NCBI GenBank assembly: GCA_022394755.1
Contig: JAGFCA010000024.1
Location: 12,368 to 76,367, forward strand
Reading direction: 5' to 3'
DNA from: Candidatus Poribacteria bacterium
Lineage (GTDB): Bacteria > Poribacteria > WGA-4E > WGA-3G
Length of the DNA: 64,000 bases
In this document: piece by piece, positions 1 to 64,000 of the stretch
How positions within the stretch are numbered: the stretch's first letter is position 1
Layout of the letters: each line of letters opens with the position of its first letter
Made by a program: the position numbers and the translations under genes
Notes under the pieces: model-generated
What the model was told of the DNA's origin: nothing
The model's database searches: none
The model's input: the letters and a program-made list of their open reading frames with translations, nothing else

Positions 1-702
1 GATCAGATACGTGAGCTTCAGCAAAAGATTCATTATCCACCTCTTGAAGGTAGAAGAAAAATCTATATCTTAGTTAATACGGAATGTATGAATAATTATG
101 CAGCAAATTCACTGCTAAAGACATTAGAAGAACCGCCTTCCGCCTCAACTATTGTCCTATTAACTGAGAATATTGAAACAATACTTCCCACAATACGGTC
201 TCGTTGCCAAGTTCTCCCCTTTTATCCATTGGCACAGAAAGAACTAACAGTAGCATTAATGGGACAATTTAACATTGATGAACACACTGCTTCATCAATT
301 ACAATATTGTCTGGTGGAGTGGTAGGAAATGCCATTTCACTAATTGAGCAAGATTCTATAGGTGAAGAATCAGTTCCAAAAATACTTATTGAAACAGAAA
401 AATTAGCAGCTTTTCGGTTAGCAGAAGAGTTTGAAAAGGATATTGAAAATTTAGATAAATTGATTTCATGGTATAGAGATCTGTTATTTATTCAACAAGA
501 CGCACCTATCGAACTTTTGACACATAGAACCGCAATTGAACAACTACAAATGCTTACGCCGAGATATTCAAGAGTACGTATTCAACAATCCATAAAAACT
601 GTTTTTAAGACTAAGGAACTTATAAAGAACACCAATGTAACTAAGATATTAGCACTTGAGGTAATGTGTCTACAGTTATTACAGGATGAAAACAGTTCAT
701 AA
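1..702 (+). CDS. holB: DNA polymerase III delta-prime subunit (clamp loader), 5'-truncated by window start
   Basis: Reading frame open from nt 1 (DQIRELQQKIHYPPLEGRRKIYILVNTECMNNYAANSLLKTLEEPP...). The 'NxxAANSLLKTLEEPP' motif is typical of the clamp-loader delta-prime/gamma family. ORF track 88..702 is the in-window part from an internal Met. Confidence 0.8.
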   Translation, partial: DQIRELQQKIHYPPLEGRRKIYILVNTECMNNYAANSLLKTLEEPPSASTIVLLTENIETILPTIRSRCQVLPFYPLAQKELTVALMGQFNIDEHTASSITILSGGVVGNAISLIEQDSIGEESVPKILIETEKLAAFRLAEEFEKDIENLDKLISWYRDLLFIQQDAPIELLTHRTAIEQLQMLTPRYSRVRIQQSIKTVFKTKELIKNTNVTKILALEVMCLQLLQDENSS

Positions 703-751
703 TCAAATCGAATTTATACTATTATAGATAATTCAAACGGCTTAAACCATT

Positions 752-1699
752 ATGTCAGATTTAACCTTAAAAGCAAAAGTCATGGAATCGGAGGAACGAT
801 ACCCAGAAGCAATTGCATTCTATGATGAAATCCTGATGTGTGAAACAGATTCTGATACCCTTGCTTATGTCTATTATCGTCTCGGTTCTATCTATAGAGA
901 ATGGAATGAATTATATGCATCACAGCGATTTCTATCTCAAGCACACAAGATAAATAGTGAGAATTCTGAAATACGTGAGTCACTCGAATCACTAAATAGA
1001 CATTTTAGTGATAATAAAGACTTGGTGACTGATCAAATGTCCAGACAAAACAGTAATCAGATTGTCTCTCTGTTCCGTATTGCAACTGGAATTAAACTCA
1101 TATCAATGAATAAATCAGTACAGGCATACCCACTATTAAAAAGTAGAACAAAAATATATCCTAATGCTGCAGTAGCAAAACATCTTCTCACTGATATTTC
1201 TATTACACAAGAAGAACGAAATTCTGCAATTGAATTTCTAATTGAGAGAGAATGGTTATTAAATTCTGGTGTAGACCTATATACAATATCCGTCAGTGGA
1301 TTGTATATGTTTTATATTACACTTGGAAAATTACATTTGGATAATACTGCCTATACGGATGGAATAAGTTGTTTTGATCAAGCATATCGGTTAGATAATT
1401 CTCAGATCGAATCTTTATATTATAAGGTTATCTGTTATTCATATCAAAATGAATGGAATCAGTCTATCAGTTTAATCCAAGAATTACCTGACACTATCCC
1501 AAGCAACATAGATCCAGTTGAATATCTGAGTGCTGTTGCTAATAGTTATCATCACAGATATCAAGAGTCTAATGAAGAATCTGATAAACAACAAGTGATC
1601 AAAGCATGTAATTCGGTGTTAGAGATAGATAAAAAAGACAAGACTATCTCTAACCTATTAGATTCTTACAAGAATAGAAAATCTTGGTGGCGTAGATAG
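752..1699 (+). CDS. TPR-like repeat protein, hypothetical
   Basis: 315-aa ORF with helical-repeat composition (AIAFYDEIL..YYRLGSIYREWNELYASQRFLSQAH). No catalytic motif recognised. Confidence 0.5.
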   Translation: MSDLTLKAKVMESEERYPEAIAFYDEILMCETDSDTLAYVYYRLGSIYREWNELYASQRFLSQAHKINSENSEIRESLESLNRHFSDNKDLVTDQMSRQNSNQIVSLFRIATGIKLISMNKSVQAYPLLKSRTKIYPNAAVAKHLLTDISITQEERNSAIEFLIEREWLLNSGVDLYTISVSGLYMFYITLGKLHLDNTAYTDGISCFDQAYRLDNSQIESLYYKVICYSYQNEWNQSISLIQELPDTIPSNIDPVEYLSAVANSYHHRYQESNEESDKQQVIKACNSVLEIDKKDKTISNLLDSYKNRKSWWRR

Positions 1700-1924
1700 T
1701 AATTCAAAATCAGTATATCCAATTACATTAGTAATAGATAATTCATTTTATACTGTATTGTATCAAGAATACCTAAACTTTAACGCTTCTGATGCGTCGA
1801 ATTAGTTACGTAATTGACCCGAATTAATAAACCATTTCTACTGAACATTCACACATATCATCTGTCAAATAGATATACATTTTTCTCAAGAAACACCTGC
1901 ATTAGAGTTTTTAGTTTTAAGGAG

Positions 1925-3265
1925 ATGCTAATGGTTCGTTGTTATAATAGATTTCTACTAATTTTATTCACCATACAACTTACAGTCACTTCTTGTATAT
2001 TTGCTCAAGAACAACAAGAAATTGACTTATCAAGACCTTTAACCCTGGAACAGTGTGTCCAAATGGGTTTGGAAACTGCAACAAGTATACGAAATGCTCG
2101 ATTAAGTTTAGCTATTCAAGAATTACGAGTGAAAAATTCTCGTGCGGGATATTTTCCAACAGTCACTTCTTCTGGTCGATACGATTTTAATGATCGAATC
2201 GATTTTGGGTTTGAACCAGAGAACTACGATTTAGGATTAACAGGTCGGTACACACTCTGGGATAATGGACAACGTGAAGTAAACCGTGCCCAAGCTAAAG
2301 AGGGGTTGATTGCAACAATCAACAGGAATGAAGGTATCAAACAGAATCTGATCCTGCAGATAACTCAAGGATATTATAATGTCTTAAAGGATTCAGAACT
2401 GGTAAAAGTTAGTCAAGAAGTCTTAGCTCGTTCGAAAGAAAATACAGCACAGACAGTTGCTCTTGAAGAAGCTGGGGTTCTTATTAAAGCTGATGTAGCC
2501 ACAGCAAGAGTGCGTGAAGCAAATTCGGAATTAGGATTATTAAACAATGAGAATTCATTTCAAATTTCAAAAGCAACACTACCAAGGTTAATGGGTTTAG
2601 ATCCTGGTGTATTAATAACAGTGGCTGTAGATGAATCGTACCAATTATATTTGGAACGGGGAACAATTGAGAAAATTGACATTACTGTAGAAGAAGCCAT
2701 CCAAATTGCTCTTGATAACCGACCCGAATTTAAAGAGACAGATGCACAATTGAAACAGCAAGAATGGAGTCTAATACTCTCAAAATTACAAAGATGGCCC
2801 AGATTAAGTGCAAACGCAAACTACAATGTCAATTTGGATGATTACCTGCGTAACCGGGATTCATTTTCAGATTTTCGAAGTTGGAGTATCGGAGCATCTA
2901 TGAATTTCACGTTATTTGATGCAGGTATTCTGAGTAATCAGGTCAAAGAACGGAATATGCAGTTGGAACAAACAAGAGAGAATGCCAGTGATCTTGAACG
3001 CTCTATCGCTCTCGGAGTTCGGCAGAGTTATCTTAATCTTAAAAGAAGCGAAATTGCTGTTGAAATCTCAAACACACAGGTAATTAATGCACAACTTAGT
3101 TTAGATGTTATTGAAGGTCGCTACAAAGTCGGTAAAGCAATTCTTCTTGAAGTTCTTGATGCACAGACAAGTTATGCTCAAGCACTAACGAATAAGGTGA
3201 ATGCTTTCTATGATTATAAAATTGCACATGCACGGTTACAAGATGCTATGGGAGTTTTAGAGTAG
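1925..3265 (+). CDS. TolC-like outer membrane efflux protein (outer membrane factor)
   Basis: ORF track 1814..3265, but AAGGAG at 1918-1923 then ATG 1925 gives MLMVRCYNRFLLILFTIQLTVTSCIFAQ, a signal peptide. Two-repeat TolC-like architecture with coiled-coil-prone segments. Immediately followed by a membrane fusion protein. Confidence 0.65.
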   Translation: MLMVRCYNRFLLILFTIQLTVTSCIFAQEQQEIDLSRPLTLEQCVQMGLETATSIRNARLSLAIQELRVKNSRAGYFPTVTSSGRYDFNDRIDFGFEPENYDLGLTGRYTLWDNGQREVNRAQAKEGLIATINRNEGIKQNLILQITQGYYNVLKDSELVKVSQEVLARSKENTAQTVALEEAGVLIKADVATARVREANSELGLLNNENSFQISKATLPRLMGLDPGVLITVAVDESYQLYLERGTIEKIDITVEEAIQIALDNRPEFKETDAQLKQQEWSLILSKLQRWPRLSANANYNVNLDDYLRNRDSFSDFRSWSIGASMNFTLFDAGILSNQVKERNMQLEQTRENASDLERSIALGVRQSYLNLKRSEIAVEISNTQVINAQLSLDVIEGRYKVGKAILLEVLDAQTSYAQALTNKVNAFYDYKIAHARLQDAMGVLE

Positions 3266-3267
3266 CA

Positions 3268-5226
3268 ATGAAATTCAGCAAAAAATGGATCGTTTTTACC
3301 GCCATTGCTTTAGTAGTAATCGTAGGTGGCGTGGTTGGTATAACTCGGTTCAACTCTGGTAAAAAGAACGAGGATGAAGAAGATAAACAAGAGGTAGTAC
3401 GGCGCGGTGAATTTCTTGTAAAAATCCAAGAAACAGGGAACTTACGATCTCTACTGGAAGTTGATGTTAGATCTAATGTTGAAGGAGAGATCGTTGAAAT
3501 TTTCGTTGAGGAAAGCAATGTTGTGGAAGTTGATGACCCATTGCTCAGAATTGATGAGGAACAGATTTTAGAAGAAAAAAAACAAGCCGAAGCCTATAGA
3601 GATGCCCGAAAGGCAGAACTTGAACAAGCAGATCTACGGATACAAATAGCAGAAAAACGTGAAGAAAGCGATCTACTTCAAGCTAAAAATTCAGTATCAA
3701 AAGCTGAAGCGAACCTTCAATCTTTTGCAGCAAATAAACAACAACGGATTACAGAAGCGCAAACACTTGTCGCAACAACTCAGAACTTATTAAACAGAGA
3801 TAAAATCACACTCAAACAGGGTGAAATATCTTTAACCCAAGCAAAATTAACCCTTGATAGAAGAAAGGCGAATGTTGATTCGGCTAAAATCACTCTTGAA
3901 ACAACACAATCAGAACATAAACGTAATGAAGACCTTTTTAATCAACAATTAATATCACAACAAACTTTAGAGGAATCTCAAAGACAGCTCGTATTAAATA
4001 GATCTAATTACGAGACAGCTCAAAAGGAAGTTGAGTCACAAAATGAGACTATTAAGTCGCAAGAAGAAAGTATAAATGCAATGCAGGAAGCTATCCTCAG
4101 TCGGAAAGCTACACTTGCACTGAATAAGAAGAATGTTGATACTGTAATTGAATCACAAAATGCCCAAGAAAGACAACTTAAGGCTGATTTAGATAATGCT
4201 AAGACACGATTACAACAAACTTTAGAAACAACCGAAGAAGAAAAAGACCTTACAAAACATTCGAAAGTAAGTGCAAAAGCCAACCTGCTCCAAGCTGAAA
4301 GTAGACTCAAATCACAACAGGAAAGATACGAATGGACAACTGTTAGAGCACCAATGGCAGGAACCATTACACGAATATCAGTTGAAGAAGGGGAAATCAT
4401 CACATCTGGTAGATCCTCGTTTTCTCGAGGTGAAGCAATCATGAAAATTGCTGATTTAACACAGATGATTGTCCGAACCCAAATTAATCAAGTTGAAATT
4501 GGTAAAATTAAACCAGGACAACGAGTTGAAATTAGAGTTGATAGTTACAGGAACAAAGTATTCCAAGGGGCAGTTAGTGAAATATCCCCAAGTTCAACGC
4601 CACGTGGTCCAAATAGTGGAGGTTCAGTGATTACCTTTGAAGTTGAAATATCTGTAGAAATTCCTGAAGAGGAATTTAAACTATTCCCAGGTATGTCTGC
4701 AGATGTAGATATAATTGTATTTGAAAAACCTGATATTCTACAAATTCCTATCTCGGCAGTTTTAAGTCCTGAGGTAGTGACTGTTAATGCTACGCTACAA
4801 CCCAGTCAACTCACTCAATTTCAACAAGGTCAGAAACTCAAAGTACAGGATCTGATAGGGAAAAAGTTTGAAGGACAAGTTGGTAAGATCTTACATACAG
4901 AATCACGTGATAATCTTGAAGTGCTTCTTGATGAACCACCAAAAGGTCTTCGTACTGGTCCAACAGAAATCACACTGATTATTTCTGATAATAATCGGAT
5001 ATCTGGTGTTCAGGCAAACATAAAGAGTGAACGTCAACATTTTGTCAAACTTGATACAGGAGTAAAACCCAAAAAGGGTGATAAGGAAAAAGGTGTTAAA
5101 ACTCATATAAAAGTAGGCAGAAGAAACAAGACACACTTTGAAGTTATTAGTGGATTAAAAGAAGGAGATCGGGTATTTGTACCTTCAATGATGGAATTGA
5201 CAAAGGGTGAAAAGAACGATAAGTAA
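3268..5226 (+). CDS. HlyD-family periplasmic adaptor (membrane fusion protein), unusually long coiled-coil
   Basis: N-terminal TM (WIVFTAIALVVIVGGVVGI), very long E/K/Q-rich coiled-coil, then a beta-barrel/lipoyl-like C-terminal region (MAGTITRISVEEGEIIT; GQRVEIRVDSY). ATG 3 nt after the TolC-like stop. Confidence 0.75.
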   Translation: MKFSKKWIVFTAIALVVIVGGVVGITRFNSGKKNEDEEDKQEVVRRGEFLVKIQETGNLRSLLEVDVRSNVEGEIVEIFVEESNVVEVDDPLLRIDEEQILEEKKQAEAYRDARKAELEQADLRIQIAEKREESDLLQAKNSVSKAEANLQSFAANKQQRITEAQTLVATTQNLLNRDKITLKQGEISLTQAKLTLDRRKANVDSAKITLETTQSEHKRNEDLFNQQLISQQTLEESQRQLVLNRSNYETAQKEVESQNETIKSQEESINAMQEAILSRKATLALNKKNVDTVIESQNAQERQLKADLDNAKTRLQQTLETTEEEKDLTKHSKVSAKANLLQAESRLKSQQERYEWTTVRAPMAGTITRISVEEGEIITSGRSSFSRGEAIMKIADLTQMIVRTQINQVEIGKIKPGQRVEIRVDSYRNKVFQGAVSEISPSSTPRGPNSGGSVITFEVEISVEIPEEEFKLFPGMSADVDIIVFEKPDILQIPISAVLSPEVVTVNATLQPSQLTQFQQGQKLKVQDLIGKKFEGQVGKILHTESRDNLEVLLDEPPKGLRTGPTEITLIISDNNRISGVQANIKSERQHFVKLDTGVKPKKGDKEKGVKTHIKVGRRNKTHFEVISGLKEGDRVFVPSMMELTKGEKNDK

Positions 5227-5321
5227 CCTACTCTGAAATGATTACTATTTCTCTCCGTTTGATAGTCTGTAAGTTGAATGCTGTTCTGATAGAGATGTTC
5301 GAATAAGAGGTAAGATTGGAA

Positions 5322-6002
5322 ATGTTAATAAATGTAAATGATCTAACTAAAGTATATGAGATGGGTGATGTCCAAGTACATGCACTTAGAGGAGTCACCT
5401 TCAACGTTGATTCCGGTGAATTTATCGCTATTATGGGACCATCTGGATCTGGTAAGTCAACTATGATGGATATTTTAGGTTGTCTGGCAACGCCAACATC
5501 TGGAGAGTATTTTTTAGAAGGCGAAGAAGTAGGTAAATTATCTGACAACAGACTTGCTGATATTCGAAATAGGAAAATCGGTTTTGTGTTTCAATCCTTT
5601 AACCTTCTACCACGTACCAGTGCCCTACACAATGTAGAATTGCCATTGATCTATTCTGGATTAGGTAGAAAAGAAAGAAAAAGACGCGCTTTTGAGGCAT
5701 TGGAAGCAGTCGGTTTGGCAGATCGCGTTGATCACAAATCAACTGAACTCTCTGGTGGACAAGTTCAACGGGTTGCAATAGCACGCGCCTTAGTCAATAA
5801 ACCATCAATGATCTTCGCAGATGAACCTACTGGTAACCTTGATACGAGATCCGGTAATGAAATCCTTGCAATCTTTGATCGTCTCAATGAGGAAGGAAAT
5901 ACCATAATTATGGTAACACATGAACCAGAAGTGGCTGAACATGCCGAACGTGTACTCCATATTAGAGATGGTCTCATTGAGCGTGATGAAAGGCGAAACT
6001 AA
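5322..6002 (+). CDS. ABC transporter ATP-binding protein, MacB/LolD-type (ATPase only, no fused permease)
   Basis: Walker [10 protein letters not shown], signature [15 protein letters not shown], Walker [16 protein letters not shown] track starts at TTG 5316; ATG 5322 ([12 protein letters not shown]) preferred. Confidence 0.85.
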
Positions 6003-6978
6003 ACGTACTAACAAAATCCAGATTACTACTCCCTCCCGTCTTCATTTTTCATTAATTGATCTTAATGGAAAACTCGGTCGTATTGATGGTGGATTCGGCT
6101 TAGCAATTAACAATCCTAATTTTCAGATTATAGCTGAACCTGCTTCAGATATATATATACAATCTAAAGACTACCTGGATCGCGCTACAGAAATAGTTGC
6201 AACACTAAAGAAATCCCTCCCTTTCCCCGGTATAAACCTTAGGATAGTCAATGAAATTCCCAACCATAGTGGATTTGGTTCAGGGACACAACTATCTCTT
6301 GCCATTTCGACAGCAGTTAATGAATTATACAATCTAAATTTAACACATCCTGAACTTACTCATTTAGTAGGTAGAGGAGGCACATCAGGGATTGGTATTG
6401 CTGCGTATAAAAGGGGTGGATTCATAGTAGATGGAGGACACAAATATCCAGAGCAGAAAGCATCATTTCTCCCTTCTGCAGCAGTTGAAAATATATCACC
6501 TCCTCCAATTTTAGCACGTTATACTTTTCCTTCTTGGCCACTACTCATTGTAATACCAAATTGTAGGAAAATATTTGGAGAAGAAGAATTAGAATTGTTC
6601 CGGACACTATGTCCACAACCAGAAACAGTAGCACCGAAGCTATCACACTTATTATTATTGAAAATATTGCCATCAATTATTGAAGATGATGTAAAAAGTT
6701 TCGGCAATGCTTTGAACAGTATTCAGTCTTTTGGATGGAAAAAAGTTGAAATAGATGCTCAAGGAATAGAATTGAAAAAGACATTAGCATTCCTACAAGA
6801 TAGTGGTGCTTTAGGGGCAGGAGTAAGTAGTTGGGGACCGGCTATTTGTGCTGTTAGTGATAATATTGATAGGTTAAGACTAAAAACAGAGAATTTCCTA
6901 TCAACATTACCTAACGGTGGAACTTGTTTTGTAACCTATGCCAACAACAAAGGTGTAGAAATTAAAAAAGTTGACTGA
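5986..6978 (+). CDS. GHMP-kinase-fold protein, beta-RFAP synthase-like family (COG1907-like), hypothetical
   Basis: ORF track 5920..6978 overlaps the ABC ATPase; internal ATG 5986 (MKGETKR...) gives a 17-nt overlap. Motif [24 protein letters not shown] resembles the GHMP phosphate-binding loop. [19 protein letters not shown]-terminal pattern recalled from beta-RFAP synthase family. Assignment from memory, not searched. Confidence 0.4.
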
Positions 6979-7074
6979 AATCTTCTTAATTCAGCCAACT
7001 TTACAATTTATTCTAAGAATCTATTCTTTTTATTCCAGTTAATATTCCCTGCAAATTAGTAATCTATATAGGAA

Positions 7075-7689
7075 TTATCCTTTTCCTTGGGAATAGTAAG
7101 GATTATCTCCAGCAGCGTGATCTGTTGTATCAATCACTCTTTTGATTTCTGGAAAAACTTCTTGAATCATACCCTCAATACCATGTTTGAGTGTAACATT
7201 CGCCATACCACATCCCTGACAACCACCACCCATATGGATATAGATGGCATCATCTTCAACATTTAATAATTCTATCTGACCACCATGAGCGGCGACAGCT
7301 GGATTAATTCGTTCATCAATTAATTCTTGAATCTTCTGTGCTTTTGGATTATCCCAAGTAGGTGTGTTTGGATTATCAATCTTAAAACCACTTGAATTTA
7401 GATCTTCGACGTAATCAATAACTGCACCTTTGAGATCAGAGGCACTATTGGAATCCACGAGAACTTTAAACGATCCATTATCAATAACGATGTCCCCATC
7501 TTCAGCCTCAGTAGCTAAACCAAGACTGTATTGAAAAGAAGTTGCATTACGTCCTTCAATAGAAATTCGCAGCCCTTCCACTTCAACGTCTTCTGAAGCG
7601 ATTACGGATTGAATCTTTTCCTTAGCGGTAGGTGTAATATCCAATAAAGATTCTTCACTTCCCGCAATTTTCTTAAATAGATTCTTCAT
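7075..7689 (-). CDS. nfuA: Fe-S cluster biogenesis protein NfuA-like (IscA-like N-domain + Nfu C-domain)
   Basis: C-terminal Nfu motif HMGGGCQGCGMANVTLKHGIEGMIQEVFPEI with CxxC. N-terminal HesB/IscA-like fold lacking the Cys triad, as in NfuA. Confidence 0.65.
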   Translation of the reverse strand: MKNLFKKIAGSEESLLDITPTAKEKIQSVIASEDVEVEGLRISIEGRNATSFQYSLGLATEAEDGDIVIDNGSFKVLVDSNSASDLKGAVIDYVEDLNSSGFKIDNPNTPTWDNPKAQKIQELIDERINPAVAAHGGQIELLNVEDDAIYIHMGGGCQGCGMANVTLKHGIEGMIQEVFPEIKRVIDTTDHAAGDNPYYSQGKG

Positions 7690-7709
7690 TTATACCTCTT
7701 TTACCCATT

Positions 7710-8681
7710 TTATGCAGCGGTTTTACCAACTTTATAGTCATTGCGGAATTCACCCATCTCATTATATAGGGTGTTGAGTTGTGAAATCGCATAGATTTCT
7801 AACTGCCGTATACGTTCTCTGGTAACGTCAAGTGCGTCACCAATTTCGCGCAGAGTTTTTCTTTCTCCATCATCAAGTCCAAACCGCATTTTCAATACCT
7901 GTTGTTCCCGTTCTGGAAGTTTACTAAGGAATTGTTCGACCAAATCATTTTTAATCAGTTGTGAAATTGGACCATCTTCATTAGCAGTTGCTGGATCTTC
8001 AATCAAATCACCCAATGTTGCAGATGAACGTGATGACCGTTCTTCTCCAAGAGGTAAATCCATTGAAATGGTATCAGCATTAAAAGTAAGAATTTCTTCA
8101 ACCTGTTGAACAGTAAGGTCAAGAGCATCAGCAATTTCCTCACGTGACGGCTCTCTTTGTAATTCTTGGCAAAGTGATGCATAAGTGGCATCAAATTTGT
8201 TCATTTTAGCAACAATATATGCGGGTAACCGTATAGAACGGGCAAAATTATCAAGTGTTCTCATGATGGATTGCTTAATCCACCAAATAGCATATGTACT
8301 AAATTTGAACCCTTTCCTATAATCGAATTTACCAGCTGCTTTAATTAATCCTATATTCCCTTCTTGAATAAGGTCTTCAAGTGGTACTTTGTTTCCTTGA
8401 TACCTAACTGCAATAGAAATCACGAGACGTAAATTAGCCTGAACTAACTCATCCCTTGCCGTAGTATCACCAGCTTCAATTCTTTTTGCTAATTCTACTT
8501 CTTCTTCTCGAGTCAATAAACGATGTCCTGCAACGCTGCGTAACCAACTCGTTAATGCACTTCTATCACTACCCTTATAATCGTTTGAATATTCTGTTTC
8601 CTCCGAAGGATATGTAGTTTCATCAATAAACGGGTCTACACCTTCAATTTCTTCTGTATCACCGAAAAACTCGGTTTCCAT
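7710..8681 (-). CDS. RNA polymerase sigma-70 family factor (group 1/2, RpoD/RpoS-like), compact 323 aa
   Basis: Regions 2-4 recognisable (FSTYAIWWIKQSIMRTLDNFARSIRLPAY; TLREIGDALDVTRERIRQLE). Start set at ATG 8681 (METEFFG), preceded by GGAGAGGAG SD. ORF track begins 30 nt upstream at 8711. Confidence 0.85.
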   Translation of the reverse strand: METEFFGDTEEIEGVDPFIDETTYPSEETEYSNDYKGSDRSALTSWLRSVAGHRLLTREEEVELAKRIEAGDTTARDELVQANLRLVISIAVRYQGNKVPLEDLIQEGNIGLIKAAGKFDYRKGFKFSTYAIWWIKQSIMRTLDNFARSIRLPAYIVAKMNKFDATYASLCQELQREPSREEIADALDLTVQQVEEILTFNADTISMDLPLGEERSSRSSATLGDLIEDPATANEDGPISQLIKNDLVEQFLSKLPEREQQVLKMRFGLDDGERKTLREIGDALDVTRERIRQLEIYAISQLNTLYNEMGEFRNDYKVGKTAA

Positions 8682-9145
8682 TCGTCTCCTCTCCTTATAT
8701 TTGATAATCATAAAATCTGCCGAAGATATATACTACATTATACTATAACGTTTTGTCAAGCAAATTGTTTAAAAAACTTGCAAAATAGTCTAATTTATTA
8801 AAATTGTTGTTAAAACCTTAGTTTTTCTAATAGCATGACAAGAATACGAACATATTCAGTTTAGGTATGTCTATATACATCAAACATCTGAAATATGAGT
8901 AATATTGTAATACCAGAAATTCCTATTATTATACGTATTGAATAGAATTTCGATACAATTGATGTTGTCAATCGGCTAAAAATAAAAACCTTGGTATATT
9001 CCTATATATTAATTGTATAATTTTAATTGACATAGAATTCTGGAAAACTCGAAAAACAAAATAATCAAAGTATATCTTCTAAACGTAATAACACAATTTG
9101 CGTCATACCTTTCGTTACCAACAATAAGGAAGTAATTATAAGAAT

Positions 9146-11005
9146 ATGTATAATACCCCACTGAAAAAATCACTTGTTGATGTCTTACGAGAAGCAGATT
9201 TAATCTCAGATGAACAATATCAAGAGATACACGGAAGAATCCTTGAAGGTTGGGTTAATAAACCCATAGATAATCCAGAGAATATTGAAGAATCGGGTTC
9301 ACCAGAGTATAGAGAAATTCTTGATGAGATTGAAAAAGCAGGTGAATCTGAAGAAGTTATCATATCAGAATACGTCCCCCCAAAAACACTTGAACTTGCT
9401 AAGAAGGGTCGTGAATATGGTACAGCTGTAATTCAATTAGAAGAAATAAATCCAGAACAAGAAGCACTTGATAAAGTACCGCCAAGTTTTGCCTATCGAA
9501 ACACAATTGTCCCAGTCAATTTAGTAGAAAACGTACTTACAGTCGCAGTCGCGGATGTCCAAGATATTACACTAATGGATGAGATACAGTTTGTTACAGA
9601 ATGCGATATAAAATTGCTGCTTGCAGACGAAGAAGAGATCTCAGAGGCAATAGTAAGATTATATGGACAGACTGCAGCCTCTCTGCTAAGTGCAGGAATA
9701 AAAGGACCTGTTGGTGCAGCAGCCACCGTTGGACGTGAGAGGATTGAAGATTTTGGTATTGATGAAAATGACCTTAGCCAAGATCCTACAGTAATACAAG
9801 CTGTCGATCAAATGATAATTGATGCTGTGCGTGCTGGTGCAAGTGATATTCATATAGAACCGTATCCAGAAGAACTAAAAATACGATTTCGTGTTGATGG
9901 TGTGTTAGAAGATCAACCCCAACCACCTGCTTATCTACAATCTGCAATTACTTCGCGTATAAAAATTATGGCGGGAATGGATGTTGCAGAACGACGCCGA
10001 CCCCAAGATGGTAAGATTAACAGAGAAATTAGTAGTGTAAATAATCGACAGATTGATCTACGAGTATCAACGGTTCCAACAGTTGCAACCCAACATAGTG
10101 AGAGTGTTGTTTTACGTATTCTTGATAGACAATCAATTGAATTCGGATTAAATGAACTTGGTTTAACAGATACCAATTATGAACTTTTCGAAAGAATGAT
10201 ACACAAACCTCACGGGATTATCCTTGCTACAGGTCCTACAGGTAGTGGGAAAACTACTACTCTATATGCATGCCTCAAGGAAATCAATACTCCCAATGTA
10301 AAGATCATTACGCTTGAAGATCCTGTAGAATATGAATTAGTAGGTATTAATCAGATTCAGGTTAACTCCGATATCGAATTCACATTTGCCGATGGCTTAC
10401 GACATATACTGAGACAAGATCCTGATAAAGTCCTTGTAGGTGAAATACGTGACAATGAAACAGCTGAAATGGCAATACATACTGCATTAACCGGTCACCT
10501 TGTATTCAGTACCCTTCACACAAATGATGCTCCAAGTGCTATTACACGTCTGATTAACATGGAAGTTGAACCATACTTGGTAGCATCCACAGTTGAGGGT
10601 ATTATTGCTCAACGTTTAGCTCGGAAGGTATGTAATGTATGTTGTGAGATGGAACCACCCACAGAAGAAGAAATTACGGGTTTATTTACAAATAATGGTG
10701 TAAATATTGACAGTAATCTTATGATACCTCGTGCTAAACTTGGTGGATGCAAGGAGTGTCGAGGAAGAGGCTATAGAGGTAGAATAGGCATTTTTGAAGT
10801 TATAATAATGTCCGAAGAACTCCAGTCTATGGCACTTCAACAGGTTTCTTCAAGCGAACTTAGAAAGCTTGCTGTTGGATTAGGGATGAAGAGCCTTCGA
10901 GAAGACGGATGGCAAAAGGTCACAGCAGGTTTAACAACTGTTGATGAGGTTCTTAGACTCACACAGGAAGATGCCTACGATTTTGATGAAGGTCACTCTG
11001 GGTAA
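9146..11005 (+). CDS. gspE: Type II secretion / type IV pilus assembly ATPase GspE/PilB
   Basis: N-terminal T2SSE_N-like domain, Walker A GPTGSGKTTTLYA, Asp/His boxes, C-terminal tetracysteine zinc motif CNVCC...CKECRGRG. Confidence 0.9.
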   Translation: MYNTPLKKSLVDVLREADLISDEQYQEIHGRILEGWVNKPIDNPENIEESGSPEYREILDEIEKAGESEEVIISEYVPPKTLELAKKGREYGTAVIQLEEINPEQEALDKVPPSFAYRNTIVPVNLVENVLTVAVADVQDITLMDEIQFVTECDIKLLLADEEEISEAIVRLYGQTAASLLSAGIKGPVGAAATVGRERIEDFGIDENDLSQDPTVIQAVDQMIIDAVRAGASDIHIEPYPEELKIRFRVDGVLEDQPQPPAYLQSAITSRIKIMAGMDVAERRRPQDGKINREISSVNNRQIDLRVSTVPTVATQHSESVVLRILDRQSIEFGLNELGLTDTNYELFERMIHKPHGIILATGPTGSGKTTTLYACLKEINTPNVKIITLEDPVEYELVGINQIQVNSDIEFTFADGLRHILRQDPDKVLVGEIRDNETAEMAIHTALTGHLVFSTLHTNDAPSAITRLINMEVEPYLVASTVEGIIAQRLARKVCNVCCEMEPPTEEEITGLFTNNGVNIDSNLMIPRAKLGGCKECRGRGYRGRIGIFEVIIMSEELQSMALQQVSSSELRKLAVGLGMKSLREDGWQKVTAGLTTVDEVLRLTQEDAYDFDEGHSG

Positions 11006-11147
11006 TTAATATTGCGGTTATTGAATATTTCATAATTTCTTTTCTTTTTTACATATATCCGAATATGTAAAAACCTCATTGAAAATCCAATTAATCCTAT
11101 TATGAATTGTATTTCCTGCGTAATAAAACTGATGTATAGAGGTAACC

Positions 11148-12374
11148 ATGCCGAGATTTCAATATGAAGCCATAACCTATACAGGAGCAACAGTCAATAA
11201 TACTTTAGATGCTGATACAAAGGCAGACCTAATTGCTCAACTACGACAAATGGGGTATTGGCCTACAAAGATTGTTGAAGAAGGTGAACTTCTCGAAACG
11301 AAAGCAAAACGCATACTAAATATTGGTACACGTAAAGTAAAATCTGCTGATGTTGAGTTTTTTACTTACCAGTTAGCAGCATTAATTAATGCTCATGTTG
11401 CACTACCTCGTGCTATAGAAGTTACTTTAGAACAAATCTCGAATCCTGAATTACATAGAATTATTTCTCAAGTAAAATATGATGTTGAACATGGTGCAAC
11501 ATTTAACGCAGCTTTACAGCAACATCCGAAAATATTCTCAGATCTCTATGTGAATATGGTTAAGGCAGGAGAAACAGGTGGTGTGTTAGGAGAAGTATTA
11601 GAAAGACTTGCCGAATTTGCTGAAAAACAGCGACAATTAAAAAACCAAGTCATTTCAGCACTGTTTTATCCTGTGATTCTATTTGGTTTGATGGTTACTG
11701 CCATAGTTGTATTAATGATTTTGGTTATACCAAAATTTACCGCTATGTTTGATGAATTTGGGGGAGAATTACCGATACCAACAAAAATCCTGATTTCTAT
11801 CTCAAGTGGTTTTGCAACTTATTGGTGGGTAGGATTATTGTGTACCAGTATTATTGTTACATTCCTAAGGCAATATTTAAAAACAGAAAATGGGAAAATC
11901 TTACTTGATCGGATAAAATTAAGAATCCCTTTGATTGGACCAGTTTTTAGTACATTTGCTATCGTACGATTTACACGTACTATGGCGACTCTATTAGAAA
12001 ATGGTGTACGCATGCTTCAAGCTTTACGAGTAGTAAAAGATACAATTGGAAATAAAATATACAGTAATATCATCGCTGAAGCTGAAATTGAGGTAGAACA
12101 AGGTTCTACACTCTCCAGAGAACTTCAGAAGAGCAAAGATTTTCCTTCACTTGTTACTCACATGATCGCAGTTGGAGAAGAATCTGGTGAACCTGTTACA
12201 ATGTTAACAAAACTATCTCAATACTATGATATGGAGATAAGGAAGAATCTTGAGAGATTAACAAGTTCAATCAGTCCATTAGTGATTTTAATTATGGGTT
12301 TACTCATTGGTTTTATCGCAGTAGCAATGATTTTACCTATTTTCGAAGCACAACAAGCATTGGGTGGCGGATAG
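11148..12374 (+). CDS. gspF: Inner-membrane platform protein GspF/PilC
   Basis: 408 aa, duplicated GspF domain architecture with three TM segments. Directly downstream of gspE. Confidence 0.9.
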   Translation: MPRFQYEAITYTGATVNNTLDADTKADLIAQLRQMGYWPTKIVEEGELLETKAKRILNIGTRKVKSADVEFFTYQLAALINAHVALPRAIEVTLEQISNPELHRIISQVKYDVEHGATFNAALQQHPKIFSDLYVNMVKAGETGGVLGEVLERLAEFAEKQRQLKNQVISALFYPVILFGLMVTAIVVLMILVIPKFTAMFDEFGGELPIPTKILISISSGFATYWWVGLLCTSIIVTFLRQYLKTENGKILLDRIKLRIPLIGPVFSTFAIVRFTRTMATLLENGVRMLQALRVVKDTIGNKIYSNIIAEAEIEVEQGSTLSRELQKSKDFPSLVTHMIAVGEESGEPVTMLTKLSQYYDMEIRKNLERLTSSISPLVILIMGLLIGFIAVAMILPIFEAQQALGGG

Positions 12375-12491
12375 ATTCATTCCATTTTATATAAACTATC
12401 ACTATTGTATTTTGTCTAATTATACACATGTTTACAGTTATAGAAATAAATCAAACTATTCAGATCCATATATTATAAGGAGTTAAACATA

Positions 12492-12947
12492 ATGATTAAG
12501 CAACTTAAAAGAGATGAATCAGGTTTAACACTAATTGAATTGACTATTGTTATTGTGATTTTAGGTATTTTAGCAGCATTTATCGCGCCAAGAATTGTTA
12601 ATGCTCCCCAAAAGGCGAAAGTATCTAAAGCAAAAATTGAAATTAGTAATTTAAAAACAGCATTAGGACTATATATGAGTGAAGTAGGAGAATACCCCTC
12701 ATCAGAACAAGGCTTGGATGCATTATGGAGAGCACCAAATCCATCTCCATTGGGTTGGTCGGGTCCCTATCTTGATCAACAACTTACCAACGATCCATGG
12801 GGTAATCCTTATGTATATAGGAATCCCGGTAGCAATTATGGATACGACTATGACCTAATGTCATACGGGAGAGATGGTAAACTTGGTGGCACTGATCTTG
12901 ATAAAGATATAACTAATTGGATTGAAGAAACCCCACAAAATCAGTAA
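12492..12947 (+). CDS. gspG: Major pseudopilin GspG
   Basis: Prepilin leader MIKQLKRDESG|LTLIELTIVIVILGILAA with Glu at +5. Conserved GspG core (ALGLYMSEVGEYPSSEQGLDALW...GNPYVYRNPG...GRDGKLGG). Confidence 0.9.
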   Translation: MIKQLKRDESGLTLIELTIVIVILGILAAFIAPRIVNAPQKAKVSKAKIEISNLKTALGLYMSEVGEYPSSEQGLDALWRAPNPSPLGWSGPYLDQQLTNDPWGNPYVYRNPGSNYGYDYDLMSYGRDGKLGGTDLDKDITNWIEETPQNQ

Positions 12948-12972
12948 TTCCAGTGATATCATAGGATACCAG

Positions 12973-13635
12973 ATGGATTTAAGAAATCGATGGCGAATAA
13001 CAAACAGAAATGAAGATGGTTTCAGTTTGATGGAAATCATGTTGGTGTTCGCTATCATCGCTGTTGTATCATCAATTACAATGCCTGCTATGAAAGGGGT
13101 TTCATCTTCAAGACGTTTAAAAACCTCCGCCCGTGCAATCGTTGATACACTATCGTTTGCACGAGATATGGCTATTACAGAACGAAATACACATCTTGTT
13201 GTATTTGATTTAACGGGTAATAGATTCTGGTTGGCATCAAGTGAAACATTAGATATTCAGAATCCATTGTCATCTGCAGGAAGGGCAACTACGCCTTCAC
13301 CCGCACCTACAACTATACCAGGACAAGCTACTCCGATACCTGTTTCCCGTGCTGGTGGTGTTATGGGTATCCCTCGTACTTTACAAAAAAGTGTGTCTTT
13401 TGCATCAATGGTTACAAATCACAATGGAACTTACCAAAGAATTACCACAGGTGCAGAGTATACATATTTTACTCCAACATCAAAGTCATCTGAAACAACA
13501 CTATATCTTCAAAATACAAATGGTAATGCTATCTCTATTTCCGTTGAAGGCTCAACAGGAAGAGTAAGTATGGAACAGCTGACACAAGACCAAATAGAGA
13601 CTCTTGGTATTGGTGAAAACATTGAAAATGATTAA
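12973..13635 (+). CDS. Minor pseudopilin, GspH-like
   Basis: ORF track from 12922; ATG 12973 gives MDLRNRWRITNRNEDG|FSLMEIMLVFAIIAV, a class III prepilin signal with Glu at +5. Contains a low-complexity Pro/Thr-rich stretch. Confidence 0.65.
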   Translation: MDLRNRWRITNRNEDGFSLMEIMLVFAIIAVVSSITMPAMKGVSSSRRLKTSARAIVDTLSFARDMAITERNTHLVVFDLTGNRFWLASSETLDIQNPLSSAGRATTPSPAPTTIPGQATPIPVSRAGGVMGIPRTLQKSVSFASMVTNHNGTYQRITTGAEYTYFTPTSKSSETTLYLQNTNGNAISISVEGSTGRVSMEQLTQDQIETLGIGENIEND

Positions 13636-14023
13636 CTATATCCGTTGCGAAAAAGAAAAGGGATTTACCTTCGCAGAAATACTTGTAACGATTGCTATTA
13701 TGGCAGCTGTTTTACCTGCCCTTTTAAAAGTGTTTAGTGATATTTCTCGAAGTCAAGCTCTGATGGACAACAGATTAACCGCTCTGAATTTACTTAAACA
13801 CCAAATGGCAGAAATTGAAGCTAATGGATTTCCCGATGTTGGTCAGGAAAGCGGTGAATTTGGCGAGGATTCTCAATACCAATGGGAATCTGTTATCACT
13901 GAAGTGGATCCAGAAGAATTAGAAGGATTATTACAAGTTGAGGTAACAATTACTTGGTCACATTTAGGTCAGGTAAAATCACTTGGTGCTACAACATATA
14001 TGGCAAATAGGGAATTACAGTAA
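13628..14023 (+). CDS. Minor pseudopilin, GspI-like
   Basis: ATG 13628 gives MINYIRCEKEKG|FTFAEILVTIAIMAAV (prepilin signal, Glu at +5). ~130 aa as for GspI. 8-nt overlap with the upstream gene. Confidence 0.6.
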   Translation: MINYIRCEKEKGFTFAEILVTIAIMAAVLPALLKVFSDISRSQALMDNRLTALNLLKHQMAEIEANGFPDVGQESGEFGEDSQYQWESVITEVDPEELEGLLQVEVTITWSHLGQVKSLGATTYMANRELQ

Positions 14024-14129
14024 CCCTATGAAGAATTGATTTCTTATTACAAATCCTTAGATATAATTGTCTTAGTTCTTTTTCTAAATTTATGATTTTA
14101 GCTTAGATTACTTAAGGATAGTTATTATA

Positions 14130-15035
14130 ATGAGGTATCCATATATTATGAGAAAACACAAAAACAGATCTGAAAGTGGTCTTACACTTGTAGAAATGCT
14201 AACTGCAGTTAGTGTTATCGTAATAATGAGTGGTTCTTCATATGCTGTTTTCAATACTGCTATAAAGGTATATCAACGAACTCAATCAAAAATAATTCAA
14301 GCCAAACGGTCAAGATACGCTTTTGAACAATTATTTATGGATATAAATCAAATGCAAGTAGATCCATCCGATGAGATGTTAACACTATTTTCAGAAGATA
14401 TACCTACTCCAGATGGTGAAAGAGATATCATCAGTTTTATTACTTTTGTAAAATCTGATCCAGACCCATTTTCTATCCAATTACCAGTTAATCCTGATAA
14501 TATCACACCTCCTCTAAGCGATATAAGGCGTGTAGTATACTATGTTGGTCCTAAAGTACCATCACAAGAAATACAGAATGGTAATATACCGTCCCCAATT
14601 TCTAATCTTGGACAGATAGAAGAACAGACAACACCGATATCTGAAGAATTGGTGTTATATCGTGTTGTCTCAACCGCATTAGATCCTGAATTAGTTGTCA
14701 GCGCGATAATGGATACAGGTATTATTCCAACCGTTGATGAAAGTGGACAGCCGGTTTTTGGATTTGATGTAACTCCTGTTATTGACGGAATTATCAACTT
14801 TGATTTGAAGTATATTGATGAAGAATCAATGTATGAATCCTGGGACGAAACTGATACAACCCCCATTGCAATACAAATACTCATTACAATAATAGATGAA
14901 GATAGACAACAAAGTACATCCTCGACAGCAGATACGTATTCTGATTCTCAAATGGTTACACAACAAGGTGCATTAACTCAGTCTTCTATGGTATATATAC
15001 CTGCAAGTGCAAACGTTAATGCTGATGATCAGTAA
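14130..15035 (+). CDS. Minor pseudopilin, GspJ-like
   Basis: MRYPYIMRKHKNRSESG|LTLVEMLTAVSVIVIM prepilin signal with Glu at +5. Sits at the GspJ position in G-H-I-J-K order. Confidence 0.55.
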   Translation: MRYPYIMRKHKNRSESGLTLVEMLTAVSVIVIMSGSSYAVFNTAIKVYQRTQSKIIQAKRSRYAFEQLFMDINQMQVDPSDEMLTLFSEDIPTPDGERDIISFITFVKSDPDPFSIQLPVNPDNITPPLSDIRRVVYYVGPKVPSQEIQNGNIPSPISNLGQIEEQTTPISEELVLYRVVSTALDPELVVSAIMDTGIIPTVDESGQPVFGFDVTPVIDGIINFDLKYIDEESMYESWDETDTTPIAIQILITIIDEDRQQSTSSTADTYSDSQMVTQQGALTQSSMVYIPASANVNADDQ

Positions 15036-15155
15036 ATTGCCAAATATCAGACAGACATCTAATTCTCTAACCACATCTTCAAATAAATTGAAAGAGAATA
15101 TTGCAAGATTGGATAGATAATCTGAGTATGTTAACAAGTAAGCAAAAAAGAAAAT

Positions 15156-16652
15156 ATGAGATATTCATTTTATTCATTAAATAAGAAGTGTAATTCAGAT
15201 GGATTATCTCTTGTATCTACACTTTGGATAATTTCTATACTCTCAGTTCTAGCTATGCAGCTGCTGTACTCGTTTGAGTTAGAAAGTAAGGCGCGTAATA
15301 ACTTTGCAGATAGAGTTAAATATCATTATGCTGCAAAATCCGGTTTTGAACTTGGTTTAATAGCCCTGCGTACTGATGAAACTAATTTTGATTCACTTGG
15401 AGAGGTGTGGGCTGAACCTATTCAACAGCAGGTTGAAGATCGAATACAAATGGGAAAGCAACTTTCTTTTCAGGTTTCTATTACTGATGAAGCTTCAAGA
15501 ATAGACCTTAATAGTGCCCAGGAAGACACAATTCGCAATTTACTTTCGTTTCTTGGTGTTCAACCGGAAATGAATGAAACTGGTGATTTAGCGACAAGAA
15601 TTGTTGAAGGTCGTCCATTCAGATCTGTTAGAGATGTTGCACGAATTGAGGGGATGACAGAACAAATTCTATATGGAATTCAACCGCAAATTGAATCAAC
15701 AAGTGGTTCACCACCAATTGTTGAACCACCTGTACCCGATTTAACACAAGCCCCACCACCTACAGATCCTACACATGCATCAGATACACAGCCAACACCA
15801 CAATCATCTGGTGGGTTAATAGCATACACAACAATTTATTCTACTGATCGAAATACTGATTCTGAAGGACAGCAAAGGGTAAATATTAATACTGCGAATG
15901 CACAACAGATACAAGGGATTCAAGGTAATAACAATCAATCCGTTTTCACGCAGGCTGAGGCAAATGCCATTATCCAAGCACGTGATTTTGATGGCATTTC
16001 TGGTATATTAGATGTACAAGCGGTATCTGATAATGTGTTTAATAATATACGTGACAGATTGACTACTCAAGGGAACAACAATGATGATAATCGTGTAAAC
16101 ATAAATTCTGCTGATGCTGATGAACTTGAAGAATTACAAGGTATTGATAGCGGTATTGCCCAACGAATTGTAGCCTACAGAAATGCGCAAGGAGATTTTG
16201 CTAATATAGACGCAATTAAAAATGTGCCCGTAACATTTGTACAACAATTCATAGAAATTGTTGATAAAATTACAACAACCGATGATAGCACTATATCTGG
16301 GTTAATTAATATTAATACTGCTCCGATAGAGGTATTAGCATTATTACCAGGAATGGATAATCAGAAAGCACAAGCTATAATTACACGTCGTAACGAAAAT
16401 CCAGAAGAACAGAGTGATCCTGAAAATCCTGTCCAAGGAAATCCATTTTCTAATCTTGGTGATCTGCTGGATATAGAAGAAATAGATAATCAAACATTCA
16501 GAGAAGTCGTAAATTGGATTACATATAGATCTCATGGTTATCGAATTCAATCATCAGGAATCGACCGTTCAGGAAAAACTACTGCAGTCTGTGAAGGAAT
16601 AGTTATACGAACTCAAAACCAATTGCAGATACCGTATTGGCGAATTGATTGA
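15156..16652 (+). CDS. Minor pseudopilin GspK-like with helix-hairpin-helix (ComEA-like) motifs
   Basis: NSDG|LSLVSTLWIISILSVLA prepilin-like N-terminus lacking Glu+5, a GspK hallmark. Three 'VNINTA/ININTAP...LxxLPGI' HhH motifs (VNINTANAQQIQGIQG; VNINSADADELEELQGIDSGIAQRIV; ININTAPIEVLALLPGMD). Confidence 0.55.
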   Translation: MRYSFYSLNKKCNSDGLSLVSTLWIISILSVLAMQLLYSFELESKARNNFADRVKYHYAAKSGFELGLIALRTDETNFDSLGEVWAEPIQQQVEDRIQMGKQLSFQVSITDEASRIDLNSAQEDTIRNLLSFLGVQPEMNETGDLATRIVEGRPFRSVRDVARIEGMTEQILYGIQPQIESTSGSPPIVEPPVPDLTQAPPPTDPTHASDTQPTPQSSGGLIAYTTIYSTDRNTDSEGQQRVNINTANAQQIQGIQGNNNQSVFTQAEANAIIQARDFDGISGILDVQAVSDNVFNNIRDRLTTQGNNNDDNRVNINSADADELEELQGIDSGIAQRIVAYRNAQGDFANIDAIKNVPVTFVQQFIEIVDKITTTDDSTISGLININTAPIEVLALLPGMDNQKAQAIITRRNENPEEQSDPENPVQGNPFSNLGDLLDIEEIDNQTFREVVNWITYRSHGYRIQSSGIDRSGKTTAVCEGIVIRTQNQLQIPYWRID

Positions 16653-16705
16653 TTTGAAATTATACAAAACTATAATAGAAAAATAAGCAATAGAGGCTTA
16701 ATTTT

Positions 16706-18556
16706 ATGGCAAAAAATCAGGTTGTAGCAATAGATGTTGGAACTTCATCTGCTAAACTAATTCACTTAGAGAAATCATCAGAAACGATAAATTTAGTTGA
16801 TGTGGCAACTATTGCTTATTCAGATCCAAATAATCCAGAACAAATCTCTGACGCAGTTAAGCAATTATGGGAAAAGTTAAGATTAAAGCAAACTATATTT
16901 AATAAACATAAACTTGAAGTCGCTCTTGCATTACCACGTAGGTTTGTTGTTACGAAACGTTTACCAAATATTCCTCCAGCAACAACAGATGACCAATTAC
17001 CTACTATGGTAGCAATGGCAGCTGAAACAGAACTCCCGTTTCAATCAGACGATGCTATATTTACATATCATGATGTGCACCGCTCCACTGAAGCAGTATC
17101 CTTAGAACTTGTTTCAAGTAGACGTGATACAGTTTCTCGTTATATTGATTCAATGAAAGAGATAGGTATTTCCCCATCTGCTGTAATTCCCTCGATGTTT
17201 GCTATAGCAACAGTGGCGAGAAACTCATTGAGCAATTCGGACGAACGCGTTGCAATTGTCGATATTGGAGGTGGACAAACTGATTTCTGCCTAATGAATG
17301 GAAATAAAATGGAGTTTTCACGTGGTTTCGCTGTAAGTGGTAATCAACTCACACGGCATCTGATGTCAGAATTACAGATAGAAGCTGAAGAGGCTGCCCA
17401 CGAAAAACAGCAAATCACTGCATTTCAAGCATCAGCACGGACTTGGACAAGACAATTTATTGGAGAGTTGGAAAGGTCCATTTCCGCTGCACAACGAGAA
17501 ATTAATGATGATGAATTTGATATATCTGAAATCTGGTTATGTGGTGGTGGTGCAAGAATTCCAGAATTAGCTGAAACTTGTGAAGAACAATTACAAATAC
17601 CTACAAAACTATGGAATCCGATTTATTCAGGGTCTGTAGATACATCCTTAGTTTCAGCATCAATACTCGAAACCCATGGAGATACATTAGCTGTTCCTTT
17701 AGGGGTTGGAATCCATATACTTGAATCTGAAGAACCAATCTCACTTTTACCACAAGAAGTTGGTGTGAAACGTGCTGAATTCTCTAAGAAACGCCAGCAA
17801 CTTATAGCTGCAAGCGTGGCAGGTTTAGCAATGGTTACCATAATCCTTGGTGGGATAACCTGGAGTAGTTCGCGAAAAGCCAAAGAAACACTATTGGATG
17901 GTCAAATTGCGGATTATCAAACATTACAGTCAGATGCGAATAAACATCTGGCACTTAATCTTATATTAGCTGATAAATTAACTCACCAAGCATCTCCATT
18001 AGATATTTTACATGCACTTAGTACACTCTTTAAAGACAGAACTAAGGTTGCATGGAAGACTTTCGAAGTCAATAATCTTGATGATTTAAAAAAGGCAAGA
18101 ATTACCTTCAGTTTACAATCGAATTCCCATGAATCACTTGATTCAATGTTGGGAGTACTAAGTCGATCAGACATGTTTACTAATATACAGGAAGGCGAGA
18201 GAACTTCTACTGGGGATGAACGAAGACCTACGATAGAAGTAAAAATCAATTGTAGATTAACTTCAAAGGCAATCCAGATGTTTGCACAAGAGCGGTATCC
18301 CAAACCTCCTCCAATGATAGAAGATACATCTGACGACATTGACATTGATATATCGTCTCCTGAGAATGTTATTGACAAGGCTGATGAATCAGAGAAAGAC
18401 AAACAACATGAAGATAAAGATGACGAGGAAGAAAAGGATAACACAGTTATTGATAATTCTTCACCTGAAAATGAACCTTTAGATGAATCAAAAGTTAATG
18501 ATAAAAAAGTACAAGAAGATAAAGAAAATGATGATGAAGAATACGATAACGATTAA
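16706..18556 (+). CDS. GspL-like assembly protein (PilM-like actin-fold domain fused to TM + PilN-like periplasmic domain) with acidic C-terminal tail
   Basis: N-terminus VVAIDVGTSSAKLIHLE is an actin-like ATPase fold as in PilM/GspL-cyto. Central TM (LIAASVAGLAMVTIILGGI). Tail DDIDIDISSPE...DEEEKD...DDEEYDND. Confidence 0.6.
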   Translation: MAKNQVVAIDVGTSSAKLIHLEKSSETINLVDVATIAYSDPNNPEQISDAVKQLWEKLRLKQTIFNKHKLEVALALPRRFVVTKRLPNIPPATTDDQLPTMVAMAAETELPFQSDDAIFTYHDVHRSTEAVSLELVSSRRDTVSRYIDSMKEIGISPSAVIPSMFAIATVARNSLSNSDERVAIVDIGGGQTDFCLMNGNKMEFSRGFAVSGNQLTRHLMSELQIEAEEAAHEKQQITAFQASARTWTRQFIGELERSISAAQREINDDEFDISEIWLCGGGARIPELAETCEEQLQIPTKLWNPIYSGSVDTSLVSASILETHGDTLAVPLGVGIHILESEEPISLLPQEVGVKRAEFSKKRQQLIAASVAGLAMVTIILGGITWSSSRKAKETLLDGQIADYQTLQSDANKHLALNLILADKLTHQASPLDILHALSTLFKDRTKVAWKTFEVNNLDDLKKARITFSLQSNSHESLDSMLGVLSRSDMFTNIQEGERTSTGDERRPTIEVKINCRLTSKAIQMFAQERYPKPPPMIEDTSDDIDIDISSPENVIDKADESEKDKQHEDKDDEEEKDNTVIDNSSPENEPLDESKVNDKKVQEDKENDDEEYDND

Positions 18557-18616
18557 CCATAATTCTATACATTCTATAACACTTCATATCTCCTAAAGAT
18601 TGATAAGGATAAAAAA

Positions 18617-19942
18617 GTGAATTTAGATCTGCAACTTACAACACAGACCAAATTACTTATTGGAATTCTCGGGTTAGTACTAATCATAGCATTGGTAACA
18701 CAATGGGGTCCAGGTTTATATAAGATGTTCTCAGACGAGGAAATGGCTGTAAAAAAACAAACTCTTCAAACATCTAAAGATTTAGTAGCTGCTTCAAGAA
18801 TGTTGATACCCATTGAAGTAGGACTATTTGAGAAAACTGGACTTGCCGAAGAAGGTCAGGATGCTTCGATTTTTAATGATAATTTCCCTGAGACTGTCAT
18901 TCGTTCAAAGATTACATCAATTGTTAAAGAAGCAGGAATACCAAGAAATTACCAATGGAACATGGAACCTATCCCAGGCAAGAAGACAGAAAAAATCTCA
19001 CCGCATGCTCGACGTAACTTAATCAACTTTCTATATCTGGAAAAACTAAAAACAGAAAGAGATATCTTACAGTTTGAAATTGAGGATGAACAACAAACAC
19101 AAGAAGATGCTGAAGTACAAGCAGAAGAAGAGATGATGGATCTGTTGATGAATGCATGGTTAGATGAAACTGAAGATATCCCAGAGAAGGAGGAACATGA
19201 ATCCAACAATATGGATATAGAAGAGAATGAGGACGAAGCCTCTGAAGATATCAAGGAAGATGATTCCAACAATAGGGATATAGAAGAGAATGAGGACGAA
19301 GACAAAATCGAAAATGGTATAGAGAAACAACAAGATGGTGATGTCTATACGGACAAAGCTGATTCAGATATGAACCAAAATCAATCGAATGAAGAAGATT
19401 TTGTATCATTGCCAGAGGATATACCAATAACAATTCGAGTGGAACTGATTGATGTACTTCTTTCAATGATTGAACAACAACTTGTTGGAGCTGAAACGAC
19501 ACTATTTGAAAAGGAATTCTATAAATTACAAAAAGAATCGAAAGCAGGATTCTTTGGATTTGGTTCGAAAAAGCCTTCAACGGAAATTAGTTTTAACCCA
19601 AATAGTCAGATATTGAGTACTTTTCTTATTCTTATAAAAGACTATGAATCAGAATTAGATAAGAAGCATCTTTCTTCACTTCTTCTACAATATCTTGAAA
19701 ACATACAGACACAAATCGAAGAACTTACAAAAGGATTGAGATTAGCTCCTTCAACCTACACTCCAGAGAGTTATTCCATAAAAATAAAGTTTAAGGCTGA
19801 ATTGGATAAGCTTGTTAATCTCAATAGGATAATTGAAACTTCATCAAAATGGTTGATGGTAAGAGATCTTAAAATCTCTACTGACAATAAACAAGACAAA
19901 ATAACTGTTGAGTTGTTCTTGATTGCGAGGATTTATCAATGA
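18617..19942 (+). CDS. T2SS-associated bitopic membrane protein with acidic tandem repeats (GspM/GspC position), hypothetical
   Basis: GTG start with AAGGA SD. N-terminal TM (LLIGILGLVLIIALV). In-frame 63-nt-period repeats encoding SNNMDIEENEDEA / SNNRDIEENEDED. No match I can assert to a named Gsp family. Confidence 0.4.
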   Translation: MNLDLQLTTQTKLLIGILGLVLIIALVTQWGPGLYKMFSDEEMAVKKQTLQTSKDLVAASRMLIPIEVGLFEKTGLAEEGQDASIFNDNFPETVIRSKITSIVKEAGIPRNYQWNMEPIPGKKTEKISPHARRNLINFLYLEKLKTERDILQFEIEDEQQTQEDAEVQAEEEMMDLLMNAWLDETEDIPEKEEHESNNMDIEENEDEASEDIKEDDSNNRDIEENEDEDKIENGIEKQQDGDVYTDKADSDMNQNQSNEEDFVSLPEDIPITIRVELIDVLLSMIEQQLVGAETTLFEKEFYKLQKESKAGFFGFGSKKPSTEISFNPNSQILSTFLILIKDYESELDKKHLSSLLLQYLENIQTQIEELTKGLRLAPSTYTPESYSIKIKFKAELDKLVNLNRIIETSSKWLMVRDLKISTDNKQDKITVELFLIARIYQ

Positions 19943-29709: not shown

Positions 29710-30762
29710 ATGTCAATTGGATTAGGAGTAATTGGAATTAATCCTACCAATATGGGATCAACTACATCCCTTTTAAAGGATGTCCCAGATCTTAAATATG
29801 ATGTTCGTGGGATTTGTGCAAAACGGCAGGATGTTCTTGAAAACTATGCAAAGGAACTTGGTGTTGATTACTGGACTACAGATTACAGTCAATTAGTAAA
29901 AAGGGATGATATTTCTGTAGTTGCAATCTATTCACCTGATCATCTCCATGCAGAACATTGTATAGCTGCAATTGAAGCAGGAAAACATGTAATCTGTACA
30001 AAGCCAATGGTTACATCATTAGACGATGCTAAGAGATTAGTTGATTTAGTAGGAAAGCATGATGTCAAGTTTCTTGTCGGTCAGACTATGCGTTTTGACC
30101 TACAATTTCAGACGATGAAAACACTACTTGATGACGGTGATTTAGGAGATGTTATGGTAGCTGATGCATATTATGTCCACGATATGCGCGAGGTATACGA
30201 ATTTACACCATGGCGACTCAATGAACCACAAGATCTAATGTTCGGTGGGGTTGTACATCCCGTTGACATTTTACGTAGTTTTATGGGTGATGTTGAAGAA
30301 GTACACGCTTACGGTACAAAAGGACTACTTACACCGGAGTATCCTATCAACAACAATTTCTTTCTAAACTTAAAATTTAAAAACGGACAAATTGCCCGTG
30401 CAATGGGTCTATATGATGTTGTTCACCCACCGATGCCAATGATGCAAGTTTCAATTTATGGAAGCAAGGGAACTATGATTGGGGATTTTACTGATAATAA
30501 AGGTGGTGAAGTAAAACTTATGCTTGATAAAATGTCTGCAAGAGAACCATTTGAAATGGTATGTCCTCCAGAAATCGACTCAAGTGTATATGGACACGGT
30601 CAAACCGTTATTCGATATATGAGACATTTTCAAGAGTGTATCGAAGAAGATCTTGAACCAACTCCAAATGTTGTGGATGGTGCAAAATCTATCGCAGTTG
30701 GTGTTGCAGCCTGGGAATCTATCGAAACTGGAAAACCTGTGAAAGTCTTTAACGAATTTTAA
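29710..30762 (+). CDS. Gfo/Idh/MocA-family NAD(P)-dependent oxidoreductase
   Basis: AAGGAG SD then ATG 29710 (MSIGLGVIGINP..). Rossmann N-terminus, HLHAEH and ICTKPM motifs typical of the family. ORF track from 29656. Confidence 0.8.
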   Translation: MSIGLGVIGINPTNMGSTTSLLKDVPDLKYDVRGICAKRQDVLENYAKELGVDYWTTDYSQLVKRDDISVVAIYSPDHLHAEHCIAAIEAGKHVICTKPMVTSLDDAKRLVDLVGKHDVKFLVGQTMRFDLQFQTMKTLLDDGDLGDVMVADAYYVHDMREVYEFTPWRLNEPQDLMFGGVVHPVDILRSFMGDVEEVHAYGTKGLLTPEYPINNNFFLNLKFKNGQIARAMGLYDVVHPPMPMMQVSIYGSKGTMIGDFTDNKGGEVKLMLDKMSAREPFEMVCPPEIDSSVYGHGQTVIRYMRHFQECIEEDLEPTPNVVDGAKSIAVGVAAWESIETGKPVKVFNEF

Positions 30763-30906
30763 GCTCATGTTTTACCAAGTCATATATGGCAGGTATATCG
30801 TGCAGGACTGCCCTGCCTACGAAAACCTCTACCTGTCATTTGTATGTGAATAGAGCATTATTCTAAAATTATATACTTTTGTTTTTACACGTGTAATTTT
30901 AAATGC

Positions 30907-30935
30907 TTGACAGAAACTATGACCAATTATATAAT
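30907..30935 (+). promoter_or_regulatory. Consensus sigma-70-type promoter (TTGACA-17-TATAAT) upstream of the dtxR-family operon
   Basis: TTGACA at 30907-30912, 17-nt spacer, TATAAT at 30930-30935. About 120 nt upstream of the ATG at 31058. Confidence 0.4.
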
Positions 30936-30990
30936 TTAGGCAGACCTAAATTTATTTTTTGACAATACTAATATTTTAATATCTCTTTCC

Positions 30991-31014
30991 TAAGTATAGA
31001 GGGGAATATACTTA
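30991..31014. promoter_or_regulatory. Palindromic candidate operator TAAGTATA-N8-TATACTTA between promoter and dtxR-family start codon
   Basis: Perfect 8-bp inverted arms separated by GAGGGGAA. Lies between the putative -10 and the regulator ATG, consistent with an autoregulated metalloregulator site (inference). Confidence 0.3.
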
Positions 31015-31057
31015 CTATTTACCGCAGGATGTTGACCGAAGTTGTCTATTTTGCGGA

Positions 31058-31732
31058 ATGGATACTATAATGTTAACACATGCGGCTGAAGATTATTTAA
31101 AGTCAATCTACAAGTTACAAGAAAAATGTGAGAAGGTGTCTACTGGTGTTTTAGCAGAATTTCTTGATGTCAAACCAGCATCTGCATCAGGAATGATTAA
31201 AAAGTTAAAGTCTATGAACCTGATTACCTACGAACGTTCCGTTGGGGTTACACTTACTGATGCTGGAAAAGAAATTGCATTGGAAATCATCCGACACCAC
31301 CGGTTATTAGAACTTTATCTGAATAAGGCACTCGGTGTGCCGTGGGATGTAGTACATGATGAAGCAGAAGTATTGGAGCATGTAATTTCTGAGGATGTTG
31401 AGGCAAGAATGGATGCTTTTCTTGGATATCCTACTGCTGACCCACACGGTTCACCTATACCTGACAAAAATGGGGTTGTTAAGCAAACTAAATCTATTCC
31501 AATGACCGACCTAATCTCAAGCCAATCTTGTGTTGTTGCAGAGGTGAGTGATGACGATTCTGCTCTACTAAGACATCTTGGTAACTTCAATCTATATCCC
31601 GGTACAACATTTAAGGTTATTGATGTTGCTCCTTTTGAAGGACCTTTTACTATAGATATTGCTGGACAAGAAGCAGTGATTGGACGGGAAGTAGCAAAAC
31701 ACATTATGGTAGAGAATGTAAAGGACACATAA
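31058..31732 (+). CDS. DtxR/IdeR/MntR-family metal-dependent transcriptional regulator with C-terminal FeoA/SH3-like domain
   Basis: N-terminal wHTH (AEDYLKSIYKLQEK...), metal-binding/dimerisation helix (RHHRLLELYLNKALGVPWDVVHDEAEVLEHVIS), C-terminal SH3-like domain. Confidence 0.85.
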   Translation: MDTIMLTHAAEDYLKSIYKLQEKCEKVSTGVLAEFLDVKPASASGMIKKLKSMNLITYERSVGVTLTDAGKEIALEIIRHHRLLELYLNKALGVPWDVVHDEAEVLEHVISEDVEARMDAFLGYPTADPHGSPIPDKNGVVKQTKSIPMTDLISSQSCVVAEVSDDDSALLRHLGNFNLYPGTTFKVIDVAPFEGPFTIDIAGQEAVIGREVAKHIMVENVKDT

Positions 31733-31735
31733 ATC

Positions 31736-32863
31736 ATGGATAAGAAAAAGAAGGTTGACAAAAAAACTATTAAATTATGGAAACACCATCTACAAGATGA
31801 AGTGGACGCAACTTTTCTTTATAGTGTCTTCGCAGAACTTGAAAATGACCCGGATCGTAAGGAGATACTTAGTGAATTGTCTAAAGTGGAAAGCAAACAT
31901 GTAGATAGATGGGAGGAAATGTTATCTACCTACGCTATAAAGTTCAAACATATTAAACCAAGCTTAAAGGCACAATTCTGGTCATGGTATGCACGTAACG
32001 TTGATAAGGTCTTACCTTTAGCACGAATGTTAAAAGAAGAAGCAAGTGAAGTTAAAGATTATATTGCACTTCATAAGAGCAGTACACATTCAGATGCAAA
32101 AGAAACAGCACTAATATTAGCAAAAGATTCAGCACAGCACACTGAAAGTCTTAATCAATTAACCGGTACATCCGATGAACCTTGGCACAAGACTGAATCT
32201 GGTGGTGTATTAGGTAATATCATTTACGGATTTAATGACGGATTGACAGCCAATTTTGGCTTGGTCGCTGGCGTAATTGCTGCATCAGAGAGTGTTCATA
32301 CGATACTTGTAGCAGGAATTGTTGGTACAGTCGCAGATTCGCTTTCAATGGGGGCATCTGGATATCTCGCTGCAAAGAGTGAACAGGAGGTATACGATCA
32401 TGAAATTCAGGTAGAAAAGGATGAAATTCGACTTATGCCTGATATTGAAGAAGAGGAACTTGCACTTATATATGCAGCGCGAGGTGTACCGAAAGAACAT
32501 GCACAAGAACTTGCAAAAGAGGTTATGAGCGACCCTGAAAGGGCATTAGAAGAGAAGATTCAAGCCGAACTAAAAATTGGTAAAACACATACGACTCCTC
32601 TCAGTGAAGGATGGATTACAGGACTTGCAACTGCGATTGGGGCATTCATACCGGTTGCTCCCTTCTTATTTGCTGAAGGCATGATTGCAATTTGGATCTC
32701 TTTTACACTGGCAATGTTGTCTCACTTCGTTGTTGGTTCAGCAAGAAGCTTGTTTACAGGTCGAGGAATAATTAGAAGTGGGTTTGATATGTTCATTGTT
32801 GGACTTGGTGTAGCAGGTGTTGGGTATCTTGTTGGGATGCTCTTAGATTATTTATTTTTTTAG
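31736..32863 (+). CDS. mbfA: Membrane-bound ferritin-like/VIT1 fusion protein (erythrin-vacuolar iron transporter family, MbfA-like)
   Basis: N-terminal ferritin/rubrerythrin-like four-helix region (EVDATFLYSVFAELE...ESKHVDRWEEML). C-terminal VIT1/CCC1 domain (GVLGNIIYGFNDGLTANFGLVAGV) with TM helices. Starts 4 nt after the regulator stop. Confidence 0.7.
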   Translation: MDKKKKVDKKTIKLWKHHLQDEVDATFLYSVFAELENDPDRKEILSELSKVESKHVDRWEEMLSTYAIKFKHIKPSLKAQFWSWYARNVDKVLPLARMLKEEASEVKDYIALHKSSTHSDAKETALILAKDSAQHTESLNQLTGTSDEPWHKTESGGVLGNIIYGFNDGLTANFGLVAGVIAASESVHTILVAGIVGTVADSLSMGASGYLAAKSEQEVYDHEIQVEKDEIRLMPDIEEEELALIYAARGVPKEHAQELAKEVMSDPERALEEKIQAELKIGKTHTTPLSEGWITGLATAIGAFIPVAPFLFAEGMIAIWISFTLAMLSHFVVGSARSLFTGRGIIRSGFDMFIVGLGVAGVGYLVGMLLDYLFF

Positions 32864-32869
32864 GTTATT

Positions 32870-33895
32870 ATGAAATTAAATTATAACTCTTTACATAAGT
32901 CGTGTATTACTTTTACAAAAATCATTAATATCCATATATTCTTAGGGTGTCTACTTATATTTAATCTTTTCATTCTCACTGGATGTAATCCGAAAAAAGA
33001 AGAAAAGTTAATTGAAAATGAGAAGATTCGTGTGGTTACAACAATTGGTATGATTACCGATATTGTAAGGAATGTTGGTGGTGACAAACTTGAGGTAATC
33101 GGTATGATGGGTCCAGGAGTTGACCCACATCTCTACAAACCTACCTTAAAAGACATAGAACGACTTAAATCCGCAAGTATCATATTCTATAATGGACTAC
33201 ATCTTGAATCAAAAATGGGTGATAAACTTGAACAATTATCAGGAAACACCAAGGTAGTTGCTGTTTCTGAGAACATTCCCACAAATCAATTACTGAAGTC
33301 CCCTGAATTTAAAGGACAATATGACCCACATATATGGTTCGACATAAATTTATGGATCAAAGCTGTAGAAACTGTACATGACACCCTTGTTGATTATAAT
33401 TCTGAATCAAAAGCAACTTTTGGGGAAAATACCGAAAATTATATTAGTAAACTTAGAGTATTGCATGAATATGTGATTAAACAATCTGAACGTGTTCCTC
33501 CTCAACAACGTGTGCTCGTGACTGCCCATGATGCATTTAACTATTTTGGAAATGCATATGGTTTCGAGGTGCGTGGACTTCAGGGAATGAGTACCGTATC
33601 TGAAGCTGGAATCGCTGATGTCAAAGAATTAGCATCATATATTGCTGAACATAAGATCCCTGCTATTTTTGTAGAATCTTCTGTACCTGTACGTAGTTTA
33701 GAGGCTGTTAAAGCAGCTGTGATATCAAAAGGGTTTAATGTAGAGATTGGTGGAGAATTATTCTCCGATGCTATGGGTAATGAAGGTACACCTGAAGGTA
33801 CATATATTGGTATGGTAAGGCATAATATTGATACGATTATTAGTGCTCTGTTAGGTGAATCTATAGAAATTGACAGTTATAAAAAGGAACAATAA
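32870..33895 (+). CDS. Metal (Mn/Zn/Fe) ABC transporter substrate-binding lipoprotein, TroA/ZnuA/MntC cluster-9 family
   Basis: Lipobox LTGC. Conserved [34 protein letters not shown]...[11 protein letters not shown]. Confidence 0.85.
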
Positions 33896-33897
33896 AG

Positions 33898-34641
33898 TTG
33901 GATGTACCGAAAACAAACGCAATCTCTGTGATGGATCTAACTGTAGCATACCATGAAACACCTGTCTTATGGGATATTGATCTTGATGTGCCACCTGGGG
34001 TATTATTGGCGATTGTTGGTCCTAACGGGGCAGGAAAAACTACATTGATCAAAGCAATTTTAGGATTAGTACGAACGGCATCTGGGAAAATACTTATTCA
34101 TAATAAACCTTATGAAGAACAGAGAAAAATCGTTGGTTACGTGCCACAACGTGGAAGTGTAGATTGGGATTTTCCTACAAATGTATTGGATGTAGTGATG
34201 ATGGGTCGTTATGGTTCGCTAGGCTGGATACGTCGTCCAAGAAAGAATGATCGTGAATTAGCAATGCATGCAATAGAAAAAGTTGGTATGGAAAAATACA
34301 GTAACAGACAGATAAGCCAACTTTCTGGTGGACAGCAACAACGTGTCTTTCTTGCTCGCGCACTTGTCCAAGATTCAAATGTATACCTAATGGACGAACC
34401 ATTTCAAGGGGTTGATGCAACGACTGAAAGAGCAATAGTAGGTTTATTACAGGAACTGCGTGAAAATGGTAAAACCGTCGTAGTAGTACATCATGATCTA
34501 CAAACTGTATCAGATTATTTCGATTGGGTAACCCTATTGAATATACGTCGAATTGCGAGTGGTCCTGTCCAAGATACGTTCACATCTGAGAATCTCAGAG
34601 AGACCTACGGTGGACGAATCGGCTTCATGAAAAACCGATAA
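33898..34641 (+). CDS. Metal ABC transporter ATP-binding protein (TroB/MntB/ZnuC-like)
   Basis: Walker [10 protein letters not shown], signature [15 protein letters not shown], Walker B YLMDEP. Confidence 0.85.
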
Positions 34642-34715
34642 ATTAACCTAATTTATCTGGATATTTCATTCATTTTACTTTCAATCTGAATCCACAAATG
34701 TTGGAAAAACTATAA

Positions 34716-35660
34716 GTGCCGAACTTTATTAATATCCTTCTCAACCATTTTGACTATACACTCATAATAGTTGCAATGGGTGCTGCATTTCTTGGTACAG
34801 TCAGTGGAGCACTTGGGACGTATGCAGTACTACGTCGTCAAAGTTTGATGGGTGATGCCATATCTCATGCATCACTGCCAGGTATTGCATTAGCATTTCT
34901 TCTCACTGGAACTAAGATGCACTTATTACTTATTCTTGGGGCAGCTATAGCAGGTTGGATAGGCACAGTAATAATCATGGCTATAGTGAGACTTACTCGG
35001 ATAAAATATGATAGTGCCCTTGCATTAATACTTTCAACCTTCTTCGGTTTTGGCTTGGTCCTTCACACACTCATTCAAAAAATGGGAAATGCAAATCAAG
35101 CAGGTTTGGATACCTTCCTCTTTGGTCAAGCGGCAACAATACTTAAACGAGATGTGATAACAATTGGGATACTCGGTGGTATTGTAATAATAATAATGCT
35201 GATTCTATGGAAAGAACTTAAAATACTAATTTTTGATGAAGGATTCGCGGCATCTATGGGTTTACCAATCAGAACACTTGATGTATTGTTAACCAGTCTT
35301 CTTGTAATTGCTATTGTAATTGGATTACAGGCGGTAGGGGCAGTTTTAATGAGTGCGATCATAGTAGCTCCTGCAGTAGCAGCCCGTCAATGGACAGACC
35401 GGTTCAGTGTGATGGTCTTGCTTGCTGGTTTATTTGGTGCTGTATCCGGTGTAATAGGGACTATCATTAGCAGCACCGCTGCCCATATTCCAACAGGACC
35501 AACAATAATTCTCACAGCAACCCTTTTTGTCATCATATCTATCACCCTTGCACCAAATAGAGGATTAGTTTGGAATAGTTCACGTCAACGTCGTTACAAC
35601 CGAAACCTAAGAATGGCATCAAACAAATTGATTGAACAACCACAACAGAAAAGCGAATAA
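34716..35660 (+). CDS. Metal ABC transporter permease (TroC/MntC-like)
   Basis: GTG start. Polytopic membrane protein of the ABC-3 family (DAISHASLPGIALAF). Confidence 0.8.
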   Translation: MPNFINILLNHFDYTLIIVAMGAAFLGTVSGALGTYAVLRRQSLMGDAISHASLPGIALAFLLTGTKMHLLLILGAAIAGWIGTVIIMAIVRLTRIKYDSALALILSTFFGFGLVLHTLIQKMGNANQAGLDTFLFGQAATILKRDVITIGILGGIVIIIMLILWKELKILIFDEGFAASMGLPIRTLDVLLTSLLVIAIVIGLQAVGAVLMSAIIVAPAVAARQWTDRFSVMVLLAGLFGAVSGVIGTIISSTAAHIPTGPTIILTATLFVIISITLAPNRGLVWNSSRQRRYNRNLRMASNKLIEQPQQKSE

Positions 35661-35665
35661 TTTCA

Positions 35666-36772
35666 ATGCAAGTTCATATTGAAATCCTACTCATTGCAAT
35701 TATAACTGCATCCGCATGTGCATTGCCGGGTGTCTTTCTGGTTTTGCGTAGGATGACTTTGATGAGCGATGCAATTAGTCATGCCATTTTACCTGGTATT
35801 GTAATTGCTTTCTTCTTTACCCATTCAGTTTCATCTCCAATCCTCATCCTTGCGGCAGCCGGAACGGGAATACTCACAGTAGTATTAGTAGAATTATTAC
35901 AGAAAACAGAATTAATAAAAGAAGATGCAGCAATTGGTTTAACTTTTCCTGCTCTATTCAGTATTGGGGTAATCCTAATCTCAAGGTATACCCGAAATGT
36001 CCATCTTGATATAGATGCGGTATTACTTGGAGAACTTGCTTATGCACCATTAAGTCGTTTAACTGTATTAGGTTTTGATATAGGACCAGTTGCATTGATG
36101 GTCATGACAGTGATATTGATATTGAATCTTGCTTTTATAGTTATGTTTTACAAAGAACTAAAGTTGGTTACATTCGATGTTGGTTTGGCAGCAACATTAG
36201 GTTTTGCCCCCACGCTTATTCATTATGGTTTAATGACATTAGTTTCTATAACAACGGTAGGGGCATTTGATGCGGTTGGATCGATTCTGGTTGTAGCACT
36301 AATAGCAGGACCCGCTGCTACTGCCTATTTAATGACGAATAGTCTTGCACAGATGTTATTTCTTAGTGCAGGTGTGGGTAGTGTCAATGCAGTAATAGGG
36401 TATTTACTTGCTTACCGTTTTGATGTATCTATCGCTGGAACTATTGCAACAGTAACATTCTTGGTATTTGGAATAGTATTTCTACTGATTCCAAACCGTG
36501 GTTTACTTTCAATTGCACGTAGACACTTACGCCAGAAATGGGAGTTTGCACAAACAATGCTTGTCATTCACCTACTCAACCATGAAGGTTTACCGGAAGC
36601 ATTAGACGAATCGGAAATTTCACATTTATATGAACATCTACAATGGGAACCTACGTTTGCATCTAAGGTTGTTAGGTATGCTCTTAACAACAGATGCGTT
36701 TCTCAAAATGATTCGCAACTCATCCTAACAGATCGAGGCAGAACTATAGCAGAACAAGCACTAATCCAATAA
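35666..36772 (+). CDS. Metal ABC transporter permease (TroD/MntD-like) with ~90-aa C-terminal cytoplasmic extension
   Basis: ABC-3 permease core (DAISHAILPGIVIAFF). An extra soluble tail after the last TM (RRHLRQKWEFAQTMLVIHLLNHEGLPEALDESEISHLYEHLQ...). Confidence 0.8.
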   Translation: MQVHIEILLIAIITASACALPGVFLVLRRMTLMSDAISHAILPGIVIAFFFTHSVSSPILILAAAGTGILTVVLVELLQKTELIKEDAAIGLTFPALFSIGVILISRYTRNVHLDIDAVLLGELAYAPLSRLTVLGFDIGPVALMVMTVILILNLAFIVMFYKELKLVTFDVGLAATLGFAPTLIHYGLMTLVSITTVGAFDAVGSILVVALIAGPAATAYLMTNSLAQMLFLSAGVGSVNAVIGYLLAYRFDVSIAGTIATVTFLVFGIVFLLIPNRGLLSIARRHLRQKWEFAQTMLVIHLLNHEGLPEALDESEISHLYEHLQWEPTFASKVVRYALNNRCVSQNDSQLILTDRGRTIAEQALIQ

Positions 36773-36825
36773 ATCACTATAACCGACTCTATTCTTTATC
36801 CTAATATAATATAGGTCAAAAAAAT

Positions 36826-39204
36826 ATGATAAAAGTATTACATTCTATTTTAATCTCAATAATAGTCTTAAACGTTGCAGGTATATCCTTTGCTGATGAA
36901 GATTCCTTAAAAAATCCTGACGGTACATGGAAATGGACAAATAGACTTATCAATGAAACAAGTCAATACCTATTACTTCATGCACATAATCCTGTTGATT
37001 GGTATCCGTGGGGAGATGAAGCATTATCACGAGCAAAAAAAGAGAACATGCCGATATTCCTTTCTGTAGGTTATTCTACTTGTCACTGGTGTCATGTGAT
37101 GGAACGTAAAGTTTTCTCCAATCCAGAAATCGCTAAACAGATGAATGAGAACTTTATCAATATCAAACTTGACCGTGAAGAACGACCAGATCTTGATGAA
37201 ATCTATATGACAGCAACCCAGTTGTTGATTCAACATGGTGGATGGCCAAACTCAGTTTTTCTTACTCCTGACCTAAAACCTTTCTATGCTGGAACCTACT
37301 TTCCTCCAACTGACCAACCCAATAGACCTGGATTCCCTACAGTTCTTGAAGCAGTAAGTGATGCTTGGAAAACAAGAGAAGATGAAGTAATTGAATCTGC
37401 GGATAAAATCACACAGTTTATAGAAGTTGCTACAAGCAAAGGATTTACAACACTAATTGAACAACCACTTGATAGATCTTTGATAACTGGTGCAGTTGAT
37501 TTCCTTAAATCCAAATATGACAAAACCAATGGAGGTTTCAGTATTGCCCCGAAATTCCCAAGTCCATCGAATCTTGAATTCTTACTTAGAGAATACCGTA
37601 GAAGAGTGAAATTAAGTAATCCAACCAAGGATGACGAATCGTTATTGAAAATGGTAACACATACCTTAGATATGATGGCTTATGGAGGAATCTATGACCA
37701 GATAGGTGGAGGATTTCATAGATACTCTGTCGATGCAAAATGGCTTGTACCACATTTTGAGAAAATGTTATATGATAACGCATTGTTAGCCAAACTATAC
37801 CTTCAAGCATATCATATCACTGAAAAACCGTTATATCGTCGTATAGCAGTAGAGATATTCTCTTTTATCAACCGTGAAATGACACATCCTGACGGTGGTT
37901 TTTATTCTGCCATTGATGCAGAAACTGATGCAGAGGAAGGGAAATATTATATATGGACAGAAGATGAGATAAAAGGTTTTCTTGATGCGAAAGAGACAAA
38001 ACAATTCACTACAATTTATGGAGTTGACAAAGGGGTAAATTTTGAAGGTAAGAATGTTCTATACGTGCCTGAAACCGATAACTCTGAAGCGTCTATACAA
38101 TCTTTGGGTACTTTAAAAGAAAAGTTATTAAATGCCAGATATGAACGGGAACGTCCCCTATTAGATACAAAGATACTCGTGAGTTGGAATGGATTGATGA
38201 TTGATGCTCTTGCATACGGATATGAAATCTTAGAAGAAGAACAGTATTATACAGCTGCATCAAAAGCAGCACAATTTATACTTGATTCTGTAACTAAACC
38301 AGATGGAGAACTCTGGCATTTGTCTACATCTAATGTTGCTAAAGTTGATGGATTTCTGGATGATTATGCTTTCTTTATTCAAGGACTACTCACTTTATAT
38401 GAAGCAAGTGGTGAAGAAAAGTGGTTAATCTATGCTCAAGAACTTACGAAAAAAATGATTGACCTATTCTGGGACGATATGAATGGGGGGTTTTATTATA
38501 CAAAAGCAGATGATAAACATCTGATTGTTCGGTCCAAAAAACCGCACGATTCAGCTGTGCCATCGGGAAATTCTGTCGCAGTCAACAACCTTTTGATTCT
38601 TCAAGAAAAAAGCAATCAATTATCAAGAAAAAATGAAGTAGTTAATTACAATGAATTTGCAGAGACAACCCTACGGAGTTTTGCACAAGCAATGGACGAG
38701 ACCCCATCATCATTTATGCATATGTTATATGCATTCAATGCTTATCTTATTTCAGAAGGGCACGATAACTTACCCGTTGGGGACTTTGCAGCTAACCTGA
38801 CGACTCAATCTATTGTTAGGGCAGAGGTCAATATACCAACTGACTCAATGGGAGATGTATTTGATGTAGAAGTACAAGTAATAATTAAAGATGGATGGCA
38901 CATAAACGCAAATCCAACTGGTCAAGAGAATCTTATACCAACAACTATTTCAGTTCCAGATGACTCATCTATCACAATTTCTGATGTGAAGTATCCAGTA
39001 GGTAAATCCGTAAAATTTGAATTTAGTCCTGATTTTCTAAACGTATATGAAGGAACATCGACATTCAATTTAAAGATAGAACAAAATGAGAATATTGCTC
39101 TGAACAAAAACAATCAGATAATACTAAGACTCAACTATCAAGCTTGCAATGAGACGGAGTGTCTACTTCCTCAAACATTAGATATTCCATTGAATATTAA
39201 GTAA
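36826..39204 (+). CDS. Exported thioredoxin-fold YyaL/DUF255 family protein (six-hairpin glycosidase-like central domain) with C-terminal DsbD-alpha-like domain
   Basis: Signal peptide. [16 protein letters not shown]...[15 protein letters not shown] thioredoxin-like CxxC. C-terminal [16 protein letters not shown] resembles the C-x(4-5)-C-[YL]PP motif of DsbD N-terminal domains. Confidence 0.7.
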
Positions 39205-39217
39205 GAATCGTAATTCT

Positions 39218-40411
39218 TCACTGTAACTCTTCAACATTTGACCGAATCTTTTGGAATGCATCTAAGATAAGCTGCATGTCATCGGTATCACCCAAAAACA
39301 TTGCATGTCCAAAACTACATACCTCATTATGATATACATATTCTGCTTGAGGACAATGTACAGTACTATAATCAATTGCACGATCACCAAGAAATTCACG
39401 TGGTAATCCTAATTGGTCAAACCAGTCAGCATTTCCAAATGGACCCTCATTATATATCGGCTGTCCATGTGCCCCAACACCACACGGGACACCTTCTGCA
39501 CCAAGTGCTTCCATAAATTTCCCGCGGGAGATTCCTGCAAACTCTTCAGGTATGAAACGAAAATCCCAATAATAGAAACACCAACGTGTAACTCGTTCAT
39601 CTCGTGGGATTGGATCAATTCCTTCAATATCAGCCATTCCTTTAACGAGGTATGCGACATTCTTCTCTCTTGTTTCAACTTGTTCAGGAAATCTTTCAAA
39701 TTGTGCTAATAACAGTGCAGCTTGTAGATTAGTCATTCGCATATTCAGATTTGCTATTTCCCGTGATTTAATAGCGAGTTCTTCATCGTTCGTGATGACC
39801 ATTCCACCCTCACCACAAGTGAGTGTCTTACCAATTTGAAAACTAAATGTTCCGAGATCACCAATTGAACCCGTTCCTTTTCCACGCCATTGTGAACCGT
39901 GTGAATGTGCACAATCCTCAATCACCTTTAAATTATGTTTATCTGCGATATCCATAATAGCATCCATATCCGCAGGATAACCGCCGTTATGTACTGGTAT
40001 GATAGCCCGTGTTCTTGGAGTGATAGCTGCTTCAATTGCATCTGGGGCAATGTTATAGGTCAACGGGTCTACATCAACGATGACTGGTACAGCATTTACA
40101 CATACTGCTGATGTACCAGTTGCAACAAAAGTGAGGGCAGGGGCAATTACTTCATCCCCCGCCGTGACGCCTGCAGCCTTCAGTGCACATTGTAATGCTA
40201 CAGTTCCATTTGCCAAAGGTATACCATATTCAGCATCATGGTAGGCAGCAAATTTTTCAGCAATTTCGTCAACCTTCTCACGCCTATTCCAAGCACCACT
40301 TTGTATAACTTCTAATAATGCCTTTTCTTCCTTTTCATCATGAATTGGCCAACTCTTTCCTAATCCTTTTTTCACTACTGGATCGCCACCATTTATAGCC
40401 AATTTAGCCAT
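39218..40411 (-). CDS. DegT/DnrJ/EryC1/StrS-family PLP-dependent sugar aminotransferase
   Basis: Start chosen at ATG 40411 (MAKLAINGG), preceded by AAGGAGG with 8-nt spacing; ORF track from 40444. Family motifs ANGTVALQCALKA, DEVIAPALTFVATG, FSFQIGKTLTCGEGGMV (PLP-lysine region). Confidence 0.85.
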   Translation of the reverse strand: MAKLAINGGDPVVKKGLGKSWPIHDEKEEKALLEVIQSGAWNRREKVDEIAEKFAAYHDAEYGIPLANGTVALQCALKAAGVTAGDEVIAPALTFVATGTSAVCVNAVPVIVDVDPLTYNIAPDAIEAAITPRTRAIIPVHNGGYPADMDAIMDIADKHNLKVIEDCAHSHGSQWRGKGTGSIGDLGTFSFQIGKTLTCGEGGMVITNDEELAIKSREIANLNMRMTNLQAALLLAQFERFPEQVETREKNVAYLVKGMADIEGIDPIPRDERVTRWCFYYWDFRFIPEEFAGISRGKFMEALGAEGVPCGVGAHGQPIYNEGPFGNADWFDQLGLPREFLGDRAIDYSTVHCPQAEYVYHNEVCSFGHAMFLGDTDDMQLILDAFQKIRSNVEELQ

Positions 40412-40440
40412 ATCATCTGCCTCCTTAATATAATTAAAAG

Positions 40441-41871
40441 TCAAAGATCTAAGGTTGTCTTCAATTGTAAAAATGGGTTCTGTTTTCTTAGGGTGTCTAT
40501 AGATTTCAAGTCCTCAATTGGATTATCTAAAACCATTAAATGTGTGAGATTCTTAAGATTCCCTATAATTCTAATATCGGTAATTTGATTACCAGATAGG
40601 TTTACCATAATTAGGTCCTGCAATTTTACTATCGGTTCAATGTCCTTGATATGATTGTTCATAAGAGATATTGCATTTAGTTTGTTCATATCTGCAAGTG
40701 GAGAAATATCTATAATCTGATTATTTTCCAATATTAGCATTTCCAGTTTTGTTAATTCATTAAGCGGAGAAATATCATTGATTTCGTTTCCAGAAAGGTC
40801 GAGAAAATTTAATTTCTTCAGTTTACTAAGAGGTTGTATTCGGGTAAGTCCACAGTGAATAAGTGAAAGAAATTCCAACTGATGTAATTCTGAGATAGGG
40901 TTTAGGTCATTAATTTGATTATAAGCGAGTGTAAGAATATTTATCTGTGTCATGACTTTAATAGGTGTTAAGTCTGTTATCTGACACTTAATTAATGATA
41001 AGCTTGTAAGATCTGTGATTTCGGTAACTGGTGTTAAATCCTTAATGTCAATGTTTGTTAGTGATAGATCCGTGAGTTGTGTAAGGTTTGAAAGTATGTC
41101 AAAATCAATGTTTTCTAATTCTCCTCCGTTAATAGATAAATTCGTAAGTTGTATCATTCCACCAATAGGTGTGACATCTGCGATTTTACAATTATGTAGA
41201 TGTAACTGTTTCAACTGTGCCATACCAGAGAGCGGAGTGATATCTACAACTTGATTGCTATCAAGAGATAAGTTCGTAAGATTAGTTAATTCTGTCATCT
41301 GATTAATGTCACTTATATCATTTAAGGTAAGTCCTAATTGGTTAAGTTGAGACAATTCAGATAGGACATCAAACAATTCATTAGAATTTTTGATAGTATT
41401 GTTTTTCAGTTCTAAGTGATTGAGATTTTTTAATCCAGCAATCGGATTTATACTTCTTATATTGTTATTAGTTAGGTTTAATGTTTTCAGTTCGATTAAA
41501 TTGGCAAGTGGTTTGATATTAGATATTTTATTATCATTTAGTGTTAATGATCTAAGCTTTGTAAGCTTATTTAGCGGTTTGATGTTTTGAATGTCGTTAT
41601 GATTAAGGAATAAATTGTTTAGATTTACAGCTTTCTCCAAACCGTTTAACCTTGTAATTTCAGCATGGATCGCACCTAAGACTGTTAATTTACTTAGATC
41701 TTCTTCCAATATAGGAGCATCTGGGTCTAATGCAAGTTCTTTTCGTATTGCATTTGCAAGGTTATCATCAGGAATTAAATTCCGTTCAAAAACAGAACAA
41801 CTCAGAAGAACGGTCAGAATCAAGAAAAATACACAGATATGTTTCATTATTTCATCCTTTATAATTTCCAA
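40441..41871 (-). CDS. Exported leucine-rich repeat protein (internalin-like 22-aa LRRs)
   Basis: Signal peptide (MKHICVFFLILTVLLSCSVFE). About 17 consecutive 22-residue repeats LxxLxxLxLxxNxIxDIxPLxx. Confidence 0.8.
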   Translation of the reverse strand: MEIIKDEIMKHICVFFLILTVLLSCSVFERNLIPDDNLANAIRKELALDPDAPILEEDLSKLTVLGAIHAEITRLNGLEKAVNLNNLFLNHNDIQNIKPLNKLTKLRSLTLNDNKISNIKPLANLIELKTLNLTNNNIRSINPIAGLKNLNHLELKNNTIKNSNELFDVLSELSQLNQLGLTLNDISDINQMTELTNLTNLSLDSNQVVDITPLSGMAQLKQLHLHNCKIADVTPIGGMIQLTNLSINGGELENIDFDILSNLTQLTDLSLTNIDIKDLTPVTEITDLTSLSLIKCQITDLTPIKVMTQINILTLAYNQINDLNPISELHQLEFLSLIHCGLTRIQPLSKLKKLNFLDLSGNEINDISPLNELTKLEMLILENNQIIDISPLADMNKLNAISLMNNHIKDIEPIVKLQDLIMVNLSGNQITDIRIIGNLKNLTHLMVLDNPIEDLKSIDTLRKQNPFLQLKTTLDL

Positions 41872-41872
41872 T

Positions 41873-44455
41873 CTATTGATCTAAATATAAATTGGGTTGT
41901 TCTTTTTTTAGATTTTGGATAGGTGACATGTCCACGATTGGGTTATTCTTAATATGTAGGGTCTGCAGCTGATTTAGATTTTCAAAAACACTCACATCCT
42001 TAATTTGGTTATCAGATAAGGATAACCATTTCAGTTTCTTGAATTTGACTATAGGAGATATATCTTCAATTTTATTCTTATTAAGTACTAAACGACTCAA
42101 ATGGTCTAATTTTGAGAGTGGACTAATATCTTCTACTTGATTATTGTATATAGATAAGGAGGTTAACCGTTTCATATTAGATAAAACAGTCACTAATTGT
42201 GTAATATCAGAAATTTGATTTCCCTCTAATGTTAATGATGAGAGACGGGACAAACTTTCAAGAGCCGAAAAATCCCTAATTTGACAATCAATAAGAACTA
42301 AATTATTCAGTTGACTTAATTTACTGATAGAACTAATATCTAAAATCTTAACCGTACTGAGATAAAACGTATGAAGATGTTTCAAATGAGTCAATGGAGT
42401 GAGATCATTAATCTGGATATTGTGCAAGAATAAGGAATTAAGGTGGAATAAATCTGATAGTGGTGATAAATCACTAATCGGATTGTCTTTAATCGTCAAA
42501 TAGGTAAGATTCTGCAATTCTACAAGTGGTGATATATCACGTATCTGATTCTCATCAATTGATAAAGTAGTCAATTTTGACATCTTTATTAGTGGTGTGA
42601 GGTCTTTGATATTATTTCCATCAATTCTTAATGACTCTAAATCTGTCAAGTCAGATAATGGGGTGAGATCCATGATTTCACCACTACAAATATACAGATC
42701 TTGTAAGTTTTCTAAATCTTTCAGCGGAGATATATCTGTAACTTTATTTTCTTTATTATCTTCTGTTCTATAGAATCTACGGAGACGTAAAGTCCATAGA
42801 GAGTTCAATCCAGCAAGAGGGGTAATATCACGGATCTTATTTCCACCCAATCCTAAACTTAGGATGTTTGGTAGTTTTGAAAGTGGTTCAAGGTTAATTA
42901 TTCGATTATCATCTAAAGATAAATGCCGTAACTTTGTCAAATTCTTTAATGGTCTGAGGTCCTCAATATCATTAAACATCAACATAATGCTCGTTAGTTC
43001 TGATAGTCCTTCAAGTGGAGAAATATCTTGAATTTCATTCAATGCAAGATCTAATTCTTCTAATGCAGTAGCAAACTCTAAACCCGTCAAGTCAACTATT
43101 TTGGTGCTATTTGAAGATAAAGTTGTTAGTTCTTTTAGTTTTTCTATTGTAATTAGATCAACTGAACTTAGACCGAGTTGACGTGCAATTGCTGCTTCTA
43201 AGTTTGGATCAGGAATGATCTCAGATTCTGAGGTTACTACATCCTCCATATTCTCTGTTAAGTTAACATCTGTTTGCTGGGTATTGAAAGGAAGCGTCCT
43301 CTTCTGCCTCAGCTCATCAAGCAGACCTGTATCACTTAGTAGCTCTTTATCTACATTTAAAATATCTAATTCCTTTAAACCCTTGAGTACCTGTATATCA
43401 CGGATTTCGTTGTTTTCTAAATGTAAATAAGTTAATTTTTCCAAGTTTGCAAGGGGTGAAACATCTATAATGTCATTGTGTTGAAGGTACAGAGTCTTTA
43501 ATTGCTTCAAACCATTCAAAGATGGCAAGACTTTAATTGAATTATGATTCAGATATAGTGTTCTTAATTTAGATAAATTGTCAATGGATGGGACATCAGT
43601 AATTCTATTGCTGCTAAGGTTTAGAGTGCTTAGATTGGTCAAACTCACTATAGGATTAATATCATTGATTTCATTTCGAGCAAGTTCTAATTCTCTTAAA
43701 TTTACCAACCCCGATATAGGAGTAATATCTTGAATTTTATTGTTCGACAATATCAAAGTCTGAAGATTTAGCAAATTTTCAAGAGAGGATATAGAGGTTA
43801 TACGATTTAAATCCAATGTGAGACTATTTAGTTGTTTGAGTTTTTGAAGTGATGGTATTTCTCTTATTCGATTGTCACGAAGGCTAAGTATTATCAATTT
43901 ATGTAGATTTATAATCGGTGTAAAATCTTGTATCTCATTATATTCAAGGAAAATTGTTCTTAATTGTTTTAGATTTCTTAATGCTTCTATACCTTGGATA
44001 TAATTCCTGGACAGAGATAATGAACGTAGGTGATTTAATTTTGAAATAGGCGTCAAATCTGAAATATGGTTATTATCAAGATTCAAAGACCGAAGTCTTT
44101 TCATTTTCTTTAATGTTGATATATCGGTAATATTATTTCTATAAAGTGATAATTGGGTAAGTTTTGTTAATCCCTGAATTGGTGTTATATCTGAAATCTC
44201 ATTCTGATTAAGTGTTAAGACTTTTAATTCTGTAGCATATTCTAAACCAGATAAATCGTTTATCCCTTTATCAGATGCATCAAGTTCTGTCAATTCCTTC
44301 ATATTTTTATTTAAAATTGGTGTATCTGAATCTATTTTGAGAGCATCTCTAATTGCAGTCTCTAAATTCTTATCTGGTATATCTATTTCTATTGGTTCTT
44401 GTGAAACACAACCAATAAATGCCACAAAGAAAATTAGAAAAATTGCATATCTCAT
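41873..44455 (-). CDS. Large leucine-rich repeat lipoprotein (internalin-like LRRs), 860 aa
   Basis: Lipobox FIGC. More than 30 22-aa LRRs in two blocks separated by a linker. 1-nt gap to the downstream LRR gene. Confidence 0.8.
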   Translation of the reverse strand: MRYAIFLIFFVAFIGCVSQEPIEIDIPDKNLETAIRDALKIDSDTPILNKNMKELTELDASDKGINDLSGLEYATELKVLTLNQNEISDITPIQGLTKLTQLSLYRNNITDISTLKKMKRLRSLNLDNNHISDLTPISKLNHLRSLSLSRNYIQGIEALRNLKQLRTIFLEYNEIQDFTPIINLHKLIILSLRDNRIREIPSLQKLKQLNSLTLDLNRITSISSLENLLNLQTLILSNNKIQDITPISGLVNLRELELARNEINDINPIVSLTNLSTLNLSSNRITDVPSIDNLSKLRTLYLNHNSIKVLPSLNGLKQLKTLYLQHNDIIDVSPLANLEKLTYLHLENNEIRDIQVLKGLKELDILNVDKELLSDTGLLDELRQKRTLPFNTQQTDVNLTENMEDVVTSESEIIPDPNLEAAIARQLGLSSVDLITIEKLKELTTLSSNSTKIVDLTGLEFATALEELDLALNEIQDISPLEGLSELTSIMLMFNDIEDLRPLKNLTKLRHLSLDDNRIINLEPLSKLPNILSLGLGGNKIRDITPLAGLNSLWTLRLRRFYRTEDNKENKVTDISPLKDLENLQDLYICSGEIMDLTPLSDLTDLESLRIDGNNIKDLTPLIKMSKLTTLSIDENQIRDISPLVELQNLTYLTIKDNPISDLSPLSDLFHLNSLFLHNIQINDLTPLTHLKHLHTFYLSTVKILDISSISKLSQLNNLVLIDCQIRDFSALESLSRLSSLTLEGNQISDITQLVTVLSNMKRLTSLSIYNNQVEDISPLSKLDHLSRLVLNKNKIEDISPIVKFKKLKWLSLSDNQIKDVSVFENLNQLQTLHIKNNPIVDMSPIQNLKKEQPNLYLDQ

Positions 44456-44631
44456 GATACATTATCCTTACTAACATCATCTATATTAGGACTATATAAA
44501 ATCTTACTGTATAATAACACATAAGAGTAATGTTTACTATATATTCTCTATTATATATTGAGGCAATCATATTCTAATCTTAACACGACTTATGTCATAC
44601 TCTATAATTTGACTACAATTTTCTAATATCT

Positions 44632-45558
44632 ATGAAGGTATCAACAAATTATACAATAACTGCTATAGATGGTATACAAGTAGGTCATGCGACTAATATA
44701 TCTGCAAAAACGGGTTGTACTGTGATACTTTGTCCTGAAGGTACTACTGCAGGGGTGGATGTCCGTGGGGCTGCACCCGGCACACGTGAGACTGATGCCA
44801 TACGTCCTGGACGATTAATTCAGGAAGTACACGGAATCCTGTTGACAGGAGGAAGTGCGTTTGGTTTGGATGCTACAAGTGGTGTTGTTCAATATCTTGA
44901 ACAGAGAGAAATTGGTTTTAAAGCAGGAGACGTACGTGTTCCAATAGTTCCGACAGCAGTTATCTTTGATTTACATGTTGGAGATGGAAAGATCCGTCCA
45001 AATAAAGACATGGGATATGAAGCATGTATTAATGCAGATAATACTCAAGTCTTGATGGGGAGTATTGGTGCAGGAACTGGTGCAACTGTTGGAAAAGCAC
45101 CAGGGATAGAACCATCACCAGGAGGAATTGGTTCTGGATGTATTCGTCTTGAAAATGGATTAATTGTTGCTGCTCTTACTGTAGTAAATTCTCTTGGAAA
45201 TGTGGTAGATCCTAAGTCGGGTGAGATTATCTCAGGCGGAAAAGATAAAGGGGTGTATGTGGATATAACCGAACGACTATTAGATGCAGATATTGTTCCA
45301 GGGACAAATACGACCATCGGTGTCGTTGCTACTAATGCTAAACTGACAGTAGCTGAAGCAACACGTGTCGCAGAGATGGCACACGATGGAATGGCACGTG
45401 CAATCTATCCATCACATACCATGTTTGATGGGGATACACTGTTTACCCTTGCTACAGGTAAACATGAACAAAGTAGTGTGAATACGATTGGAATACTCGG
45501 AGCAGAGGCTGTTGCAAAATCAATTGTAAACGCTGTAATGGCTTCAACACCGAGCTAA
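44632..45558 (+). CDS. Peptidase family S58 (DmpA/P1 aminopeptidase-like) protein
   Basis: GIQVGHATN...GCTVIL...LTGGSAFGLDATSGVVQYLEQREIGF...TIGVVATNAKL. Ntn-hydrolase DmpA/ArgJ-like pattern. Confidence 0.65.
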   Translation: MKVSTNYTITAIDGIQVGHATNISAKTGCTVILCPEGTTAGVDVRGAAPGTRETDAIRPGRLIQEVHGILLTGGSAFGLDATSGVVQYLEQREIGFKAGDVRVPIVPTAVIFDLHVGDGKIRPNKDMGYEACINADNTQVLMGSIGAGTGATVGKAPGIEPSPGGIGSGCIRLENGLIVAALTVVNSLGNVVDPKSGEIISGGKDKGVYVDITERLLDADIVPGTNTTIGVVATNAKLTVAEATRVAEMAHDGMARAIYPSHTMFDGDTLFTLATGKHEQSSVNTIGILGAEAVAKSIVNAVMASTPS

Positions 45559-46952
45559 ATGGGTTCACCTTGCATTTCATTGGGTATATTCATACCAAAT
45601 TCCTTTAGTATGGTCGGAGCAATATCATATATGCTTTTCGTTGGAATACTCCCGCGTATATGTTCGCCATTCCTTAAAATAAACATCCCCATCTCGGCAT
45701 GGTTACAATCATCAGGACCTGTATCGTTCTCATAAGTATAGATACTATTATATCCAACACTTCCTACAGAACGCCAATATAGATCACCGAAGTATACTAT
45801 CAGATCTGGTGGTATATTATTACACTCCCGATATACTTCCTTTGGTTTAAAAACGCGTGTATTAATATTCTCACCAGATTCGTCAACAATCGCTTCAAGT
45901 TGTTCCTTTAATTCATTTTGAACCGACTCGTAGTCTTCTGCCCTTACAATCCCATGGGGTTCTCTACCTGCGAGGTTAATAAAGATCCTCCCATAATACC
46001 CACCTTCTCCCCATGCTTTTGTGTTCTCCCAATCAATCATCTCAGGTTTACATTTGGTTATCTTTAGTGGTTTATGTTTTAAAGTAAGATATCCGTTCTG
46101 TTGTAACCATTCATTCACACAGATTCCTCCATCCATCCTCTTCGCACCATGATCTGAAACTACCAAAACAGTTGTGTTTTTGTCAACAAGCGCCAAAATC
46201 GATCCCAGTTCCTCATCAAGTAATCTGTAGTAATTTCGCATAGTATCAGAGAATTTTGAGTTTGGTTCATATTTAAAATGTTCTATATCCCAATATCGCC
46301 AAAATGCATGATGCAATCTATCTGAACCCATCTCAACCATCATAAAGAAATCCCATGCTTTTCTCTCAACCAGATAACGTGCTAACTTAAACCGTTCACG
46401 GGTCATCTTGATTAAATCTTTTTCCAACACCTCTCTATCATCAGTACGATAGTTTGGTATATCAATCATATATTCAGGAGCATTTTGCATGATCTCACGT
46501 GTCAATCTTGGTGGGAATGTACATTGTAGGTTAGACTGTGTGATATGAGTATTGAGATCACCTGGCGTAAGAAAACTGGTAACCATCCACCCGGGAAAAG
46601 GCTTGGCAGGATATGTAAGAGGAACACCAAGTACAACAGAACGCTTTTGTACCTGACCAAGTAATTCCCATAGTGTGGGTACTTTGACTGCCAGTGAATT
46701 GGATATAGACATAGCATCATAGGTATTATCCTTACGATTACGGAAACCGTAAATACCTATTTCGCCAGGATCGCGGCTGGTCATCATACACATCCAGGCT
46801 GGCACGGTGATGGGTGGTATAGTACTCTTTAGTTCACCATAAATTCCCTCTGACATCAGCCGTTGTGTATTTGGCATATCATCTTTGAATGCATCAAAGA
46901 CAAGTTCAGGTGCAGCACAATCCCAACCGATGACGATTACCCGTTTTTTCAT
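45555..46952 (-). CDS. Alkaline phosphatase-superfamily enzyme (type I phosphodiesterase/nucleotide pyrophosphatase-like)
   Basis: MKKRVIVIGWDCAAPE...VLVVSDHGAKRMDGG, metal-ligand motifs typical of PF01663-like AP superfamily members. Confidence 0.6.
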   Translation of the reverse strand: MKKRVIVIGWDCAAPELVFDAFKDDMPNTQRLMSEGIYGELKSTIPPITVPAWMCMMTSRDPGEIGIYGFRNRKDNTYDAMSISNSLAVKVPTLWELLGQVQKRSVVLGVPLTYPAKPFPGWMVTSFLTPGDLNTHITQSNLQCTFPPRLTREIMQNAPEYMIDIPNYRTDDREVLEKDLIKMTRERFKLARYLVERKAWDFFMMVEMGSDRLHHAFWRYWDIEHFKYEPNSKFSDTMRNYYRLLDEELGSILALVDKNTTVLVVSDHGAKRMDGGICVNEWLQQNGYLTLKHKPLKITKCKPEMIDWENTKAWGEGGYYGRIFINLAGREPHGIVRAEDYESVQNELKEQLEAIVDESGENINTRVFKPKEVYRECNNIPPDLIVYFGDLYWRSVGSVGYNSIYTYENDTGPDDCNHAEMGMFILRNGEHIRGSIPTKSIYDIAPTILKEFGMNIPNEMQGEPI

Positions 46953-46960
46953 AGATCCCT

Positions 46961-48313
46961 TTATGCTATACGAGGGTTCTTCCCACCCAGAAATTCTTCA
47001 CTCGTATTCCATAAATCAGCTAAACCGAGTTCCCGAATGTGATCTAACCCTGGAAGAAACGGATCATTTGTCCTGGTTAACCACTTTTGTAGTTCTGACT
47101 CTAATTCTTTACGAATTGTTTGTGAGTCGCTATCATCAATAAGGTTGTTCATCTGATATGGATCGGCATCGTTATCATATAGTAACCAACCTGTTCCATC
47201 ATATTGTCTTGCATAAGTGTGTTGATGAGTTCGAATACCTCGCCATTCCTTTAAACCCCAATTATTACCTTCGCCTCCATGTAATGGTACTCCTAAGAAA
47301 ACTGATTCAGGTTCATCAATAGTCTGTCCAAGCATTGCATCGGACAGGTCTATACCTTCAACACCATCAGGTATAGATAACCCGCACAAGGAAAGCATGG
47401 ATGGCATAAAATCAACAAGTGATAACAGTGTCTCACGAGTAACACCAGCAGGTATTCTTTTTGGATATCTAATCATAAAGGGGATACGGCTTGATTCATC
47501 CCAAGGCCGTTCCTTCCTCACATGTCCATGGCTTCCTATCATGTCTCCGTGGTCTGATGTATAAACAAGAATTGTATCTTCAGCTATTCCAATCTCATCA
47601 AGGGCACTCATTAGTTTACCAAGGTTTTCATCCAAGGCTGTGATATGACTATAGTAACCTGATAAATCTCTTCGTGTGTTTGGAGTATCAACAGCATTTG
47701 GTCGTAATTGGATCTCATCTGGTGGATACATTTCTTTATAATGTTCTGGTACATGTTCATAAGGATTATGGGGTGGACCCCAACTCAAATATAGGCAAAA
47801 TGGATCATCTGCATAATCTTTAAAGAATTCAATTGCCTTATCAGTTTGAAAATCGGGTTCGTACCCTTCAATTTTGAATTGATTTCCATCAGAATCGTGA
47901 TATGGAGCATTAAAATAGTTGTGATGGCAATTCCATCCCACCCAATGGTCGAATCCGAATCGCATTTCAGGAGTAATAGTCTTATTTCTGGGTACTCCAC
48001 CAAGATGCCATTTCCCAATGTAACCAGTAGCATAGCCATCATCCTTGAAAATCTCCGCAATACCAGTTTCTGATAATGGTAACGGAAGATCATTAGAAAC
48101 GGCTTTATGATTTAAGGGGTATTTACCAGTCATAAGACATCCACGTGCTGGTACACATATAGGGACATTCGTGAAAGTATTTGGAAAATACATTCCTTCC
48201 TGTGCCAATTGATCCATTGCCGGGGTCTGTACTTGTGGATTATCAGCACAACCTACATCACATTGACGATGTTGGTCCCCAAAAACAAAAACTAAATTCG
48301 GTTTACGTTCCAT
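46961..48313 (-). CDS. Sulfatase (Cys-type, formylglycine-dependent)
   Basis: VFVFGDQHR...PICVPARGCLMTGKYP (C-x-P-x-R formylglycine motif)...GKWHLGG. No signal peptide evident. Confidence 0.85.
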   Translation of the reverse strand: MERKPNLVFVFGDQHRQCDVGCADNPQVQTPAMDQLAQEGMYFPNTFTNVPICVPARGCLMTGKYPLNHKAVSNDLPLPLSETGIAEIFKDDGYATGYIGKWHLGGVPRNKTITPEMRFGFDHWVGWNCHHNYFNAPYHDSDGNQFKIEGYEPDFQTDKAIEFFKDYADDPFCLYLSWGPPHNPYEHVPEHYKEMYPPDEIQLRPNAVDTPNTRRDLSGYYSHITALDENLGKLMSALDEIGIAEDTILVYTSDHGDMIGSHGHVRKERPWDESSRIPFMIRYPKRIPAGVTRETLLSLVDFMPSMLSLCGLSIPDGVEGIDLSDAMLGQTIDEPESVFLGVPLHGGEGNNWGLKEWRGIRTHQHTYARQYDGTGWLLYDNDADPYQMNNLIDDSDSQTIRKELESELQKWLTRTNDPFLPGLDHIRELGLADLWNTSEEFLGGKNPRIA

Positions 48314-48338
48314 TCTTTCTCCTATTTATGAAAGTGTA

Positions 48339-49364
48339 TTATTGCATCCACGCATATATCTTCCGAAGTGTATTCTCACTATGAGTCCATAGGGATCTCT
48401 TAAATGGTGAAAGTACTTTTGTGTAAGTATAGAAATCGGTTTTGATTGCACGGTATTGCTCTTTGTGTGCAATTAATCCTTCATTATCAGGTGGTGAAGC
48501 ACCAAAATCAACATATTCATAACCTTCTTGACATGCCCATTTAATTATGTGGTGGAAGATAGCGTTATTTGGACGGTAATTCAAGTATTTTGGAATTGAC
48601 GCTTCACACCATAAGGTAACTGTCTTATTGAAGTATAGATATAGCAATCCTGCGATAATTGTATCTGAATATGTAGCAATAGCAAGATTAGCAATACCAT
48701 TATTTAATAGTGATTGCATAAGGTTAATAGGTTTGGGGGTTCCCCCTAATCTTTTGACAGTCTTAATGTACATTTCATAGAATGTTTTTAAGTCTTCATG
48801 ATTATCTGTATCTCGAACTTCTACACCGGATTTTTCAGCTTTTCTAACAGCACCTCTAACCCTTTTATTATATGCGTTCCAAATAGAATCTATACTTGTT
48901 TTCGTATTTAGTATATGTGTGAACCTTTCTGTATATTTATAACCCATTTCAGTCAAAAGATTCTTGCTATTATCGAAATTAGTCCCGGATAATGTCCAAG
49001 CGAGTTCACACCATCCATTTGCTCTTGATATGCTGCTGACATATTCCTGCATAGTAGAGATTAAGGATGTAGTATTCAGATCAACAGAATTTACAATATG
49101 AGGACCACCTACTAAATTCCACGGCATTGAATTCCACAACTTAATTCCAGGAATTGGTTGAAACACAAATGATGGAATACCCCCTATAATTGTCTCATTT
49201 TGTTTAATTAGTAGATAAATTGGTGTAAGTTGTTTAAAGGAACGATCAAGGGATTCCATCCATGTTTTACTGTGAAATGCAGTGGAATCGGGACATCTTT
49301 GCATAAGGTTATCCCATTCTTGAGGATTCTCTAATGAGAATTTTTCAATTGTATACACATTCAC
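48339..49364 (-). CDS. FemAB-like / GNAT-fold acyltransferase family protein, hypothetical
   Basis: 341-aa ORF. Resemblance to FemAB-like acetyltransferase (PF13480-type) proteins judged from length and HSKTWMESL...LYLYFNKTVTLWCEAS pattern. Weak. Confidence 0.4.
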   Translation of the reverse strand: MNVYTIEKFSLENPQEWDNLMQRCPDSTAFHSKTWMESLDRSFKQLTPIYLLIKQNETIIGGIPSFVFQPIPGIKLWNSMPWNLVGGPHIVNSVDLNTTSLISTMQEYVSSISRANGWCELAWTLSGTNFDNSKNLLTEMGYKYTERFTHILNTKTSIDSIWNAYNKRVRGAVRKAEKSGVEVRDTDNHEDLKTFYEMYIKTVKRLGGTPKPINLMQSLLNNGIANLAIATYSDTIIAGLLYLYFNKTVTLWCEASIPKYLNYRPNNAIFHHIIKWACQEGYEYVDFGASPPDNEGLIAHKEQYRAIKTDFYTYTKVLSPFKRSLWTHSENTLRKIYAWMQ

Positions 49365-50008
49365 ATTGTAGTTGAAATAAGACTTTTTATCAAGATTACA
49401 TTTTTTTGGAATGTAAAGTTTTTGGCATTAATATCGTATTTTCCATGTGTATATTTATAGATTACAGTTATTGAGTGTCAGTAAACAGTTTACATTAGTA
49501 TTAAATCTAAACTATTACATTTATTAAGATGATTTTATCGTTTTTCCCACTTAGTAGATTTTATTATATGTGTGAGAAAATGTTACACTTTTCCTACAAA
49601 GTGTAGGATTATCTCCTGTTGCTACACTGCCTTTCCTGTTAGTCCCTGTCAGGGTTTGTAACGAATTAAACCTCTAATTCTAAAATTTGAAAAAAGTTAC
49701 AAATTTTGTAGTTTTCCTTGATTAGCGATTATTCTGTTTTTACTATTAATATTCTCATAACATACTATTTATCGGCAGATTCACTCCTGAAAAATCAGAT
49801 TATTGGATTAGATTGTAAAACACTTTGTTTTACTACTATGTAGTATAATAATTCTCTATATGTTATTGTATCATTTATTTTATTATGTCAATGTATATTT
49901 ATCTATATGATATTAGTTTCTTTATCATATATTTTCTTCATTTTATTTTTATGAATTATGCAGGTTGTTATCTGAAACGCTGTTAGTCGACTGCTATTGC
50001 TCCTCATG

Positions 50009-50046
50009 TCAGAATCGTGGATTACATTGTTTGATCCCGATTCTGA
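50009..50046. repeat. Inverted repeat TCAGAATCG-(20 nt)-CGATTCTGA in non-coding gap
   Basis: Perfect 9-bp arms. The same GAATCAGAATC core recurs as a tandem GAATCA array at 50072-50098. Confidence 0.45.
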
Positions 50047-50362
50047 ATAGGATTTTACAGATTTCGCCCCTCGAATCAGAATCAGGAATCAAGAATCAAC
50101 GTTATGAATGCCGTAGGTCATTACCCGTGGCTATCCTTTATATTATCCAAAATCTTTTTTGGAATTAGATTCTCGGTAGTAAAATGTCGAAAATGTCCTA
50201 ACACTTTAAAATTTGGTTGAATCCTCTCTGAAATTTCCCAAACTATAGTAGCTACAAAAAATATTGTTGTATAGTGACAAAAAGTTTACACATCCGATCT
50301 TGAGTTATATAGTGTTATTTCCTATAAATATATGCTATAATCAACAGTAAAGTATAGGAAAT

Positions 50363-51022
50363 ATGAGGGTATTCATGGTAGTACGTAACGGGTTTTCAGA
50401 ATTAGCTGCACAGATGTTTAATGAAACTGATCATGATAGTTTGATAGAACAACTAAACACGAAGTATTCTGAAACCGACTTATTAACCTATCTTCCTGAT
50501 GATGATCTGTTAGTTGCCAGAGCAGCAGCGACAGCCTTAGGATTAATTGGAAGTATGGATTCAGTTCCTGAATTAGTTAAAAATCTGAAAAATGAAGATG
50601 TACGCGCCAGATTTAATACCGAAATGGCATTATGGAGTATCTGGTCTCGATCAGGACAGGATACTGTAGATAGATTGCTTAATACAGGTAAGAGATCTTT
50701 AAAGAATGAAGAGTTCAATAAGGCAGTAGAATGTTTTTCTAAAGTAATTGATATTGATCCAAGATTTGCTGAAGGTTACAATCAAAGAGCAATAGCATTT
50801 TTTATTTTGGATGAATGGGACAATTCACTATCGGATTGCTTACAGACAATTGAATTGAATCCCTATCATTTTGGTGCGTATGCAGGTATGGGGCATATAT
50901 ACTTAAGATTAGGCAAAATTCATGAAGCAGTAGATGCATATAAAAAAGCATTAGAAATTAATCCCAATCTAATCACAGTAGCAGAAACATTATTGCGATT
51001 ACGTCGTGCATTAGAAGAGTAA
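50363..51022 (+). CDS. HEAT-like/TPR repeat protein, hypothetical
   Basis: HEAT-like N-terminal half (AATALGLIGSMDSVPELVKNL). TPR C-terminal half (AEGYNQRAIAFFIL...YAGMGHIYLRLGKIHEAVDAYKKALEINPN). Confidence 0.55.
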   Translation: MRVFMVVRNGFSELAAQMFNETDHDSLIEQLNTKYSETDLLTYLPDDDLLVARAAATALGLIGSMDSVPELVKNLKNEDVRARFNTEMALWSIWSRSGQDTVDRLLNTGKRSLKNEEFNKAVECFSKVIDIDPRFAEGYNQRAIAFFILDEWDNSLSDCLQTIELNPYHFGAYAGMGHIYLRLGKIHEAVDAYKKALEINPNLITVAETLLRLRRALEE

Positions 51023-51039
51023 AATTGACGGGCACATTA

Positions 51040-51810
51040 ATGAATTATGTTTCAATGCGTAAACAAGTAGTATTACAACATGTAATGGTATGTTTCGGAA
51101 TTGCCTGTTTCTTACAATGGATTTTTTTTGAGTTATTTACACTTGGAAAACTCGGATCAAATGCAGAATGTTATGCTATTGCCCAAACATTTGTTGTCCT
51201 GATTGTCGCTCCATATTTAGGAGCAATATCCCATAGAACCCAATTAAATTCAGATTCGTATTTACTGACCAACCTAAGTGTTAGAAATCAACTATTAAAA
51301 CAACTCCTAATTAGTCAGATACCTATATTAATTTGGATTTTCCTGTCATCAACATTCTCATTTTTCTATACAACCAGTTCGCTCATTCAACTGTTACAAA
51401 CGTTTATCGTTCTGGGAGTGTATAGTCTTGTCACAGGCACTCTTGGTATTTGTAGTGCACGAATATTTCGTGATAGTATATTTGGCACAGAATGTACTTA
51501 TGTAATATTAAGTATCTTAATTGGAAGTCCTTTTTTATTAATGCCATTGGACAGATATTTTCAAAGTATTCAAGAATTTATTCAACCAACACTTCATTTC
51601 AATCCGATAATTGCAATTTGTCATATCTATGATGGGATTGATATTTTTAGAACACCACTTCTTTATGAATTAACACCGATCACCTCATACGATTTTTCAT
51701 ACCCTGAATGGTATTTGATTGGTTTTTGGTTCATCTTATTAGGGTGTTGCAGCTTTGTTTTGACATGGCTAATATCTAAGAAAAATAGAGTACGTCAATT
51801 CAACTATTAA
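51040..51810 (+). CDS. Polytopic integral membrane protein, hypothetical
   Basis: About 6 predicted TM helices. ORF track starts at TTG 51025; first ATG at 51040. Confidence 0.45.
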   Translation: MNYVSMRKQVVLQHVMVCFGIACFLQWIFFELFTLGKLGSNAECYAIAQTFVVLIVAPYLGAISHRTQLNSDSYLLTNLSVRNQLLKQLLISQIPILIWIFLSSTFSFFYTTSSLIQLLQTFIVLGVYSLVTGTLGICSARIFRDSIFGTECTYVILSILIGSPFLLMPLDRYFQSIQEFIQPTLHFNPIIAICHIYDGIDIFRTPLLYELTPITSYDFSYPEWYLIGFWFILLGCCSFVLTWLISKKNRVRQFNY

Positions 51811-51832
51811 CCATATAGAGAATAGAAAACAT

Positions 51833-53221
51833 ATGTATTCAGAACCAATCATCAGCGTTTCGGGAGTACGTGGTAAGGTAGGGGAATCCCTTGACCCGCA
51901 AACGATCACTAAATTTAGTTTGGCATTTGGTACGTTTGTAAATGGAGAGACAGTGGTAATTGGCCGGGATTCTCGAACATCAAGTCCATTGTTGCGGCAT
52001 GCAGTATTAACTGGACTGTTAGCAACAGGATGTCATGTGATAGATGTGGGTTTATGTTCGACCCCAACTATACTCTTAATGTCAAAAGAACTTAAAGCTC
52101 AAGGAAGTATTACTATCACAGCAAGTCATAATCCAGTTGAATGGAATGGAATTGAATTTGCATCACAATCAGGAAGATTGCTAAATCAAACCGAACGAGA
52201 GAGATTGCACCATATTTATGAAACAGAGTCATATATCTTATCAGCTTGGAATGAACTTGGAACTTATGAAGAAATAAGAGATGCAAATTCTATTCATTTA
52301 AAACATATATTAAATACACAATGGCTTGATGTAAATTCAATACAAAATAGAAAATTAAAAGTAATACTCGACTGCGGAAATGGTGCTGGAAGTGTGATTA
52401 GTCCATTATTACTGGAAAACCTTGGTTGTGAAGCTGTCATGATAAATTGTTTTCCAGATGGTAATTTTCGACGACCTGCGGAACCAACCCCTGAAGCCAT
52501 ACATGAACTATGCGAGGAAGTTAAAGTATCCAAAGCAGATATAGGATTTGCTCATGACGGTGATGCAGATAGAGTTGTAATAGTAACGAACGAGGGTATA
52601 CCCTTGAGTGGTGAATGGACCTATACATTTGTTGCAGACTTCATATTAAGTAAGACTTCTGGTGATATTGTAGCCACAGTATCTACAAGTAGAATGTTGG
52701 ATGACATTGCTAATAAACATGGAGTGAATGTACATCGAACTAAAGTTGGTGTAGGTTGGGTGGTCGAAGAAATGCATAAAGTGAATGCAGTCCTTGGCGG
52801 TGAAGGAACAGGAGGGGTAATATACCCGACCATAAATTATACAACTGATGGAATTACATCAATTGCAGCAATTCTCCAATATATTGTAGACTCAAAAGAG
52901 ACTATTTCAGGTCTTGCTGATAAATTACCAAAATACGAAATGTGTAGAAGAAAGCTAGAGATTCCCTCACAGGAAGTAGCTGCAGAACTTGTGGAAATTG
53001 CAATGAGAAAGTATAAGGAGGAAACTGATTCCTCTGTAGTGTTAGATTTGACAGATGGTATAAAACGTGTATGGGATGATAGGTGGGTTAATATTCGTAA
53101 ATCAGGTACAGAACCAGTTATTCGTGTGTTTAGTGAAGCCCCATCAACTGAGGAAGCAGAATTATTATGTGCCGATACACTTGAAACTCTAAACATGTTA
53201 TTGAAACAGATAAACCTTTAA
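51833..53221 (+). CDS. Alpha-D-phosphohexomutase family enzyme (phosphoglucomutase/phosphomannomutase/GlmM-like)
   Basis: Active-site loop ITITASHNPVEWNGIEF (phosphoserine). Metal-binding loop FAHDGDADR. Sugar-binding GEGTGG. Confidence 0.8.
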   Translation: MYSEPIISVSGVRGKVGESLDPQTITKFSLAFGTFVNGETVVIGRDSRTSSPLLRHAVLTGLLATGCHVIDVGLCSTPTILLMSKELKAQGSITITASHNPVEWNGIEFASQSGRLLNQTERERLHHIYETESYILSAWNELGTYEEIRDANSIHLKHILNTQWLDVNSIQNRKLKVILDCGNGAGSVISPLLLENLGCEAVMINCFPDGNFRRPAEPTPEAIHELCEEVKVSKADIGFAHDGDADRVVIVTNEGIPLSGEWTYTFVADFILSKTSGDIVATVSTSRMLDDIANKHGVNVHRTKVGVGWVVEEMHKVNAVLGGEGTGGVIYPTINYTTDGITSIAAILQYIVDSKETISGLADKLPKYEMCRRKLEIPSQEVAAELVEIAMRKYKEETDSSVVLDLTDGIKRVWDDRWVNIRKSGTEPVIRVFSEAPSTEEAELLCADTLETLNMLLKQINL

Positions 53222-53635
53222 TTGCGTATTTTGTCACAATAGATAATGGTTGACATTCTAAAAAACATCATTAATAAATAAATAAATAATAATATACATA
53301 TAAAATAGGTACGAATAGCCTAATTAGTATCCAGAGTTTGATAATATGTGTATGAACATTATTTCGAAAAATATCACTCTCATATACCCAGTAGGGTGGA
53401 AACGCCAAATAGGATTCATACCGTTGAATCTCGGTTTTCCAATCGGGCAGGATTGAAGATGAACCCAAGTTCGGTATGGTCGCTCAGGATAACTCTGATC
53501 GGTTTGGAAACCGAACCATCTGACTTGGGAGAAGTCCATTCGATCTTAAAATGGTCTTAATGGTGTGTTTTAACCGAACCACTTACAAAAACTGATTTAT
53601 CAAACTCACGTTAATTAGTATTGTCTGGAGTAAAT

Positions 53636-54883
53636 ATGTCATTAAAAATTACCTGCATAGGTGGAGGCAGTGGACTCTCCGCGCTACTCAGTGGTATAAA
53701 GTACTTTGCAGATTTGGAAACAGATAGTGGTCATATAATTGATTTGGATAGTTTGTCTGCAATAGTTACTGTATCAGATGATGGCGGAAGTTCAGGACGA
53801 CTTGTTGAGGAATTTGACGTCCTTCCTCCCGGAGATATTCGTAGATTATTGTGTACGCTTTCTGATGCCGATGAACTTGCAGGATTGTTTGAATACCGAT
53901 TTTCAAGCAATGGTGACCTTGGTGGACATACCATTGGCAATCTGTTATTGACAGCATTAACAGAGAAGTTTAAGGGTAATTTTCCAAAAGCAATACAAGC
54001 TGCTTCACGACTTCTATCGGTTCGAGGGCAAATTATACCTGTTACTTTGGATTATACAGTTTTATGTGCTGAACTTGCAGATGGAGATATTGTTAAAGGT
54101 GAATCAACGATACCCATAAGAGAAAATCGAGAACCAATTAAAAAGGTATTTTTTGAACCACGAGAAAACGGGAAAACACATCACTCAAACGATGAATTGT
54201 ATGAGTGCCAAGCACATGAAACTGCAATAGATGCGCTTGTAAATGCGGATGCCATAATTATTGGTCCCGGAAGTCTATATACAAGCATAATGCCAAATTT
54301 GGTGATTAAAGGAATCGTTGAAACAATACAACGTTCTCCTGCCCTGAAAATATATGTGTGTAATGTTATGACACAACCTGGTGAAACAGATGGATATGCA
54401 GTAACTGATCATGTTAATGCTATTCTTGACCATGCTAAGATTCCAATTGATTATATATTAGTTAATAATCAACCTGCGCCACAAGAAATTATGCAAGAAT
54501 ATGTACGAAAAGAATTAGTATCTCAATTAACAAGAATTAAATCTCTATCAGATGAAGGTTTATCTATGTTAGCAGAGGATACGGAACATTTGGTAGAAGT
54601 GTTAAATCTTGCCAAAGACATTTCTGGACTATCTGCCGAAACTATGCAGGTTGCTGATGCATCGAAAGTCCAAGTATCATATAACAGAGAAATTGAAAGA
54701 CTTGAAGAGGAAGGGATTACTGTTGTAGAAGCAGATTTAATTCGAGATATGGTAGTTACAGAATATGGAACATGGTTAGGTGGCGGTCAGATGAATGTTA
54801 TTCGACATGATCCTGAAAAATTAGCAAATAATCTCGTAAATATCTTCAAGAATCATCCAAAACTAAGCGAGATACTAAAATAG
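53636..54883 (+). CDS. YvcK/CofD-family (UPF0052, gluconeogenesis factor-like) protein with C-terminal extension
   Basis: GGAG SD then ATG 53636 (MSLKITCIGGGSGLSALLSGIKY...VTVSDDGGSSGRL..DIRR). 415 aa versus ~330 typical. Confidence 0.7.
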   Translation: MSLKITCIGGGSGLSALLSGIKYFADLETDSGHIIDLDSLSAIVTVSDDGGSSGRLVEEFDVLPPGDIRRLLCTLSDADELAGLFEYRFSSNGDLGGHTIGNLLLTALTEKFKGNFPKAIQAASRLLSVRGQIIPVTLDYTVLCAELADGDIVKGESTIPIRENREPIKKVFFEPRENGKTHHSNDELYECQAHETAIDALVNADAIIIGPGSLYTSIMPNLVIKGIVETIQRSPALKIYVCNVMTQPGETDGYAVTDHVNAILDHAKIPIDYILVNNQPAPQEIMQEYVRKELVSQLTRIKSLSDEGLSMLAEDTEHLVEVLNLAKDISGLSAETMQVADASKVQVSYNREIERLEEEGITVVEADLIRDMVVTEYGTWLGGGQMNVIRHDPEKLANNLVNIFKNHPKLSEILK

Positions 54884-54892
54884 AATAGATAC

Positions 54893-54928
54893 AAAAGAAG
54901 GGTAGGTATATATACCTACCCTTCTTTT
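54893..54928. terminator. Bidirectional rho-independent terminator
   Basis: AAAAGAAGGGTAGGTATA / TATACCTACCCTTCTTTT, a perfect 16-bp palindrome flanked by A-run and T-run. Lies between convergent genes. Confidence 0.7.
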
Positions 54929-54988
54929 GTAATTTTGGTTTAAATAATTCTGTTATAGCATTGTTTAATAACGTATATTTTACATTTA

Positions 54989-55192
54989 TTATCGATTCAC
55001 TCGATCATTAACTTCAATATGGGTTGCAAATTGGTCACAGAAATAGGAAAGGTTGTCGATAAATTGTTCCCAGCGAAATTCTTCATCTCTTGCTTTTACA
55101 GCTGCAAAATACACAGCCAGTTCGTAGTAATCTAAATTCCTATCTTGTTCTGATTGTGTATCTATGGTTTTTTGTTTACTAACAGTATTCAT
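54989..55192 (-). CDS. Small hypothetical protein (67 aa), acidic, no TM
   Basis: GGAG 7 nt upstream of ATG 55192, stop TAA. Sits between the terminator and the glnS promoter region. No family recognised. Confidence 0.3.
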   Translation of the reverse strand: MNTVSKQKTIDTQSEQDRNLDYYELAVYFAAVKARDEEFRWEQFIDNLSYFCDQFATHIEVNDRVNR

Positions 55193-55419
55193 AATACACT
55201 CCTAATAATTATATGGTTATTCTCCCATAGAATATAACGTATAGATAATATAGAAAGTTTCACATCGACCATACGTTGGCACTACATAATATATAACAAT
55301 GTCAATAGGTGGATGCTACTTATTCGCTTACATCATCAGTTCTTGTTTTCTCGCTACTTGATATTTTTGACTTTATTTCATTTTGAAAGTATAATATATT
55401 TTTTATGTAGGAGGTGTGT

Positions 55420-57156
55420 ATGAAGCAGTCGAATTCTAATCCTAAGAGATCGAATAACCAAGATACAAACGAAGAAAATACCAATAATTCTCACCAAACA
55501 AATTTTATCCGACAAGCCATAGATAGTGATTTAGAAAATAATAGATTTGATGGTAGGGTTCATACACGATTCCCTCCTGAACCCAGTGGATACCTTCATA
55601 TTGGACATGCAAAGGCAATCTGTATAAGTTTCGGAATTGCCGAAGACTATAAAGGACTTTATAATTTAAGATTTGATGATAGTAATCCTATTACTGAAGA
55701 AAGTGAATACGTAGAAGCAATTAAAAGAGATGTCCATTGGCTGGGATTCGATTGGGAAGAACGGGAGTTTTACGCCTCTGATTATTTTGAGACGCTGTAT
55801 GAATATGCCATTAAACTGATAGAAAATGGGAAGGCATTTGTTTGTGATCTTACTCCTGATGAGATGCGTACCTATCGTGGTACTCTTGTGACTACGGGGA
55901 AGGATAGTCCGTATCGCAACCGTTCAATTGAGGAGAATATTACCCTTTTTCAAGGTATGCGAAATGGTGAATTCCCGGATGGTTCTCGGACACTTCGTGC
56001 CAAAATAGATATGTCAAGCCCCAATTTAAATATGCGTGATCCGGTCATGTATCGTGTTCTTAGATCCCACCATTACCGGCATGGTGATAATTGGTGTATA
56101 TATCCTACCTATGACTTCACACACGGACAATCTGATTCAATAGAGGGTGTAACCCATTCTCTATGTGATGTTCAATTTGAAGACCATCGTCCATTATATG
56201 ATTGGTTCTTAGAAGCCTTAGAGATTTACCGACCCAGACAAATTGAATTCGCTCGATTAAACCTTACCTATACAGTGCTTGGAAAACGCAAACTCAAAAT
56301 CCTTGTCGAAGAAGGTCATGTTGACGGTTGGGACGATCCCAGACTACCTACACTTGCAGGTATGCGTCGAAGGGGATATACACCAGATGCAATAAGAGAC
56401 TTTTGTACCCGTATTGGTGTCTCTAAAGCAGATAATCTTATTGAGTTAAGTCAACTTGAATATTCAATACGAAATGATTTGAACTTACGTGCTCCACGTG
56501 TTATGGCAGTTCTAAATCCGATTAAGGTTATTATTGATAACTATCCAGAAGATCAAGTGGAAATGCTTGAAGCAGAGAATAACCCTGAAGACGAAAGTGC
56601 AGGTTCAAGAGAAATTCCATTCTCAAAAGAAATATATATTGAAAGAGATGATTTCATGGAAGATCCACCACGGAAGTTCTACAGGTTAGCTCCAGGCAAA
56701 GAAGTCCGTCTAAAACACGCATACTACATAACATGTGAGAATGTGGTAAAAGATGAAGACACGGGAGAAATTTTAGAAATACATTGTACTTATGATCCTG
56801 ATACAAGGGGTGGATGGTCTGATGATGGCCGTCGTGTACAAGGAACTTTACACTGGGTTTCAGTGGAACATGCAGCCAATGCCGAAGTACGTCTGTATGA
56901 AACTCTCTTCACCGAACGTGAACCTGAAAATGCTGCTGATGGGTCTGATTGGATACAATTTCTTAATCCAGATTCTTTAGAAATCTTGGAAAATTGCAAG
57001 GTTGAACCAAGCTTGTTAGATGCAGAATCAGAAAGTCGCTATCAGTTTTTACGTACTGGATATTTCTGTGTAGATTCAGACTCAACTGCAGAAAAACTGG
57101 TCTTCAATCGTACAGTTCCTCTACGTGATAGTTGGGCAAAAATGCAAAAGAAATAG
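55420..57156 (+). CDS. glnS: Glutaminyl-tRNA synthetase
   Basis: AGGAGG SD, ATG 55420. HIGH motif [16 protein letters not shown]. GlnRS-specific [11 protein letters not shown]...[20 protein letters not shown]-terminal anticodon-binding barrels. Confidence 0.9.
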
Positions 57157-57157
57157 A

Positions 57158-58663
57158 ATGGACATTAATACTATGAATAGTCACACAACTGTAAATGGTG
57201 AAGTAAGAGTTCGAATGGCACCCTCCCCTACAGGATTTTTACATATTGGTGGTGCCAGGACAGCCTTATTCAATTGGTTGTTTGCCAAACATCATCATGG
57301 AAAGTTCATATTACGAATTGATGATACAGATATCGAACGTTCTACCGATGAATCTATGCACGAGATTTATGAGGCTATGCAATGGTTGGGTTTGGATTGG
57401 GATGAAGGTGGAGAAAAAGGAGGACCTTATGGCCCCTACCTGCAATCTGAACGAAAAGAGGTATACGATAGGTATGTAGGAGAACTTCTCGCCTCTAATC
57501 ACGCATATCATTGTTATTGCACATCTGAAGAATTAGAAGAGATACGTACAGAAGCACGTGAAGCAAAATCAACCCGTTCTTATGATGGTCGTTGTAAAGA
57601 ACTTTCCTCAGAAGTAATTGAGAAATATATAGCTGATGGTAGAAAACCAACAGTACGGATAAAAATGCCAGAAACTTCTATCCTTGTTGATGATCTGATA
57701 CTTGGTTCACGTAATATAGATCCCGCAACACTTGAAGATGAAGTGATTGTTCGTTCAAATGGTATGCCGAACTATAATTTAACATCAATTATTGACGATG
57801 TGGAAATGAATATAACCCATGTCATTAGAGGAACAGAACATCTCAACAATACTCCAAAACAGATTGCAATTGCGAATGCTCTCGGTCTCTCACTACCTCA
57901 ATTTGCTCATATTCCTTTAGTTCTTGATGATTCTGGTAGAAAACTGAGTAAACGCCATCATGGTGATTTGGTTGCGGTTAACCGTTATCGAGAACAAGGA
58001 TATCTTCCTGAGGCAATGTTAAATTTTGTAGCAAGGCTTGGTTGGTCTTATGACGATAAACAGGAGATTTTTTCTCTTGAGGATCTTATTGATAAGTTCG
58101 ATCTTGCACGTGTGGGGAAAAGTGGCAGCGTGTTTGATATTAAAAAATTAGAATGGTTGAACTCACACTATATCAACCAACTTGATGTATCAAGACGTAC
58201 AGATGCAGTAATACCATATTGGCAAGCAGAAGGATTAATTGATTCAATAGAAGATAGAGAAAAACTTGAGAAGATTGTAGAAGCAGTGGGTGAACGTCTT
58301 AACACACTAAAAGACATTGTGCCCCAAACAAGCTATTTCTTTTCTGATGATTTTGAATTTGATCCGAAGGCTACAAAGAAATGGTGGGGTAGCTCAGATG
58401 AAAAGAAACAGAAGACATACGAGATTCTAACTAATCTATCACAGATCTTAGAAGATACTCCAGACTTTGGTTTGGATACAATTGAATCTTTAGTTTGGAA
58501 ATATACAGATGAAAACGATATTAAACGTGTTGCAGCCATGCAATCAATGCGAATTGCATTGACTGGACTGTCCTTTGGTCCAAGTTTGTTTGATATTGTT
58601 GTGTTGCTTGGAAAAGATGAAGTTTTGAAAAGACTTCAAAAGGCAATAGTAAGTCTATCATAA
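57158..58663 (+). CDS. gltX: Glutamyl-tRNA synthetase
   Basis: VRVRMAPSPTGFLHIGGARTALFNW (HIGH region) and KLSKRHG (KMSKS). ATG 57158 is 2 nt after the glnS stop; ATG 57173 is an alternative start. ORF track from 57125. Confidence 0.9.
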   Translation: MDINTMNSHTTVNGEVRVRMAPSPTGFLHIGGARTALFNWLFAKHHHGKFILRIDDTDIERSTDESMHEIYEAMQWLGLDWDEGGEKGGPYGPYLQSERKEVYDRYVGELLASNHAYHCYCTSEELEEIRTEAREAKSTRSYDGRCKELSSEVIEKYIADGRKPTVRIKMPETSILVDDLILGSRNIDPATLEDEVIVRSNGMPNYNLTSIIDDVEMNITHVIRGTEHLNNTPKQIAIANALGLSLPQFAHIPLVLDDSGRKLSKRHHGDLVAVNRYREQGYLPEAMLNFVARLGWSYDDKQEIFSLEDLIDKFDLARVGKSGSVFDIKKLEWLNSHYINQLDVSRRTDAVIPYWQAEGLIDSIEDREKLEKIVEAVGERLNTLKDIVPQTSYFFSDDFEFDPKATKKWWGSSDEKKQKTYEILTNLSQILEDTPDFGLDTIESLVWKYTDENDIKRVAAMQSMRIALTGLSFGPSLFDIVVLLGKDEVLKRLQKAIVSLS

Positions 58664-58892
58664 ATCGATCAATCTATTAATCCAGACTGATTATTAAAGG
58701 TCTTTCTATAACAAAGACACCATCATATTTCTTCTCAATTGATAGTGATATACATAATCACCGGTAATACATTAATTTCCTATCAAGGGGACGGACATGT
58801 GAGTGTATAAATACCATTCATACACTGTTTTTCATTCATTTATTCATTTCAAAGGTTAATTCCTCTGGGAATTGATGCGTATAAAATTCTCA

Positions 58893-59013
58893 AAAACTAT
58901 ACTTGTTAGAAATAATATGTATAGTTTTTATACATATCCTATATAATATGTATAGAAAATGCGGAAAACTATACATGTCAGGAATAATATGTAAAGAATT
59001 TATACATATCCTA
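58893..59013. repeat. Two ~49-bp direct repeats (72-bp period), each containing an internal AAAACTATAC...GTATAGTTTT palindrome, between convergent genes
   Basis: Copy 1 at 58893-58941 and copy 2 at 58965-59013, about 43/49 identical. A TATACATAT/ATATGTATA palindrome lies between them. Confidence 0.45.
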
Positions 59014-59194
59014 ACGACTTTTGCCAGTTAATTGAATTTGACTTTTTTGTGAAATATGAGTTTTGTGCTATAAACATTTCGTCCATATGGGACTAATGAG
59101 ACTTTCAACTAATGCAGGATATATTTCCCAATCATTTTACATGTGAAACTTTTAATTAGTAAAAGTGTCGTAGCACAACTCGTTAATGTAACTA

Positions 59195-60601
59195 TTATGG
59201 ATGAGCTAATAGAGACCAATCTGGTTCATCTTCAGGATCACCAAGAGGTCCGTGTGCATTTCGAATGATACGACGTTGTGCGTCATACCAATCCTTATAA
59301 TTAGTGGCAGGCTGTAGTTTATCATTCCGAGCATTCATCAATTCTGTCAGAGTATTCTCCATTTCATTTACTAATAGTTCGTCTTCTGCACTGTCAATTA
59401 GGTTATTCATTTCAAGCGGATCTTCTTCCAAATTATATAACATCCGTTTTCCATCCAACCATCGTGCATAACTGTGTGTTTTTGTACGAATACCACGCCA
59501 TTCATCACCATCAACAAGATAATCGTAAGTCGCACCGAAGTTCATAGTCAGAACAGCATTCTGTTCAAATGCATTTGGTTCACCACGCCAAGATGATGAT
59601 AGGTCGTACCCTTCAACAGTCCGTGGAGGATGAATATCACATAATCCACAAAGCGAGGGGAACAGATCGACAGGGGATGTAAGTGTATCACAAATTTTGT
59701 TGTCCTCAAATACACCTGGAAACCTCATAATGAGTGGTACTTTGATTGATTCCTCATAAGGTTTCTTCTTAGCCCAAAAGTTGATCCCTTGTGCGCCGCC
59801 CTGTGTTCCGTGATCTGATCCAAAGATTAGCAGTGTATTTTCAACGCGATGCGTTTTCTCAAGATACGACATTAAATCCCCAAGCATATCGTCTATAGCC
59901 AAAGTCATTGCCAGATAGTGTCGATATAATTTTAAGGATTGATCTTTATGTGTATCAGGGACATTTTCTGGCAGACGAAGTTTTGTTGGCAAACGATCAT
60001 AATATTCTTGAGGTGCATATTCATAAGGAGTGGAATGTGCTTGGTGAGGAGAAATAAAAAGACAAAAAGGTGTATCATCATTCTGCTGATCCATAAATTG
60101 GAAAGCATATTGATTCAATGCATCGGTTTCATAACCGTTCCATCTTTCATTTCGCCACTCATCCAAGTTCACTGTACCATTAAAATAATCGGTATGAAAA
60201 TTATATCCTCTCCAATGTTCGAATCCGAATCTGTCTCGACCTTCTGGTACATAATCCCGTCCACCAATTTCAGGAAATGAACCCGTATGGAGATGCCATT
60301 TTCCAACCCAAGCAGTATTATAACCGTTTCTACTGAAAACATCACCTATACCTATTTCATCATGCCTTGTCCTGATAAAATTAATAAGATGACCTGTTGT
60401 TTGTGGATGTCTACCTGTCAACAGCATGGATCTGTATGGAGTACATACTGGTGCGGTTGCAATTGCATTTGAAAAGACTGTACCTTCTGATGCAAGTCTA
60501 TCAATATGTGGTGTATGAATCTGTTCTTCACCATATATAGGCAGAGAAGAAGCTCTGATTTGATCCGCAAGCAGGAAAACTATGTTAGGTTTAGATGTCA
60601 T
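59195..60601 (-). CDS. Sulfatase (Cys-type, formylglycine-dependent)
   Basis: IVFLLADQIR...PVCTPYRSMLLTGRHP (C-x-P-x-R)...GKWHLH. No obvious signal peptide. Confidence 0.85.
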   Translation of the reverse strand: MTSKPNIVFLLADQIRASSLPIYGEEQIHTPHIDRLASEGTVFSNAIATAPVCTPYRSMLLTGRHPQTTGHLINFIRTRHDEIGIGDVFSRNGYNTAWVGKWHLHTGSFPEIGGRDYVPEGRDRFGFEHWRGYNFHTDYFNGTVNLDEWRNERWNGYETDALNQYAFQFMDQQNDDTPFCLFISPHQAHSTPYEYAPQEYYDRLPTKLRLPENVPDTHKDQSLKLYRHYLAMTLAIDDMLGDLMSYLEKTHRVENTLLIFGSDHGTQGGAQGINFWAKKKPYEESIKVPLIMRFPGVFEDNKICDTLTSPVDLFPSLCGLCDIHPPRTVEGYDLSSSWRGEPNAFEQNAVLTMNFGATYDYLVDGDEWRGIRTKTHSYARWLDGKRMLYNLEEDPLEMNNLIDSAEDELLVNEMENTLTELMNARNDKLQPATNYKDWYDAQRRIIRNAHGPLGDPEDEPDWSLLAHP

Positions 60602-60669
60602 GTTTGAGATACCAACAAATTGAATTAATTAGAAATTAGATTATAACAAGACACAAGTTCTCGGATCTG

Positions 60670-61812
60670 TTAGAAATTAAGTCCTAAACTAATTCTATGT
60701 GCTTGTCGTAAATATCCAAAGTCAGCGAAAGAATAATCAAGTGATAACCTTGTCTCAGAAAATTTGTGGTGTATACCCAAACCGATTGTAGGACCTTCTT
60801 CATCATCACGACTATCCGGACCCAGACGAAGTTTATAACCAGCACGAATGGCAGCTGTCCGTTTATACCAATATTCAATCCCAAAGTTAATCCGTTCACT
60901 ATTATCATTTGGGTGGTTACCATCAAGTGCGATAGTTAGAAGATTAGTATCAGAATCGATTAGGTCATAAGCAATACCAAGTCTAAAATTAGATGGCAAG
61001 GGATATTCAATAGTCTTTAATTCTGCTTTACGTGCAGGGTTTGTAGTATCTGGAAAAGGGTGATATTCAGCATTTCGTTCATCTCCTGCTTCTTCTACAC
61101 CGGTTTCAAGATCAGGACCACTGAAACTCATTTCAGGACCGAAGTTTGAAAATGACATGCCAATCCTTAGACTACGCCATCCTGTGTGATACAATGTACC
61201 AACATCTAATGCGACACCAGTAGCTTTCTCTCTGTGAATTTGCTGGTGGATATATTTTGTATTAACACCAAAAGAAAGTTTAGCTCCAGAGTCCTTTTCA
61301 TAGAGTTGTCTGGAATATGCCAATGAAACAGCAGAATCCCAAGCAGAATACATGAGTCCTGTACCATCTGGTTTTGCCAGAGTCGTAATTTCTATGTCTG
61401 GTACATTCAGAAATGTCACACTTCCTCCAAGTGTCCCCACATTCTCAATAGAGGTTGCAAAAGCGAGATAGTTATACTGAATGTCTGCGATCCATAGTGT
61501 ATGTGTATCAGAAAAATTGGTTTTCTTTAATTGACTTAATCCTGCCGGATTCCAATAGATTGTAGTAACGTCATTCGCAATTGCGCTAAACGTACCTCCA
61601 AGACTTTCAACCCGTGCCCCAGGACCAATCTTTAAAAACTGTGCCCCTGCAGTACCTACGTTTGTGGTTGCTTGACTTGGAACATTGTAAAACATCAACA
61701 TTGAAAAGATCATTAAAATTATGAATGTAATATTACATCTTTTCATAGTAGTGCCCTTTTTTTCATTGGTCTTACTATCATCATTATATTTACTGAAAAT
61801 AGAATTATTCAT
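60670..61812 (-). CDS. Outer-membrane beta-barrel protein, PorV (LptO)-like type IX secretion component
   Basis: AGGAG SD before ATG 61812; alternative ATG 61746 (MKRCNITFIILMIF..). After the signal peptide, GTAGAQFLKIGPGARVESLGGTFSAIANDVTTIYWNPAGL matches the conserved PorV N-terminal signature as I recall it. C-terminal Phe (..SLGLNF) is typical of OMPs. Confidence 0.55.
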   Translation of the reverse strand: MNNSIFSKYNDDSKTNEKKGTTMKRCNITFIILMIFSMLMFYNVPSQATTNVGTAGAQFLKIGPGARVESLGGTFSAIANDVTTIYWNPAGLSQLKKTNFSDTHTLWIADIQYNYLAFATSIENVGTLGGSVTFLNVPDIEITTLAKPDGTGLMYSAWDSAVSLAYSRQLYEKDSGAKLSFGVNTKYIHQQIHREKATGVALDVGTLYHTGWRSLRIGMSFSNFGPEMSFSGPDLETGVEEAGDERNAEYHPFPDTTNPARKAELKTIEYPLPSNFRLGIAYDLIDSDTNLLTIALDGNHPNDNSERINFGIEYWYKRTAAIRAGYKLRLGPDSRDDEEGPTIGLGIHHKFSETRLSLDYSFADFGYLRQAHRISLGLNF

Positions 61813-61849
61813 GTATTTCTCCTATAAGGCGTTTGCTTTCAACAAAAGA

Positions 61850-64000
61850 CTATCGTATAATAGCAAAACGACCTATCTTATTTCCAATAACTGCATTTCT
61901 TTCATCTTTCGCTTCAACATGGAATATATATACACCACTTGCGAGTGCTTGATTGTAGCGATTAAGCAGATCGAATTCTGCAGTACCACCCTTATCCCCT
62001 TGTGCTAACCGTTCATCTGGGTTAAAGAGTGTTGTACTTTCATGTTTGATTTCTCTGACTAATTCGCCAGCTAATGTATAAATCCGGATTGTACAGCGTG
62101 GTGGTAGATGAGTGAAGAAAACTTGATCCGTACCTTCTGCTGTAACGGTTTTGTTAGTAACAAAATAGGGATTGGGTACAACGCGAATATTATCAAGATC
62201 ATCCTTTATATTCTCAGAATCAAGTGATTCACCTTCGGTAGAGATAAGCAGTTCGTCGCCATCCTGTGGAGCACTTATACCTCCCATATCTACCGTGAAA
62301 ACGTCTCCAGAGGATATTTCTCCATTAGGATCAAAGATATAGACATACGCACCACGTATGAATATCCTAAAGTATCCGGGAGTGTCTGCGGGTACATATT
62401 CATTACTCCACCCAGAAGCCGTTAGAATAGCATATCCATCTGCTCGTTTGTCATTAAATTCAATTTCTTCATCCAAGTCTTCATCTACAACCTTAACATG
62501 TGTATCGTCAGTAAATGTAATAGTATAAATATGTGGACGGTAGTATGTTGCCCAGAAAATGTTTGGCCATGTATTTTCACCAGCACCCGGAGATTCAATG
62601 ATAACAGACCAATCCGTCACTGAACCAGCAGTTAGTTTGACATCATTAATCGGATTTTCATCAGGAGTGTCGTAGGTTATATCAACACCTTTCATTTTTA
62701 GTATGATTCCATCAAACATCGGTGATAAGGTTTCATATGCAGTATAATTGTTTGCATCATACCAATCGAAGATTTGTTTCTCAACGACAGTTTGATTTGT
62801 GACTGTATCAATTATCTCATAAGAAGGTGGTTGATATCCTGGACCGGTAATATATGCTCCCGGACCAGTCTGTTTAGCTCCATACCATACAATTTTATAT
62901 TGATGTCCTGTTACCTCTTTAGGAGCTAATACCATTGGCTCAATCGTTACTGTTACAGCATCAGGCATCTCGATGTTTACCGACGGTTCTCTATATCCCG
63001 CTGGTTGTGAACGTGGCACGACATGAACCATCGTTTCAATCTGGCTACTTTCCATTGATGGTAAGCCTTTTTTAGGGTTACCTGTATCATAAGATGTGAC
63101 AGCATAAGTATATTGAATACCGTTGATTAACCCTTCATCAGTATAGAAGTTCTTGATACCTGCGTCTTCTCCTAACGCAATTGATGGAGTAGATACAACA
63201 CGGAAAATATCTCCTGCGACTGGCGGACCTGAGGGACCATCGGTAATCTTTACATAAAGTCCACCGAAATAGATTAGTTCACCTGAACGATATGTACCAT
63301 CAGGGAACGGTTCACCAGTGGCTGGATCTTTTACAACAACATAACCACCACCATCACCTGGAAAGGATTCATTATATGCCAAGACTTCCCATAAAGTAGT
63401 GTTGATGATTTCGAAACTTGTACTGGAATTCAATTTGATAGCGTATGCAGCATTCTTAAAGAAATCAGCGAAATGGGGTTCATCCCCCATACTTTCAATG
63501 GTAGAATCGGATAGTTTCCCTACGTGAGATACTGTGAAGAAATTACCAGTTGCACTTGGTTTGTCGAATTCGATCAACATTTCCCAATCTTCAACTGGTT
63601 TTCCTGTATTCTCATCGTAGGCTGTATCACGTCGATAAACTCTATAACCTTCAAAAATCTTTTCAGAATCTGTGGGATCAATATATTCTTCAATCTTCTT
63701 ACTAACTCCTTCTGTCACCCACCGATCAGCACTATCCCAAATCAATGAAACTTGACCATCGGCTGGATAGGCAGTCACAAGTGGGGATGGAGGAGGTGCA
63801 GGAGCAATATAGTCATCATCATAAAGTTTCTGTGCCCAATCAGATGAAGCCTGCAGTCCTGCTAATCCTTCACCGATTGCAACTGCAATGATGACGTTAA
63901 ATGTATCACCTGGTGCGAAAGATTCGACTGGACCGTATGATTGAATAAAACGTTGATCATCATAATTAGCAGGAAGTGGTTCCACACCTGGTGTACTGAT
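61850..64000 (-). CDS. Large secreted protein with type IX secretion C-terminal sorting domain (CTD), 5'-truncated by window end; PorU-like by synteny
   Basis: Frame stays open to nt 64000. Last ~90 aa (VVPNPYFV...TIRIYTLAGELVREI...GVYIFHVEAKDERNAVIGNKIGRFAIIR) have the alternating-hydrophobic beta-sandwich pattern of Por_Secre_tail CTDs. Immediately upstream of the PorV-like gene. Confidence 0.55.
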   Translation of the reverse strand: MSTPGVEPLPANYDDQRFIQSYGPVESFAPGDTFNVIIAVAIGEGLAGLQASSDWAQKLYDDDYIAPAPPPSPLVTAYPADGQVSLIWDSADRWVTEGVSKKIEEYIDPTDSEKIFEGYRVYRRDTAYDENTGKPVEDWEMLIEFDKPSATGNFFTVSHVGKLSDSTIESMGDEPHFADFFKNAAYAIKLNSSTSFEIINTTLWEVLAYNESFPGDGGGYVVVKDPATGEPFPDGTYRSGELIYFGGLYVKITDGPSGPPVAGDIFRVVSTPSIALGEDAGIKNFYTDEGLINGIQYTYAVTSYDTGNPKKGLPSMESSQIETMVHVVPRSQPAGYREPSVNIEMPDAVTVTIEPMVLAPKEVTGHQYKIVWYGAKQTGPGAYITGPGYQPPSYEIIDTVTNQTVVEKQIFDWYDANNYTAYETLSPMFDGIILKMKGVDITYDTPDENPINDVKLTAGSVTDWSVIIESPGAGENTWPNIFWATYYRPHIYTITFTDDTHVKVVDEDLDEEIEFNDKRADGYAILTASGWSNEYVPADTPGYFRIFIRGAYVYIFDPNGEISSGDVFTVDMGGISAPQDGDELLISTEGESLDSENIKDDLDNIRVVPNPYFVTNKTVTAEGTDQVFFTHLPPRCTIRIYTLAGELVREIKHESTTLFNPDERLAQGDKGGTAEFDLLNRYNQALASGVYIFHVEAKDERNAVIGNKIGRFAIIR

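Follow-up and report, generated by a model that had tools for sequence, protein, structure and literature searches.

The eleven plus-strand reading frames found at positions 9146-26061 of the analysed DNA probably constitute one operon for a divergent T2SS of an uncultured Candidatus Poribacteria bacterium, in which parts of T2SS type (the major subunit, the secretins and, by relative score, GspF and the tip subunit) occur together with parts of T4aP type, namely a PilM-PilN protein and a PilO-like platform. The window, by which we mean the whole stretch of 64,000 nucleotides, carries these genes in the order E-F-G-H-I-J-K-L-M-D-D. A preliminary description of this DNA had likened the cluster to a divergent T2SS/T4aP hybrid of a kind found outside Proteobacteria. 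A complete T2SS-type cluster with T4aP-like features was indeed observed, and that interpretation as a whole is partly supported.

Gene content and platform proteins

All eleven reading frames were recovered in our ORF listing (Table 1) as had been claimed, and the families of all but M were matched by Pfam and NCBIfam models. H, I and the second secretin probably start at ATG codons inside their reading frames. Neighbouring genes of the cluster are separated by gaps of at most 143 bp, which leaves no room for a hidden gene. Past the strong terminator-like hairpin predicted to close the operon lies a convergent GT2 (glycosyltransferase) gene. A total of 56 ORFs of at least 110 aa were listed for the window, of which 46 were kept as non-overlapping candidate genes for the Pfam scans. 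Searches of the window for Rfam families and for tRNA genes gave no matches.

Table 1. Features of the cluster and its two boundaries, with positions counted from the first nucleotide of the window.
Feature	Position	Strand	Evidence and remarks
sigma-70 gene	7710-8711	-	divergent; upstream boundary of the cluster
gspE/pilB-type assembly ATPase, 619 aa	9146-11005	+	Pfam T2SSE 424 bits, MshEN 69 bits
gspF inner-membrane platform protein, 408 aa	11148-12374	+	Pfam T2SSF 201 bits, two domains; 3 predicted TM segments
gspG major pseudopilin, 151 aa	12492-12947	+	signal G|LTLIEL; TIGR01710 142.6 bits (cutoff 88.85 exceeded); Pfam T2SSG 124 bits
gspH-like minor pseudopilin	12973-13635	+	ORF opens TTG 12922, likely start ATG 12973; signal G|FSLMEI; N_methyl 24.6 bits
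gspI-like minor pseudopilin	13628-14023	+	ORF opens 13604, likely start ATG 13628; signal G|FTFAEI; N_methyl motif
gspJ-like minor pseudopilin, 301 aa	14130-15035	+	signal G|LTLVEM; N_methyl motif; TIGR01711 GspJ 29.5 bits, N-terminus alone
gspK-like tip pseudopilin, 498 aa	15156-16652	+	signal G|LSLVS; Pfam T2SSK 63.6 bits, HHH_3 114.7 bits
natural PilM-PilN fusion in the GspL role (L), 616 aa	16706-18556	+	PilM_2 106.6 bits (N-terminal 334 residues)
GspM/PilO-type bitopic platform protein (M), 441 aa	18617-19942	+	fold comparison
gspD secretin copy 1, 1000 aa	19939-22941	+	TIGR02517 GspD 365.8 bits (cutoff 351.35 exceeded)
gspD secretin copy 2	23083-26061	+	ORF opens TTG 23056, likely start ATG 23083; TIGR02517 375 bits (cutoff exceeded)
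terminator-like hairpin, predicted operon end	26199-26232	+	14 bp stem, 7 GC pairs; consensus match; ranked first among such sites in the region

Scanned in all six frames, the whole window yielded just five class III signals, which read exactly as first quoted (Table 1), and the one in GspK is, as had been noted, the only one of the five to lack Glu+5. The minor pseudopilins H, I, J and K were found in that order, and their family matches are weak but specific, all four falling under the cutoffs. H gave 43 bits with TIGR01708 (GspH) over its N-terminal half alone, and its identity also rests on its place in the conserved gene order. I gave 35.4 bits with TIGR01707 (GspI), covering 97 of the 101 profile positions without reaching the cutoff of 44.35, and K gave 88.9 bits with NF037980 (GspK). 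For J, a weak precomputed T2SSJ match was found in its orthologue in another poribacterial genome (locus L085).

The GspL role had been ascribed to a PilM-PilN-like fusion, and this assignment was borne out by a PilM_2 match, by fold and by the orthologues. Judged from sequence and modelled structure, the 616-aa protein is a natural PilM-PilN fusion with the architecture of GspL and the sequence character of T4aP proteins. Its actin-like PilM domain (residues 1-340) is followed by the motif SLLP (346-349) and a TM segment at about 366-384, and in the AF2 model (pLDDT 74) the periplasmic part consists of a long helix, an alpha-beta-beta x2 domain extending to about residue 530 and then an acidic disordered tail. 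The top Foldseek matches were PilM structures with TM-scores of 0.73-0.83, while 33 of the 47 orthologues of the fusion matched PilN and 22 matched T2SSL. In the alignment, the invariant S346-L347-L348-P349 falls on 'INLLP', the start of PilN in the engineered PilM:PilN1-12 chain 5eou_A. The periplasmic half of the fusion gave no matches in a phmmer search of the PDB.

The gene that had been left without a name between the fusion and the secretins can be assigned by fold as a GspM/PilO-like component, so that the system has no gap at this place. The M protein consists of an N-terminal TM segment, a coiled coil, an acidic disordered insert (about residues 185-259) and a C-terminal ferredoxin-like domain. 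Its sequence matched nothing in Pfam, NCBIfam or the PDB; fold comparison alone worked, and placed it equally near to PilO and GspM. Both L and M have the bitopic architecture and the folds of GspL and GspM, with L being PilM plus PilN by sequence. The PilM-PilN-PilO alignment subcomplex known from T4aP is found here, and with its PilM, its PilN motif and its PilO-like fold the platform is closer to T4aP than to GspL/GspM.

The first secretin gene starts 4 nt before the end of the M gene, and its product comprises a signal peptide, an N0-like domain, six Secretin_N ring domains and the pore domain. Six Secretin_N stretches were detected by Pfam in each of the two copies.

The connector gene and the prepilin peptidase

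No T2SSC or PilP family was found by Pfam among the 46 candidate genes of the window, in agreement with the first reading that no GspC homologue (HR and PDZ domains) lies upstream of the secretins, and neither gspC nor gspO lies in the operon or adjoins it. GspC is essential in the T2SS that have been studied (PMC11981180). Its absence is no general trait of systems of this kind, for in sister poribacterial lineages a GspC/PilP-like gene sits exactly between M and D. At this position an additional gene was found in L077, the most divergent of the poribacterial loci; its 280-aa product has NF041515 GspC_delta as its one NCBIfam match (E 2e-7). A second genome, L085, shows the full order E-F-G-H-I-J-K-L-M-C-D. 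Among 63 homologues of the C-like protein of L077, Pfam T2SSC was matched in two and PilP in one. Since these sister lineages keep the gene between M and D, the simplest reading, on an unrooted tree, would be that a GspC/PilP-like gene was lost in the lineage of the window. Compensation for this loss by the acidic tails of L and M or by basic loops of the secretin was also considered; it is unsupported, as the tails, the loops and the secretin architecture are the same in lineages with and without C.

Alternatively, the connector might not be missing at all. A GspC/PilP-type gene situated elsewhere in the genome, or too divergent to be recognized, would turn the cluster into part of an ordinary T2SS whose genes are divided between loci, a possibility that we take seriously but find rather doubtful. 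It gains from the small part of this genome that was examined, i.e., 64 kb, and from an unlinked distant homologue of the C-like protein in at least one Candidatus Poribacteria assembly, which shares the motif NNLFRPLGYR and adjoins cytochrome and peptidase genes. The N0 domain of the secretin, which is the docking site of GspC in studied systems, is also kept in the C-less lineages, where the whole secretin architecture is alike and colinear with that of the C-containing ones. On the other hand, neither the window nor the 10 kb on either side of the cluster in 78 other loci contained a homologue of the C-like protein, and a search of 5.8 billion proteins, which should have collected all sharers of the 10-residue motif, yielded four unlinked C-like clusters and no more.

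The lack of a prepilin peptidase in the window, likewise reported at the outset, was confirmed by three approaches: no such enzyme was found by Pfam (Peptidase_A24) in the 46 genes, by a TM scan or by a motif scan. The A24 motif G.GD.K occurs neither in the window nor in any of 85 related loci (10 kb on either side). Two candidates were rejected. The sole unclassified polytopic ORF of the window (51025-51810) has no A24 match, and the E-F gaps of the clade B loci hold a secreted DUF1080-like gene and not gspO. An unlinked peptidase counts as normal because the MacSyFinder models treat this enzyme as a 'loner' and an exchangeable component (PMC6668835), and it may simply be unlinked here.

Secretion system or pilus

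A second alternative is that the cluster encodes a T4a-like or competence-like machine, which would build a filament on the cell surface, serving adhesion or the uptake of DNA, and in which the helix-hairpin-helix (HhH) modules of K would bind DNA. We consider this quite unlikely, although several parts are compatible with it, beginning with the PilM-PilN-PilO-like platform. GspL corresponds to PilM plus PilN, GspM to PilO, GspC to PilP and GspD to PilQ, so the 3' half of the cluster, read as MN-O-(P)-Q, is also colinear with pilMNOPQ.

The ATPase leans marginally in the same direction. Membership of E and F in their superfamilies is certain, and the ATPase contains an N-terminal MshEN/N1E domain, a Walker A motif (GPTGSGKT) and a zinc motif (CxxC...CxxC). 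However, it does not appear clearly to be GspE rather than PilB, scoring as both about equally: the NCBIfam models gave 565 bits for PilB and 551 bits for GspE, each under its cutoff. The best matches in the PDB are PilB chains (434 bits over 522 aa, against 373 bits over 407 aa for EpsE), while its best plasmid-encoded relatives are annotated as GspE (41-44% identity).

The tip subunit K offers a further argument for a pilus. Its helical insert is enlarged to four HhH modules, marked by 'xNxNTA' at residues 116, 242, 314 and 384; the four positions are conserved among 78 orthologues, with two to four motif matches in any one orthologue. Three HHH_3 stretches were detected by Pfam (E 2e-33), the ComEA HhH model TIGR00426 gave 79.5 bits (over its cutoff of 53.1), and phmmer matched ComEA chains but not GspK chains in the PDB. 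The hairpins as read from the sequence nevertheless lack the G-h-G signature, having GID, GMD and VPV instead, and the same modules match T2SSK. They are therefore better read as an enlarged insert of GspK than as a ComEA domain that binds DNA, and the idea of a DNA-binding tip is weakened. The ComG models (ComGA 258, ComGB 144 and ComGC 17.9 bits) all scored under their cutoffs and under the Gsp models, and neither components of the ComGA/GB/GC type nor a functional (HhH)2 motif were recognized in the sequences.

The remaining evidence argues against a pilus. The major subunit is a textbook GspG and not a T4a pilin: besides its size and its score over the GspG cutoff (Table 1), it has no cysteine, and hence no disulfide, and it bears the GspG loop SYGRDGKLGGTDLDKDITNW at its C-terminus, while the PilA model gave 35.6 bits against a cutoff of 400. 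GspF leans towards T2SS by relative score, with 373.6 bits for TIGR02120 (cutoff 424, not reached) compared to 316 and 310 bits for the PilC models. Both secretins are of the GspD type, as the PilQ model gave 191.6 bits for copy 1 and 195.5 bits for copy 2, about half of their GspD scores. Their best PDB matches are GspD/XcpQ (copy 1; XcpQ 119 bits, PilQ 66 bits), and Pfam showed no further domain, AMIN for example, in either copy. PilT was found neither in the window nor within 10 kb in the 79 loci described below, each of which has, like the window, one T2SSE-family gene, and the window also lacks a PilP lipoprotein. A single locus encodes 96.5% of T2SS, whereas 99% of T4P are spread over several; in this respect the cluster is laid out in a way that is usual for T2SS and unusual for T4P (PMC4793230).

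Filed as a T2SS with a T4aP-type platform, the cluster fits the diversification of T2SS from T4aP (PMC6668835). More tentatively, it could represent a stage between T4aP and T2SS, with gspE-K joined to a back half colinear with pilMN-O-(P)-Q, and could work in most of the phylum without a GspC/PilP connector; the secretin would then meet PilMN/PilO directly, its two seven-domain paralogues acting as alternative or mixed channels. We regard this as rather unlikely.

Under the preferred reading of a divergent T2SS, and by analogy with characterized machines, a hexameric ATPase of the GspE/PilB type would dock on the polytopic GspF as well as on the fusion, where the cytoplasmic PilM domain would receive it. 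The periplasmic PilN-like domain of the fusion would form the inner-membrane platform together with the PilO/GspM-like protein. The five prepilins would be cleaved by an unlinked prepilin peptidase, and a short GspG pseudopilus, primed by a K-I-J(-H) tip complex, would push folded periplasmic proteins out through the GspD secretin as it grows. With seven periplasmic domains (N0 and six rings), this secretin would provide an unusually long conduit. In the lineage of the window the connector gene between M and D would have been lost and the secretin gene doubled. Glycan-degrading enzymes and eukaryote-like repeat proteins are typical of these sponge symbionts, and secreted proteins of these two kinds would be the likely cargo. 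With regard to sponge symbiosis, the cluster is in this sense a candidate export route for poribacterial glycan-degrading enzymes and eukaryote-like proteins, the secretion pathway of which was left open by earlier genome work (PMC3909097).

Conservation in Poribacteria and comparison with known systems

The homologues of the fusion and of M were all found in Candidatus Poribacteria, and the NCBI protein JT359_06305 is identical to the product of the window. Taking one genome per GTDB species gave 79 loci, each of which carries the label Poribacteria or uncultured bacterium. The order E-F-G-H-I-J-K-L-M-D is colinear in every one of them (79/79; 73 complete and six cut by contig ends), while the identity of the fusion to the protein of the window falls from 90% to 38% among the loci. 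A colinear order kept over such distances argues that the cluster has long been maintained by selection in the phylum and did not come together by chance. No description of a poribacterial T2SS was found in our literature searches. That these genes are a remnant without current function, either decaying or silent, as the absence of the normally essential GspC and the pseudopilins under family cutoffs might suggest, is highly improbable in view of eleven intact reading frames, the order kept in 79 species-level genomes over this range of fusion identity, the many invariant columns in the alignments of L and M and a dN/dS of 0.05 between the secretin paralogues.

The pair of secretins noted in the preliminary description is real, but it does not belong to the core design and is clade-specific instead. 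Of the 26 loci in the clade of the window, 21 have two tandem copies, and one of these 21 (L026) ends in a partial third copy, whereas the other clade has a single copy. The two copies in the window are 76% identical (BLASTP; 761/995), and the low dN/dS of the pair, for which dS is saturated, indicates that both are under purifying selection. In a rough neighbour-joining tree the copies cluster by sub-lineage, which suggests repeated duplication or concerted evolution.

The gene order first described as 'non-canonical' was read correctly but is not new, since apart from the missing C it matches the known Xps type. In Xanthomonas the Xps genes follow the order E-F-G-H-I-J-K-L-M-C-D, while GspO is encoded at another place and a pilotin is lacking (PMC11981180). 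Both are eleven-gene clusters with the ATPase first, the secretin last and G-H-I-J-K-L-M colinear, both have a GspG-type pseudopilin and a GspD-type secretin, and in both the cluster contains no peptidase, pilotin or GspA/B (PMC11981180). They differ in that C is absent between M and D in the lineage of the window, although L077 and L085 have the full order, and in that the poribacterial L is a full PilM plus PilN and not GspL. Furthermore, the poribacterial M is a 441-aa protein with an acidic insert, K has four helical modules compared to about two, the secretin has six rings compared to three and occurs here in two copies, and the host is not proteobacterial.

The PilM-N-O-P-Q set of T4aP (Pseudomonas, Myxococcus, Thermus) shares with the cluster the PilM fold (TM-score up to 0.83), the PilN motif INLLP, kept as SLLP in the fusion, and the order MN-O-(P)-Q, with a PilP/GspC-like gene retained in the sister lineage. 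In the poribacterial cluster, however, PilM and PilN form one chain, PilP is absent from the window, the secretin is of the GspD type with AMIN not detected and the major subunit is GspG and not PilA. There is also no PilT near the cluster, and E, F and the pseudopilins share the operon.

T2SS are reported to be rare outside Proteobacteria, and the few known there are either incomplete or difficult to assign (PMC4793230). The cluster described here would be a full single-operon system, found phylum-wide, which combines a filament and pore of T2SS type with a T4aP-type platform. This mixture, together with an order that matches both Xps and pilMNOPQ, makes it a useful data point on the origin of secretion systems from pili (PMC6668835). 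Within one phylum, related lineages have clusters that are colinear except for the presence or absence of a GspC-like gene, which offers a natural test of whether the connector can be dispensed with and of what takes its place.

Among other non-proteobacterial systems, the reduced T2SS-like systems of Chlamydia and Leptospira also lack some canonical Gsp components, and standard models likewise have difficulty in placing them among T2SS or among T4P (PMC4793230, PMC6668835). The chlamydial systems are apparently without minor pseudopilins and GspL/M, whereas the poribacterial cluster has these and lacks C alone (and O in cis). Finally, the cluster is distinct from the pilus-like cluster Amuc_1098-1102 of Akkermansia and other PVC-type PilM-like fusions, as the poribacterial proteins scored far under the respective cutoffs (105 vs 650 and 72 vs 750), and it differs in having the full GspG-K set and a GspD-type secretin.

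Tandem secretins and the upstream sigma factor

In a rough NJ tree, the tandem secretin paralogues of the operon (19939-26061) and of the 26 loci belonging to the window's clade (L001-L026) cluster according to sub-lineage. A third secretin copy is present in part in L026. Taken together, the clustering and the partial third copy suggest that recurrent duplication or gene conversion lies behind the tandem paralogues. It is only in the window's clade that the NifU-like and sigma-70 genes, which lie divergently upstream of the operon (see the table), are found in synteny with it, and therefore the sigma-70 factor may be a dedicated regulator.

Features of the window and of related loci (locus coordinates are marked by the locus name)
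Feature	Position	Strand	Remarks
NifU-like gene and full-length sigma-70 gene	7075-8711	-	sigma-70 regions 1.2-4
Internalin-like leucine-rich-repeat (LRR) protein, first of tandem pair	40441-41871	-	N-terminal hydrophobic segment
Internalin-like LRR protein, second of tandem pair	41873-44455	-	N-terminal hydrophobic segment
Type I phosphodiesterase/nucleotide pyrophosphatase-family gene	45555-46952	-	sulfatase match 23.6 bits, below cutoff of 25
Sulfatase gene	46961-48313	-	SGSH_C domain
261-aa ORF	51025-51810	+	six predicted membrane segments
Sulfatase gene	59195-60601	-	SGSH_C domain
PorV/PorQ-family outer-membrane protein	60670-61812	-	NF033709, 224 bits, cutoff 90
711-aa ORF adjoining PorV/PorQ-family gene	61850-63985	-	weak PorZ C-terminal match
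~270-aa gene, gspE/gspF gap	L033 3524-4333
~270-aa gene, gspE/gspF gap, two copies	L036 2665-3477 and 3561-4364
N6/N4 DNA methylase gene and unknown 222-aa ORF	L077 8265-9931
Unlinked 196-aa protein	L080 10001-10591		loci L080-L082

Inserted and unlinked genes in related loci

Several loci of clade B, the other poribacterial clade with one secretin copy, carry one or two copies of a ~270-aa gene between gspE and gspF. Its product has a signal peptide and weak similarity to 3-keto-disaccharide hydrolase/DUF1080, and could be an operon-embedded cargo or accessory protein. In one lineage (L077) the methylase gene and its accompanying ORF separate gspK from the gene for the PilM-PilN fusion; they are probably a mobile restriction-modification insertion.

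The motif NNLFRPLGYR is common to the GspC-like family, i.e., homologues of the extra gene between M and D in L077, and to the unlinked 196-aa protein of a Candidatus Poribacteria assembly, where the gene has a multihaem-cytochrome-like gene on one side and a Peptidase_C39/DUF1573 gene on the other.

Possible cargo and Por-type genes in the window

The tandem internalin-like proteins are eukaryote-like repeat proteins for which a secreted cargo role is possible. No obvious signal peptides were found in the products of the phosphodiesterase-family gene and the two sulfatase genes. The polytopic 261-aa ORF, which gave no match in Pfam and NCBIfam searches, was rejected as a prepilin peptidase candidate, being without the A24 motif.

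Previous work on poribacterial genomes reported Por-type C-terminal sorting domains, with no Por/T9SS structural genes (PMC3909097). Both the PorV/PorQ-family gene and the adjoining ORF with its weakly PorZ-like C-terminus are located near the end of the window.

Follow-up and report, generated by a model that had tools for sequence, protein, structure and literature searches.

The tro operons of Treponema pallidum and T. denticola (troABCD-troR) encode a substrate-binding protein, an ATPase and two ABC-3 permeases, with a DtxR-family repressor gene in last position. A related regulator, DR2539 of Deinococcus radiodurans, acts at the mntH (dr1709) promoter, where its operator, ATTTTAGTCGCGCCTAAAAT, was defined crystallographically in complex with the protein. 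Both DR2539 and T. denticola TroR are responsive to Mn2+ and Fe2+. With regard to export, VIT1 proteins and MbfA, the membrane-bound ferritin of Bradyrhizobium japonicum and Agrobacterium tumefaciens, have been described as iron transporters, and a review considered MbfA proteins to be limited to alpha-proteobacteria. The Er-VIT1 and VIT1 genes known so far are iron-induced and are not co-repressed with importers.

Here we describe an operon from a Candidatus Poribacteria genome, belonging to an uncultured phylum, in which a metal importer and a probable iron exporter appear, on the basis of sequence, to be under a single metal-sensing repressor. The analysis covered a 64-kb stretch of DNA (the window) and, for conservation, 48 fetched poribacterial loci, of which 15 kb each were scanned for regulator boxes.

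Gene order and promoter

Six genes on the forward strand make up the locus, namely a DtxR-family regulator (31070-31732), an erythrin-VIT1 gene (Er-VIT1, MbfA-like; 31736-32863), a ZnuA/TroA-type substrate-binding lipoprotein (TroA; 32870-33895), an ABC ATPase (TroB; 33898-34641) and two ABC-3 permeases of 314 aa (TroC; 34716-35660) and 368 aa (TroD; 35666-36772). A preliminary description of this DNA had given the same gene content, with which the Pfam domains agree, and all of its coordinates proved correct when the sequence was re-checked; among these was the Er-VIT1 ATG, which begins 4 nt past the last base of the regulator stop codon. The order regulator, Er-VIT1, TroA and TroB was found in 48 out of 48 poribacterial loci.

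The regulator, Er-VIT1 and tro genes very probably share a single co-regulated transcript, since the genes are tightly spaced, no forward-strand terminator is predicted within the operon and the longer regulator-VIT1 gaps of other genomes are free of operators. The earlier proposal that a VIT1-type exporter and a Tro-type importer belong to one transcription unit is thereby upheld.

A sigma-70-type promoter is located at 30907-30935 of the forward strand (TTGACA at 30907-30912, a 17-nt spacer and TATAAT at 30930-30935), from which transcription is predicted, by the position of the -10 hexamer, to start near 30942. It had been reported as a perfect promoter, and indeed its hexamers agree with the consensus at 12/12 positions and both are kept in the orthologous promoters across Poribacteria. 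Such a perfect match is unique within the window (0.03 expected from shuffles). On balance, we regard the region as an autoregulated metal-homeostasis operon, in which a troR-like regulator and Er-VIT1 precede troABCD behind one near-consensus sigma-70 promoter.

Operator and structured leader RNA

A perfect 20-bp palindrome, AATTTAGG-CAGA-CCTAAATT (O1, 30933-30952), overlaps the -10 hexamer and the predicted transcription start. Judging from its conservation and its likeness to a solved operator, O1 is in all likelihood the operator of the encoded regulator. Its core, TTAGGyATrCCTAA, is present at the promoter position with at most two mismatches in nearly all orthologous loci and is found a single time in each 15-kb locus, in every case ahead of the regulator; in loci L003 and L011 an IS element now lies between O1 and the regulator, and L048 carries a duplication of the promoter-operator segment. 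O1 agrees with the DR2539 operator at 14 of 20 bases, and the corresponding box of locus L008 at 16 of 20. A second copy of O1 was not found in the 64-kb window, and a wider regulon is therefore not demonstrable. Most Poribacteria carry a second box, O2, about 40 bp downstream of O1, with the pattern TT(T/A)GG-N9-CCTAA, which corresponds to the 19-bp spacing of DtxR/IdeR, and none of the 37 aligned leaders deviates from its CTAA. The left half of O2 has diverged in the clade of the window, where only the right half, CCTAA (30989-30993), survives in the remnant at 30975-30993.

The 5' leader RNA (30989-31072, forward strand) is structured, with a hairpin (H1) followed by a long stem (H2), in which CCGCA (31022-31026) pairs with TGCGG (31052-31056) to enclose inner helices, and the structure stops just short of the start codon and the ribosome-binding region. 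A covariance model from which the window had been left out matches this leader at 28.8 bits (E = 3e-4). In the leader alignments, paired cells amount to 84%, compared with 26-47% in slid controls, and compensatory changes are seen in 43-72 cells, compared with 20-32 in shuffles. No Rfam family matched the leader.

The preliminary description had placed its candidate operator at another palindrome, TAAGTATA-N8-TATACTTA (30991-31014, forward strand), which is present and perfect as stated and, being an 8+8 inverted repeat between promoter and regulator gene whose left arm runs into the invariant CCTAA left from O2, could be thought a candidate for a new type of box. However, the predicted transcription start precedes it by about 50-70 nt, and it forms 8/8 Watson-Crick pairs only in the window; the four closest relatives (L001, L002, L006 and L007), whose Er-VIT1 proteins are 86-93% identical, retain 3-5/8 pairs despite identical O1 arms. 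Other Poribacteria have unrelated but pairing sequences at the H1 position, with compensatory and G-U changes, which indicates RNA structure and not a protein-binding site. The repeat by itself is not statistically striking, as 9% of dinucleotide-shuffled versions of the 307-nt intergenic region contain a perfect inverted repeat whose arms are 8 nt long and whose loop does not exceed 12 nt, and 59 of this kind are present in the window. The search for further copies, which had been suggested, returned only chance-level matches with three mismatches within the window. The palindrome does differ from classical DtxR/MntR boxes, as had been remarked, because it is not the regulator's box; the proposal of a new box type fails, since a box of the classical type adjoins the -10 hexamer. 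The pairing in the closest relatives and the RNA-type covariation speak against it as operator, a role that we consider largely refuted in silico and barely credible. As far as sequence can tell, the palindrome is this genome's version of H1; the earlier account missed O1, the second perfect palindrome, and named the wrong control site.

Metal specificity and the coupling of import and export

Translation of the regulator most likely begins with the ATG at 31070 (MLTHAAEDYLK...) and not at 31058, because conservation in all orthologous loci is limited to the former ATG and its surroundings, which gives a revised length of 220 aa. Its Pfam domains (Fe_dep_repress, Fe_dep_repr_C and FeoA) correspond to a winged-helix domain for DNA binding, a domain for dimerisation and metal binding and a FeoA/SH3-like domain, and the protein is a metalloregulator of the DtxR family, of the MntR/DR2539/TroR type. 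Among solved structures, those of Mycobacterium tuberculosis MntR (5zr4, 3.7e-41) and DR2539 (8pvt, 8.4e-41) are closest, followed by ScaR, SloR and 6o5c; of these, MntR, DR2539, ScaR and SloR are manganese-responsive. The residue-level comparison of metal ligands proposed earlier gives a manganese-type set with oxygen and nitrogen ligands throughout (D8, E72, H76, H77, E81, H96, E100, E103, H104, E108, E111, D124 and H126), in which Asp8 and Glu100 occupy the positions of DtxR Met10 and Cys102, and Met or Cys ligands of the iron type were not found in the regulator. Mn2+ is thus probably the main effector, possibly with Fe2+ as well, although sequence alone gives no certain reading of metal specificity.

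Er-VIT1 combines an N-terminal ferritin-like four-helix domain with a VIT1 membrane transporter (196.8 bits in Pfam), which matches EgVIT1 (6iu3, 1.2e-25) with the DGLT and SMG stretches kept. Three of the four erythrin motifs, as defined in PMC7714665, are exact (Ex6Y at 22, ExxH at 52 and Ex6Y at 102); the fourth, at 131, is DSAQH in the window and ESAxH in most homologues, not ExxH. The N-terminal domain has a weak Rubrerythrin match (E = 0.003), which is below the Pfam gathering threshold, and structural matches to ferritin-like bundles from a model of moderate confidence (mean pLDDT 69). The protein is a putative exporter, probably of Fe2+ and possibly of both Fe2+ and Mn2+.

On the import side, TroA matches T. 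pallidum TroA (1toa) at 4e-92, has an LTGC lipobox and keeps all stretches that contain the His-His-His-Asp ligands (DPH85, DPH152, TAHD218 and FSD298). TroA-type proteins bind several metals. TroB has the Pfam ABC_tran domain and scores 255 bits against the NCBIfam manganese/iron ABC ATPase NF011630, which is under the equivalog cut-off. TroC has an ABC-3 match of 232 bits, and TroD has a C-terminal extension of about 90 aa, whose sequence is strongly conserved in Poribacteria and shows a weak alignment to a winged-helix domain.

The coupling of an importer with an exporter, pointed out as unusual in the preliminary description, is genuine, as it is constant across the poribacterial loci and recurs elsewhere with other importers. 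Ignavibacteria-like contigs carry the order regulator, Nramp and Er-VIT1, and a Melioribacteraceae genome the order regulator, FeoA-like protein, FeoB and Er-VIT1. In each of these modules, a box of the same type as O1, TTTAAG-N4-CTTAAA, adjoins or overlaps a -35 element of the TTGAC type, and the regulator start codon follows about 40-55 nt later. The Feo-linked module suggests that at least one lineage may import iron, in which case Er-VIT1 would handle the importer's own metal there.

We tentatively favor the reading that Er-VIT1 is an Fe2+ relief or exchange valve. A repressor dimer loaded with metal, most likely Mn2+ and possibly also Fe2+, would bind O1 and, given that O1 covers the -10 hexamer and the transcription start, would block RNA polymerase; O2 probably aids repression in most Poribacteria and is half-lost in the window. 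When cytoplasmic Mn2+ falls, the operon would be derepressed, TroABCD would import Mn2+, and Er-VIT1 translated from the same mRNA would remove cytoplasmic Fe2+, either raising the Mn:Fe ratio or venting Fe2+ that was admitted by a poorly selective importer.

A rather unlikely alternative is a safety valve for a single metal, in which the regulator senses Fe2+, or Mn2+ together with Fe2+, Tro imports that metal, and Er-VIT1 is a premade low-affinity overflow valve against overshoot when the metal suddenly returns while the importer is at its peak level. The dual response of DR2539 and T. denticola TroR, the description of VIT1 proteins and MbfA as iron transporters and the Melioribacteraceae module, with FeoB as normally an Fe2+ importer and a regulator that, like TroR, has Asn at the Asp8 position, are all in line with this. 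The manganese-type ligands of the window regulator and its manganese-sensing nearest relatives argue against it, as does the use of Nramp/MntH in 4 of the 5 importer-linked modules outside Poribacteria that have a regulator in view, and an importer and an exporter of one metal operating together would form an energetically wasteful cycle. The occurrence of Er-VIT1 in manganese-type operons of several lineages could instead mean that it expels Mn2+ and not Fe2+, e.g., for loading periplasmic or exported proteins, with the whole operon as a manganese-trafficking unit. We judge this highly improbable, as it would be counter-productive to export manganese under manganese starvation, a selectivity of Plasmodium falciparum VIT for Fe2+ over Mn2+ has been reported, and the erythrin domain is of the di-iron ferroxidase type that MbfA requires for iron export. 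It is also very doubtful that co-regulation is only apparent and that VIT1 and/or the tro genes have internal promoters of their own with other regulators. Regulator-VIT1 gaps of 145-368 nt in some Poribacteria leave room for a promoter, and several weak promoter-like matches fall within genes; however, in the window the VIT1 ATG begins 4 nt after the regulator stop and in many relatives the gap is 7-70 nt, the long gaps contain repeat-like insertions and neither an O1 nor an O2 box, promoter-like matches in total (33 versus 24.6 +/- 4.4 expected) are not clearly enriched over shuffles, and the same gene order recurs with three importer families.

Relation to described systems

As in the Treponema tro operons, a TroA with identical metal ligands is encoded ahead of an ATPase and two ABC-3 permeases, whose lengths (314/368 aa) compare with 304/298 aa for TroC and 366/367 aa for TroD in Treponema (PMC2628430). 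Treponema also shares the DtxR-family repressor, which in T. denticola has an SH3-like C-terminal domain too, and a sigma-70 promoter with a dyad-symmetric operator, which overlaps the promoter in T. pallidum. Unlike in Treponema, the regulator gene comes first, an Er-VIT1 gene, reported in neither Treponema operon, is located between it and troA, the regulator has Asp8 where TroR has Asn10, and a leader of about 128 nt with a conserved RNA structure precedes the first gene.

The regulator itself strongly resembles DR2539, to whose solved fragment, comprising the DNA-binding and dimerisation domains, it aligns over residues 2-136. It keeps 14 of 15 ligands, including the "tertiary" site which the authors of that structure call non-conserved in the family; the exception is Asp130, replaced by Ser128. 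Both proteins have Lys (Lys11) in place of MntR Glu11 and a PAS..GM recognition helix with Gly at position 5 (Gly41), and both operators share the TTAG-N6-CTAA geometry. DR2539, however, controls an unlinked mntH, its own gene lies outside the operons of its targets, and no Er-VIT1 gene has been reported in its regulon.

Er-VIT1 resembles MbfA in its fusion of an N-terminal ferritin-like domain with a VIT1 domain and in its Ex6Y, ExxH and Ex6Y motifs, and it departs from MbfA in the fourth. The mbfA genes are under Irr and are tied to iron and peroxide stress, whereas the poribacterial gene belongs to an importer operon with an MntR-type operator, and its expression is therefore predicted under metal scarcity. 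In Corynebacterium diphtheriae, the VIT1-family gene dip0116 likewise depends on a DtxR-family regulator, but it ranks among the genes that high iron induces most strongly by way of DtxR, the exporter being on when importers are off (PMC13001254). Such reciprocal regulation of exporter and importer is the usual logic; the poribacterial operon appears to place both under one promoter and one operator.

Gene order and conservation of the operon in Poribacteria

The six reading frames of this locus, encoding a DtxR-family regulator, an MbfA-like erythrin-VIT1 fusion (Er-VIT1) and the importer components TroA, TroB, TroC and TroD, were recovered with the domains assigned to them in the preliminary description, and the ATG of the VIT1 gene is indeed 4 nt past the final base of the regulator's stop codon. 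Hundreds of homologues share 74-93% identity with the VIT1 protein, and the named ones all belong to Candidatus Poribacteria. Among 52 loci fetched for comparison 48 are poribacterial, a few of them being one contig fetched twice. The regulator, VIT1, TroA and TroB appear in identical order and strand in 48 of 48 poribacterial loci, followed by the two permeases except at contig ends or in L022 and L026, where one permease was detected. The neighboring tro genes and the regulator are missing at the four non-poribacterial VIT1 homologues (51-59% identity). The coupling of importer and exporter that had been claimed from the window is real, being conserved in every poribacterial locus and recurrent in other lineages.

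The regulator and VIT1 genes are separated by long gaps in some loci (L022, L026, L036, L037, L040, L045, and L048); these hold repeat-like insertions, and no extra operators or promoters were found within them. Sequences rich in repeats, related to one another and bounded by inverted ends (GGCTATCGGCTGTCGGCTATCGGTTAAG ... CTTAACCGACAACTGA), occur in the gaps of L036, L040, and L048 (145-195 nt, L037 being similar) and resemble small mobile insertions more than regulatory sites. One assembly has near-identical copies of the locus on two contigs, L022 and L026, both with a 368-nt regulator-VIT1 gap and the second permease undetected.

Located 53 nt downstream of troD is the gene of a secreted 792-aa protein (36826-39204) that combines DUF255/Thioredox_DsbH with a C-terminal DsbD_N domain. 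No terminator was predicted between the two genes, and the synteny is retained in most poribacterial loci. One Ignavibacteria-like genome has a small Thioredox_DsbH gene right after a stand-alone Er-VIT1 gene (L138, 6224-6676). The Er-VIT1 and tro loci may be functionally connected with redox chemistry of the periplasm.

Promoter, candidate operator and leader RNA

The textbook sigma-70 promoter reported for the operon was reproduced at its coordinates: TTGACA (30907-30912) and TATAAT (30930-30935), with a 17-nt spacer, agree with the consensus at 12 of 12 positions, and no other site in the 64-kb window does so, where dinucleotide shuffles predict 0.03 perfect matches. Overlapping the -10 hexamer is a perfect palindrome, AATTTAGG-CAGA-CCTAAATT (30933-30952, termed O1), which had been overlooked. 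Upstream regions of all fetched loci were aligned to find conserved promoter and operator elements. Both hexamers are conserved in this alignment, and a TTAGGyATrCCTAA palindrome with AT-rich flanks directly abuts the -10 hexamer. A second box (O2), TT(T/A)GG-N9-CCTAA, lies about 40 bp downstream of O1 in most of the genomes aligned; the window retains a perfect O1, and its O2 is reduced to the right half, CCTAA (30989-30993). O1 occurs once per 15-kb locus and invariably upstream of the regulator, being duplicated in L048 and separated by an insertion sequence (IS) in L003/L011.

The regulator DR2539 was crystallised on an operator from the mntH promoter, ...ATTTTAGTCGCGCCTAAAAT (bioRxiv 10.1101/2024.02.12.579695). 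O1 shares with it the TTAG-N6-CTAA geometry and the AT flanks, and 14 of 20 positions are identical in the window and 16 of 20 in locus L008. O1 combines the sequence features of a DtxR-family operator, namely an AT-flanked TTAG...CTAA palindrome, promoter overlap and conservation among orthologues. The preliminary description had instead placed the operator at a second inverted repeat, TAAGTATA-N8-TATACTTA (30991-31014). This repeat exists as reported and is perfect, but 9% of shuffles of the AT-rich 307-nt spacer yield a perfect short-loop repeat of 8+8 nt, the window contains 59 such repeats, and by itself it is weak evidence. Its arms pair at only 3-5 of the 8 positions in the genomes closest to the window, four with 86-93% VIT1 identity, all of which retain the O1 arms unaltered. 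The proposed check for recurrence returned no further copy beyond chance of this repeat, or of O1, within the 64-kb window, so that no regulon is definable. With its arms only partly paired in relatives and no second copy, the repeat does not qualify as a DtxR-family operator; O1 is the better-supported operator site and a candidate binding site of the regulator. Given the position of the -10 hexamer, transcription would be expected to start near 30942, the center of O1, and a bound regulator would occlude RNA polymerase.

Structural variants of the promoter region were also observed. In L003 (5276-6322) and L011, one contig fetched twice, an IS element with a DDE_3 transposase (5309-5881, minus strand) parts the promoter and O1 (5276) from the leader and the regulator; the operon of this genome may have been uncoupled from its operator. 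Ahead of the regulator gene of L048 (5845-6060), the promoter-O1-O2 segment occurs as a tandem duplicate with a distance of ~157 bp between the copies. The leader of L022/L026 is short, with O1 just 61 nt before the start codon.

Elsewhere in the phylum, hairpins of very different sequence occupy the position of the rejected palindrome, such as GGTAGGT...ACCTACC and GGGGA...CCCC. They correspond to H1, which together with H2 names the hairpins of the 5' leader RNA between promoter and regulator gene. After H1, a conserved ACCGCA forms a stem with TGCGG, likewise conserved and located immediately before the ribosome-binding region; this stem encloses two further helices. Applied to the raw MAFFT alignment, RNAalifold yielded H1 and the base of H2 only; the inner helices were specified by us and then tested with controls. 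On a MAFFT alignment of 32 leaders, 84% of the cells of the four-helix structure are paired versus 26-45% with partners slid by 1-3 columns, 43 cells are changed on both sides versus 20.2 +/- 3.7 in shuffles, and compensatory changes are present in 12 of 21 pairs. A covariance model trained on the 32 leaders, with the window left out, finds the window leader (30989-31072; 28.8 bits, E = 3e-4) and additional leaders outside its training set, and the model-based alignment has 83.6% paired cells and 72 compensatory cells versus 31.6 +/- 5.3. The many sense-strand G-U pairs argue for an RNA structure rather than a DNA-level palindrome. Searches of Rfam 15, metal riboswitches included, matched no family, with E no better than 0.15 for the window leader and the best-conserved leader (L018).

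From these alignments we conclude that the palindrome at 30991-31014 represents this genome's version of H1 and no operator, the claim being one of positional equivalence and not of base-for-base homology, as the register of the window H1 is off by a few bases in the Infernal alignment. A striking palindrome in a single genome can mislead without comparative data. In L001, L006, and L007, which are among the closest relatives, the CCTAAG box is enclosed by a 6-8 bp pairing of CTCTTTCC and GGAAAGAG (window 30982-31006); the right arm of this hairpin has become GGGGAA by mutation in the window, where a new hairpin of TAAGTATA and TATACTTA has arisen in a partly overlapping position. What has been selected for here is apparently a hairpin of some kind and not a particular sequence. 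The leader of L002 (~6213-6251) contains three tandem copies of CCTAAGAGTATAG, which consists of the conserved CCTAAG half-box and the start of the hairpin region. Only 5 of 37 leaders have a small upstream ORF with a stop codon overlapping the regulator ATG (in the window, MLTEVVYFAEWIL), and it was dismissed for lack of conservation. The phylum-specific structured leader RNA might be a novel cis-regulatory element.

Regulator, putative exporter and importer

The regulator belongs to the DtxR/MntR family, with Pfam scores above all cut-offs for Fe_dep_repress (64.6 bits), Fe_dep_repr_C (103.4), and FeoA (61.5). These correspond to an N-terminal winged helix for DNA binding, a helical domain for dimerisation and metal binding, and an SH3-like domain. 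It almost certainly begins at the ATG at 31070 (MLTHAAEDYLK), the sole start codon that is conserved with its context across orthologous loci; an ATG at 31058 is not conserved. The nearest solved relatives are manganese sensors, including M. tuberculosis MntR (5zr4, 3.7e-41), D. radiodurans DR2539 (8pvt, 8.4e-41), ScaR and SloR, followed by the streptococcal structure 6o5c, with IdeR and DtxR further off. The recognition helix reads PASASGM versus PASVTGM in DR2539, and both have an unusual Gly at helix position 5. The residue-level comparison of metal ligands that had been suggested for this protein was made by mapping those of DR2539 via sequence alignment (numbering from ATG 31070), and it returned a manganese-type set: D8, E100, E103, and H104 at the primary site, H77, E81, H96, D124, and H126 at the binuclear ancillary site, and E72, H76, E108, and E111 at the tertiary site. 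The only ligand that differs from DR2539 is Asp130, replaced by S128; K11 takes the place of MntR Glu11, and D161 in the SH3-like domain is available to match DR2539 Asp163. The primary site has the carboxylate/His composition of the manganese-responsive subgroup (MntR Asp8, Glu99, Glu102, His103), and Met and Cys are absent from the positions that confer iron preference on DtxR and IdeR (DtxR Met10, Cys102). Among the NCBIfam MntR equivalogs of Thermus, Bacillus and E. coli type, the best score was 190 bits versus a cut-off of 350 (NF047407, Thermus-type). By these scores the regulator is related to the named MntR proteins and is an equivalog of none.

The VIT1 membrane domain of Er-VIT1 scores 196.8 bits in Pfam and matches Eucalyptus EgVIT1 (6iu3) both in sequence (1.2e-25) and in fold (E = 9e-7); the conserved transport and cytoplasmic metal-binding residues of a C-terminal VIT1 domain are present. 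The four-helix bundle of erythrins is marked by the motifs Ex6Y, ExxH, Ex6Y, and ExxH (PMC7714665). Three of the four are found exactly in the N-terminal 155 residues (E22-Y29, E52-H55, and E102-Y109); the fourth is D131-x3-H135 (DSAQH) in the window and ESAxH (E-x3-H) in most homologues. The N-domain matches Pfam Rubrerythrin at E = 0.003 and 18.3 bits, below the cut-off of 22.8. The AlphaFold model of the protein (mean pLDDT 69) shows a helical bundle for which Foldseek gave ferritin-like proteins with a probability of 0.96-1.0 but E of 0.5-1.3, and the full-length model gave no statistically strong match for the N-domain. The label "MbfA-like" is reasonable for this architecture, in which a working di-iron site is only putative; ferroxidase activity and Fe2+ export are known only for the alpha-proteobacterial MbfA proteins (PMC7762939).

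The ZnuA/TroA-type binding protein is TroA-like, with an LTGC lipobox, a match to T. pallidum TroA (1toa/1k0f) at 4e-92, all four His-His-His-Asp ligands in conserved DPH, DPH, TAHD, and SD stretches, and no His-rich loop. Pfam detects one ABC_tran ATPase and two ABC-3 permeases of 314 and 368 aa. The TroD-like permease (35666-36772) carries a C-terminal extension of ~90 aa (residues ~278-368) that is near-invariant across Poribacteria (RQKWEFAQTMLVIHLLNHEGLPEA...LTDRGR) and gives it the length of Treponema TroD. This extension has a weak winged-helix match (Pfam WH_AprA, E = 0.0097); hhalign placed it against the helix-turn-helix and wing of the regulator in the expected register with only 15% probability, and BLASTP for a DtxR-like DNA-binding domain returned nothing. 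Conceivably, the transporter binds DNA or the regulator through this domain.

Recurrence with other importers and possible function

A metagenome scan yielded 80 non-poribacterial Er-VIT1 loci, all lacking tro genes and the majority coming from a high-GC lineage with a stand-alone Er-VIT1 gene. In four loci (L080, L109, L114, and L129) an Nramp/MntH gene lies upstream of Er-VIT1 on the same strand, preceded in three of them by a DtxR-family regulator, L114 being a 1.8-kb fragment that ends inside Nramp. A second protein search identified this lineage as Ignavibacteriaceae, Melioribacteraceae, and Calditrichaceae. Seven genomic contexts were looked up there: two have the order regulator, Nramp-Usp, (GH20b), Er-VIT1; one, from Melioribacteraceae, has regulator, FeoA-like protein, FeoB, Er-VIT1; three are stand-alone, and one lies at a contig end with its upstream side out of view. 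An O1-class box, e.g. TTTTTAAGTATGCTTAAATT, precedes all five module regulators whose upstream DNA is in view, adjoining or overlapping a TTGAC-type -35 element. With the Nramp and Feo modules beside Tro, the arrangement of DtxR-family repressor, importer and Er-VIT1 recurs with three unrelated importer families.

The Nramp/MntH importers of the Ignavibacteria-like modules are fused to a C-terminal universal stress protein (Usp) domain (L080 3826-5751, L109 472-2367, L133 3072-4964, and L134 905-2830). The Melioribacteraceae locus L135 encodes, between regulator and FeoB, a 341-aa protein (1702-2727) with Fe_dep_repr_C and FeoA and no DNA-binding domain on record, and its regulator has Asn (KENYL) where manganese-type regulators have Asp8, as in TroR.

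In the mechanism that we propose, the metal-loaded regulator would bind O1 and repress its own operon. The effector is most likely Mn2+, as suggested by the metal ligands, by the closest solved relatives of the regulator and by the presence of Nramp in the sister modules. Under manganese scarcity TroABCD would import Mn2+ and Er-VIT1 would expel Fe2+, thereby raising the Mn:Fe ratio or venting iron let in by a poorly selective importer. The main rival is a safety valve for the same metal, in which the effector would be iron, or iron plus manganese; this explanation is kept alive by the Feo-linked module of Melioribacteraceae and by DR2539 and T. denticola TroR, which respond to Mn and Fe alike. 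Two forms of a functional rule are conceivable: the Mn:Fe balance may be set by coupled exchange, or a relief valve may be produced ahead of need, at a time of maximal uptake.

The observation of the preliminary description is confirmed and its interpretation partly supported, the assignment of the operator being wrong. Tentatively, and with more doubt than confidence, we propose that these loci represent an undescribed recurrent design, in which a repressor of MntR/TroR type co-represses an Er-VIT1 exporter with an importer (Tro ABC in Poribacteria, Nramp in Ignavibacteria-like genomes, Feo in Melioribacteraceae), such that starvation would trigger Mn2+ entry and Fe2+ exit instead of simple uptake, the poribacterial version bearing a phylum-specific leader that is maybe a new cis-regulatory element. 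Searches of an open-access library yielded no described link of MbfA/VIT1 to MntR, mntH or Poribacteria, which is no proof of novelty. The same wiring with three unrelated importer families, each behind one operator type, points to a functional rule and not an accident; if true, it would give MbfA-type proteins a further role, outside the iron stress of alpha-proteobacteria. A concrete candidate operator of metal regulation in Poribacteria and a leader RNA motif that may be new are additional gains.

Transition-metal importers and exporters are normally regulated in opposite directions. Here an exporter-type protein shares promoter and operator with an importer, and this wiring is conserved across an uncultured phylum. 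The coupling was rightly called unusual, as the comparison systems consulted follow the opposite logic: the VIT1 gene of C. diphtheriae is among the genes most strongly iron-induced via DtxR (PMC13001254), and MbfA is Irr-controlled and linked to iron and peroxide stress (PMC7762939). The Treponema permeases TroC (304/298 aa) and TroD (366/367 aa) (PMC2628430) are mirrored by the pair of 314 and 368 aa in the window, and the subunits are of Tro type; the gene order differs, being troABCD-troR in Treponema and regulator, Er-VIT1, A, B, C, D in the window. Apart from its leader RNA, an extra and unexplained element, the operon is a new variant of the tro operon, under MntR-type control and with an MbfA-type exporter.

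What the first reader, a model, noticed from the sequence alone, without database searches (positions are those of the whole stretch)
40441..44455. Two adjacent exported internalin-like leucine-rich-repeat proteins (476 and 860 aa)
Both genes are made almost entirely of 22-residue LRRs (LxxLxxLxLxxNxIxDIxPL), the internalin/LRR_4 type. One has a signal peptide and the other a lipobox. They are 1 nt apart and sit just downstream of a DegT sugar aminotransferase. Such proteins mediate protein-protein adhesion, often host or partner cell binding, and are uncommon in free-living bacteria. Near a T2SS and sulfatases, they may be surface adhesins for attaching to a eukaryotic or particulate substrate. 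The internally repetitive DNA is also a substrate for recombinational length variation.
Basis: seen in the sequence. Interest (0 to 1): 0.55.

Follow-up and report, generated by a model that had tools for sequence, protein, structure and literature searches.

The report
Poribacterial internalin-like LRR lipoprotein gene pair
Two neighbouring genes in a Candidatus Poribacteria genome encode membrane-anchored leucine-rich-repeat proteins, a protein-binding type already known to be common in this phylum, at a genomic spot where relatives carry different versions or none.

Summary
Two minus-strand genes, A (41873-44455, 860 aa) and B (40441-41847, 468 aa), consist about 80% of 22-residue LRRs with consensus LxxLxxLxLxxNxIxDIxPLxx (Pfam LRR_4 E=1e-106 and 1e-47). 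AlphaFold2 predicts LRR solenoids closest to the Chlorobium Roco LRR and Listeria InlA.

Corrections:
- Both proteins, not one, carry a lipobox.
- B most likely starts at the ATG at 41847, so the gap to A is 25 nt, not 1.
- The genes lie upstream of DegT and look like an A-B-DegT operon.
- A is two complete cap-LRR-cap modules joined by a linker.

The host is a Candidatus Poribacteria MAG, a phylum where LRR_4 proteins are already reported as abundant. Four related genomes share the S58-peptidase/DegT locus. Three carry LRR lipoprotein genes of different lengths (one IS-disrupted) and one carries none. Orthologues are 46% identical against 75-85% for the flanking genes and differ by whole 22-residue units.

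The window's own DNA repeats are too diverged (47-50% identity, longest exact repeat 17 nt) to drive slippage now. The module type is widespread (about 68,000 representative clusters). There is no internalin Ig-like domain or LPXTG motif.

Verdict: a new member of a known kind, probably envelope-anchored protein-binding proteins. The ligand and which membrane face they occupy are unknown.

The parts
41873..44455 (-). Gene A: 860-aa LRR lipoprotein made of two modules (NCBI neighbour numbering suggests MCG9127216)
   Evidence: ORF. Pfam LRR_4 E=1.2e-106. AF2 single-sequence model has pLDDT 70.7 and shows two solenoids. AAGGA lies 9 nt upstream of the ATG.
44408..44455 (-). A signal peptide and lipobox (MRYAIFLIFFVAFIG-C16)
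   Evidence: Matches the PROSITE-type lipobox rule: R in the first 7 residues, an uncharged h-region, and G-C.
43337..44380 (-). A module 1: N-cap (IPDKNLETAIRDAL...), 14 LRRs, and a C-cap-like end (LLDELRQKR)
   Evidence: 22-residue spacing of the units. Beta-strands every 22 residues from 79 to 368 in the model.
43217..43336 (-). A inter-module linker (residues 374-413), predicted disordered
   Evidence: pLDDT below 50 across 384-469. The linker differs in length and sequence in orthologues X1 and Y2.
41876..43216 (-). A module 2: second N-cap (IPDPNLEAAIARQL...), 17 LRRs, and C-cap (NNPIVDMSPIQNLKKEQPNLYLDQ)
   Evidence: Pfam LRR_EndoS matches residues 414-481. This module is 36% identical to the whole of B.
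40441..41847 (-). Gene B: 468-aa single-module LRR lipoprotein with 17 LRRs (the alternative TTG start at 41871 would give 476 aa)
   Evidence: ORF. Pfam LRR_4 E=1.3e-47. AF2 pLDDT 72.4 and pTM 0.72. Foldseek top hits are 5il7 and 1o6v. The Logan gene call is also 468 aa.
41797..41847 (-). B signal peptide and lipobox (MKHICVFFLILTVLLS-C17)
   Evidence: The same N-terminal signal, MKHIC or MKHIY, occurs in X1, X2, Y1 and Y2 and, as MKH[IF][CY] variants, in further clusters.
39218..40411 (-). DegT/DnrJ/EryC1-family sugar aminotransferase (397 aa), 29 nt downstream of B and probably co-transcribed
   Evidence: Pfam PF01041 E=1e-90. AAGGAGG lies 8 nt upstream of the ATG. No terminator-like site was found on the minus strand between A and DegT.
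44456..44631 (.). AT-rich divergent intergenic region between A (minus strand) and the S58 peptidase (plus strand), with promoter-like sites on both strands
   Evidence: Minus-strand ATGACA-16-TAGAAT at 44598-44571 (10 of 12 matches). Plus-strand TTAACA-17-TATAAT at 44580-44608 (11 of 12). These are consensus matches only.
44632..45558 (+). S58/P1-family peptidase, the conserved flank that marks the locus in relatives
   Evidence: Pfam PF03576. It is 72-75% identical to the copies in L082, L083, L084 and L164.

Best explanation
A and B are two paralogous members of a Poribacteria-wide family of LRR lipoproteins.

How they are built. After Sec export, signal peptidase II would cleave before Cys16 (A) or Cys17 (B), and the acylated Cys would tether the protein to a membrane. 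The tether is only about 8-10 residues long. It leads into an internalin-type helical N-cap (IPDxNLxxAIRxxL...), then a right-handed 22-residue LRR solenoid (17 repeats in B; 14 plus 17 in two beads-on-a-string solenoids in A), then a short C-cap (NPIxDxSPIxxLRKxxPxL).

What they probably do. By analogy with every characterised protein of this LRR class, the solenoid is a protein-binding surface. The most likely role is an envelope-anchored binder or adhesin for an external protein partner, such as a host, a particle or another cell.

How they evolve. The family changes by tandem gene duplication, gene fusion (A is two complete modules), gain and loss of whole units, IS disruption and gene loss. 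All of this happens at a fixed chromosomal site between the S58 peptidase and DegT. Only the scaffold residues are conserved, and all exposed positions diverge fast.

Shown here: domain composition, lipobox, predicted fold, genome of origin, locus variability, and fast divergence.
Inferred: lipidation, outer-membrane or surface location, binding function, and co-transcription with DegT.
For: Composition and fold:
- LRR content: Pfam LRR_4, E=1e-106 and 1e-47.
- 22-residue consensus with Asn at position 12 in 36 of 45 segments.
- AF2 models show a beta-strand every 22 residues.
- Foldseek finds the Roco LRR at E=3.5e-23, InlA at 4e-22, and Leptospira LRR proteins 4u09, 4u08 and 4u06.
- PDB sequence hits to internalins cover the N-cap (A residues 20-349 against 4fmz residues 10-343).
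- A lipobox rule is met in 5 of 6 locus proteins. No LPXTG motif and no other sorting domain is present.

Host:
- Window proteins are identical to NCBI MCG9127192-MCG9127223, annotated 'Candidatus Poribacteria bacterium'.
- Kamke et al. 2014 report pfam12799 LRRs as highly abundant in Poribacteria, often with a signal peptide or transmembrane helix (PMC3909097).

Family:
- An N-terminal profile search finds many clusters with the same signal, lipobox and cap over their whole length. Every organism named among the listed hits is Poribacteria; one other named hit is an unassigned marine-sediment metagenome protein.

Locus variability:
- L083 has 845-aa and 886-aa LRR genes followed by DegT. L082 has 742-aa and 753-aa LRR genes. 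L164 has a 395-aa gene plus a gene split by two IS3-type elements, then DegT. L084 has none.
- A and Y2 are 46% identical and collinear apart from one 22-residue unit. DegT is 85% identical and S58 75%.
- Scaffold positions are 78% identical, against 24-26% at exposed positions.
- X2 of L082 carries a 66-nt repeat of 2.8 copies at 95% identity, a recent unit duplication.

Native origin:
- GC3 of A and B (0.25-0.27) matches the flanking genes (0.22-0.26), so these are resident genes.
Against: - No ligand, localisation or expression data exist.
- A lipobox does not say which membrane or which leaflet. A periplasm-facing location is equally compatible with the sequence.
- The concave face is no more conserved than the convex face between orthologues (26% against 24%, Fisher p=0.71). 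There is therefore no signature of a conserved binding site.
- The structures were predicted from single sequences (pLDDT about 71-72), and the N-caps are modelled at low confidence.
- It is unknown whether this low-GC (36%) Poribacteria lineage is host-associated or free-living, so 'host binding' is only one option.
- Several fragmentary family members come from low-coverage long-read assemblies and may reflect sequencing frameshifts rather than real decay.
Confidence: 0.6

Rival explanations
1. The proteins are periplasm-facing lipoproteins on the inner leaflet of the outer membrane or on the inner membrane. They would scaffold or chaperone envelope proteins rather than contact anything outside the cell.
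For: The lipobox with Ser or Val at position +2 fits default Lol sorting to the inner leaflet of the outer membrane under the E. coli rule (established knowledge). No surface-export tag such as a T9SS C-terminal domain, PEP-CTERM or dockerin is present. The tether of only 8-10 residues would hold the solenoid close to a membrane.
Against: The genes are lost, disrupted or resized freely between close relatives, which is unusual for core envelope scaffolds. Exposed residues diverge far faster than in the flanking genes, which is typical of externally exposed proteins. Many non-proteobacterial diderms do display lipoproteins on the surface (own knowledge).
Confidence: 0.25
2. The proteins are released eukaryote-like effectors that act on or inside host (sponge) cells, for example to interfere with phagocytosis, as proposed for ankyrin-repeat proteins of sponge symbionts.
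For: Poribacteria are best known as sponge symbionts enriched in eukaryote-like repeat proteins. Kamke et al. draw the parallel to Yersinia and Listeria LRR virulence factors and cite the finding that symbiont ankyrin proteins block phagocytosis (PMC3909097). A T2SS is encoded in the window.
Against: A lipobox, conserved in most sequenced relatives of the family, predicts retention on the bacterial envelope rather than release. There is no translocation signal and no effector domain. The lifestyle of this 36%-GC lineage is unknown. The T2SS is 14-31 kb away and its link to these genes is untested.
Confidence: 0.1
3. A, B and DegT form a functional operon, in which the LRR lipoproteins take part in assembling or displaying an amino-sugar-containing envelope glycan.
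For: The three genes are packed tightly on one strand (gaps of 25 and 29 nt) with no terminator-like site between them. The same LRR-LRR-DegT order occurs in L083 and L164.
Against: In L084 DegT sits directly next to S58 with no LRR genes. In L082 the LRR pair is followed by an unrelated gene instead of DegT. The adjacency therefore looks like insertion into the leader region of a pre-existing DegT transcription unit. No LRR protein of this class is known to act in glycan synthesis (own knowledge).
Confidence: 0.05
4. The genes form a contingency locus whose repeat number changes at high frequency within a population by recombination between repeat units.
For: Orthologues differ by whole units. 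Family lengths range from 137 to 886 aa. X2 in L082 carries a 95%-identical 66-nt repeat of 2.8 copies.
Against: In this window there is no 66-nt tandem array. Unit identity averages 47-50% and reaches 67% at most. The longest exact repeat is 17 nt. That is too short and too diverged for efficient homologous recombination, so variation here happens on an evolutionary timescale, not a population one. Only one contig carrying this exact protein was on record.
Confidence: 0.08

Closest known systems
Listeria internalins (InlA, InlB, InlF, InlH; class 1 internalins)
   Same: Both have the 22-residue SDS22-class LRR with the same consensus. The N-cap is of similar type (IPDxNLxxAIR... here, IF.D..LAE.IK... 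in Listeria). Sequence identity over cap and LRR is 30-36%. Both are exported and cell-anchored. Best PDB and Foldseek hits include 2omt, 1o6v and 4fmz.
   Different: There is no Ig-like inter-repeat domain (Pfam PF08191 not hit, and only about 25 residues follow the last LRR). There is no LPXTG motif or GW anchor. Anchoring is by an N-terminal lipid in a diderm cell instead. NCBIfam internalin models score far below their cut-offs, for example 461 against 1600 bits. A has two tandem solenoids.
LRR domain of the Chlorobium tepidum Roco protein (5il7, 6hlu, 8r4b)
   Same: It is the single best sequence and structure match (E=3e-63 for A, 1e-71 for B, Foldseek 3.5e-23), with the same LRR subtype and a similar repeat number.
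   Different: Roco is a cytoplasmic multidomain GTPase (LRR-Roc-COR). The proteins here have no Roc or COR domains and are exported lipoproteins.
Eukaryote-like LRR proteins of Poribacteria and other sponge symbionts (Kamke et al. 2014, PMC3909097)
   Same: Same phylum and same Pfam family (PF12799), with frequent signal peptides. This is the category the genes belong to.
   Different: Earlier work was a domain census. The lipobox plus cap-LRR-cap architecture, the tandem arrangement, and the variable S58/DegT locus were not mentioned in the passages I read.
LRR proteins of pathogenic spirochaetes (Leptospira LIC10831, LIC11098, LIC12759, LIC11505; Treponema denticola LrrA)
   Same: They are exported LRR-only proteins of diderm bacteria, occur in multiple paralogues, and bind host molecules (glycosaminoglycans and integrins in PMC11629876). 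They are structural neighbours (4u06, 4u08, 4u09).
   Different: They belong to a different LRR subclass with only 20-24% identity in the structural alignments. The 23-residue period of the spirochaete repeats is from my own knowledge. The phylum differs, and no host-binding data exist for the Poribacteria proteins.

Membership tests
SDS22-like/internalin-type LRR domain (Pfam LRR_4 PF12799, LRR_8 PF13855) | Tandem 22-residue units with consensus LxxLxxLxLxxNxIxxIxxLxx and an Asn ladder | tested here: met
   Pfam E=1e-106 and 1e-47, well above the gathering scores. The spacing between units is 22 residues in most intervals. The derived consensus is LxxLxxLxLxxNxIxDIxPLxx, with Asn at position 12 in 36 of 45 segments.
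SDS22-like/internalin-type LRR domain (Pfam LRR_4 PF12799, LRR_8 PF13855) | Curved solenoid with a parallel beta-sheet on the concave face | tested here: met
   AF2 models have one short strand per 22 residues (pLDDT 72 and 71). Foldseek probability is 1.00 to LRR crystal structures. This is a prediction only, made from single sequences.
Listeria internalin family | Helical N-terminal cap directly preceding the LRRs | tested here: inconclusive
   phmmer and NCBIfam alignments to internalins start at the cap (A residues 20-22 against 4fmz residue 10 and InlH profile position 44). Pfam Internalin_N (PF12354) was not hit at E<=0.01, and the cap is modelled at low confidence.
Listeria internalin family | Ig-like inter-repeat (IR) domain fused to the C-terminal end of the LRR region (Pfam LRR_adjacent PF08191) | tested here: not met
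   No PF08191 hit. Only about 25 residues follow the last LRR and they form a short cap.
Listeria internalin family | Cell-wall attachment by an LPXTG sortase motif or GW modules, or secretion, in a monoderm cell | tested here: not met
   No LPXTG motif in any of the six locus proteins. The host is a diderm, with a secretin, an OEP and a PorV-like outer-membrane protein in the window.
Listeria internalin family | Score above the NCBIfam curated cut-off for InlA, InlH, InlJ or InlK | tested here: not met
   The best score is 460.9 bits against a cut-off of 1600 (InlA) for protein A, and 261.5 against 1050 (InlH) for protein B.
Bacterial lipoproteins (signal peptidase II substrates) | N-terminal positive residue, uncharged hydrophobic core, and a lipobox [LIVMF..][..][AGS]-C within the first 15-35 residues | tested here: met
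   A regex of the PROSITE PS51257 type matches A (Cys16), B (Cys17), X1, X2 and Y2. Y1 (YAG-C) narrowly fails it.
Bacterial lipoproteins (signal peptidase II substrates) | Actual diacylglyceryl modification and cleavage, and the final membrane and leaflet | not testable with these tools
   This needs biochemistry: globomycin sensitivity, palmitate labelling and cell fractionation.
Poribacterial eukaryote-like repeat proteins | Encoded in a Poribacteria genome, carries PF12799, and is exported | tested here: met
   Window proteins equal NCBI MCG91271xx entries of 'Candidatus Poribacteria bacterium'. PF12799 is present. The category is described in PMC3909097.
Contingency or repeat-variable surface gene | Near-identical tandem DNA repeats able to recombine or slip | tested here: not met
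   The window has no TRF array of period 66, unit identity of 67% at most, and a longest exact repeat of 17 nt. The feature is met only in the relative X2 of L082.
Proteins with T9SS, PEP-CTERM or dockerin sorting tags (common in the longer LRR homologues) | C-terminal sorting or docking domain (PF18962, PF00404 and similar) | tested here: not met
   Many database homologues carry PF18962, PF00404 or PF13860. A and B have none.

The most novel reading that the evidence does not exclude
The S58-peptidase/DegT site in Poribacteria could be a dedicated, fast-turnover cassette for surface LRR lipoproteins. Gene number, module fusion and repeat number would be reshuffled between lineages to give lineage-specific recognition of host, partner cell or phage. 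That would make it a bacterial counterpart of variable LRR receptor repertoires, rather than a static adhesin pair.
Probability: 0.15. Interest if true: 0.5.

Novelty: new member of a known kind. Interest (0 to 1): 0.3.

Why it matters
Poribacteria are uncultivated, and their eukaryote-like repeat proteins are the main candidates for mediating contact with sponge hosts or particles. This analysis defines a concrete, phylum-typical subfamily: a lipobox, a short tether, an internalin-type N-cap, a variable number of 22-residue LRRs, and a short C-cap. It also identifies a chromosomal site where these genes are gained, fused, resized, IS-disrupted and lost while the neighbouring genes stay conserved. 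That provides defined constructs for heterologous expression and pull-downs, and a marker locus for comparing strains. It does not reveal a new mechanism or a new protein class.

Tried and rejected
1. A genome-contig scan with the neighbouring DUF255 protein returned 80 loci. The nearest was 63% identical and Poribacteria were at 46-50%. None had LRR genes nearby, so it gave no synteny information.
2. Homologue searches with full-length A and B were swamped by thousands of LRR proteins at 30-40% identity from many phyla. True orthologues did not rank at the top. Orthologues were instead reached through flanking genes (sulfatase cluster member P0146; S58 in metagenome contigs) and through an N-terminal profile.
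3. The exact-sequence look-up found A on one Logan contig only, so alleles within a population could not be compared.
4. I tested for a conserved concave binding face between the orthologues A and Y2. It is no different from the convex face.
5. Horizontal transfer is rejected, because GC3 matches the flanking genes.
6. A viral-contig scan with B found no relatives.
7. The window has no Rfam match and no tRNA.
8. Podell et al. 2019 on free-living versus sponge-associated Poribacteria is not in the held library, and SRR12727663 appears in no held paper. The habitat of the source genome therefore stays unknown.
9. The afdb50 fold library was unavailable.
10. A functional link to the T2SS, the sulfatases or DegT is rejected on synteny grounds.

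Full report
**Observation.** The window carries two adjacent minus-strand ORFs exactly where stated: A at 41873-44455 (860 aa) and B at 40441-41871 (476 aa by the longest ORF). Pfam LRR_4 matches A at E=1.2e-106 in 19 stretches and B at E=1.3e-47 in 8 stretches. LRR_8, LRR_9 and LRR_14 also match. Regex anchors fall at 22-residue spacing in nearly all intervals. The consensus of 45 segments is LxxLxxLxLxxNxIxDIxPLxx, with Asn at position 12 in 36 of 45.

**Corrections to the description.**
- Both proteins have a lipobox. A has MRYAIFLIFFVAFIG-C16. B has MKHICVFFLILTVLLS-C17. Both fit the PROSITE-type rule.
- B almost certainly starts at the ATG at 41847. An AAGGA lies 7 nt upstream, inside the codons that the TTG start would add. 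An independent gene caller gives 468 aa. Homologues begin MKHIC.
- The spacing is therefore A stop, 25 nt, B, then B stop, 29 nt, DegT (39218-40411, with an AAGGAGG ribosome-binding site).
- All three genes are on the minus strand, so the LRR genes lie upstream of DegT.
- No terminator-like site lies between them on that strand. A promoter-like site sits in the 176-nt AT-rich divergent region shared with the S58 peptidase gene. An A-B-DegT operon is plausible but inferred.

**Architecture.** Each module has the following parts, in order:
- a lipidated Cys;
- a tether of 8-10 residues;
- an N-cap (IPDxNLxxAIRxxLxL...PI....L..L..L......I.DL.GLE), which internalin alignments also cover;
- the LRRs;
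- a short C-cap (NPIxDxSPIxxLRKxxPxLxxD).

B is one module with 17 LRRs. A is two complete modules of 14 and 17 LRRs. Module 1 ends in a C-cap-like LLDELRQKR, and a linker of about 40 residues leads into a second N-cap at residue 414. This looks like a fusion of two tandem genes. A's second module is 36% identical to all of B.

**Predicted fold.** AF2 single-sequence models give pLDDT 72.4 and pTM 0.72 for B. For A they give pLDDT 70.7 and pTM 0.50, with two solenoids and no fixed mutual orientation. Foldseek against the PDB ranks the C. tepidum Roco LRR (5il7, E=3.5e-23), InlA (1o6v), InlF (4fmz) and the Leptospira LRR proteins (4u09, 4u08, 4u06). Sequence searches of the PDB agree.

**Organism and context.**
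- Six of ten window proteins looked up are exact matches to collection entries named 'Candidatus Poribacteria bacterium' (five among MCG9127192-MCG9127223), on a 174,954-bp contig (locus tag JT359_). A itself is also found on a Logan assembly of SRR12727663.
- The window is ordinary chromosome. It carries a T2SS operon with two 77%-identical giant secretins, a Mn/Zn ABC transporter, GlnRS and GluRS, a sigma factor, two sulfatases and outer-membrane proteins, so the cell is a diderm.
- GC3 of A and B (0.25-0.27) equals that of the flanking genes. The lower overall GC (0.31) reflects the Leu/Asn/Ile/Lys-rich composition. Recent horizontal transfer is therefore not indicated.
- Kamke et al. 2014 already reported PF12799 LRRs as highly abundant in Poribacteria single-cell genomes, often with signal peptides or transmembrane helices, and discussed them as eukaryote-like proteins (PMC3909097).

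**Relatives and the locus.** Full-length searches are saturated by LRR proteins of many phyla at 30-40% identity. The exhaustive search with B finds 67,940 representative clusters at E<=1e-3 and 4,798 at E<=1e-30. Listeria InlA is as similar (35%) as most environmental hits. This module type is therefore very widespread, and 'uncommon in free-living bacteria' is not supported.

True relatives were found through the flanking genes:

| Genome | GC | Content of the locus next to the S58 peptidase |
|---|---|---|
| Window | 36-37% | A (860 aa, two modules), B (468 aa), DegT |
| L083 | 39% | 845-aa single-module LRR lipoprotein, 886-aa two-module one, DegT |
| L082 | 43% | 742-aa two-module and 753-aa single-module LRR lipoproteins, then an unrelated gene |
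| L164 | 48% | 395-aa B-type gene, a second LRR gene split by two IS3-type transposase pairs, DegT |
| L084 | 49% | No LRR genes; DegT abuts S58 directly |

- L084's S58 is the closest relative of L164's (87% identity). The genes were therefore gained or lost recently, and loss in L084 is the more parsimonious reading.
- A's orthologue is Y2 of L083. The two are 46% identical and collinear, share the same irregular units, and differ by exactly one 22-residue unit. DegT is 85% identical and S58 75%.
- Scaffold positions are 78% identical. Exposed positions are about 25% identical on both the concave and the convex face (p=0.71).
- An N-terminal profile search retrieves many clusters with the same signal, lipobox and cap over their whole length. 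Every organism named among the listed hits is Poribacteria; one other named hit is an unassigned marine-sediment metagenome protein.
- Other contigs show three or four such genes in tandem, and a 137-aa mini-version with both caps. Some fragments may be assembly artefacts.

**Repeat instability.**
- In the window, TRF finds no 66-nt array.
- Direct repeats are 62-75% identical over 44 nt.
- The 66-nt units average 47-50% identity with a maximum of 67%. The longest exact repeat is 17 nt, against 12.5 on average and 14 at most in codon shuffles.
- These genes are therefore poor substrates for recombination today.
- Within the family, unit turnover does occur. A and Y2 differ by one unit. X2 in L082 has a 66-nt repeat of 2.8 copies at 95% identity. 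Lengths range widely.

**Mechanism.**
- Most likely (confidence about 0.6): these are SPII-processed, lipid-anchored, protein-binding LRR solenoids on the cell envelope. They would serve as binders or adhesins for an external partner and evolve fast at a fixed hotspot.
- Shown: domains, lipobox, predicted fold, taxon, and locus dynamics.
- Inferred: lipidation, membrane face, binding function, and operon status.
- Rivals: a periplasm-facing scaffold (0.25), released host effectors (0.1), a functional unit with DegT (0.05), and a high-frequency contingency locus (0.08).

**Comparison and membership.**
- The proteins are members of the SDS22/internalin-type LRR superfamily and of the Poribacteria eukaryote-like LRR category.
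- They are not members of the Listeria internalin family. There is no IR domain, no LPXTG or GW anchor, and NCBIfam scores fall far below the cut-offs.
- They resemble the Roco LRR only as a domain.
- Functionally, the nearest analogues are the exported LRR-only proteins of diderms such as Leptospira, which bind host glycosaminoglycans and integrins (PMC11629876).

**Verdict.** The proteins are a new member of a known kind. The modest added value is the definition of a lipoprotein LRR subfamily that so far looks specific to Poribacteria, and of its variable S58/DegT locus. Interest is 0.3.

Noticed in passing
window 19939-22941 and 23056-26061 (+): Two tandem giant secretin genes (1000 and 1001 aa), each with six Secretin_N domains, sit at the end of a T2SS operon (GspE/F/G/K and PilM-like, 9146-18556). 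They are 76.8% identical at protein level and 74% at nucleotide level. A duplicated secretin within one T2SS operon is unusual.
   Followed up: partly
window 26236-29448 (-): A minus-strand trio: a 265-aa Laminin_G_3 protein, a 571-aa protein with squalene-hopene-cyclase/prenyltransferase alpha-alpha-toroid domains (annotated 'hypothetical' in NCBI), and a GT2 glycosyltransferase. Function unclear.
   Followed up: no
L164 10443-12763: Two consecutive IS3-type elements (HTH_Tnp_1 plus rve ORF pairs) are inserted in the second LRR lipoprotein gene of a related Poribacteria genome, at the same S58/DegT locus. They split it into a 127-aa N-terminal fragment and a 336-aa C-terminal fragment.
   Followed up: partly
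L082 18636-18821: A 66-nt tandem repeat of 2.8 copies at 95% identity lies inside LRR gene X2. It encodes three near-identical LRR units (NEISDIAPLGKLTQLKTLDL), which indicates a recent unit duplication.
   Followed up: yes
L165 9250-12221 (also L166): A second, different locus in a 610-kb Poribacteria contig holds three or four LRR lipoprotein genes or fragments of the same family in tandem, next to two DUF1501 genes. The fragmentation may come from low-coverage (7x) long-read frameshifts.
   Followed up: no
L163 38-451: A 137-aa member of the family has a lipobox, an N-cap, only about two or three LRRs, and the C-cap. It is followed 27 nt later by a 312-aa member. The contig is only 1.6 kb, so collapse of repeats during assembly cannot be excluded.
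   Followed up: no
window 55414-58663 (+): GlnRS-type (580 aa) and GluRS-type (512 aa) class I aminoacyl-tRNA synthetase genes are adjacent and overlap by 32 nt.
   Followed up: no
window 49365-50362: A 1-kb stretch at 28.6% GC has no ORF of 70 aa or more, no Rfam match and no tRNA. It lies between the FemAB-like gene and a TPR/HEAT protein gene.
   Followed up: partly
window 60670-63985 (-): A PorV/UPF0164-like outer-membrane protein (380 aa) sits next to a 711-aa protein with no Pfam match, although Kamke et al. [quoted passage not shown]
   Followed up: no

What the first reader, a model, noticed from the sequence alone, without database searches (positions are those of the whole stretch)
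49365..50362. About 1 kb very AT-rich non-coding gap with an embedded GC-richer hairpin island and a GAATCAGAATC repeat/palindrome array
Between the FemAB-like gene end and the HEAT/TPR gene start there is no convincing ORF for about 1 kb; the 67-aa ORF at 49965-50168 lies across the repeat array. Two things stand out. First, 49581-49675 is distinctly more G+C rich and contains small palindromes (CCTACAAAGTGTAGG at 49593-49607; CCCTGTCAGGG at 49644-49654, followed by TTT) and a repeated TCCTGTT; it looks like a small structured RNA or terminator cluster. Second, at 50009-50098 there is a perfect 9-bp inverted repeat TCAGAATCG/CGATTCTGA (20-nt loop), then four tandem GAATCA units (50072-50098). 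That resembles an array of binding half-sites for a transcription factor. The extreme AT-richness of the flanks (49800-49960) also fits a horizontally acquired junction or nucleoid-protein-bound region.
Basis: seen in the sequence. Interest (0 to 1): 0.5.

Follow-up and report, generated by a model that had tools for sequence, protein, structure and literature searches.

The report
Expanded promoter spacer with repeat relics
The 1-kb gap is an expanded, fast-evolving spacer between two back-to-back genes of a Poribacteria genome, and its odd palindrome and GAATCA array are a decayed copy of a small hairpin repeat scattered through Poribacteria genomes, not a regulator-binding array.

Summary

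- **The gap.** It lies between divergent genes, FemAB/GNAT-like (-) and HEAT/TPR (+). Only its two ends are conserved in relatives (about 49365-49405 and 50299-50362). In more distant Poribacteria the whole spacer is 72-120 bp and consists of just those two blocks. The roughly 890-bp interior is therefore a lineage-specific expansion.
- **The GAATCA array and what follows it (50072-50129).** This is a degenerate copy of a 35-nt hairpin module, AAATCAACGGTATGAATGCC-loop-GGCATTCCCCG.
  - The module is dispersed: more than 120 metagenome stretches and labelled Ca. Poribacteria MAGs.
  - It sits nested inside other short repeats, and a third of copies carry extra AATCA units at the 5' end.
  - A subfamily profile built without the window hits the window copy at E = 4e-9. 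A second relic lies at 53394-53434 (E = 1e-3).
- **The 9-bp inverted repeat.** Its left arm lies in a sequence one mismatch from the start of another dispersed module of the same repeat clusters; the right arm contains a GATCCC(C)GATTC motif also present in the spacers of relatives.
- **The G+C-richer island (about 49556-49720).** It has diverged homologues in two relatives and folds better than shuffles (z = -3.5). Its function is unresolved.

Nothing matches Rfam, and no terminator, tRNA or credible ORF was found. For the window this is an ordinary relic. The repeat family itself appears undescribed.

The parts
49365..49405 (-). Conserved block next to the FemAB/GNAT-like gene. It holds a promoter-like TTGATA-17-TACAAT. 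In relatives it also holds the first 7 codons of the gene.
   Evidence: It aligns at 86-94% with L001, L005 and L006, and identity stops at about 49405. The promoter scan finds the site at 49393->49365, matching 10 of 12. The same block lies in the 120-bp spacer of L129.
49406..50298 (.). Lineage-specific interior of the spacer, about 890 bp. It cannot be aligned with the same spacer in relatives and is inferred to be an expansion by insertions followed by decay.
   Evidence: BLAST and alignments are. Spacer lengths in relatives are 72-1296 bp. Short-read (Logan) contigs from the sample that carries identical flanking proteins stop at about 49440 and 50222.
49556..49720 (+). G+C-richer, palindrome-rich island. 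It includes the hairpin GAGAAAATGTTACACTTT/AAAGTGTAGGATTATCTC, CCTACAAAGTGTAGG and CCCTGTCAGGGTTTGT. It is a diverged homologue of elements in L001 and L002 and may be related to a dispersed element of about 170 nt ('family 2').
   Evidence: A three-way alignment with L001 5040-5195 and L002 2462-2620 is. It shares a 17-nt exact match, GAAAATGTTACACTTTT, with L001. A profile from L001 and L002 gives the window its only other hit, 10.7 bits, E = 0.24 over 0.87 Mb. A family-2 profile has its best window hit at 49637-49702, E = 0.023. RNA fold z = -3.5 on the + strand and -2.6 on the - strand.
49800..49960 (.). Extremely A+T-rich stretch, 15-19% G+C per 100 nt. No repeat or homologue was found.
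   Evidence: lowest 100-nt G+C of the 64 kb. BLAST finds only low-complexity matches.
50007..50070 (+). Relic of other modules of the same repeat clusters. TGTCAGAATCGTGGATTAC resembles the start of dispersed TGTCTGAATCGCGGATTACGCGGATTAC arrays. GATCCCGATTC and GGATTTTACAGATTTCG are also here. The perfect 9-bp inverted repeat 50009-50017 / 50038-50046 is formed between two of these pieces.
   Evidence: The pattern C[AT]GAATC[AG][CT][GA]GATT gives 11 distinct sites in 0.8 Mb of loci, against about 0.02 expected by my own estimate, plus this one. GGATT..ACAGATTTCG is shared with L118 8801. GATCCC(C)GATTC also occurs in the same spacer of L006 (twice) and L001.
50072..50093 (+). GAATCA / GAATCAG / GAATCAA tandem units. 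These are reiterated copies of the 5' end (AATCAA) of the hairpin module that follows.
   Evidence: TRF result. L064 has ACCCCCTAAAGAATCAGAATCAGAATCAGAATCAACGG, and L019 and L106 have one or two units. Of 94 distinct copies, 32 carry 1-3 extra AATCAx units directly 5'.
50092..50127 (+). Degenerate copy of the 35-nt dispersed hairpin module ('family 1'). Consensus: AAATCAACGGTATGAATGCC-loop-GGCATTCCCCG. Here: AGAATCAACGTTATGAATGCCGTAGGTCATTACCCG.
   Evidence: Covariance model R1, built without the window, scores it 23.2 bits, E about 8e-5. Three pairs are non-canonical, and intact copies score 50-64 bits. A subfamily nhmmer profile covers 50072-50129 at 32.3 bits, E = 4.3e-9. The first lead was BLAST to three L002 sites, E = 1e-6 to 2e-4 in that run.
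50299..50362 (+). Conserved core promoter and 5' UTR of the HEAT/TPR operon. It holds an invariant TGcTATAAT (50333-50341), TTGAGT-17-TATAAA (50300-50328), and an 11-bp inverted repeat TATTTCCTATA/TATAGGAAATA that brackets the -10 region.
   Evidence: In a six-genome alignment, conservation starts abruptly at 50299. TGTGCTATAATCAA is also present in L129. The inverted repeat is I14.
53394..53434 (-). Second, more decayed relic of the family-1 module, in the PGM-CofD spacer of the same operon.
   Evidence: R1 scores it 13.8 bits, E = 0.046. The subfamily profile scores it 14.8 bits, E = 0.0012. The sequence is shown.

Best explanation
The gap is an expanded, rapidly turning-over spacer between two divergently transcribed units of a Candidatus Poribacteria genome.

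- **Ends (shown).** The two ends, about 40 and 64 bp, are the conserved promoter-proximal blocks of the FemAB/GNAT-like gene and of the HEAT/TPR-PGM-CofD operon. In more distant relatives these two blocks make up nearly the whole spacer.
- **Interior (shown as lineage-specific; origin inferred).** The roughly 890-bp interior is lineage-specific DNA. I infer that it accumulated through insertions of the small mobile or dispersed repeats that populate Poribacteria intergenic regions, and has since decayed under A+T-biased mutation.
- **Second curiosity (shown).** The stretch at 50007-50129 is one such relic cluster. It holds a degenerate copy of a 35-nt hairpin module preceded by reiterations of its own 5' AATCA motif. 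Upstream of it lie pieces of the neighbouring GTCTGAATC.../GATCCCGATTC modules. Because several of these pieces contain GAATC or its complement, two of them in opposite orientation form the 9-bp inverted repeat.
- **First curiosity (partly shown).** The island at about 49556-49720 is a second, older palindrome-rich element. It is shared in diverged form with two relatives and keeps its hairpins.
- **Present-day function (inferred).** I infer no sequence-specific function for the relics. At most they act as DNA or RNA hairpins that insulate the two promoters.
- **How intact copies spread (partly shown).** Intact copies elsewhere sit in hairpin loops and heptamer arrays of other repeats, and ride inside larger elements with terminal inverted repeats and target-site duplications. 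The enzyme responsible is unknown.
For: **Taxon and synteny.** The relatives are Ca. Poribacteria MAGs. Gene order on both sides is conserved in L005.

**Only the ends are conserved.**
- BLAST and alignments show identity limited to 49301-49409 and 50298-50420.
- L129 and L130 have spacers of 120 and 72 bp. The L129 spacer, which I read, consists of just these two blocks.
- Other spacers are 283 bp (L006), 495 bp (L005), 636 bp (L002) and 1296 bp (L001).

**Family 1 is a real dispersed hairpin repeat.**
- R1 finds 177 hits in 658 kb of those loci.
- The 7-bp stem is kept by compensatory changes: U-A to C-G in 13 of 65 copies and C-G to U-A in 5 of 65. Cells paired are 97%, against 30-50% when the partners are slid.
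- Intact copies occur in NCBI-labelled Poribacteria MAGs.
- Copies occur in both orientations relative to the same operon.

**The window copy belongs to it.**
- R1 scores it 23.2 bits.
- The subfamily profile gives E = 4.3e-9 and includes the AATCA reiterations.
- L064, L019 and L106 have the same CCCCT..GAATCAGAATC..AATCAACGG flank.
- Extra AATCA units occur in 32 of 94 copies.

**Nesting and mobility.**
- The doublet GTAGGAGCGACC...GGTCGCTCCTAC occurs both empty and filled.
- At an orthologous site, L131 has a 254-bp element with a 22-bp perfect terminal inverted repeat and the module nested inside. L133 and L129 lack it.
- A DDE transposase gene sits in the equivalent neighbourhood of L002.

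**Island 1.** Homologues are shown, and the fold z-score.
Against: - The window copies are badly decayed. R1 gives 23 and 14 bits against 50-64 for intact copies, so membership rests on profile statistics, not on an intact structure.
- The pattern used for the metagenome scan was designed from the window and L002. The window's own G-to-T variant otherwise hit only unrelated contigs.
- No family-1 copy was found in the 4 nearest relatives, L001, L003, L005 and L006. The time of insertion cannot be placed.
- Most of the interior (49720-50000, 50130-50298) matches nothing. 'Decayed insertions' is therefore an inference for those parts.
- Island 1's link to family 2 is marginal (E = 0.023, and E = 0.24 over 0.87 Mb). 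Its retained hairpins could mean it is functional rather than a relic.
- There are no expression data.
Confidence: 0.72

Rival explanations
1. The inverted repeat and the four GAATCA units are an array of operator half-sites for a transcription factor that controls the divergent FemAB-like and HEAT/TPR promoters.
For: The inverted repeat is perfect (9 bp) and the four direct units lie 200-350 bp upstream of a conserved promoter. GAATCAGAATC-like words are slightly enriched in the window, 7 against 2.7 expected.
Against: - The motifs are absent from the same spacer in L001, L005, L006, L003, L129 and L130. The promoters themselves are conserved there.
- By coordinates, the other six near-matches in the window lie within long ORFs.
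- The units are contiguous with a hairpin module, as in dispersed copies at unrelated loci and in variable number.
Confidence: 0.06
2. The island at about 49556-49720 encodes or constitutes a functional structured element. It could be a small RNA, or a palindromic operator or promoter region for one of the flanking units, maintained by selection rather than being a relic.
For: - The fold z-score is -3.5 on the + strand, with 0 of 200 shuffles as stable.
- The same architecture occurs in L001 (same spacer) and L002: GAAAATGTTACACTTTT, then a palindrome, then ...CTGGGTTTAT...TAAAATTT. The palindrome arms differ (CCTACA/TGTAGG against TGTCACA/TGTGACA) but remain complementary.
- The related family 2 has a 14-bp terminal stem, and 9 of its pairs show compensatory changes.
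- Promoter-like GTAACA-17-TAAAAT lies on the - strand at 49586->49558.
Against: - It is absent from the equivalent spacers of L005, L006, L129 and L130.
- There is no Rfam match and no terminator.
- L001 and L002 carry a 6-nt insertion that breaks the promoter spacing.
- In L002 the element lies in a different gene neighbourhood, as expected for a mobile or dispersed element.
- Family-2 copies travel with the Shine-Dalgarno sequence and the first 24 codons of a gene. That looks like a fragment of a larger mobile unit.
Confidence: 0.15
3. The interior is a neutral A+T-rich spacer. The matches to repeat families are chance resemblances in low-complexity DNA.
For: Most of the interior has no match to anything. 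Inverted repeats of 9 bp are common in the window, in 38 of 127 tiles. Family-2 and island statistics are marginal.
Against: - The profile hit for 50072-50129 has E = 4.3e-9 in 64 kb, from a profile built without the window.
- The second-best hit is again intergenic and in the same operon, E = 0.0012.
- The first BLAST of the gap against one relative's 12.6 kb gave three independent hits.
Confidence: 0.05
4. The 67-aa ORF at 49965-50168, or another small ORF in the gap, is a real small-protein gene.
For: The ORF exists and lies in the part of the gap with genome-average G+C.
Against: - It has a TTG start. I read no Shine-Dalgarno-like sequence upstream of it.
- It has no Pfam match.
- It runs straight across the inverted repeat, the tandem units and the hairpin relic.
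- The region has no counterpart in relatives.
Confidence: 0.02

Closest known systems
REP / REPIN elements mobilised by RAYT (Y1 HUH) transposases (Bertels & Rainey 2011, PMC3116915; Nunvar et al., as cited there)
   Same: They are short, extragenic, high-copy imperfect palindromes. They cluster and insert into or next to one another. The host module in Poribacteria loci, GTAGGAGCGACCtcccGGTCGC|GCGACCgggaGGTCGCTCCTAC, is an inverted doublet bounded by GTAG/CTAC, like a REPIN. Relic copies decay in spacers.
   Different: The 35-nt family-1 module has no GTAG/CTAC of its own and occurs mostly as a singlet, nested in the loop of another hairpin. No RAYT or IS200-like gene was found in 0.87 Mb of loci plus the window (the queries were recalled from memory, so this is a weak test). 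The phylum is different and the sequences are unrelated.
Small dispersed repeats (SDR) and heptamer STRR arrays of Nostoc/Anabaena (Elhai et al. 2008, recalled from memory; cited as ref. 43 in PMC3116915)
   Same: These are very small (tens of nt) hairpin-forming units found nested within one another and inside tandem heptamer arrays. Here the module sits inside CAGGATT-type heptamer arrays, inside sister modules and inside REP-like hairpins.
   Different: The host phylum is different and there is no sequence similarity. The comparison rests on my recollection of that paper, which is not in the searchable library. No mechanism is established for either system.
MITEs (non-autonomous DDE-transposon derivatives)
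   Same: At an orthologous site, L131 carries a 254-bp insertion with a 22-bp perfect terminal inverted repeat and a likely TTAATT target duplication. The family-1 module is inside it. A DDE_Tnp_1 gene lies beside the L002 spacer.
   Different: The 35-nt module itself has no terminal inverted repeats or visible target duplication. In the window, no terminal repeats or duplications bound the interior or the relic.
Divergent-promoter intergenic regions with operator arrays
   Same: The position is between two divergent genes, with direct and inverted repeats.
   Different: The repeats are not conserved with the promoters and belong to a dispersed family.

Membership tests
Poribacteria dispersed 35-nt hairpin module ('family 1', defined here) | Sequence match to AAATCAACGGTATGAATGCC-loop-GGCATTCCCCG, scored with a profile built without the window | tested here: met
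   R1 gives 23.2 bits, E about 8e-5, at 50092-50127. nhmmer with the subfamily profile gives 32.3 bits, E = 4.3e-9, at 50072-50129.
Poribacteria dispersed 35-nt hairpin module ('family 1', defined here) | Intact 7-bp hairpin GAAYGCC/GGCRTTC | tested here: not met
   The window has GAATGCC gtag GTCATTA. cmsearch marks three non-canonical pairs in the model structure. The copy is therefore decayed.
Poribacteria dispersed 35-nt hairpin module ('family 1', defined here) | Intergenic location, with optional reiterated AATCAx units at the 5' end | tested here: met
   Both window copies are intergenic. Of 94 copies, 32 have 1-3 extra units, and L064 has three, as the window does.
REP/REPIN-RAYT | Short extragenic palindrome in high copy number in the genome | tested here: inconclusive
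   Copy number is high in metagenome loci and some Poribacteria MAGs. Only two decayed copies occur in this 64-kb window, and none in the 4 nearest relatives.
REP/REPIN-RAYT | Conserved GTAG/CTAC next to the hairpin, and inverted doublets | tested here: not met
   The family-1 module lacks GTAG/CTAC and is a singlet. Only its frequent host module, GTAGGAGCGACC..., has these features. That host module is not present in the window gap.
REP/REPIN-RAYT | Cognate RAYT (Y1 transposase) gene flanked by the repeats | tested here: inconclusive
   tblastn with IS200 TnpA and E. coli YafM sequences recalled from memory found nothing in 0.87 Mb. The loci are fragments and no whole genome was searched.
MITE | Terminal inverted repeats and target-site duplication bounding the element | tested here: not met
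   No such pair bounds 50007-50129 or the interior. A composite carrier element in L131 does have a 22-bp terminal inverted repeat.
Transcription-factor operator array | Conservation together with the regulated promoter in orthologous spacers | tested here: not met
   The promoter block 50299-50362 is conserved in six genomes. The array is absent from all of them.
Transcription-factor operator array | Recurrence of the motif upstream of other genes of the genome | tested here: not met
   Within the 64 kb, the other near-matches to GAATCAGAATC and TCAGAATCG lie within long ORFs by coordinates. The rest of the genome was not available.
Known RNA families (Rfam 15) | Covariance-model match | tested here: not met
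   There are no gathering-level hits in the window. At E up to 10 in 49200-50500 there are two matches I judge spurious. There are none in 17 repeat-rich loci.
Intrinsic terminator | G+C-rich stem followed by a T run | tested here: not met
   The scan found 0 sites in 49200-50500. CCCTGTCAGGG has only a 4-5 bp stem followed by TTTGT.

The most novel reading that the evidence does not exclude
The 35-nt hairpin module may be an autonomous unit of mobility in Poribacteria. On this reading it is a tiny element that inserts into the loops of other DNA hairpins and into heptamer arrays, without a recognisable RAYT. Repeated insertion and imprecise excision, or slippage, would leave 7-nt AATCAx footprints. 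The window's GAATCA array would then record several such events at one site. The co-occurring family-2 element, with a conserved core and co-varying terminal and internal stems, could be a structured RNA or ssDNA intermediate of the same system.
Probability: 0.25. Interest if true: 0.6.

Novelty: new member of a known kind. Interest (0 to 1): 0.3.

Why it matters
For this window it matters little. The region is a non-coding relic and should not be annotated as a regulator-binding array, a small RNA or a small protein.

**Practical points**
- Such repeat-laden, A+T-rich spacers break short-read assemblies. Contigs from the sample that carries identical flanking proteins stop on both sides of the interior.
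- They can also be mistaken for regulatory architecture.

**Broader point**
- The check uncovered an apparently undescribed, abundant system of nested short hairpin repeats in Candidatus Poribacteria. It includes a 35-nt module, REPIN-like doublets, heptamer arrays, carrier elements with terminal inverted repeats, and a 170-nt element with co-varying stems.
- Poribacteria are uncultivated, and REP/SDR-type elements are poorly understood mechanistically.
- A lineage with many filled and empty sites in public metagenomes would be good material for working out how such tiny repeats spread.

Tried and rejected
- **Rfam.** The gathering search of the whole window and the E-up-to-10 search of the gap gave nothing except weak ToxI and HOXB13-AS1 matches that I judge spurious. 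A search of 17 repeat-rich loci also gave nothing.
- **tRNA and tmRNA.** None found, so there is no detected tRNA-linked integration site.
- **Terminator scan.** None found. Promoter-like sites are no more frequent than in shuffles (8 against 8.9).
- **Self-BLAST of the gap against the window.** No internal repeats. A 10-mer map against the loci was too noisy except at the two family-1 relics.
- **Small ORFs against Pfam.** No match.
- **Pseudogene remnant of the family-2-associated ORF (MKLQDKHK...).** No tblastn trace in the window. That protein matches DUF2280 only weakly (E = 0.22).
- **RAYT/IS200 search.** No hit. The queries were recalled from memory, so this is weak.
- **Viral contigs.** The single 18-mer match has no hairpin and is a chance hit.
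- **Sigma-54 promoter, group II intron domain V and tRNA T-arm resemblances.** I considered these by eye and dropped them because the consensus spacing or pairing did not fit.
- **Long imperfect inverted repeat across the interior (I4/I5).** The geometry is inconsistent with a single inverted repeat.
- **Literature.** Four searches combining Poribacteria with REP, MITE, REPIN, palindromic or small dispersed repeats found no description of these repeats.
- **Taxonomic check of the metagenome loci.** tblastn with the window's proteins was uninformative. The link to Poribacteria instead rests on labelled MAGs.
Full report
**1. The observation**

Reading 49000-50700 confirms every feature at the stated coordinates.
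- The gap runs from 49365 to 50362. It lies between a minus-strand ORF (48339-49364; FemAB and Acetyltransf_6 by Pfam) and a plus-strand ORF (50363-51022; HEAT/TPR).
- The palindromes are CCTACAAAGTGTAGG (49593-49607) and CCCTGTCAGGG followed by TTT (49644-49654). TCCTGTT occurs twice.
- The perfect 9-bp inverted repeat is TCAGAATCG/CGATTCTGA, with a 20-nt loop.
- The tandem array is at 50073-50099, period 7, four copies.
- The 67-aa ORF has a TTG start.

Composition:
- Two stretches, about 49550-49700 and 49950-50150, sit at the genome-average G+C of 36-41%.
- The rest of the gap is 15-30% G+C.
- 49830-49970 holds the lowest 100-nt G+C of the whole 64 kb.
- The gap's overall 28.6% is nevertheless normal for intergenic DNA here (21-34%).
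- What is unusual is its length, 998 bp against 531 bp for the next longest spacer.

Taken alone, neither the inverted repeat nor the tandem array is beyond what this window produces elsewhere.

**2. Standard annotation finds nothing**
- No Rfam family matches, at gathering or at a permissive threshold.
- There is no tRNA or tmRNA.
- There is no terminator-like site and no excess of promoter-like sites.
- The small ORFs have no Pfam match.

**3. Organism and synteny**
- The HEAT/TPR protein finds Candidatus Poribacteria MAGs.
- In L005 (85% protein identity) the whole neighbourhood is collinear: LRR, S58 peptidase, phosphodiesterase, sulfatase, FemAB | HEAT/TPR, a 260-aa protein, PGM, CofD. 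The gap is therefore not the edge of an acquired island.
- DNA identity to relatives is 85-94% in the flanks. It stops abruptly about 40 nt beyond the FemAB end (about 49405) and starts again at 50299.
- The right-hand block holds an invariant extended -10 (TGcTATAAT, 50333-50341) and TTGAGT-17-TATAAA. It is the core promoter and 5' UTR of the HEAT/TPR operon.
- The left-hand block holds TTGATA-17-TACAAT. In relatives it also holds the first seven codons of the gene.
- The spacer is 72 bp in L130 and 120 bp in L129. L129 consists essentially of these two blocks joined.
- It is 283 bp in L006, 495 bp in L005, 636 bp in L002 and 1296 bp in L001.
- The roughly 890-bp interior in the window is therefore a lineage-specific expansion of a normally short divergent-promoter spacer.
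- Short-read contigs from the sample that carries identical flanking proteins end at about 49440 and 50222, on either side of that interior.

**4. The GAATCA array and inverted repeat**

*The lead.* BLAST of the gap against L002 gave three hits for 50084-50127 at three different intergenic sites. This revealed the motif GAATCAACGGTATGAATGCC-loop-GGCATTCCCC.

*The family is large.*
- After discarding chance 18-mer matches, 65 distinct core sequences were aligned.
- The 7-bp stem is 98.5% paired. Two positions change on both sides: U-A to C-G in 13 copies and C-G to U-A in 5 copies. Slid controls pair only 30-50%.
- Covariance model R1, built without the window, finds 177 copies in 658 kb of those loci. 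Intact ones score 50-64 bits.
- It also finds intact copies in NCBI-labelled Poribacteria MAGs, within the same HEAT/TPR-PGM-CofD operon but at different spacers and in both orientations.

*The window copies.*
- R1 scores 50092-50127 at 23.2 bits (E about 8e-5) and 53394-53431 (-) at 13.8 bits.
- A sequence profile of the five copies with the most similar flank (L019, L106, L065, L002, L064) gives E = 4.3e-9 for 50072-50129. It gives E = 0.0012 for the second copy.
- That subfamily reads ...CCCCCTAAAG(AATCAG)n AATCAACGG..., with n from 0 to 3.
- Overall, 32 of 94 copies carry one to three extra AATCAx units directly 5'.
- The window's "four tandem GAATCA units" are therefore the reiterated 5' end of a decayed module, not an independent array.

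*The inverted repeat.* Upstream of the module lie more repeat fragments.
- TGTCAGAATCGTGGATTAC is one mismatch from the start of another dispersed module, TGTCTGAATCGCGGATTACGCGGATTAC... That module has 11 distinct sites in 0.8 Mb, against about 0.02 expected by my own estimate.
- GGATTTTACAGATTTCG matches L118.
- GATCCCGATTC recurs in the equivalent spacers of L006 and L001.
- The 9-bp inverted repeat is formed between the first and third of these pieces.

**5. How the family behaves elsewhere**
- The module is typically nested. It sits in the loop of the second hairpin of a REPIN-like palindromic doublet, GTAGGAGCGACCtcccGGTCGCGACCgggaGGTCGCTCCTAC. That doublet also exists empty.
- It also sits inside CAGGATT-type heptamer arrays, inside the loop of a sister module, and inside GGGAATCGGAGTTCCC hairpins.
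- At an orthologous position after CofD, L131 has a 254-bp insertion that L133 and L129 lack. The insertion has a 22-bp perfect terminal inverted repeat, a probable TTAATT duplication, and a family-1 module inside.
- L002 has a DDE transposase gene next to its HEAT/TPR spacer.
- These points show that Poribacteria spacers, including those of this operon, are repeatedly hit by small mobile or dispersed elements.
- No Y1/RAYT gene was detected in the sampled DNA, though that test was weak.
- The single match in viral contigs is a chance hit.

**6. The first island**

*Structure.* 49572-49720 folds better than shuffles (z = -3.5 on the + strand, -2.6 on the - strand). The fold has a long hairpin (GAGAAAATGTTACACTTT/AAAGTGTAGGATTATCTC) and a second domain closed by GCTACA/TGTAG and TTTGTAAC/GTTACAAA.

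*Homologues.*
- It shares a 17-nt exact word with the L001 spacer.
- It aligns with L001 5040-5195 and L002 2462-2620 in a common architecture: GAAAATGTTACACTTTT, a palindrome, CTTTCC, CTGGGTTTAT, TAAAATTT. The palindrome arms differ but stay complementary.
- A profile of L001 and L002 alone hits only this place in the window, but weakly (10.7 bits).
- In L002 the element lies in a different gene neighbourhood.
- It is missing from L005, L006 and L129, and BLAST of the gap found no interior match in L005, L006 or L003.

*Possible link to a second dispersed family.* The motif CCCTGTCAGGGTTTGT also links the island, marginally (E = 0.023), to a second dispersed family of about 170 nt.
- That family has a conserved core, CTGTCTGGGTTTATGGGTTGTTTTCAYCGGTTT.
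- Its flanking words co-vary (GGTTACC, GATACC, GATACAG, GTGTACC) and form a 14-bp terminal stem in which nine pairs show compensatory changes.
- Copies travel with a Shine-Dalgarno sequence and the first 24 codons of an ORF.

I regard the island as an older, diverged dispersed element. A present function as an operator or small RNA cannot be excluded.

**7. Verdict**
- The "transcription-factor half-site array" reading is not supported. The "structured RNA/terminator cluster" reading for the first island is unproven.
- The best-supported account is an expanded, hypervariable divergent-promoter spacer. Its conserved ends are the promoters. Its interior carries decayed relics of Poribacteria-specific nested hairpin repeats.
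- For the window this is ordinary.
- The repeat system appears undescribed. It has no Rfam family, and four literature searches found nothing.
- It most resembles REP/REPIN elements (PMC3116915) and, from memory, the small dispersed repeats of Nostoc.

Noticed in passing
window 53394-53434 (-), PGM-CofD spacer: A second decayed copy of the 35-nt hairpin module: AGATTCAACGGTATGAATCCTATTTGGCGTTTCCACCC. The same spacer also has hairpin-like GGTTCGGTTTCCAAACCGATC, which resembles GGAGCGGTTTCTAACCGCTCC in L005 and GCGGTTGGGAAACCGCACC in L002.
   Followed up: partly
window 50363-50377: The HEAT/TPR gene probably starts at ATG 50375, not 50363. The NCBI protein has 215 aa and GAGGG (50365-50369) is well placed as a Shine-Dalgarno sequence. 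The non-coding gap would then be 12 nt longer.
   Followed up: partly
window 49364-49385: Relatives L001 and L005 start the FemAB-like gene at an ATG 21 nt upstream of the window's GTG. The window and L006 have AAG there, so the start codon has shifted or the N-terminus is 7 residues shorter. The promoter-like TTGATA-17-TACAAT then abuts the GTG.
   Followed up: no
window 50316-50326 / 50353-50363: A perfect 11-bp inverted repeat, TATTTCCTATA/TATAGGAAATA, brackets the conserved TGcTATAAT -10 region and reaches the start codon. It is partly conserved in relatives (L001: TATTTCCTTA...TATAGGAAACA). It may be a 5' UTR or operator hairpin of the HEAT/TPR operon. The fold z-score is only -0.6.
   Followed up: partly
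L040 3333 and 7756; L052 7149; L107 1350 (metagenome loci): The REPIN-like palindromic doublet GTAGGAGCGACCtcccGGTCGCGACCgggaGGTCGCTCCTAC exists both empty and with the 35-nt module inserted in the loop of its second hairpin. It sits within a larger repeated unit of about 150 nt (...GCCATTTGCTGAGGACTACTT[doublet]AGAAGAAAGATTTCCAATCAATAAC...).
   Followed up: partly
L131 14218-14471 versus L133 and L129 (labelled Ca. Poribacteria MAGs): A filled/empty site at an orthologous position downstream of CofD. The 254-bp insertion has a 22-bp perfect terminal inverted repeat (GGTAATGTGGCAAGGTTAGGAA), a probable TTAATT target duplication and a family-1 module nested inside.
   Followed up: yes
L081 130-300 and 490-660; L058 1690-1850 and 2130-2300; L096 6110-6280; L107 2915-3085; L061; L104: A dispersed element of about 170 nt ('family 2'). 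It has a conserved core and terminal and internal words that co-vary between copies (GGTTACC, GATACC, GATACAG, GTGTACC). These words give a 14-bp terminal stem with 9 compensatory pairs. The element lies next to a Shine-Dalgarno sequence and the first 24 codons of MKLQDKHKTFAVKSFAKLMTR... Only L096 has the full 230-aa ORF, which matches DUF2280 weakly. There is no Rfam match.
   Followed up: partly
L002 4174-5364: A DDE_Tnp_1 transposase gene and a methyltransferase gene lie between the island-like element and the HEAT/TPR spacer in this Poribacteria MAG. An aspartate kinase gene replaces the FemAB-sulfatase side, so this neighbourhood is a rearrangement hot spot.
   Followed up: partly
L004 and L128 (Logan contigs of SRR12727663): Short-read contigs from the sample that carries identical flanking proteins end 76 nt upstream of the FemAB start (about window 49440) and at window 50222. 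The interior of the gap is not contained in either, which is consistent with repeat or strain-variation branching or low coverage of A+T-rich DNA.
   Followed up: partly
window 51025-51810: A 261-aa ORF between HEAT/TPR and PGM is conserved in position in all Poribacteria relatives examined (259-272 aa) but has no Pfam match.
   Followed up: no
window 41873-44455: An 860-aa leucine-rich-repeat protein (16 LRR_4 stretches) lies in the conserved neighbourhood. It is a eukaryote-like repeat protein of the type reported for Poribacteria.
   Followed up: no
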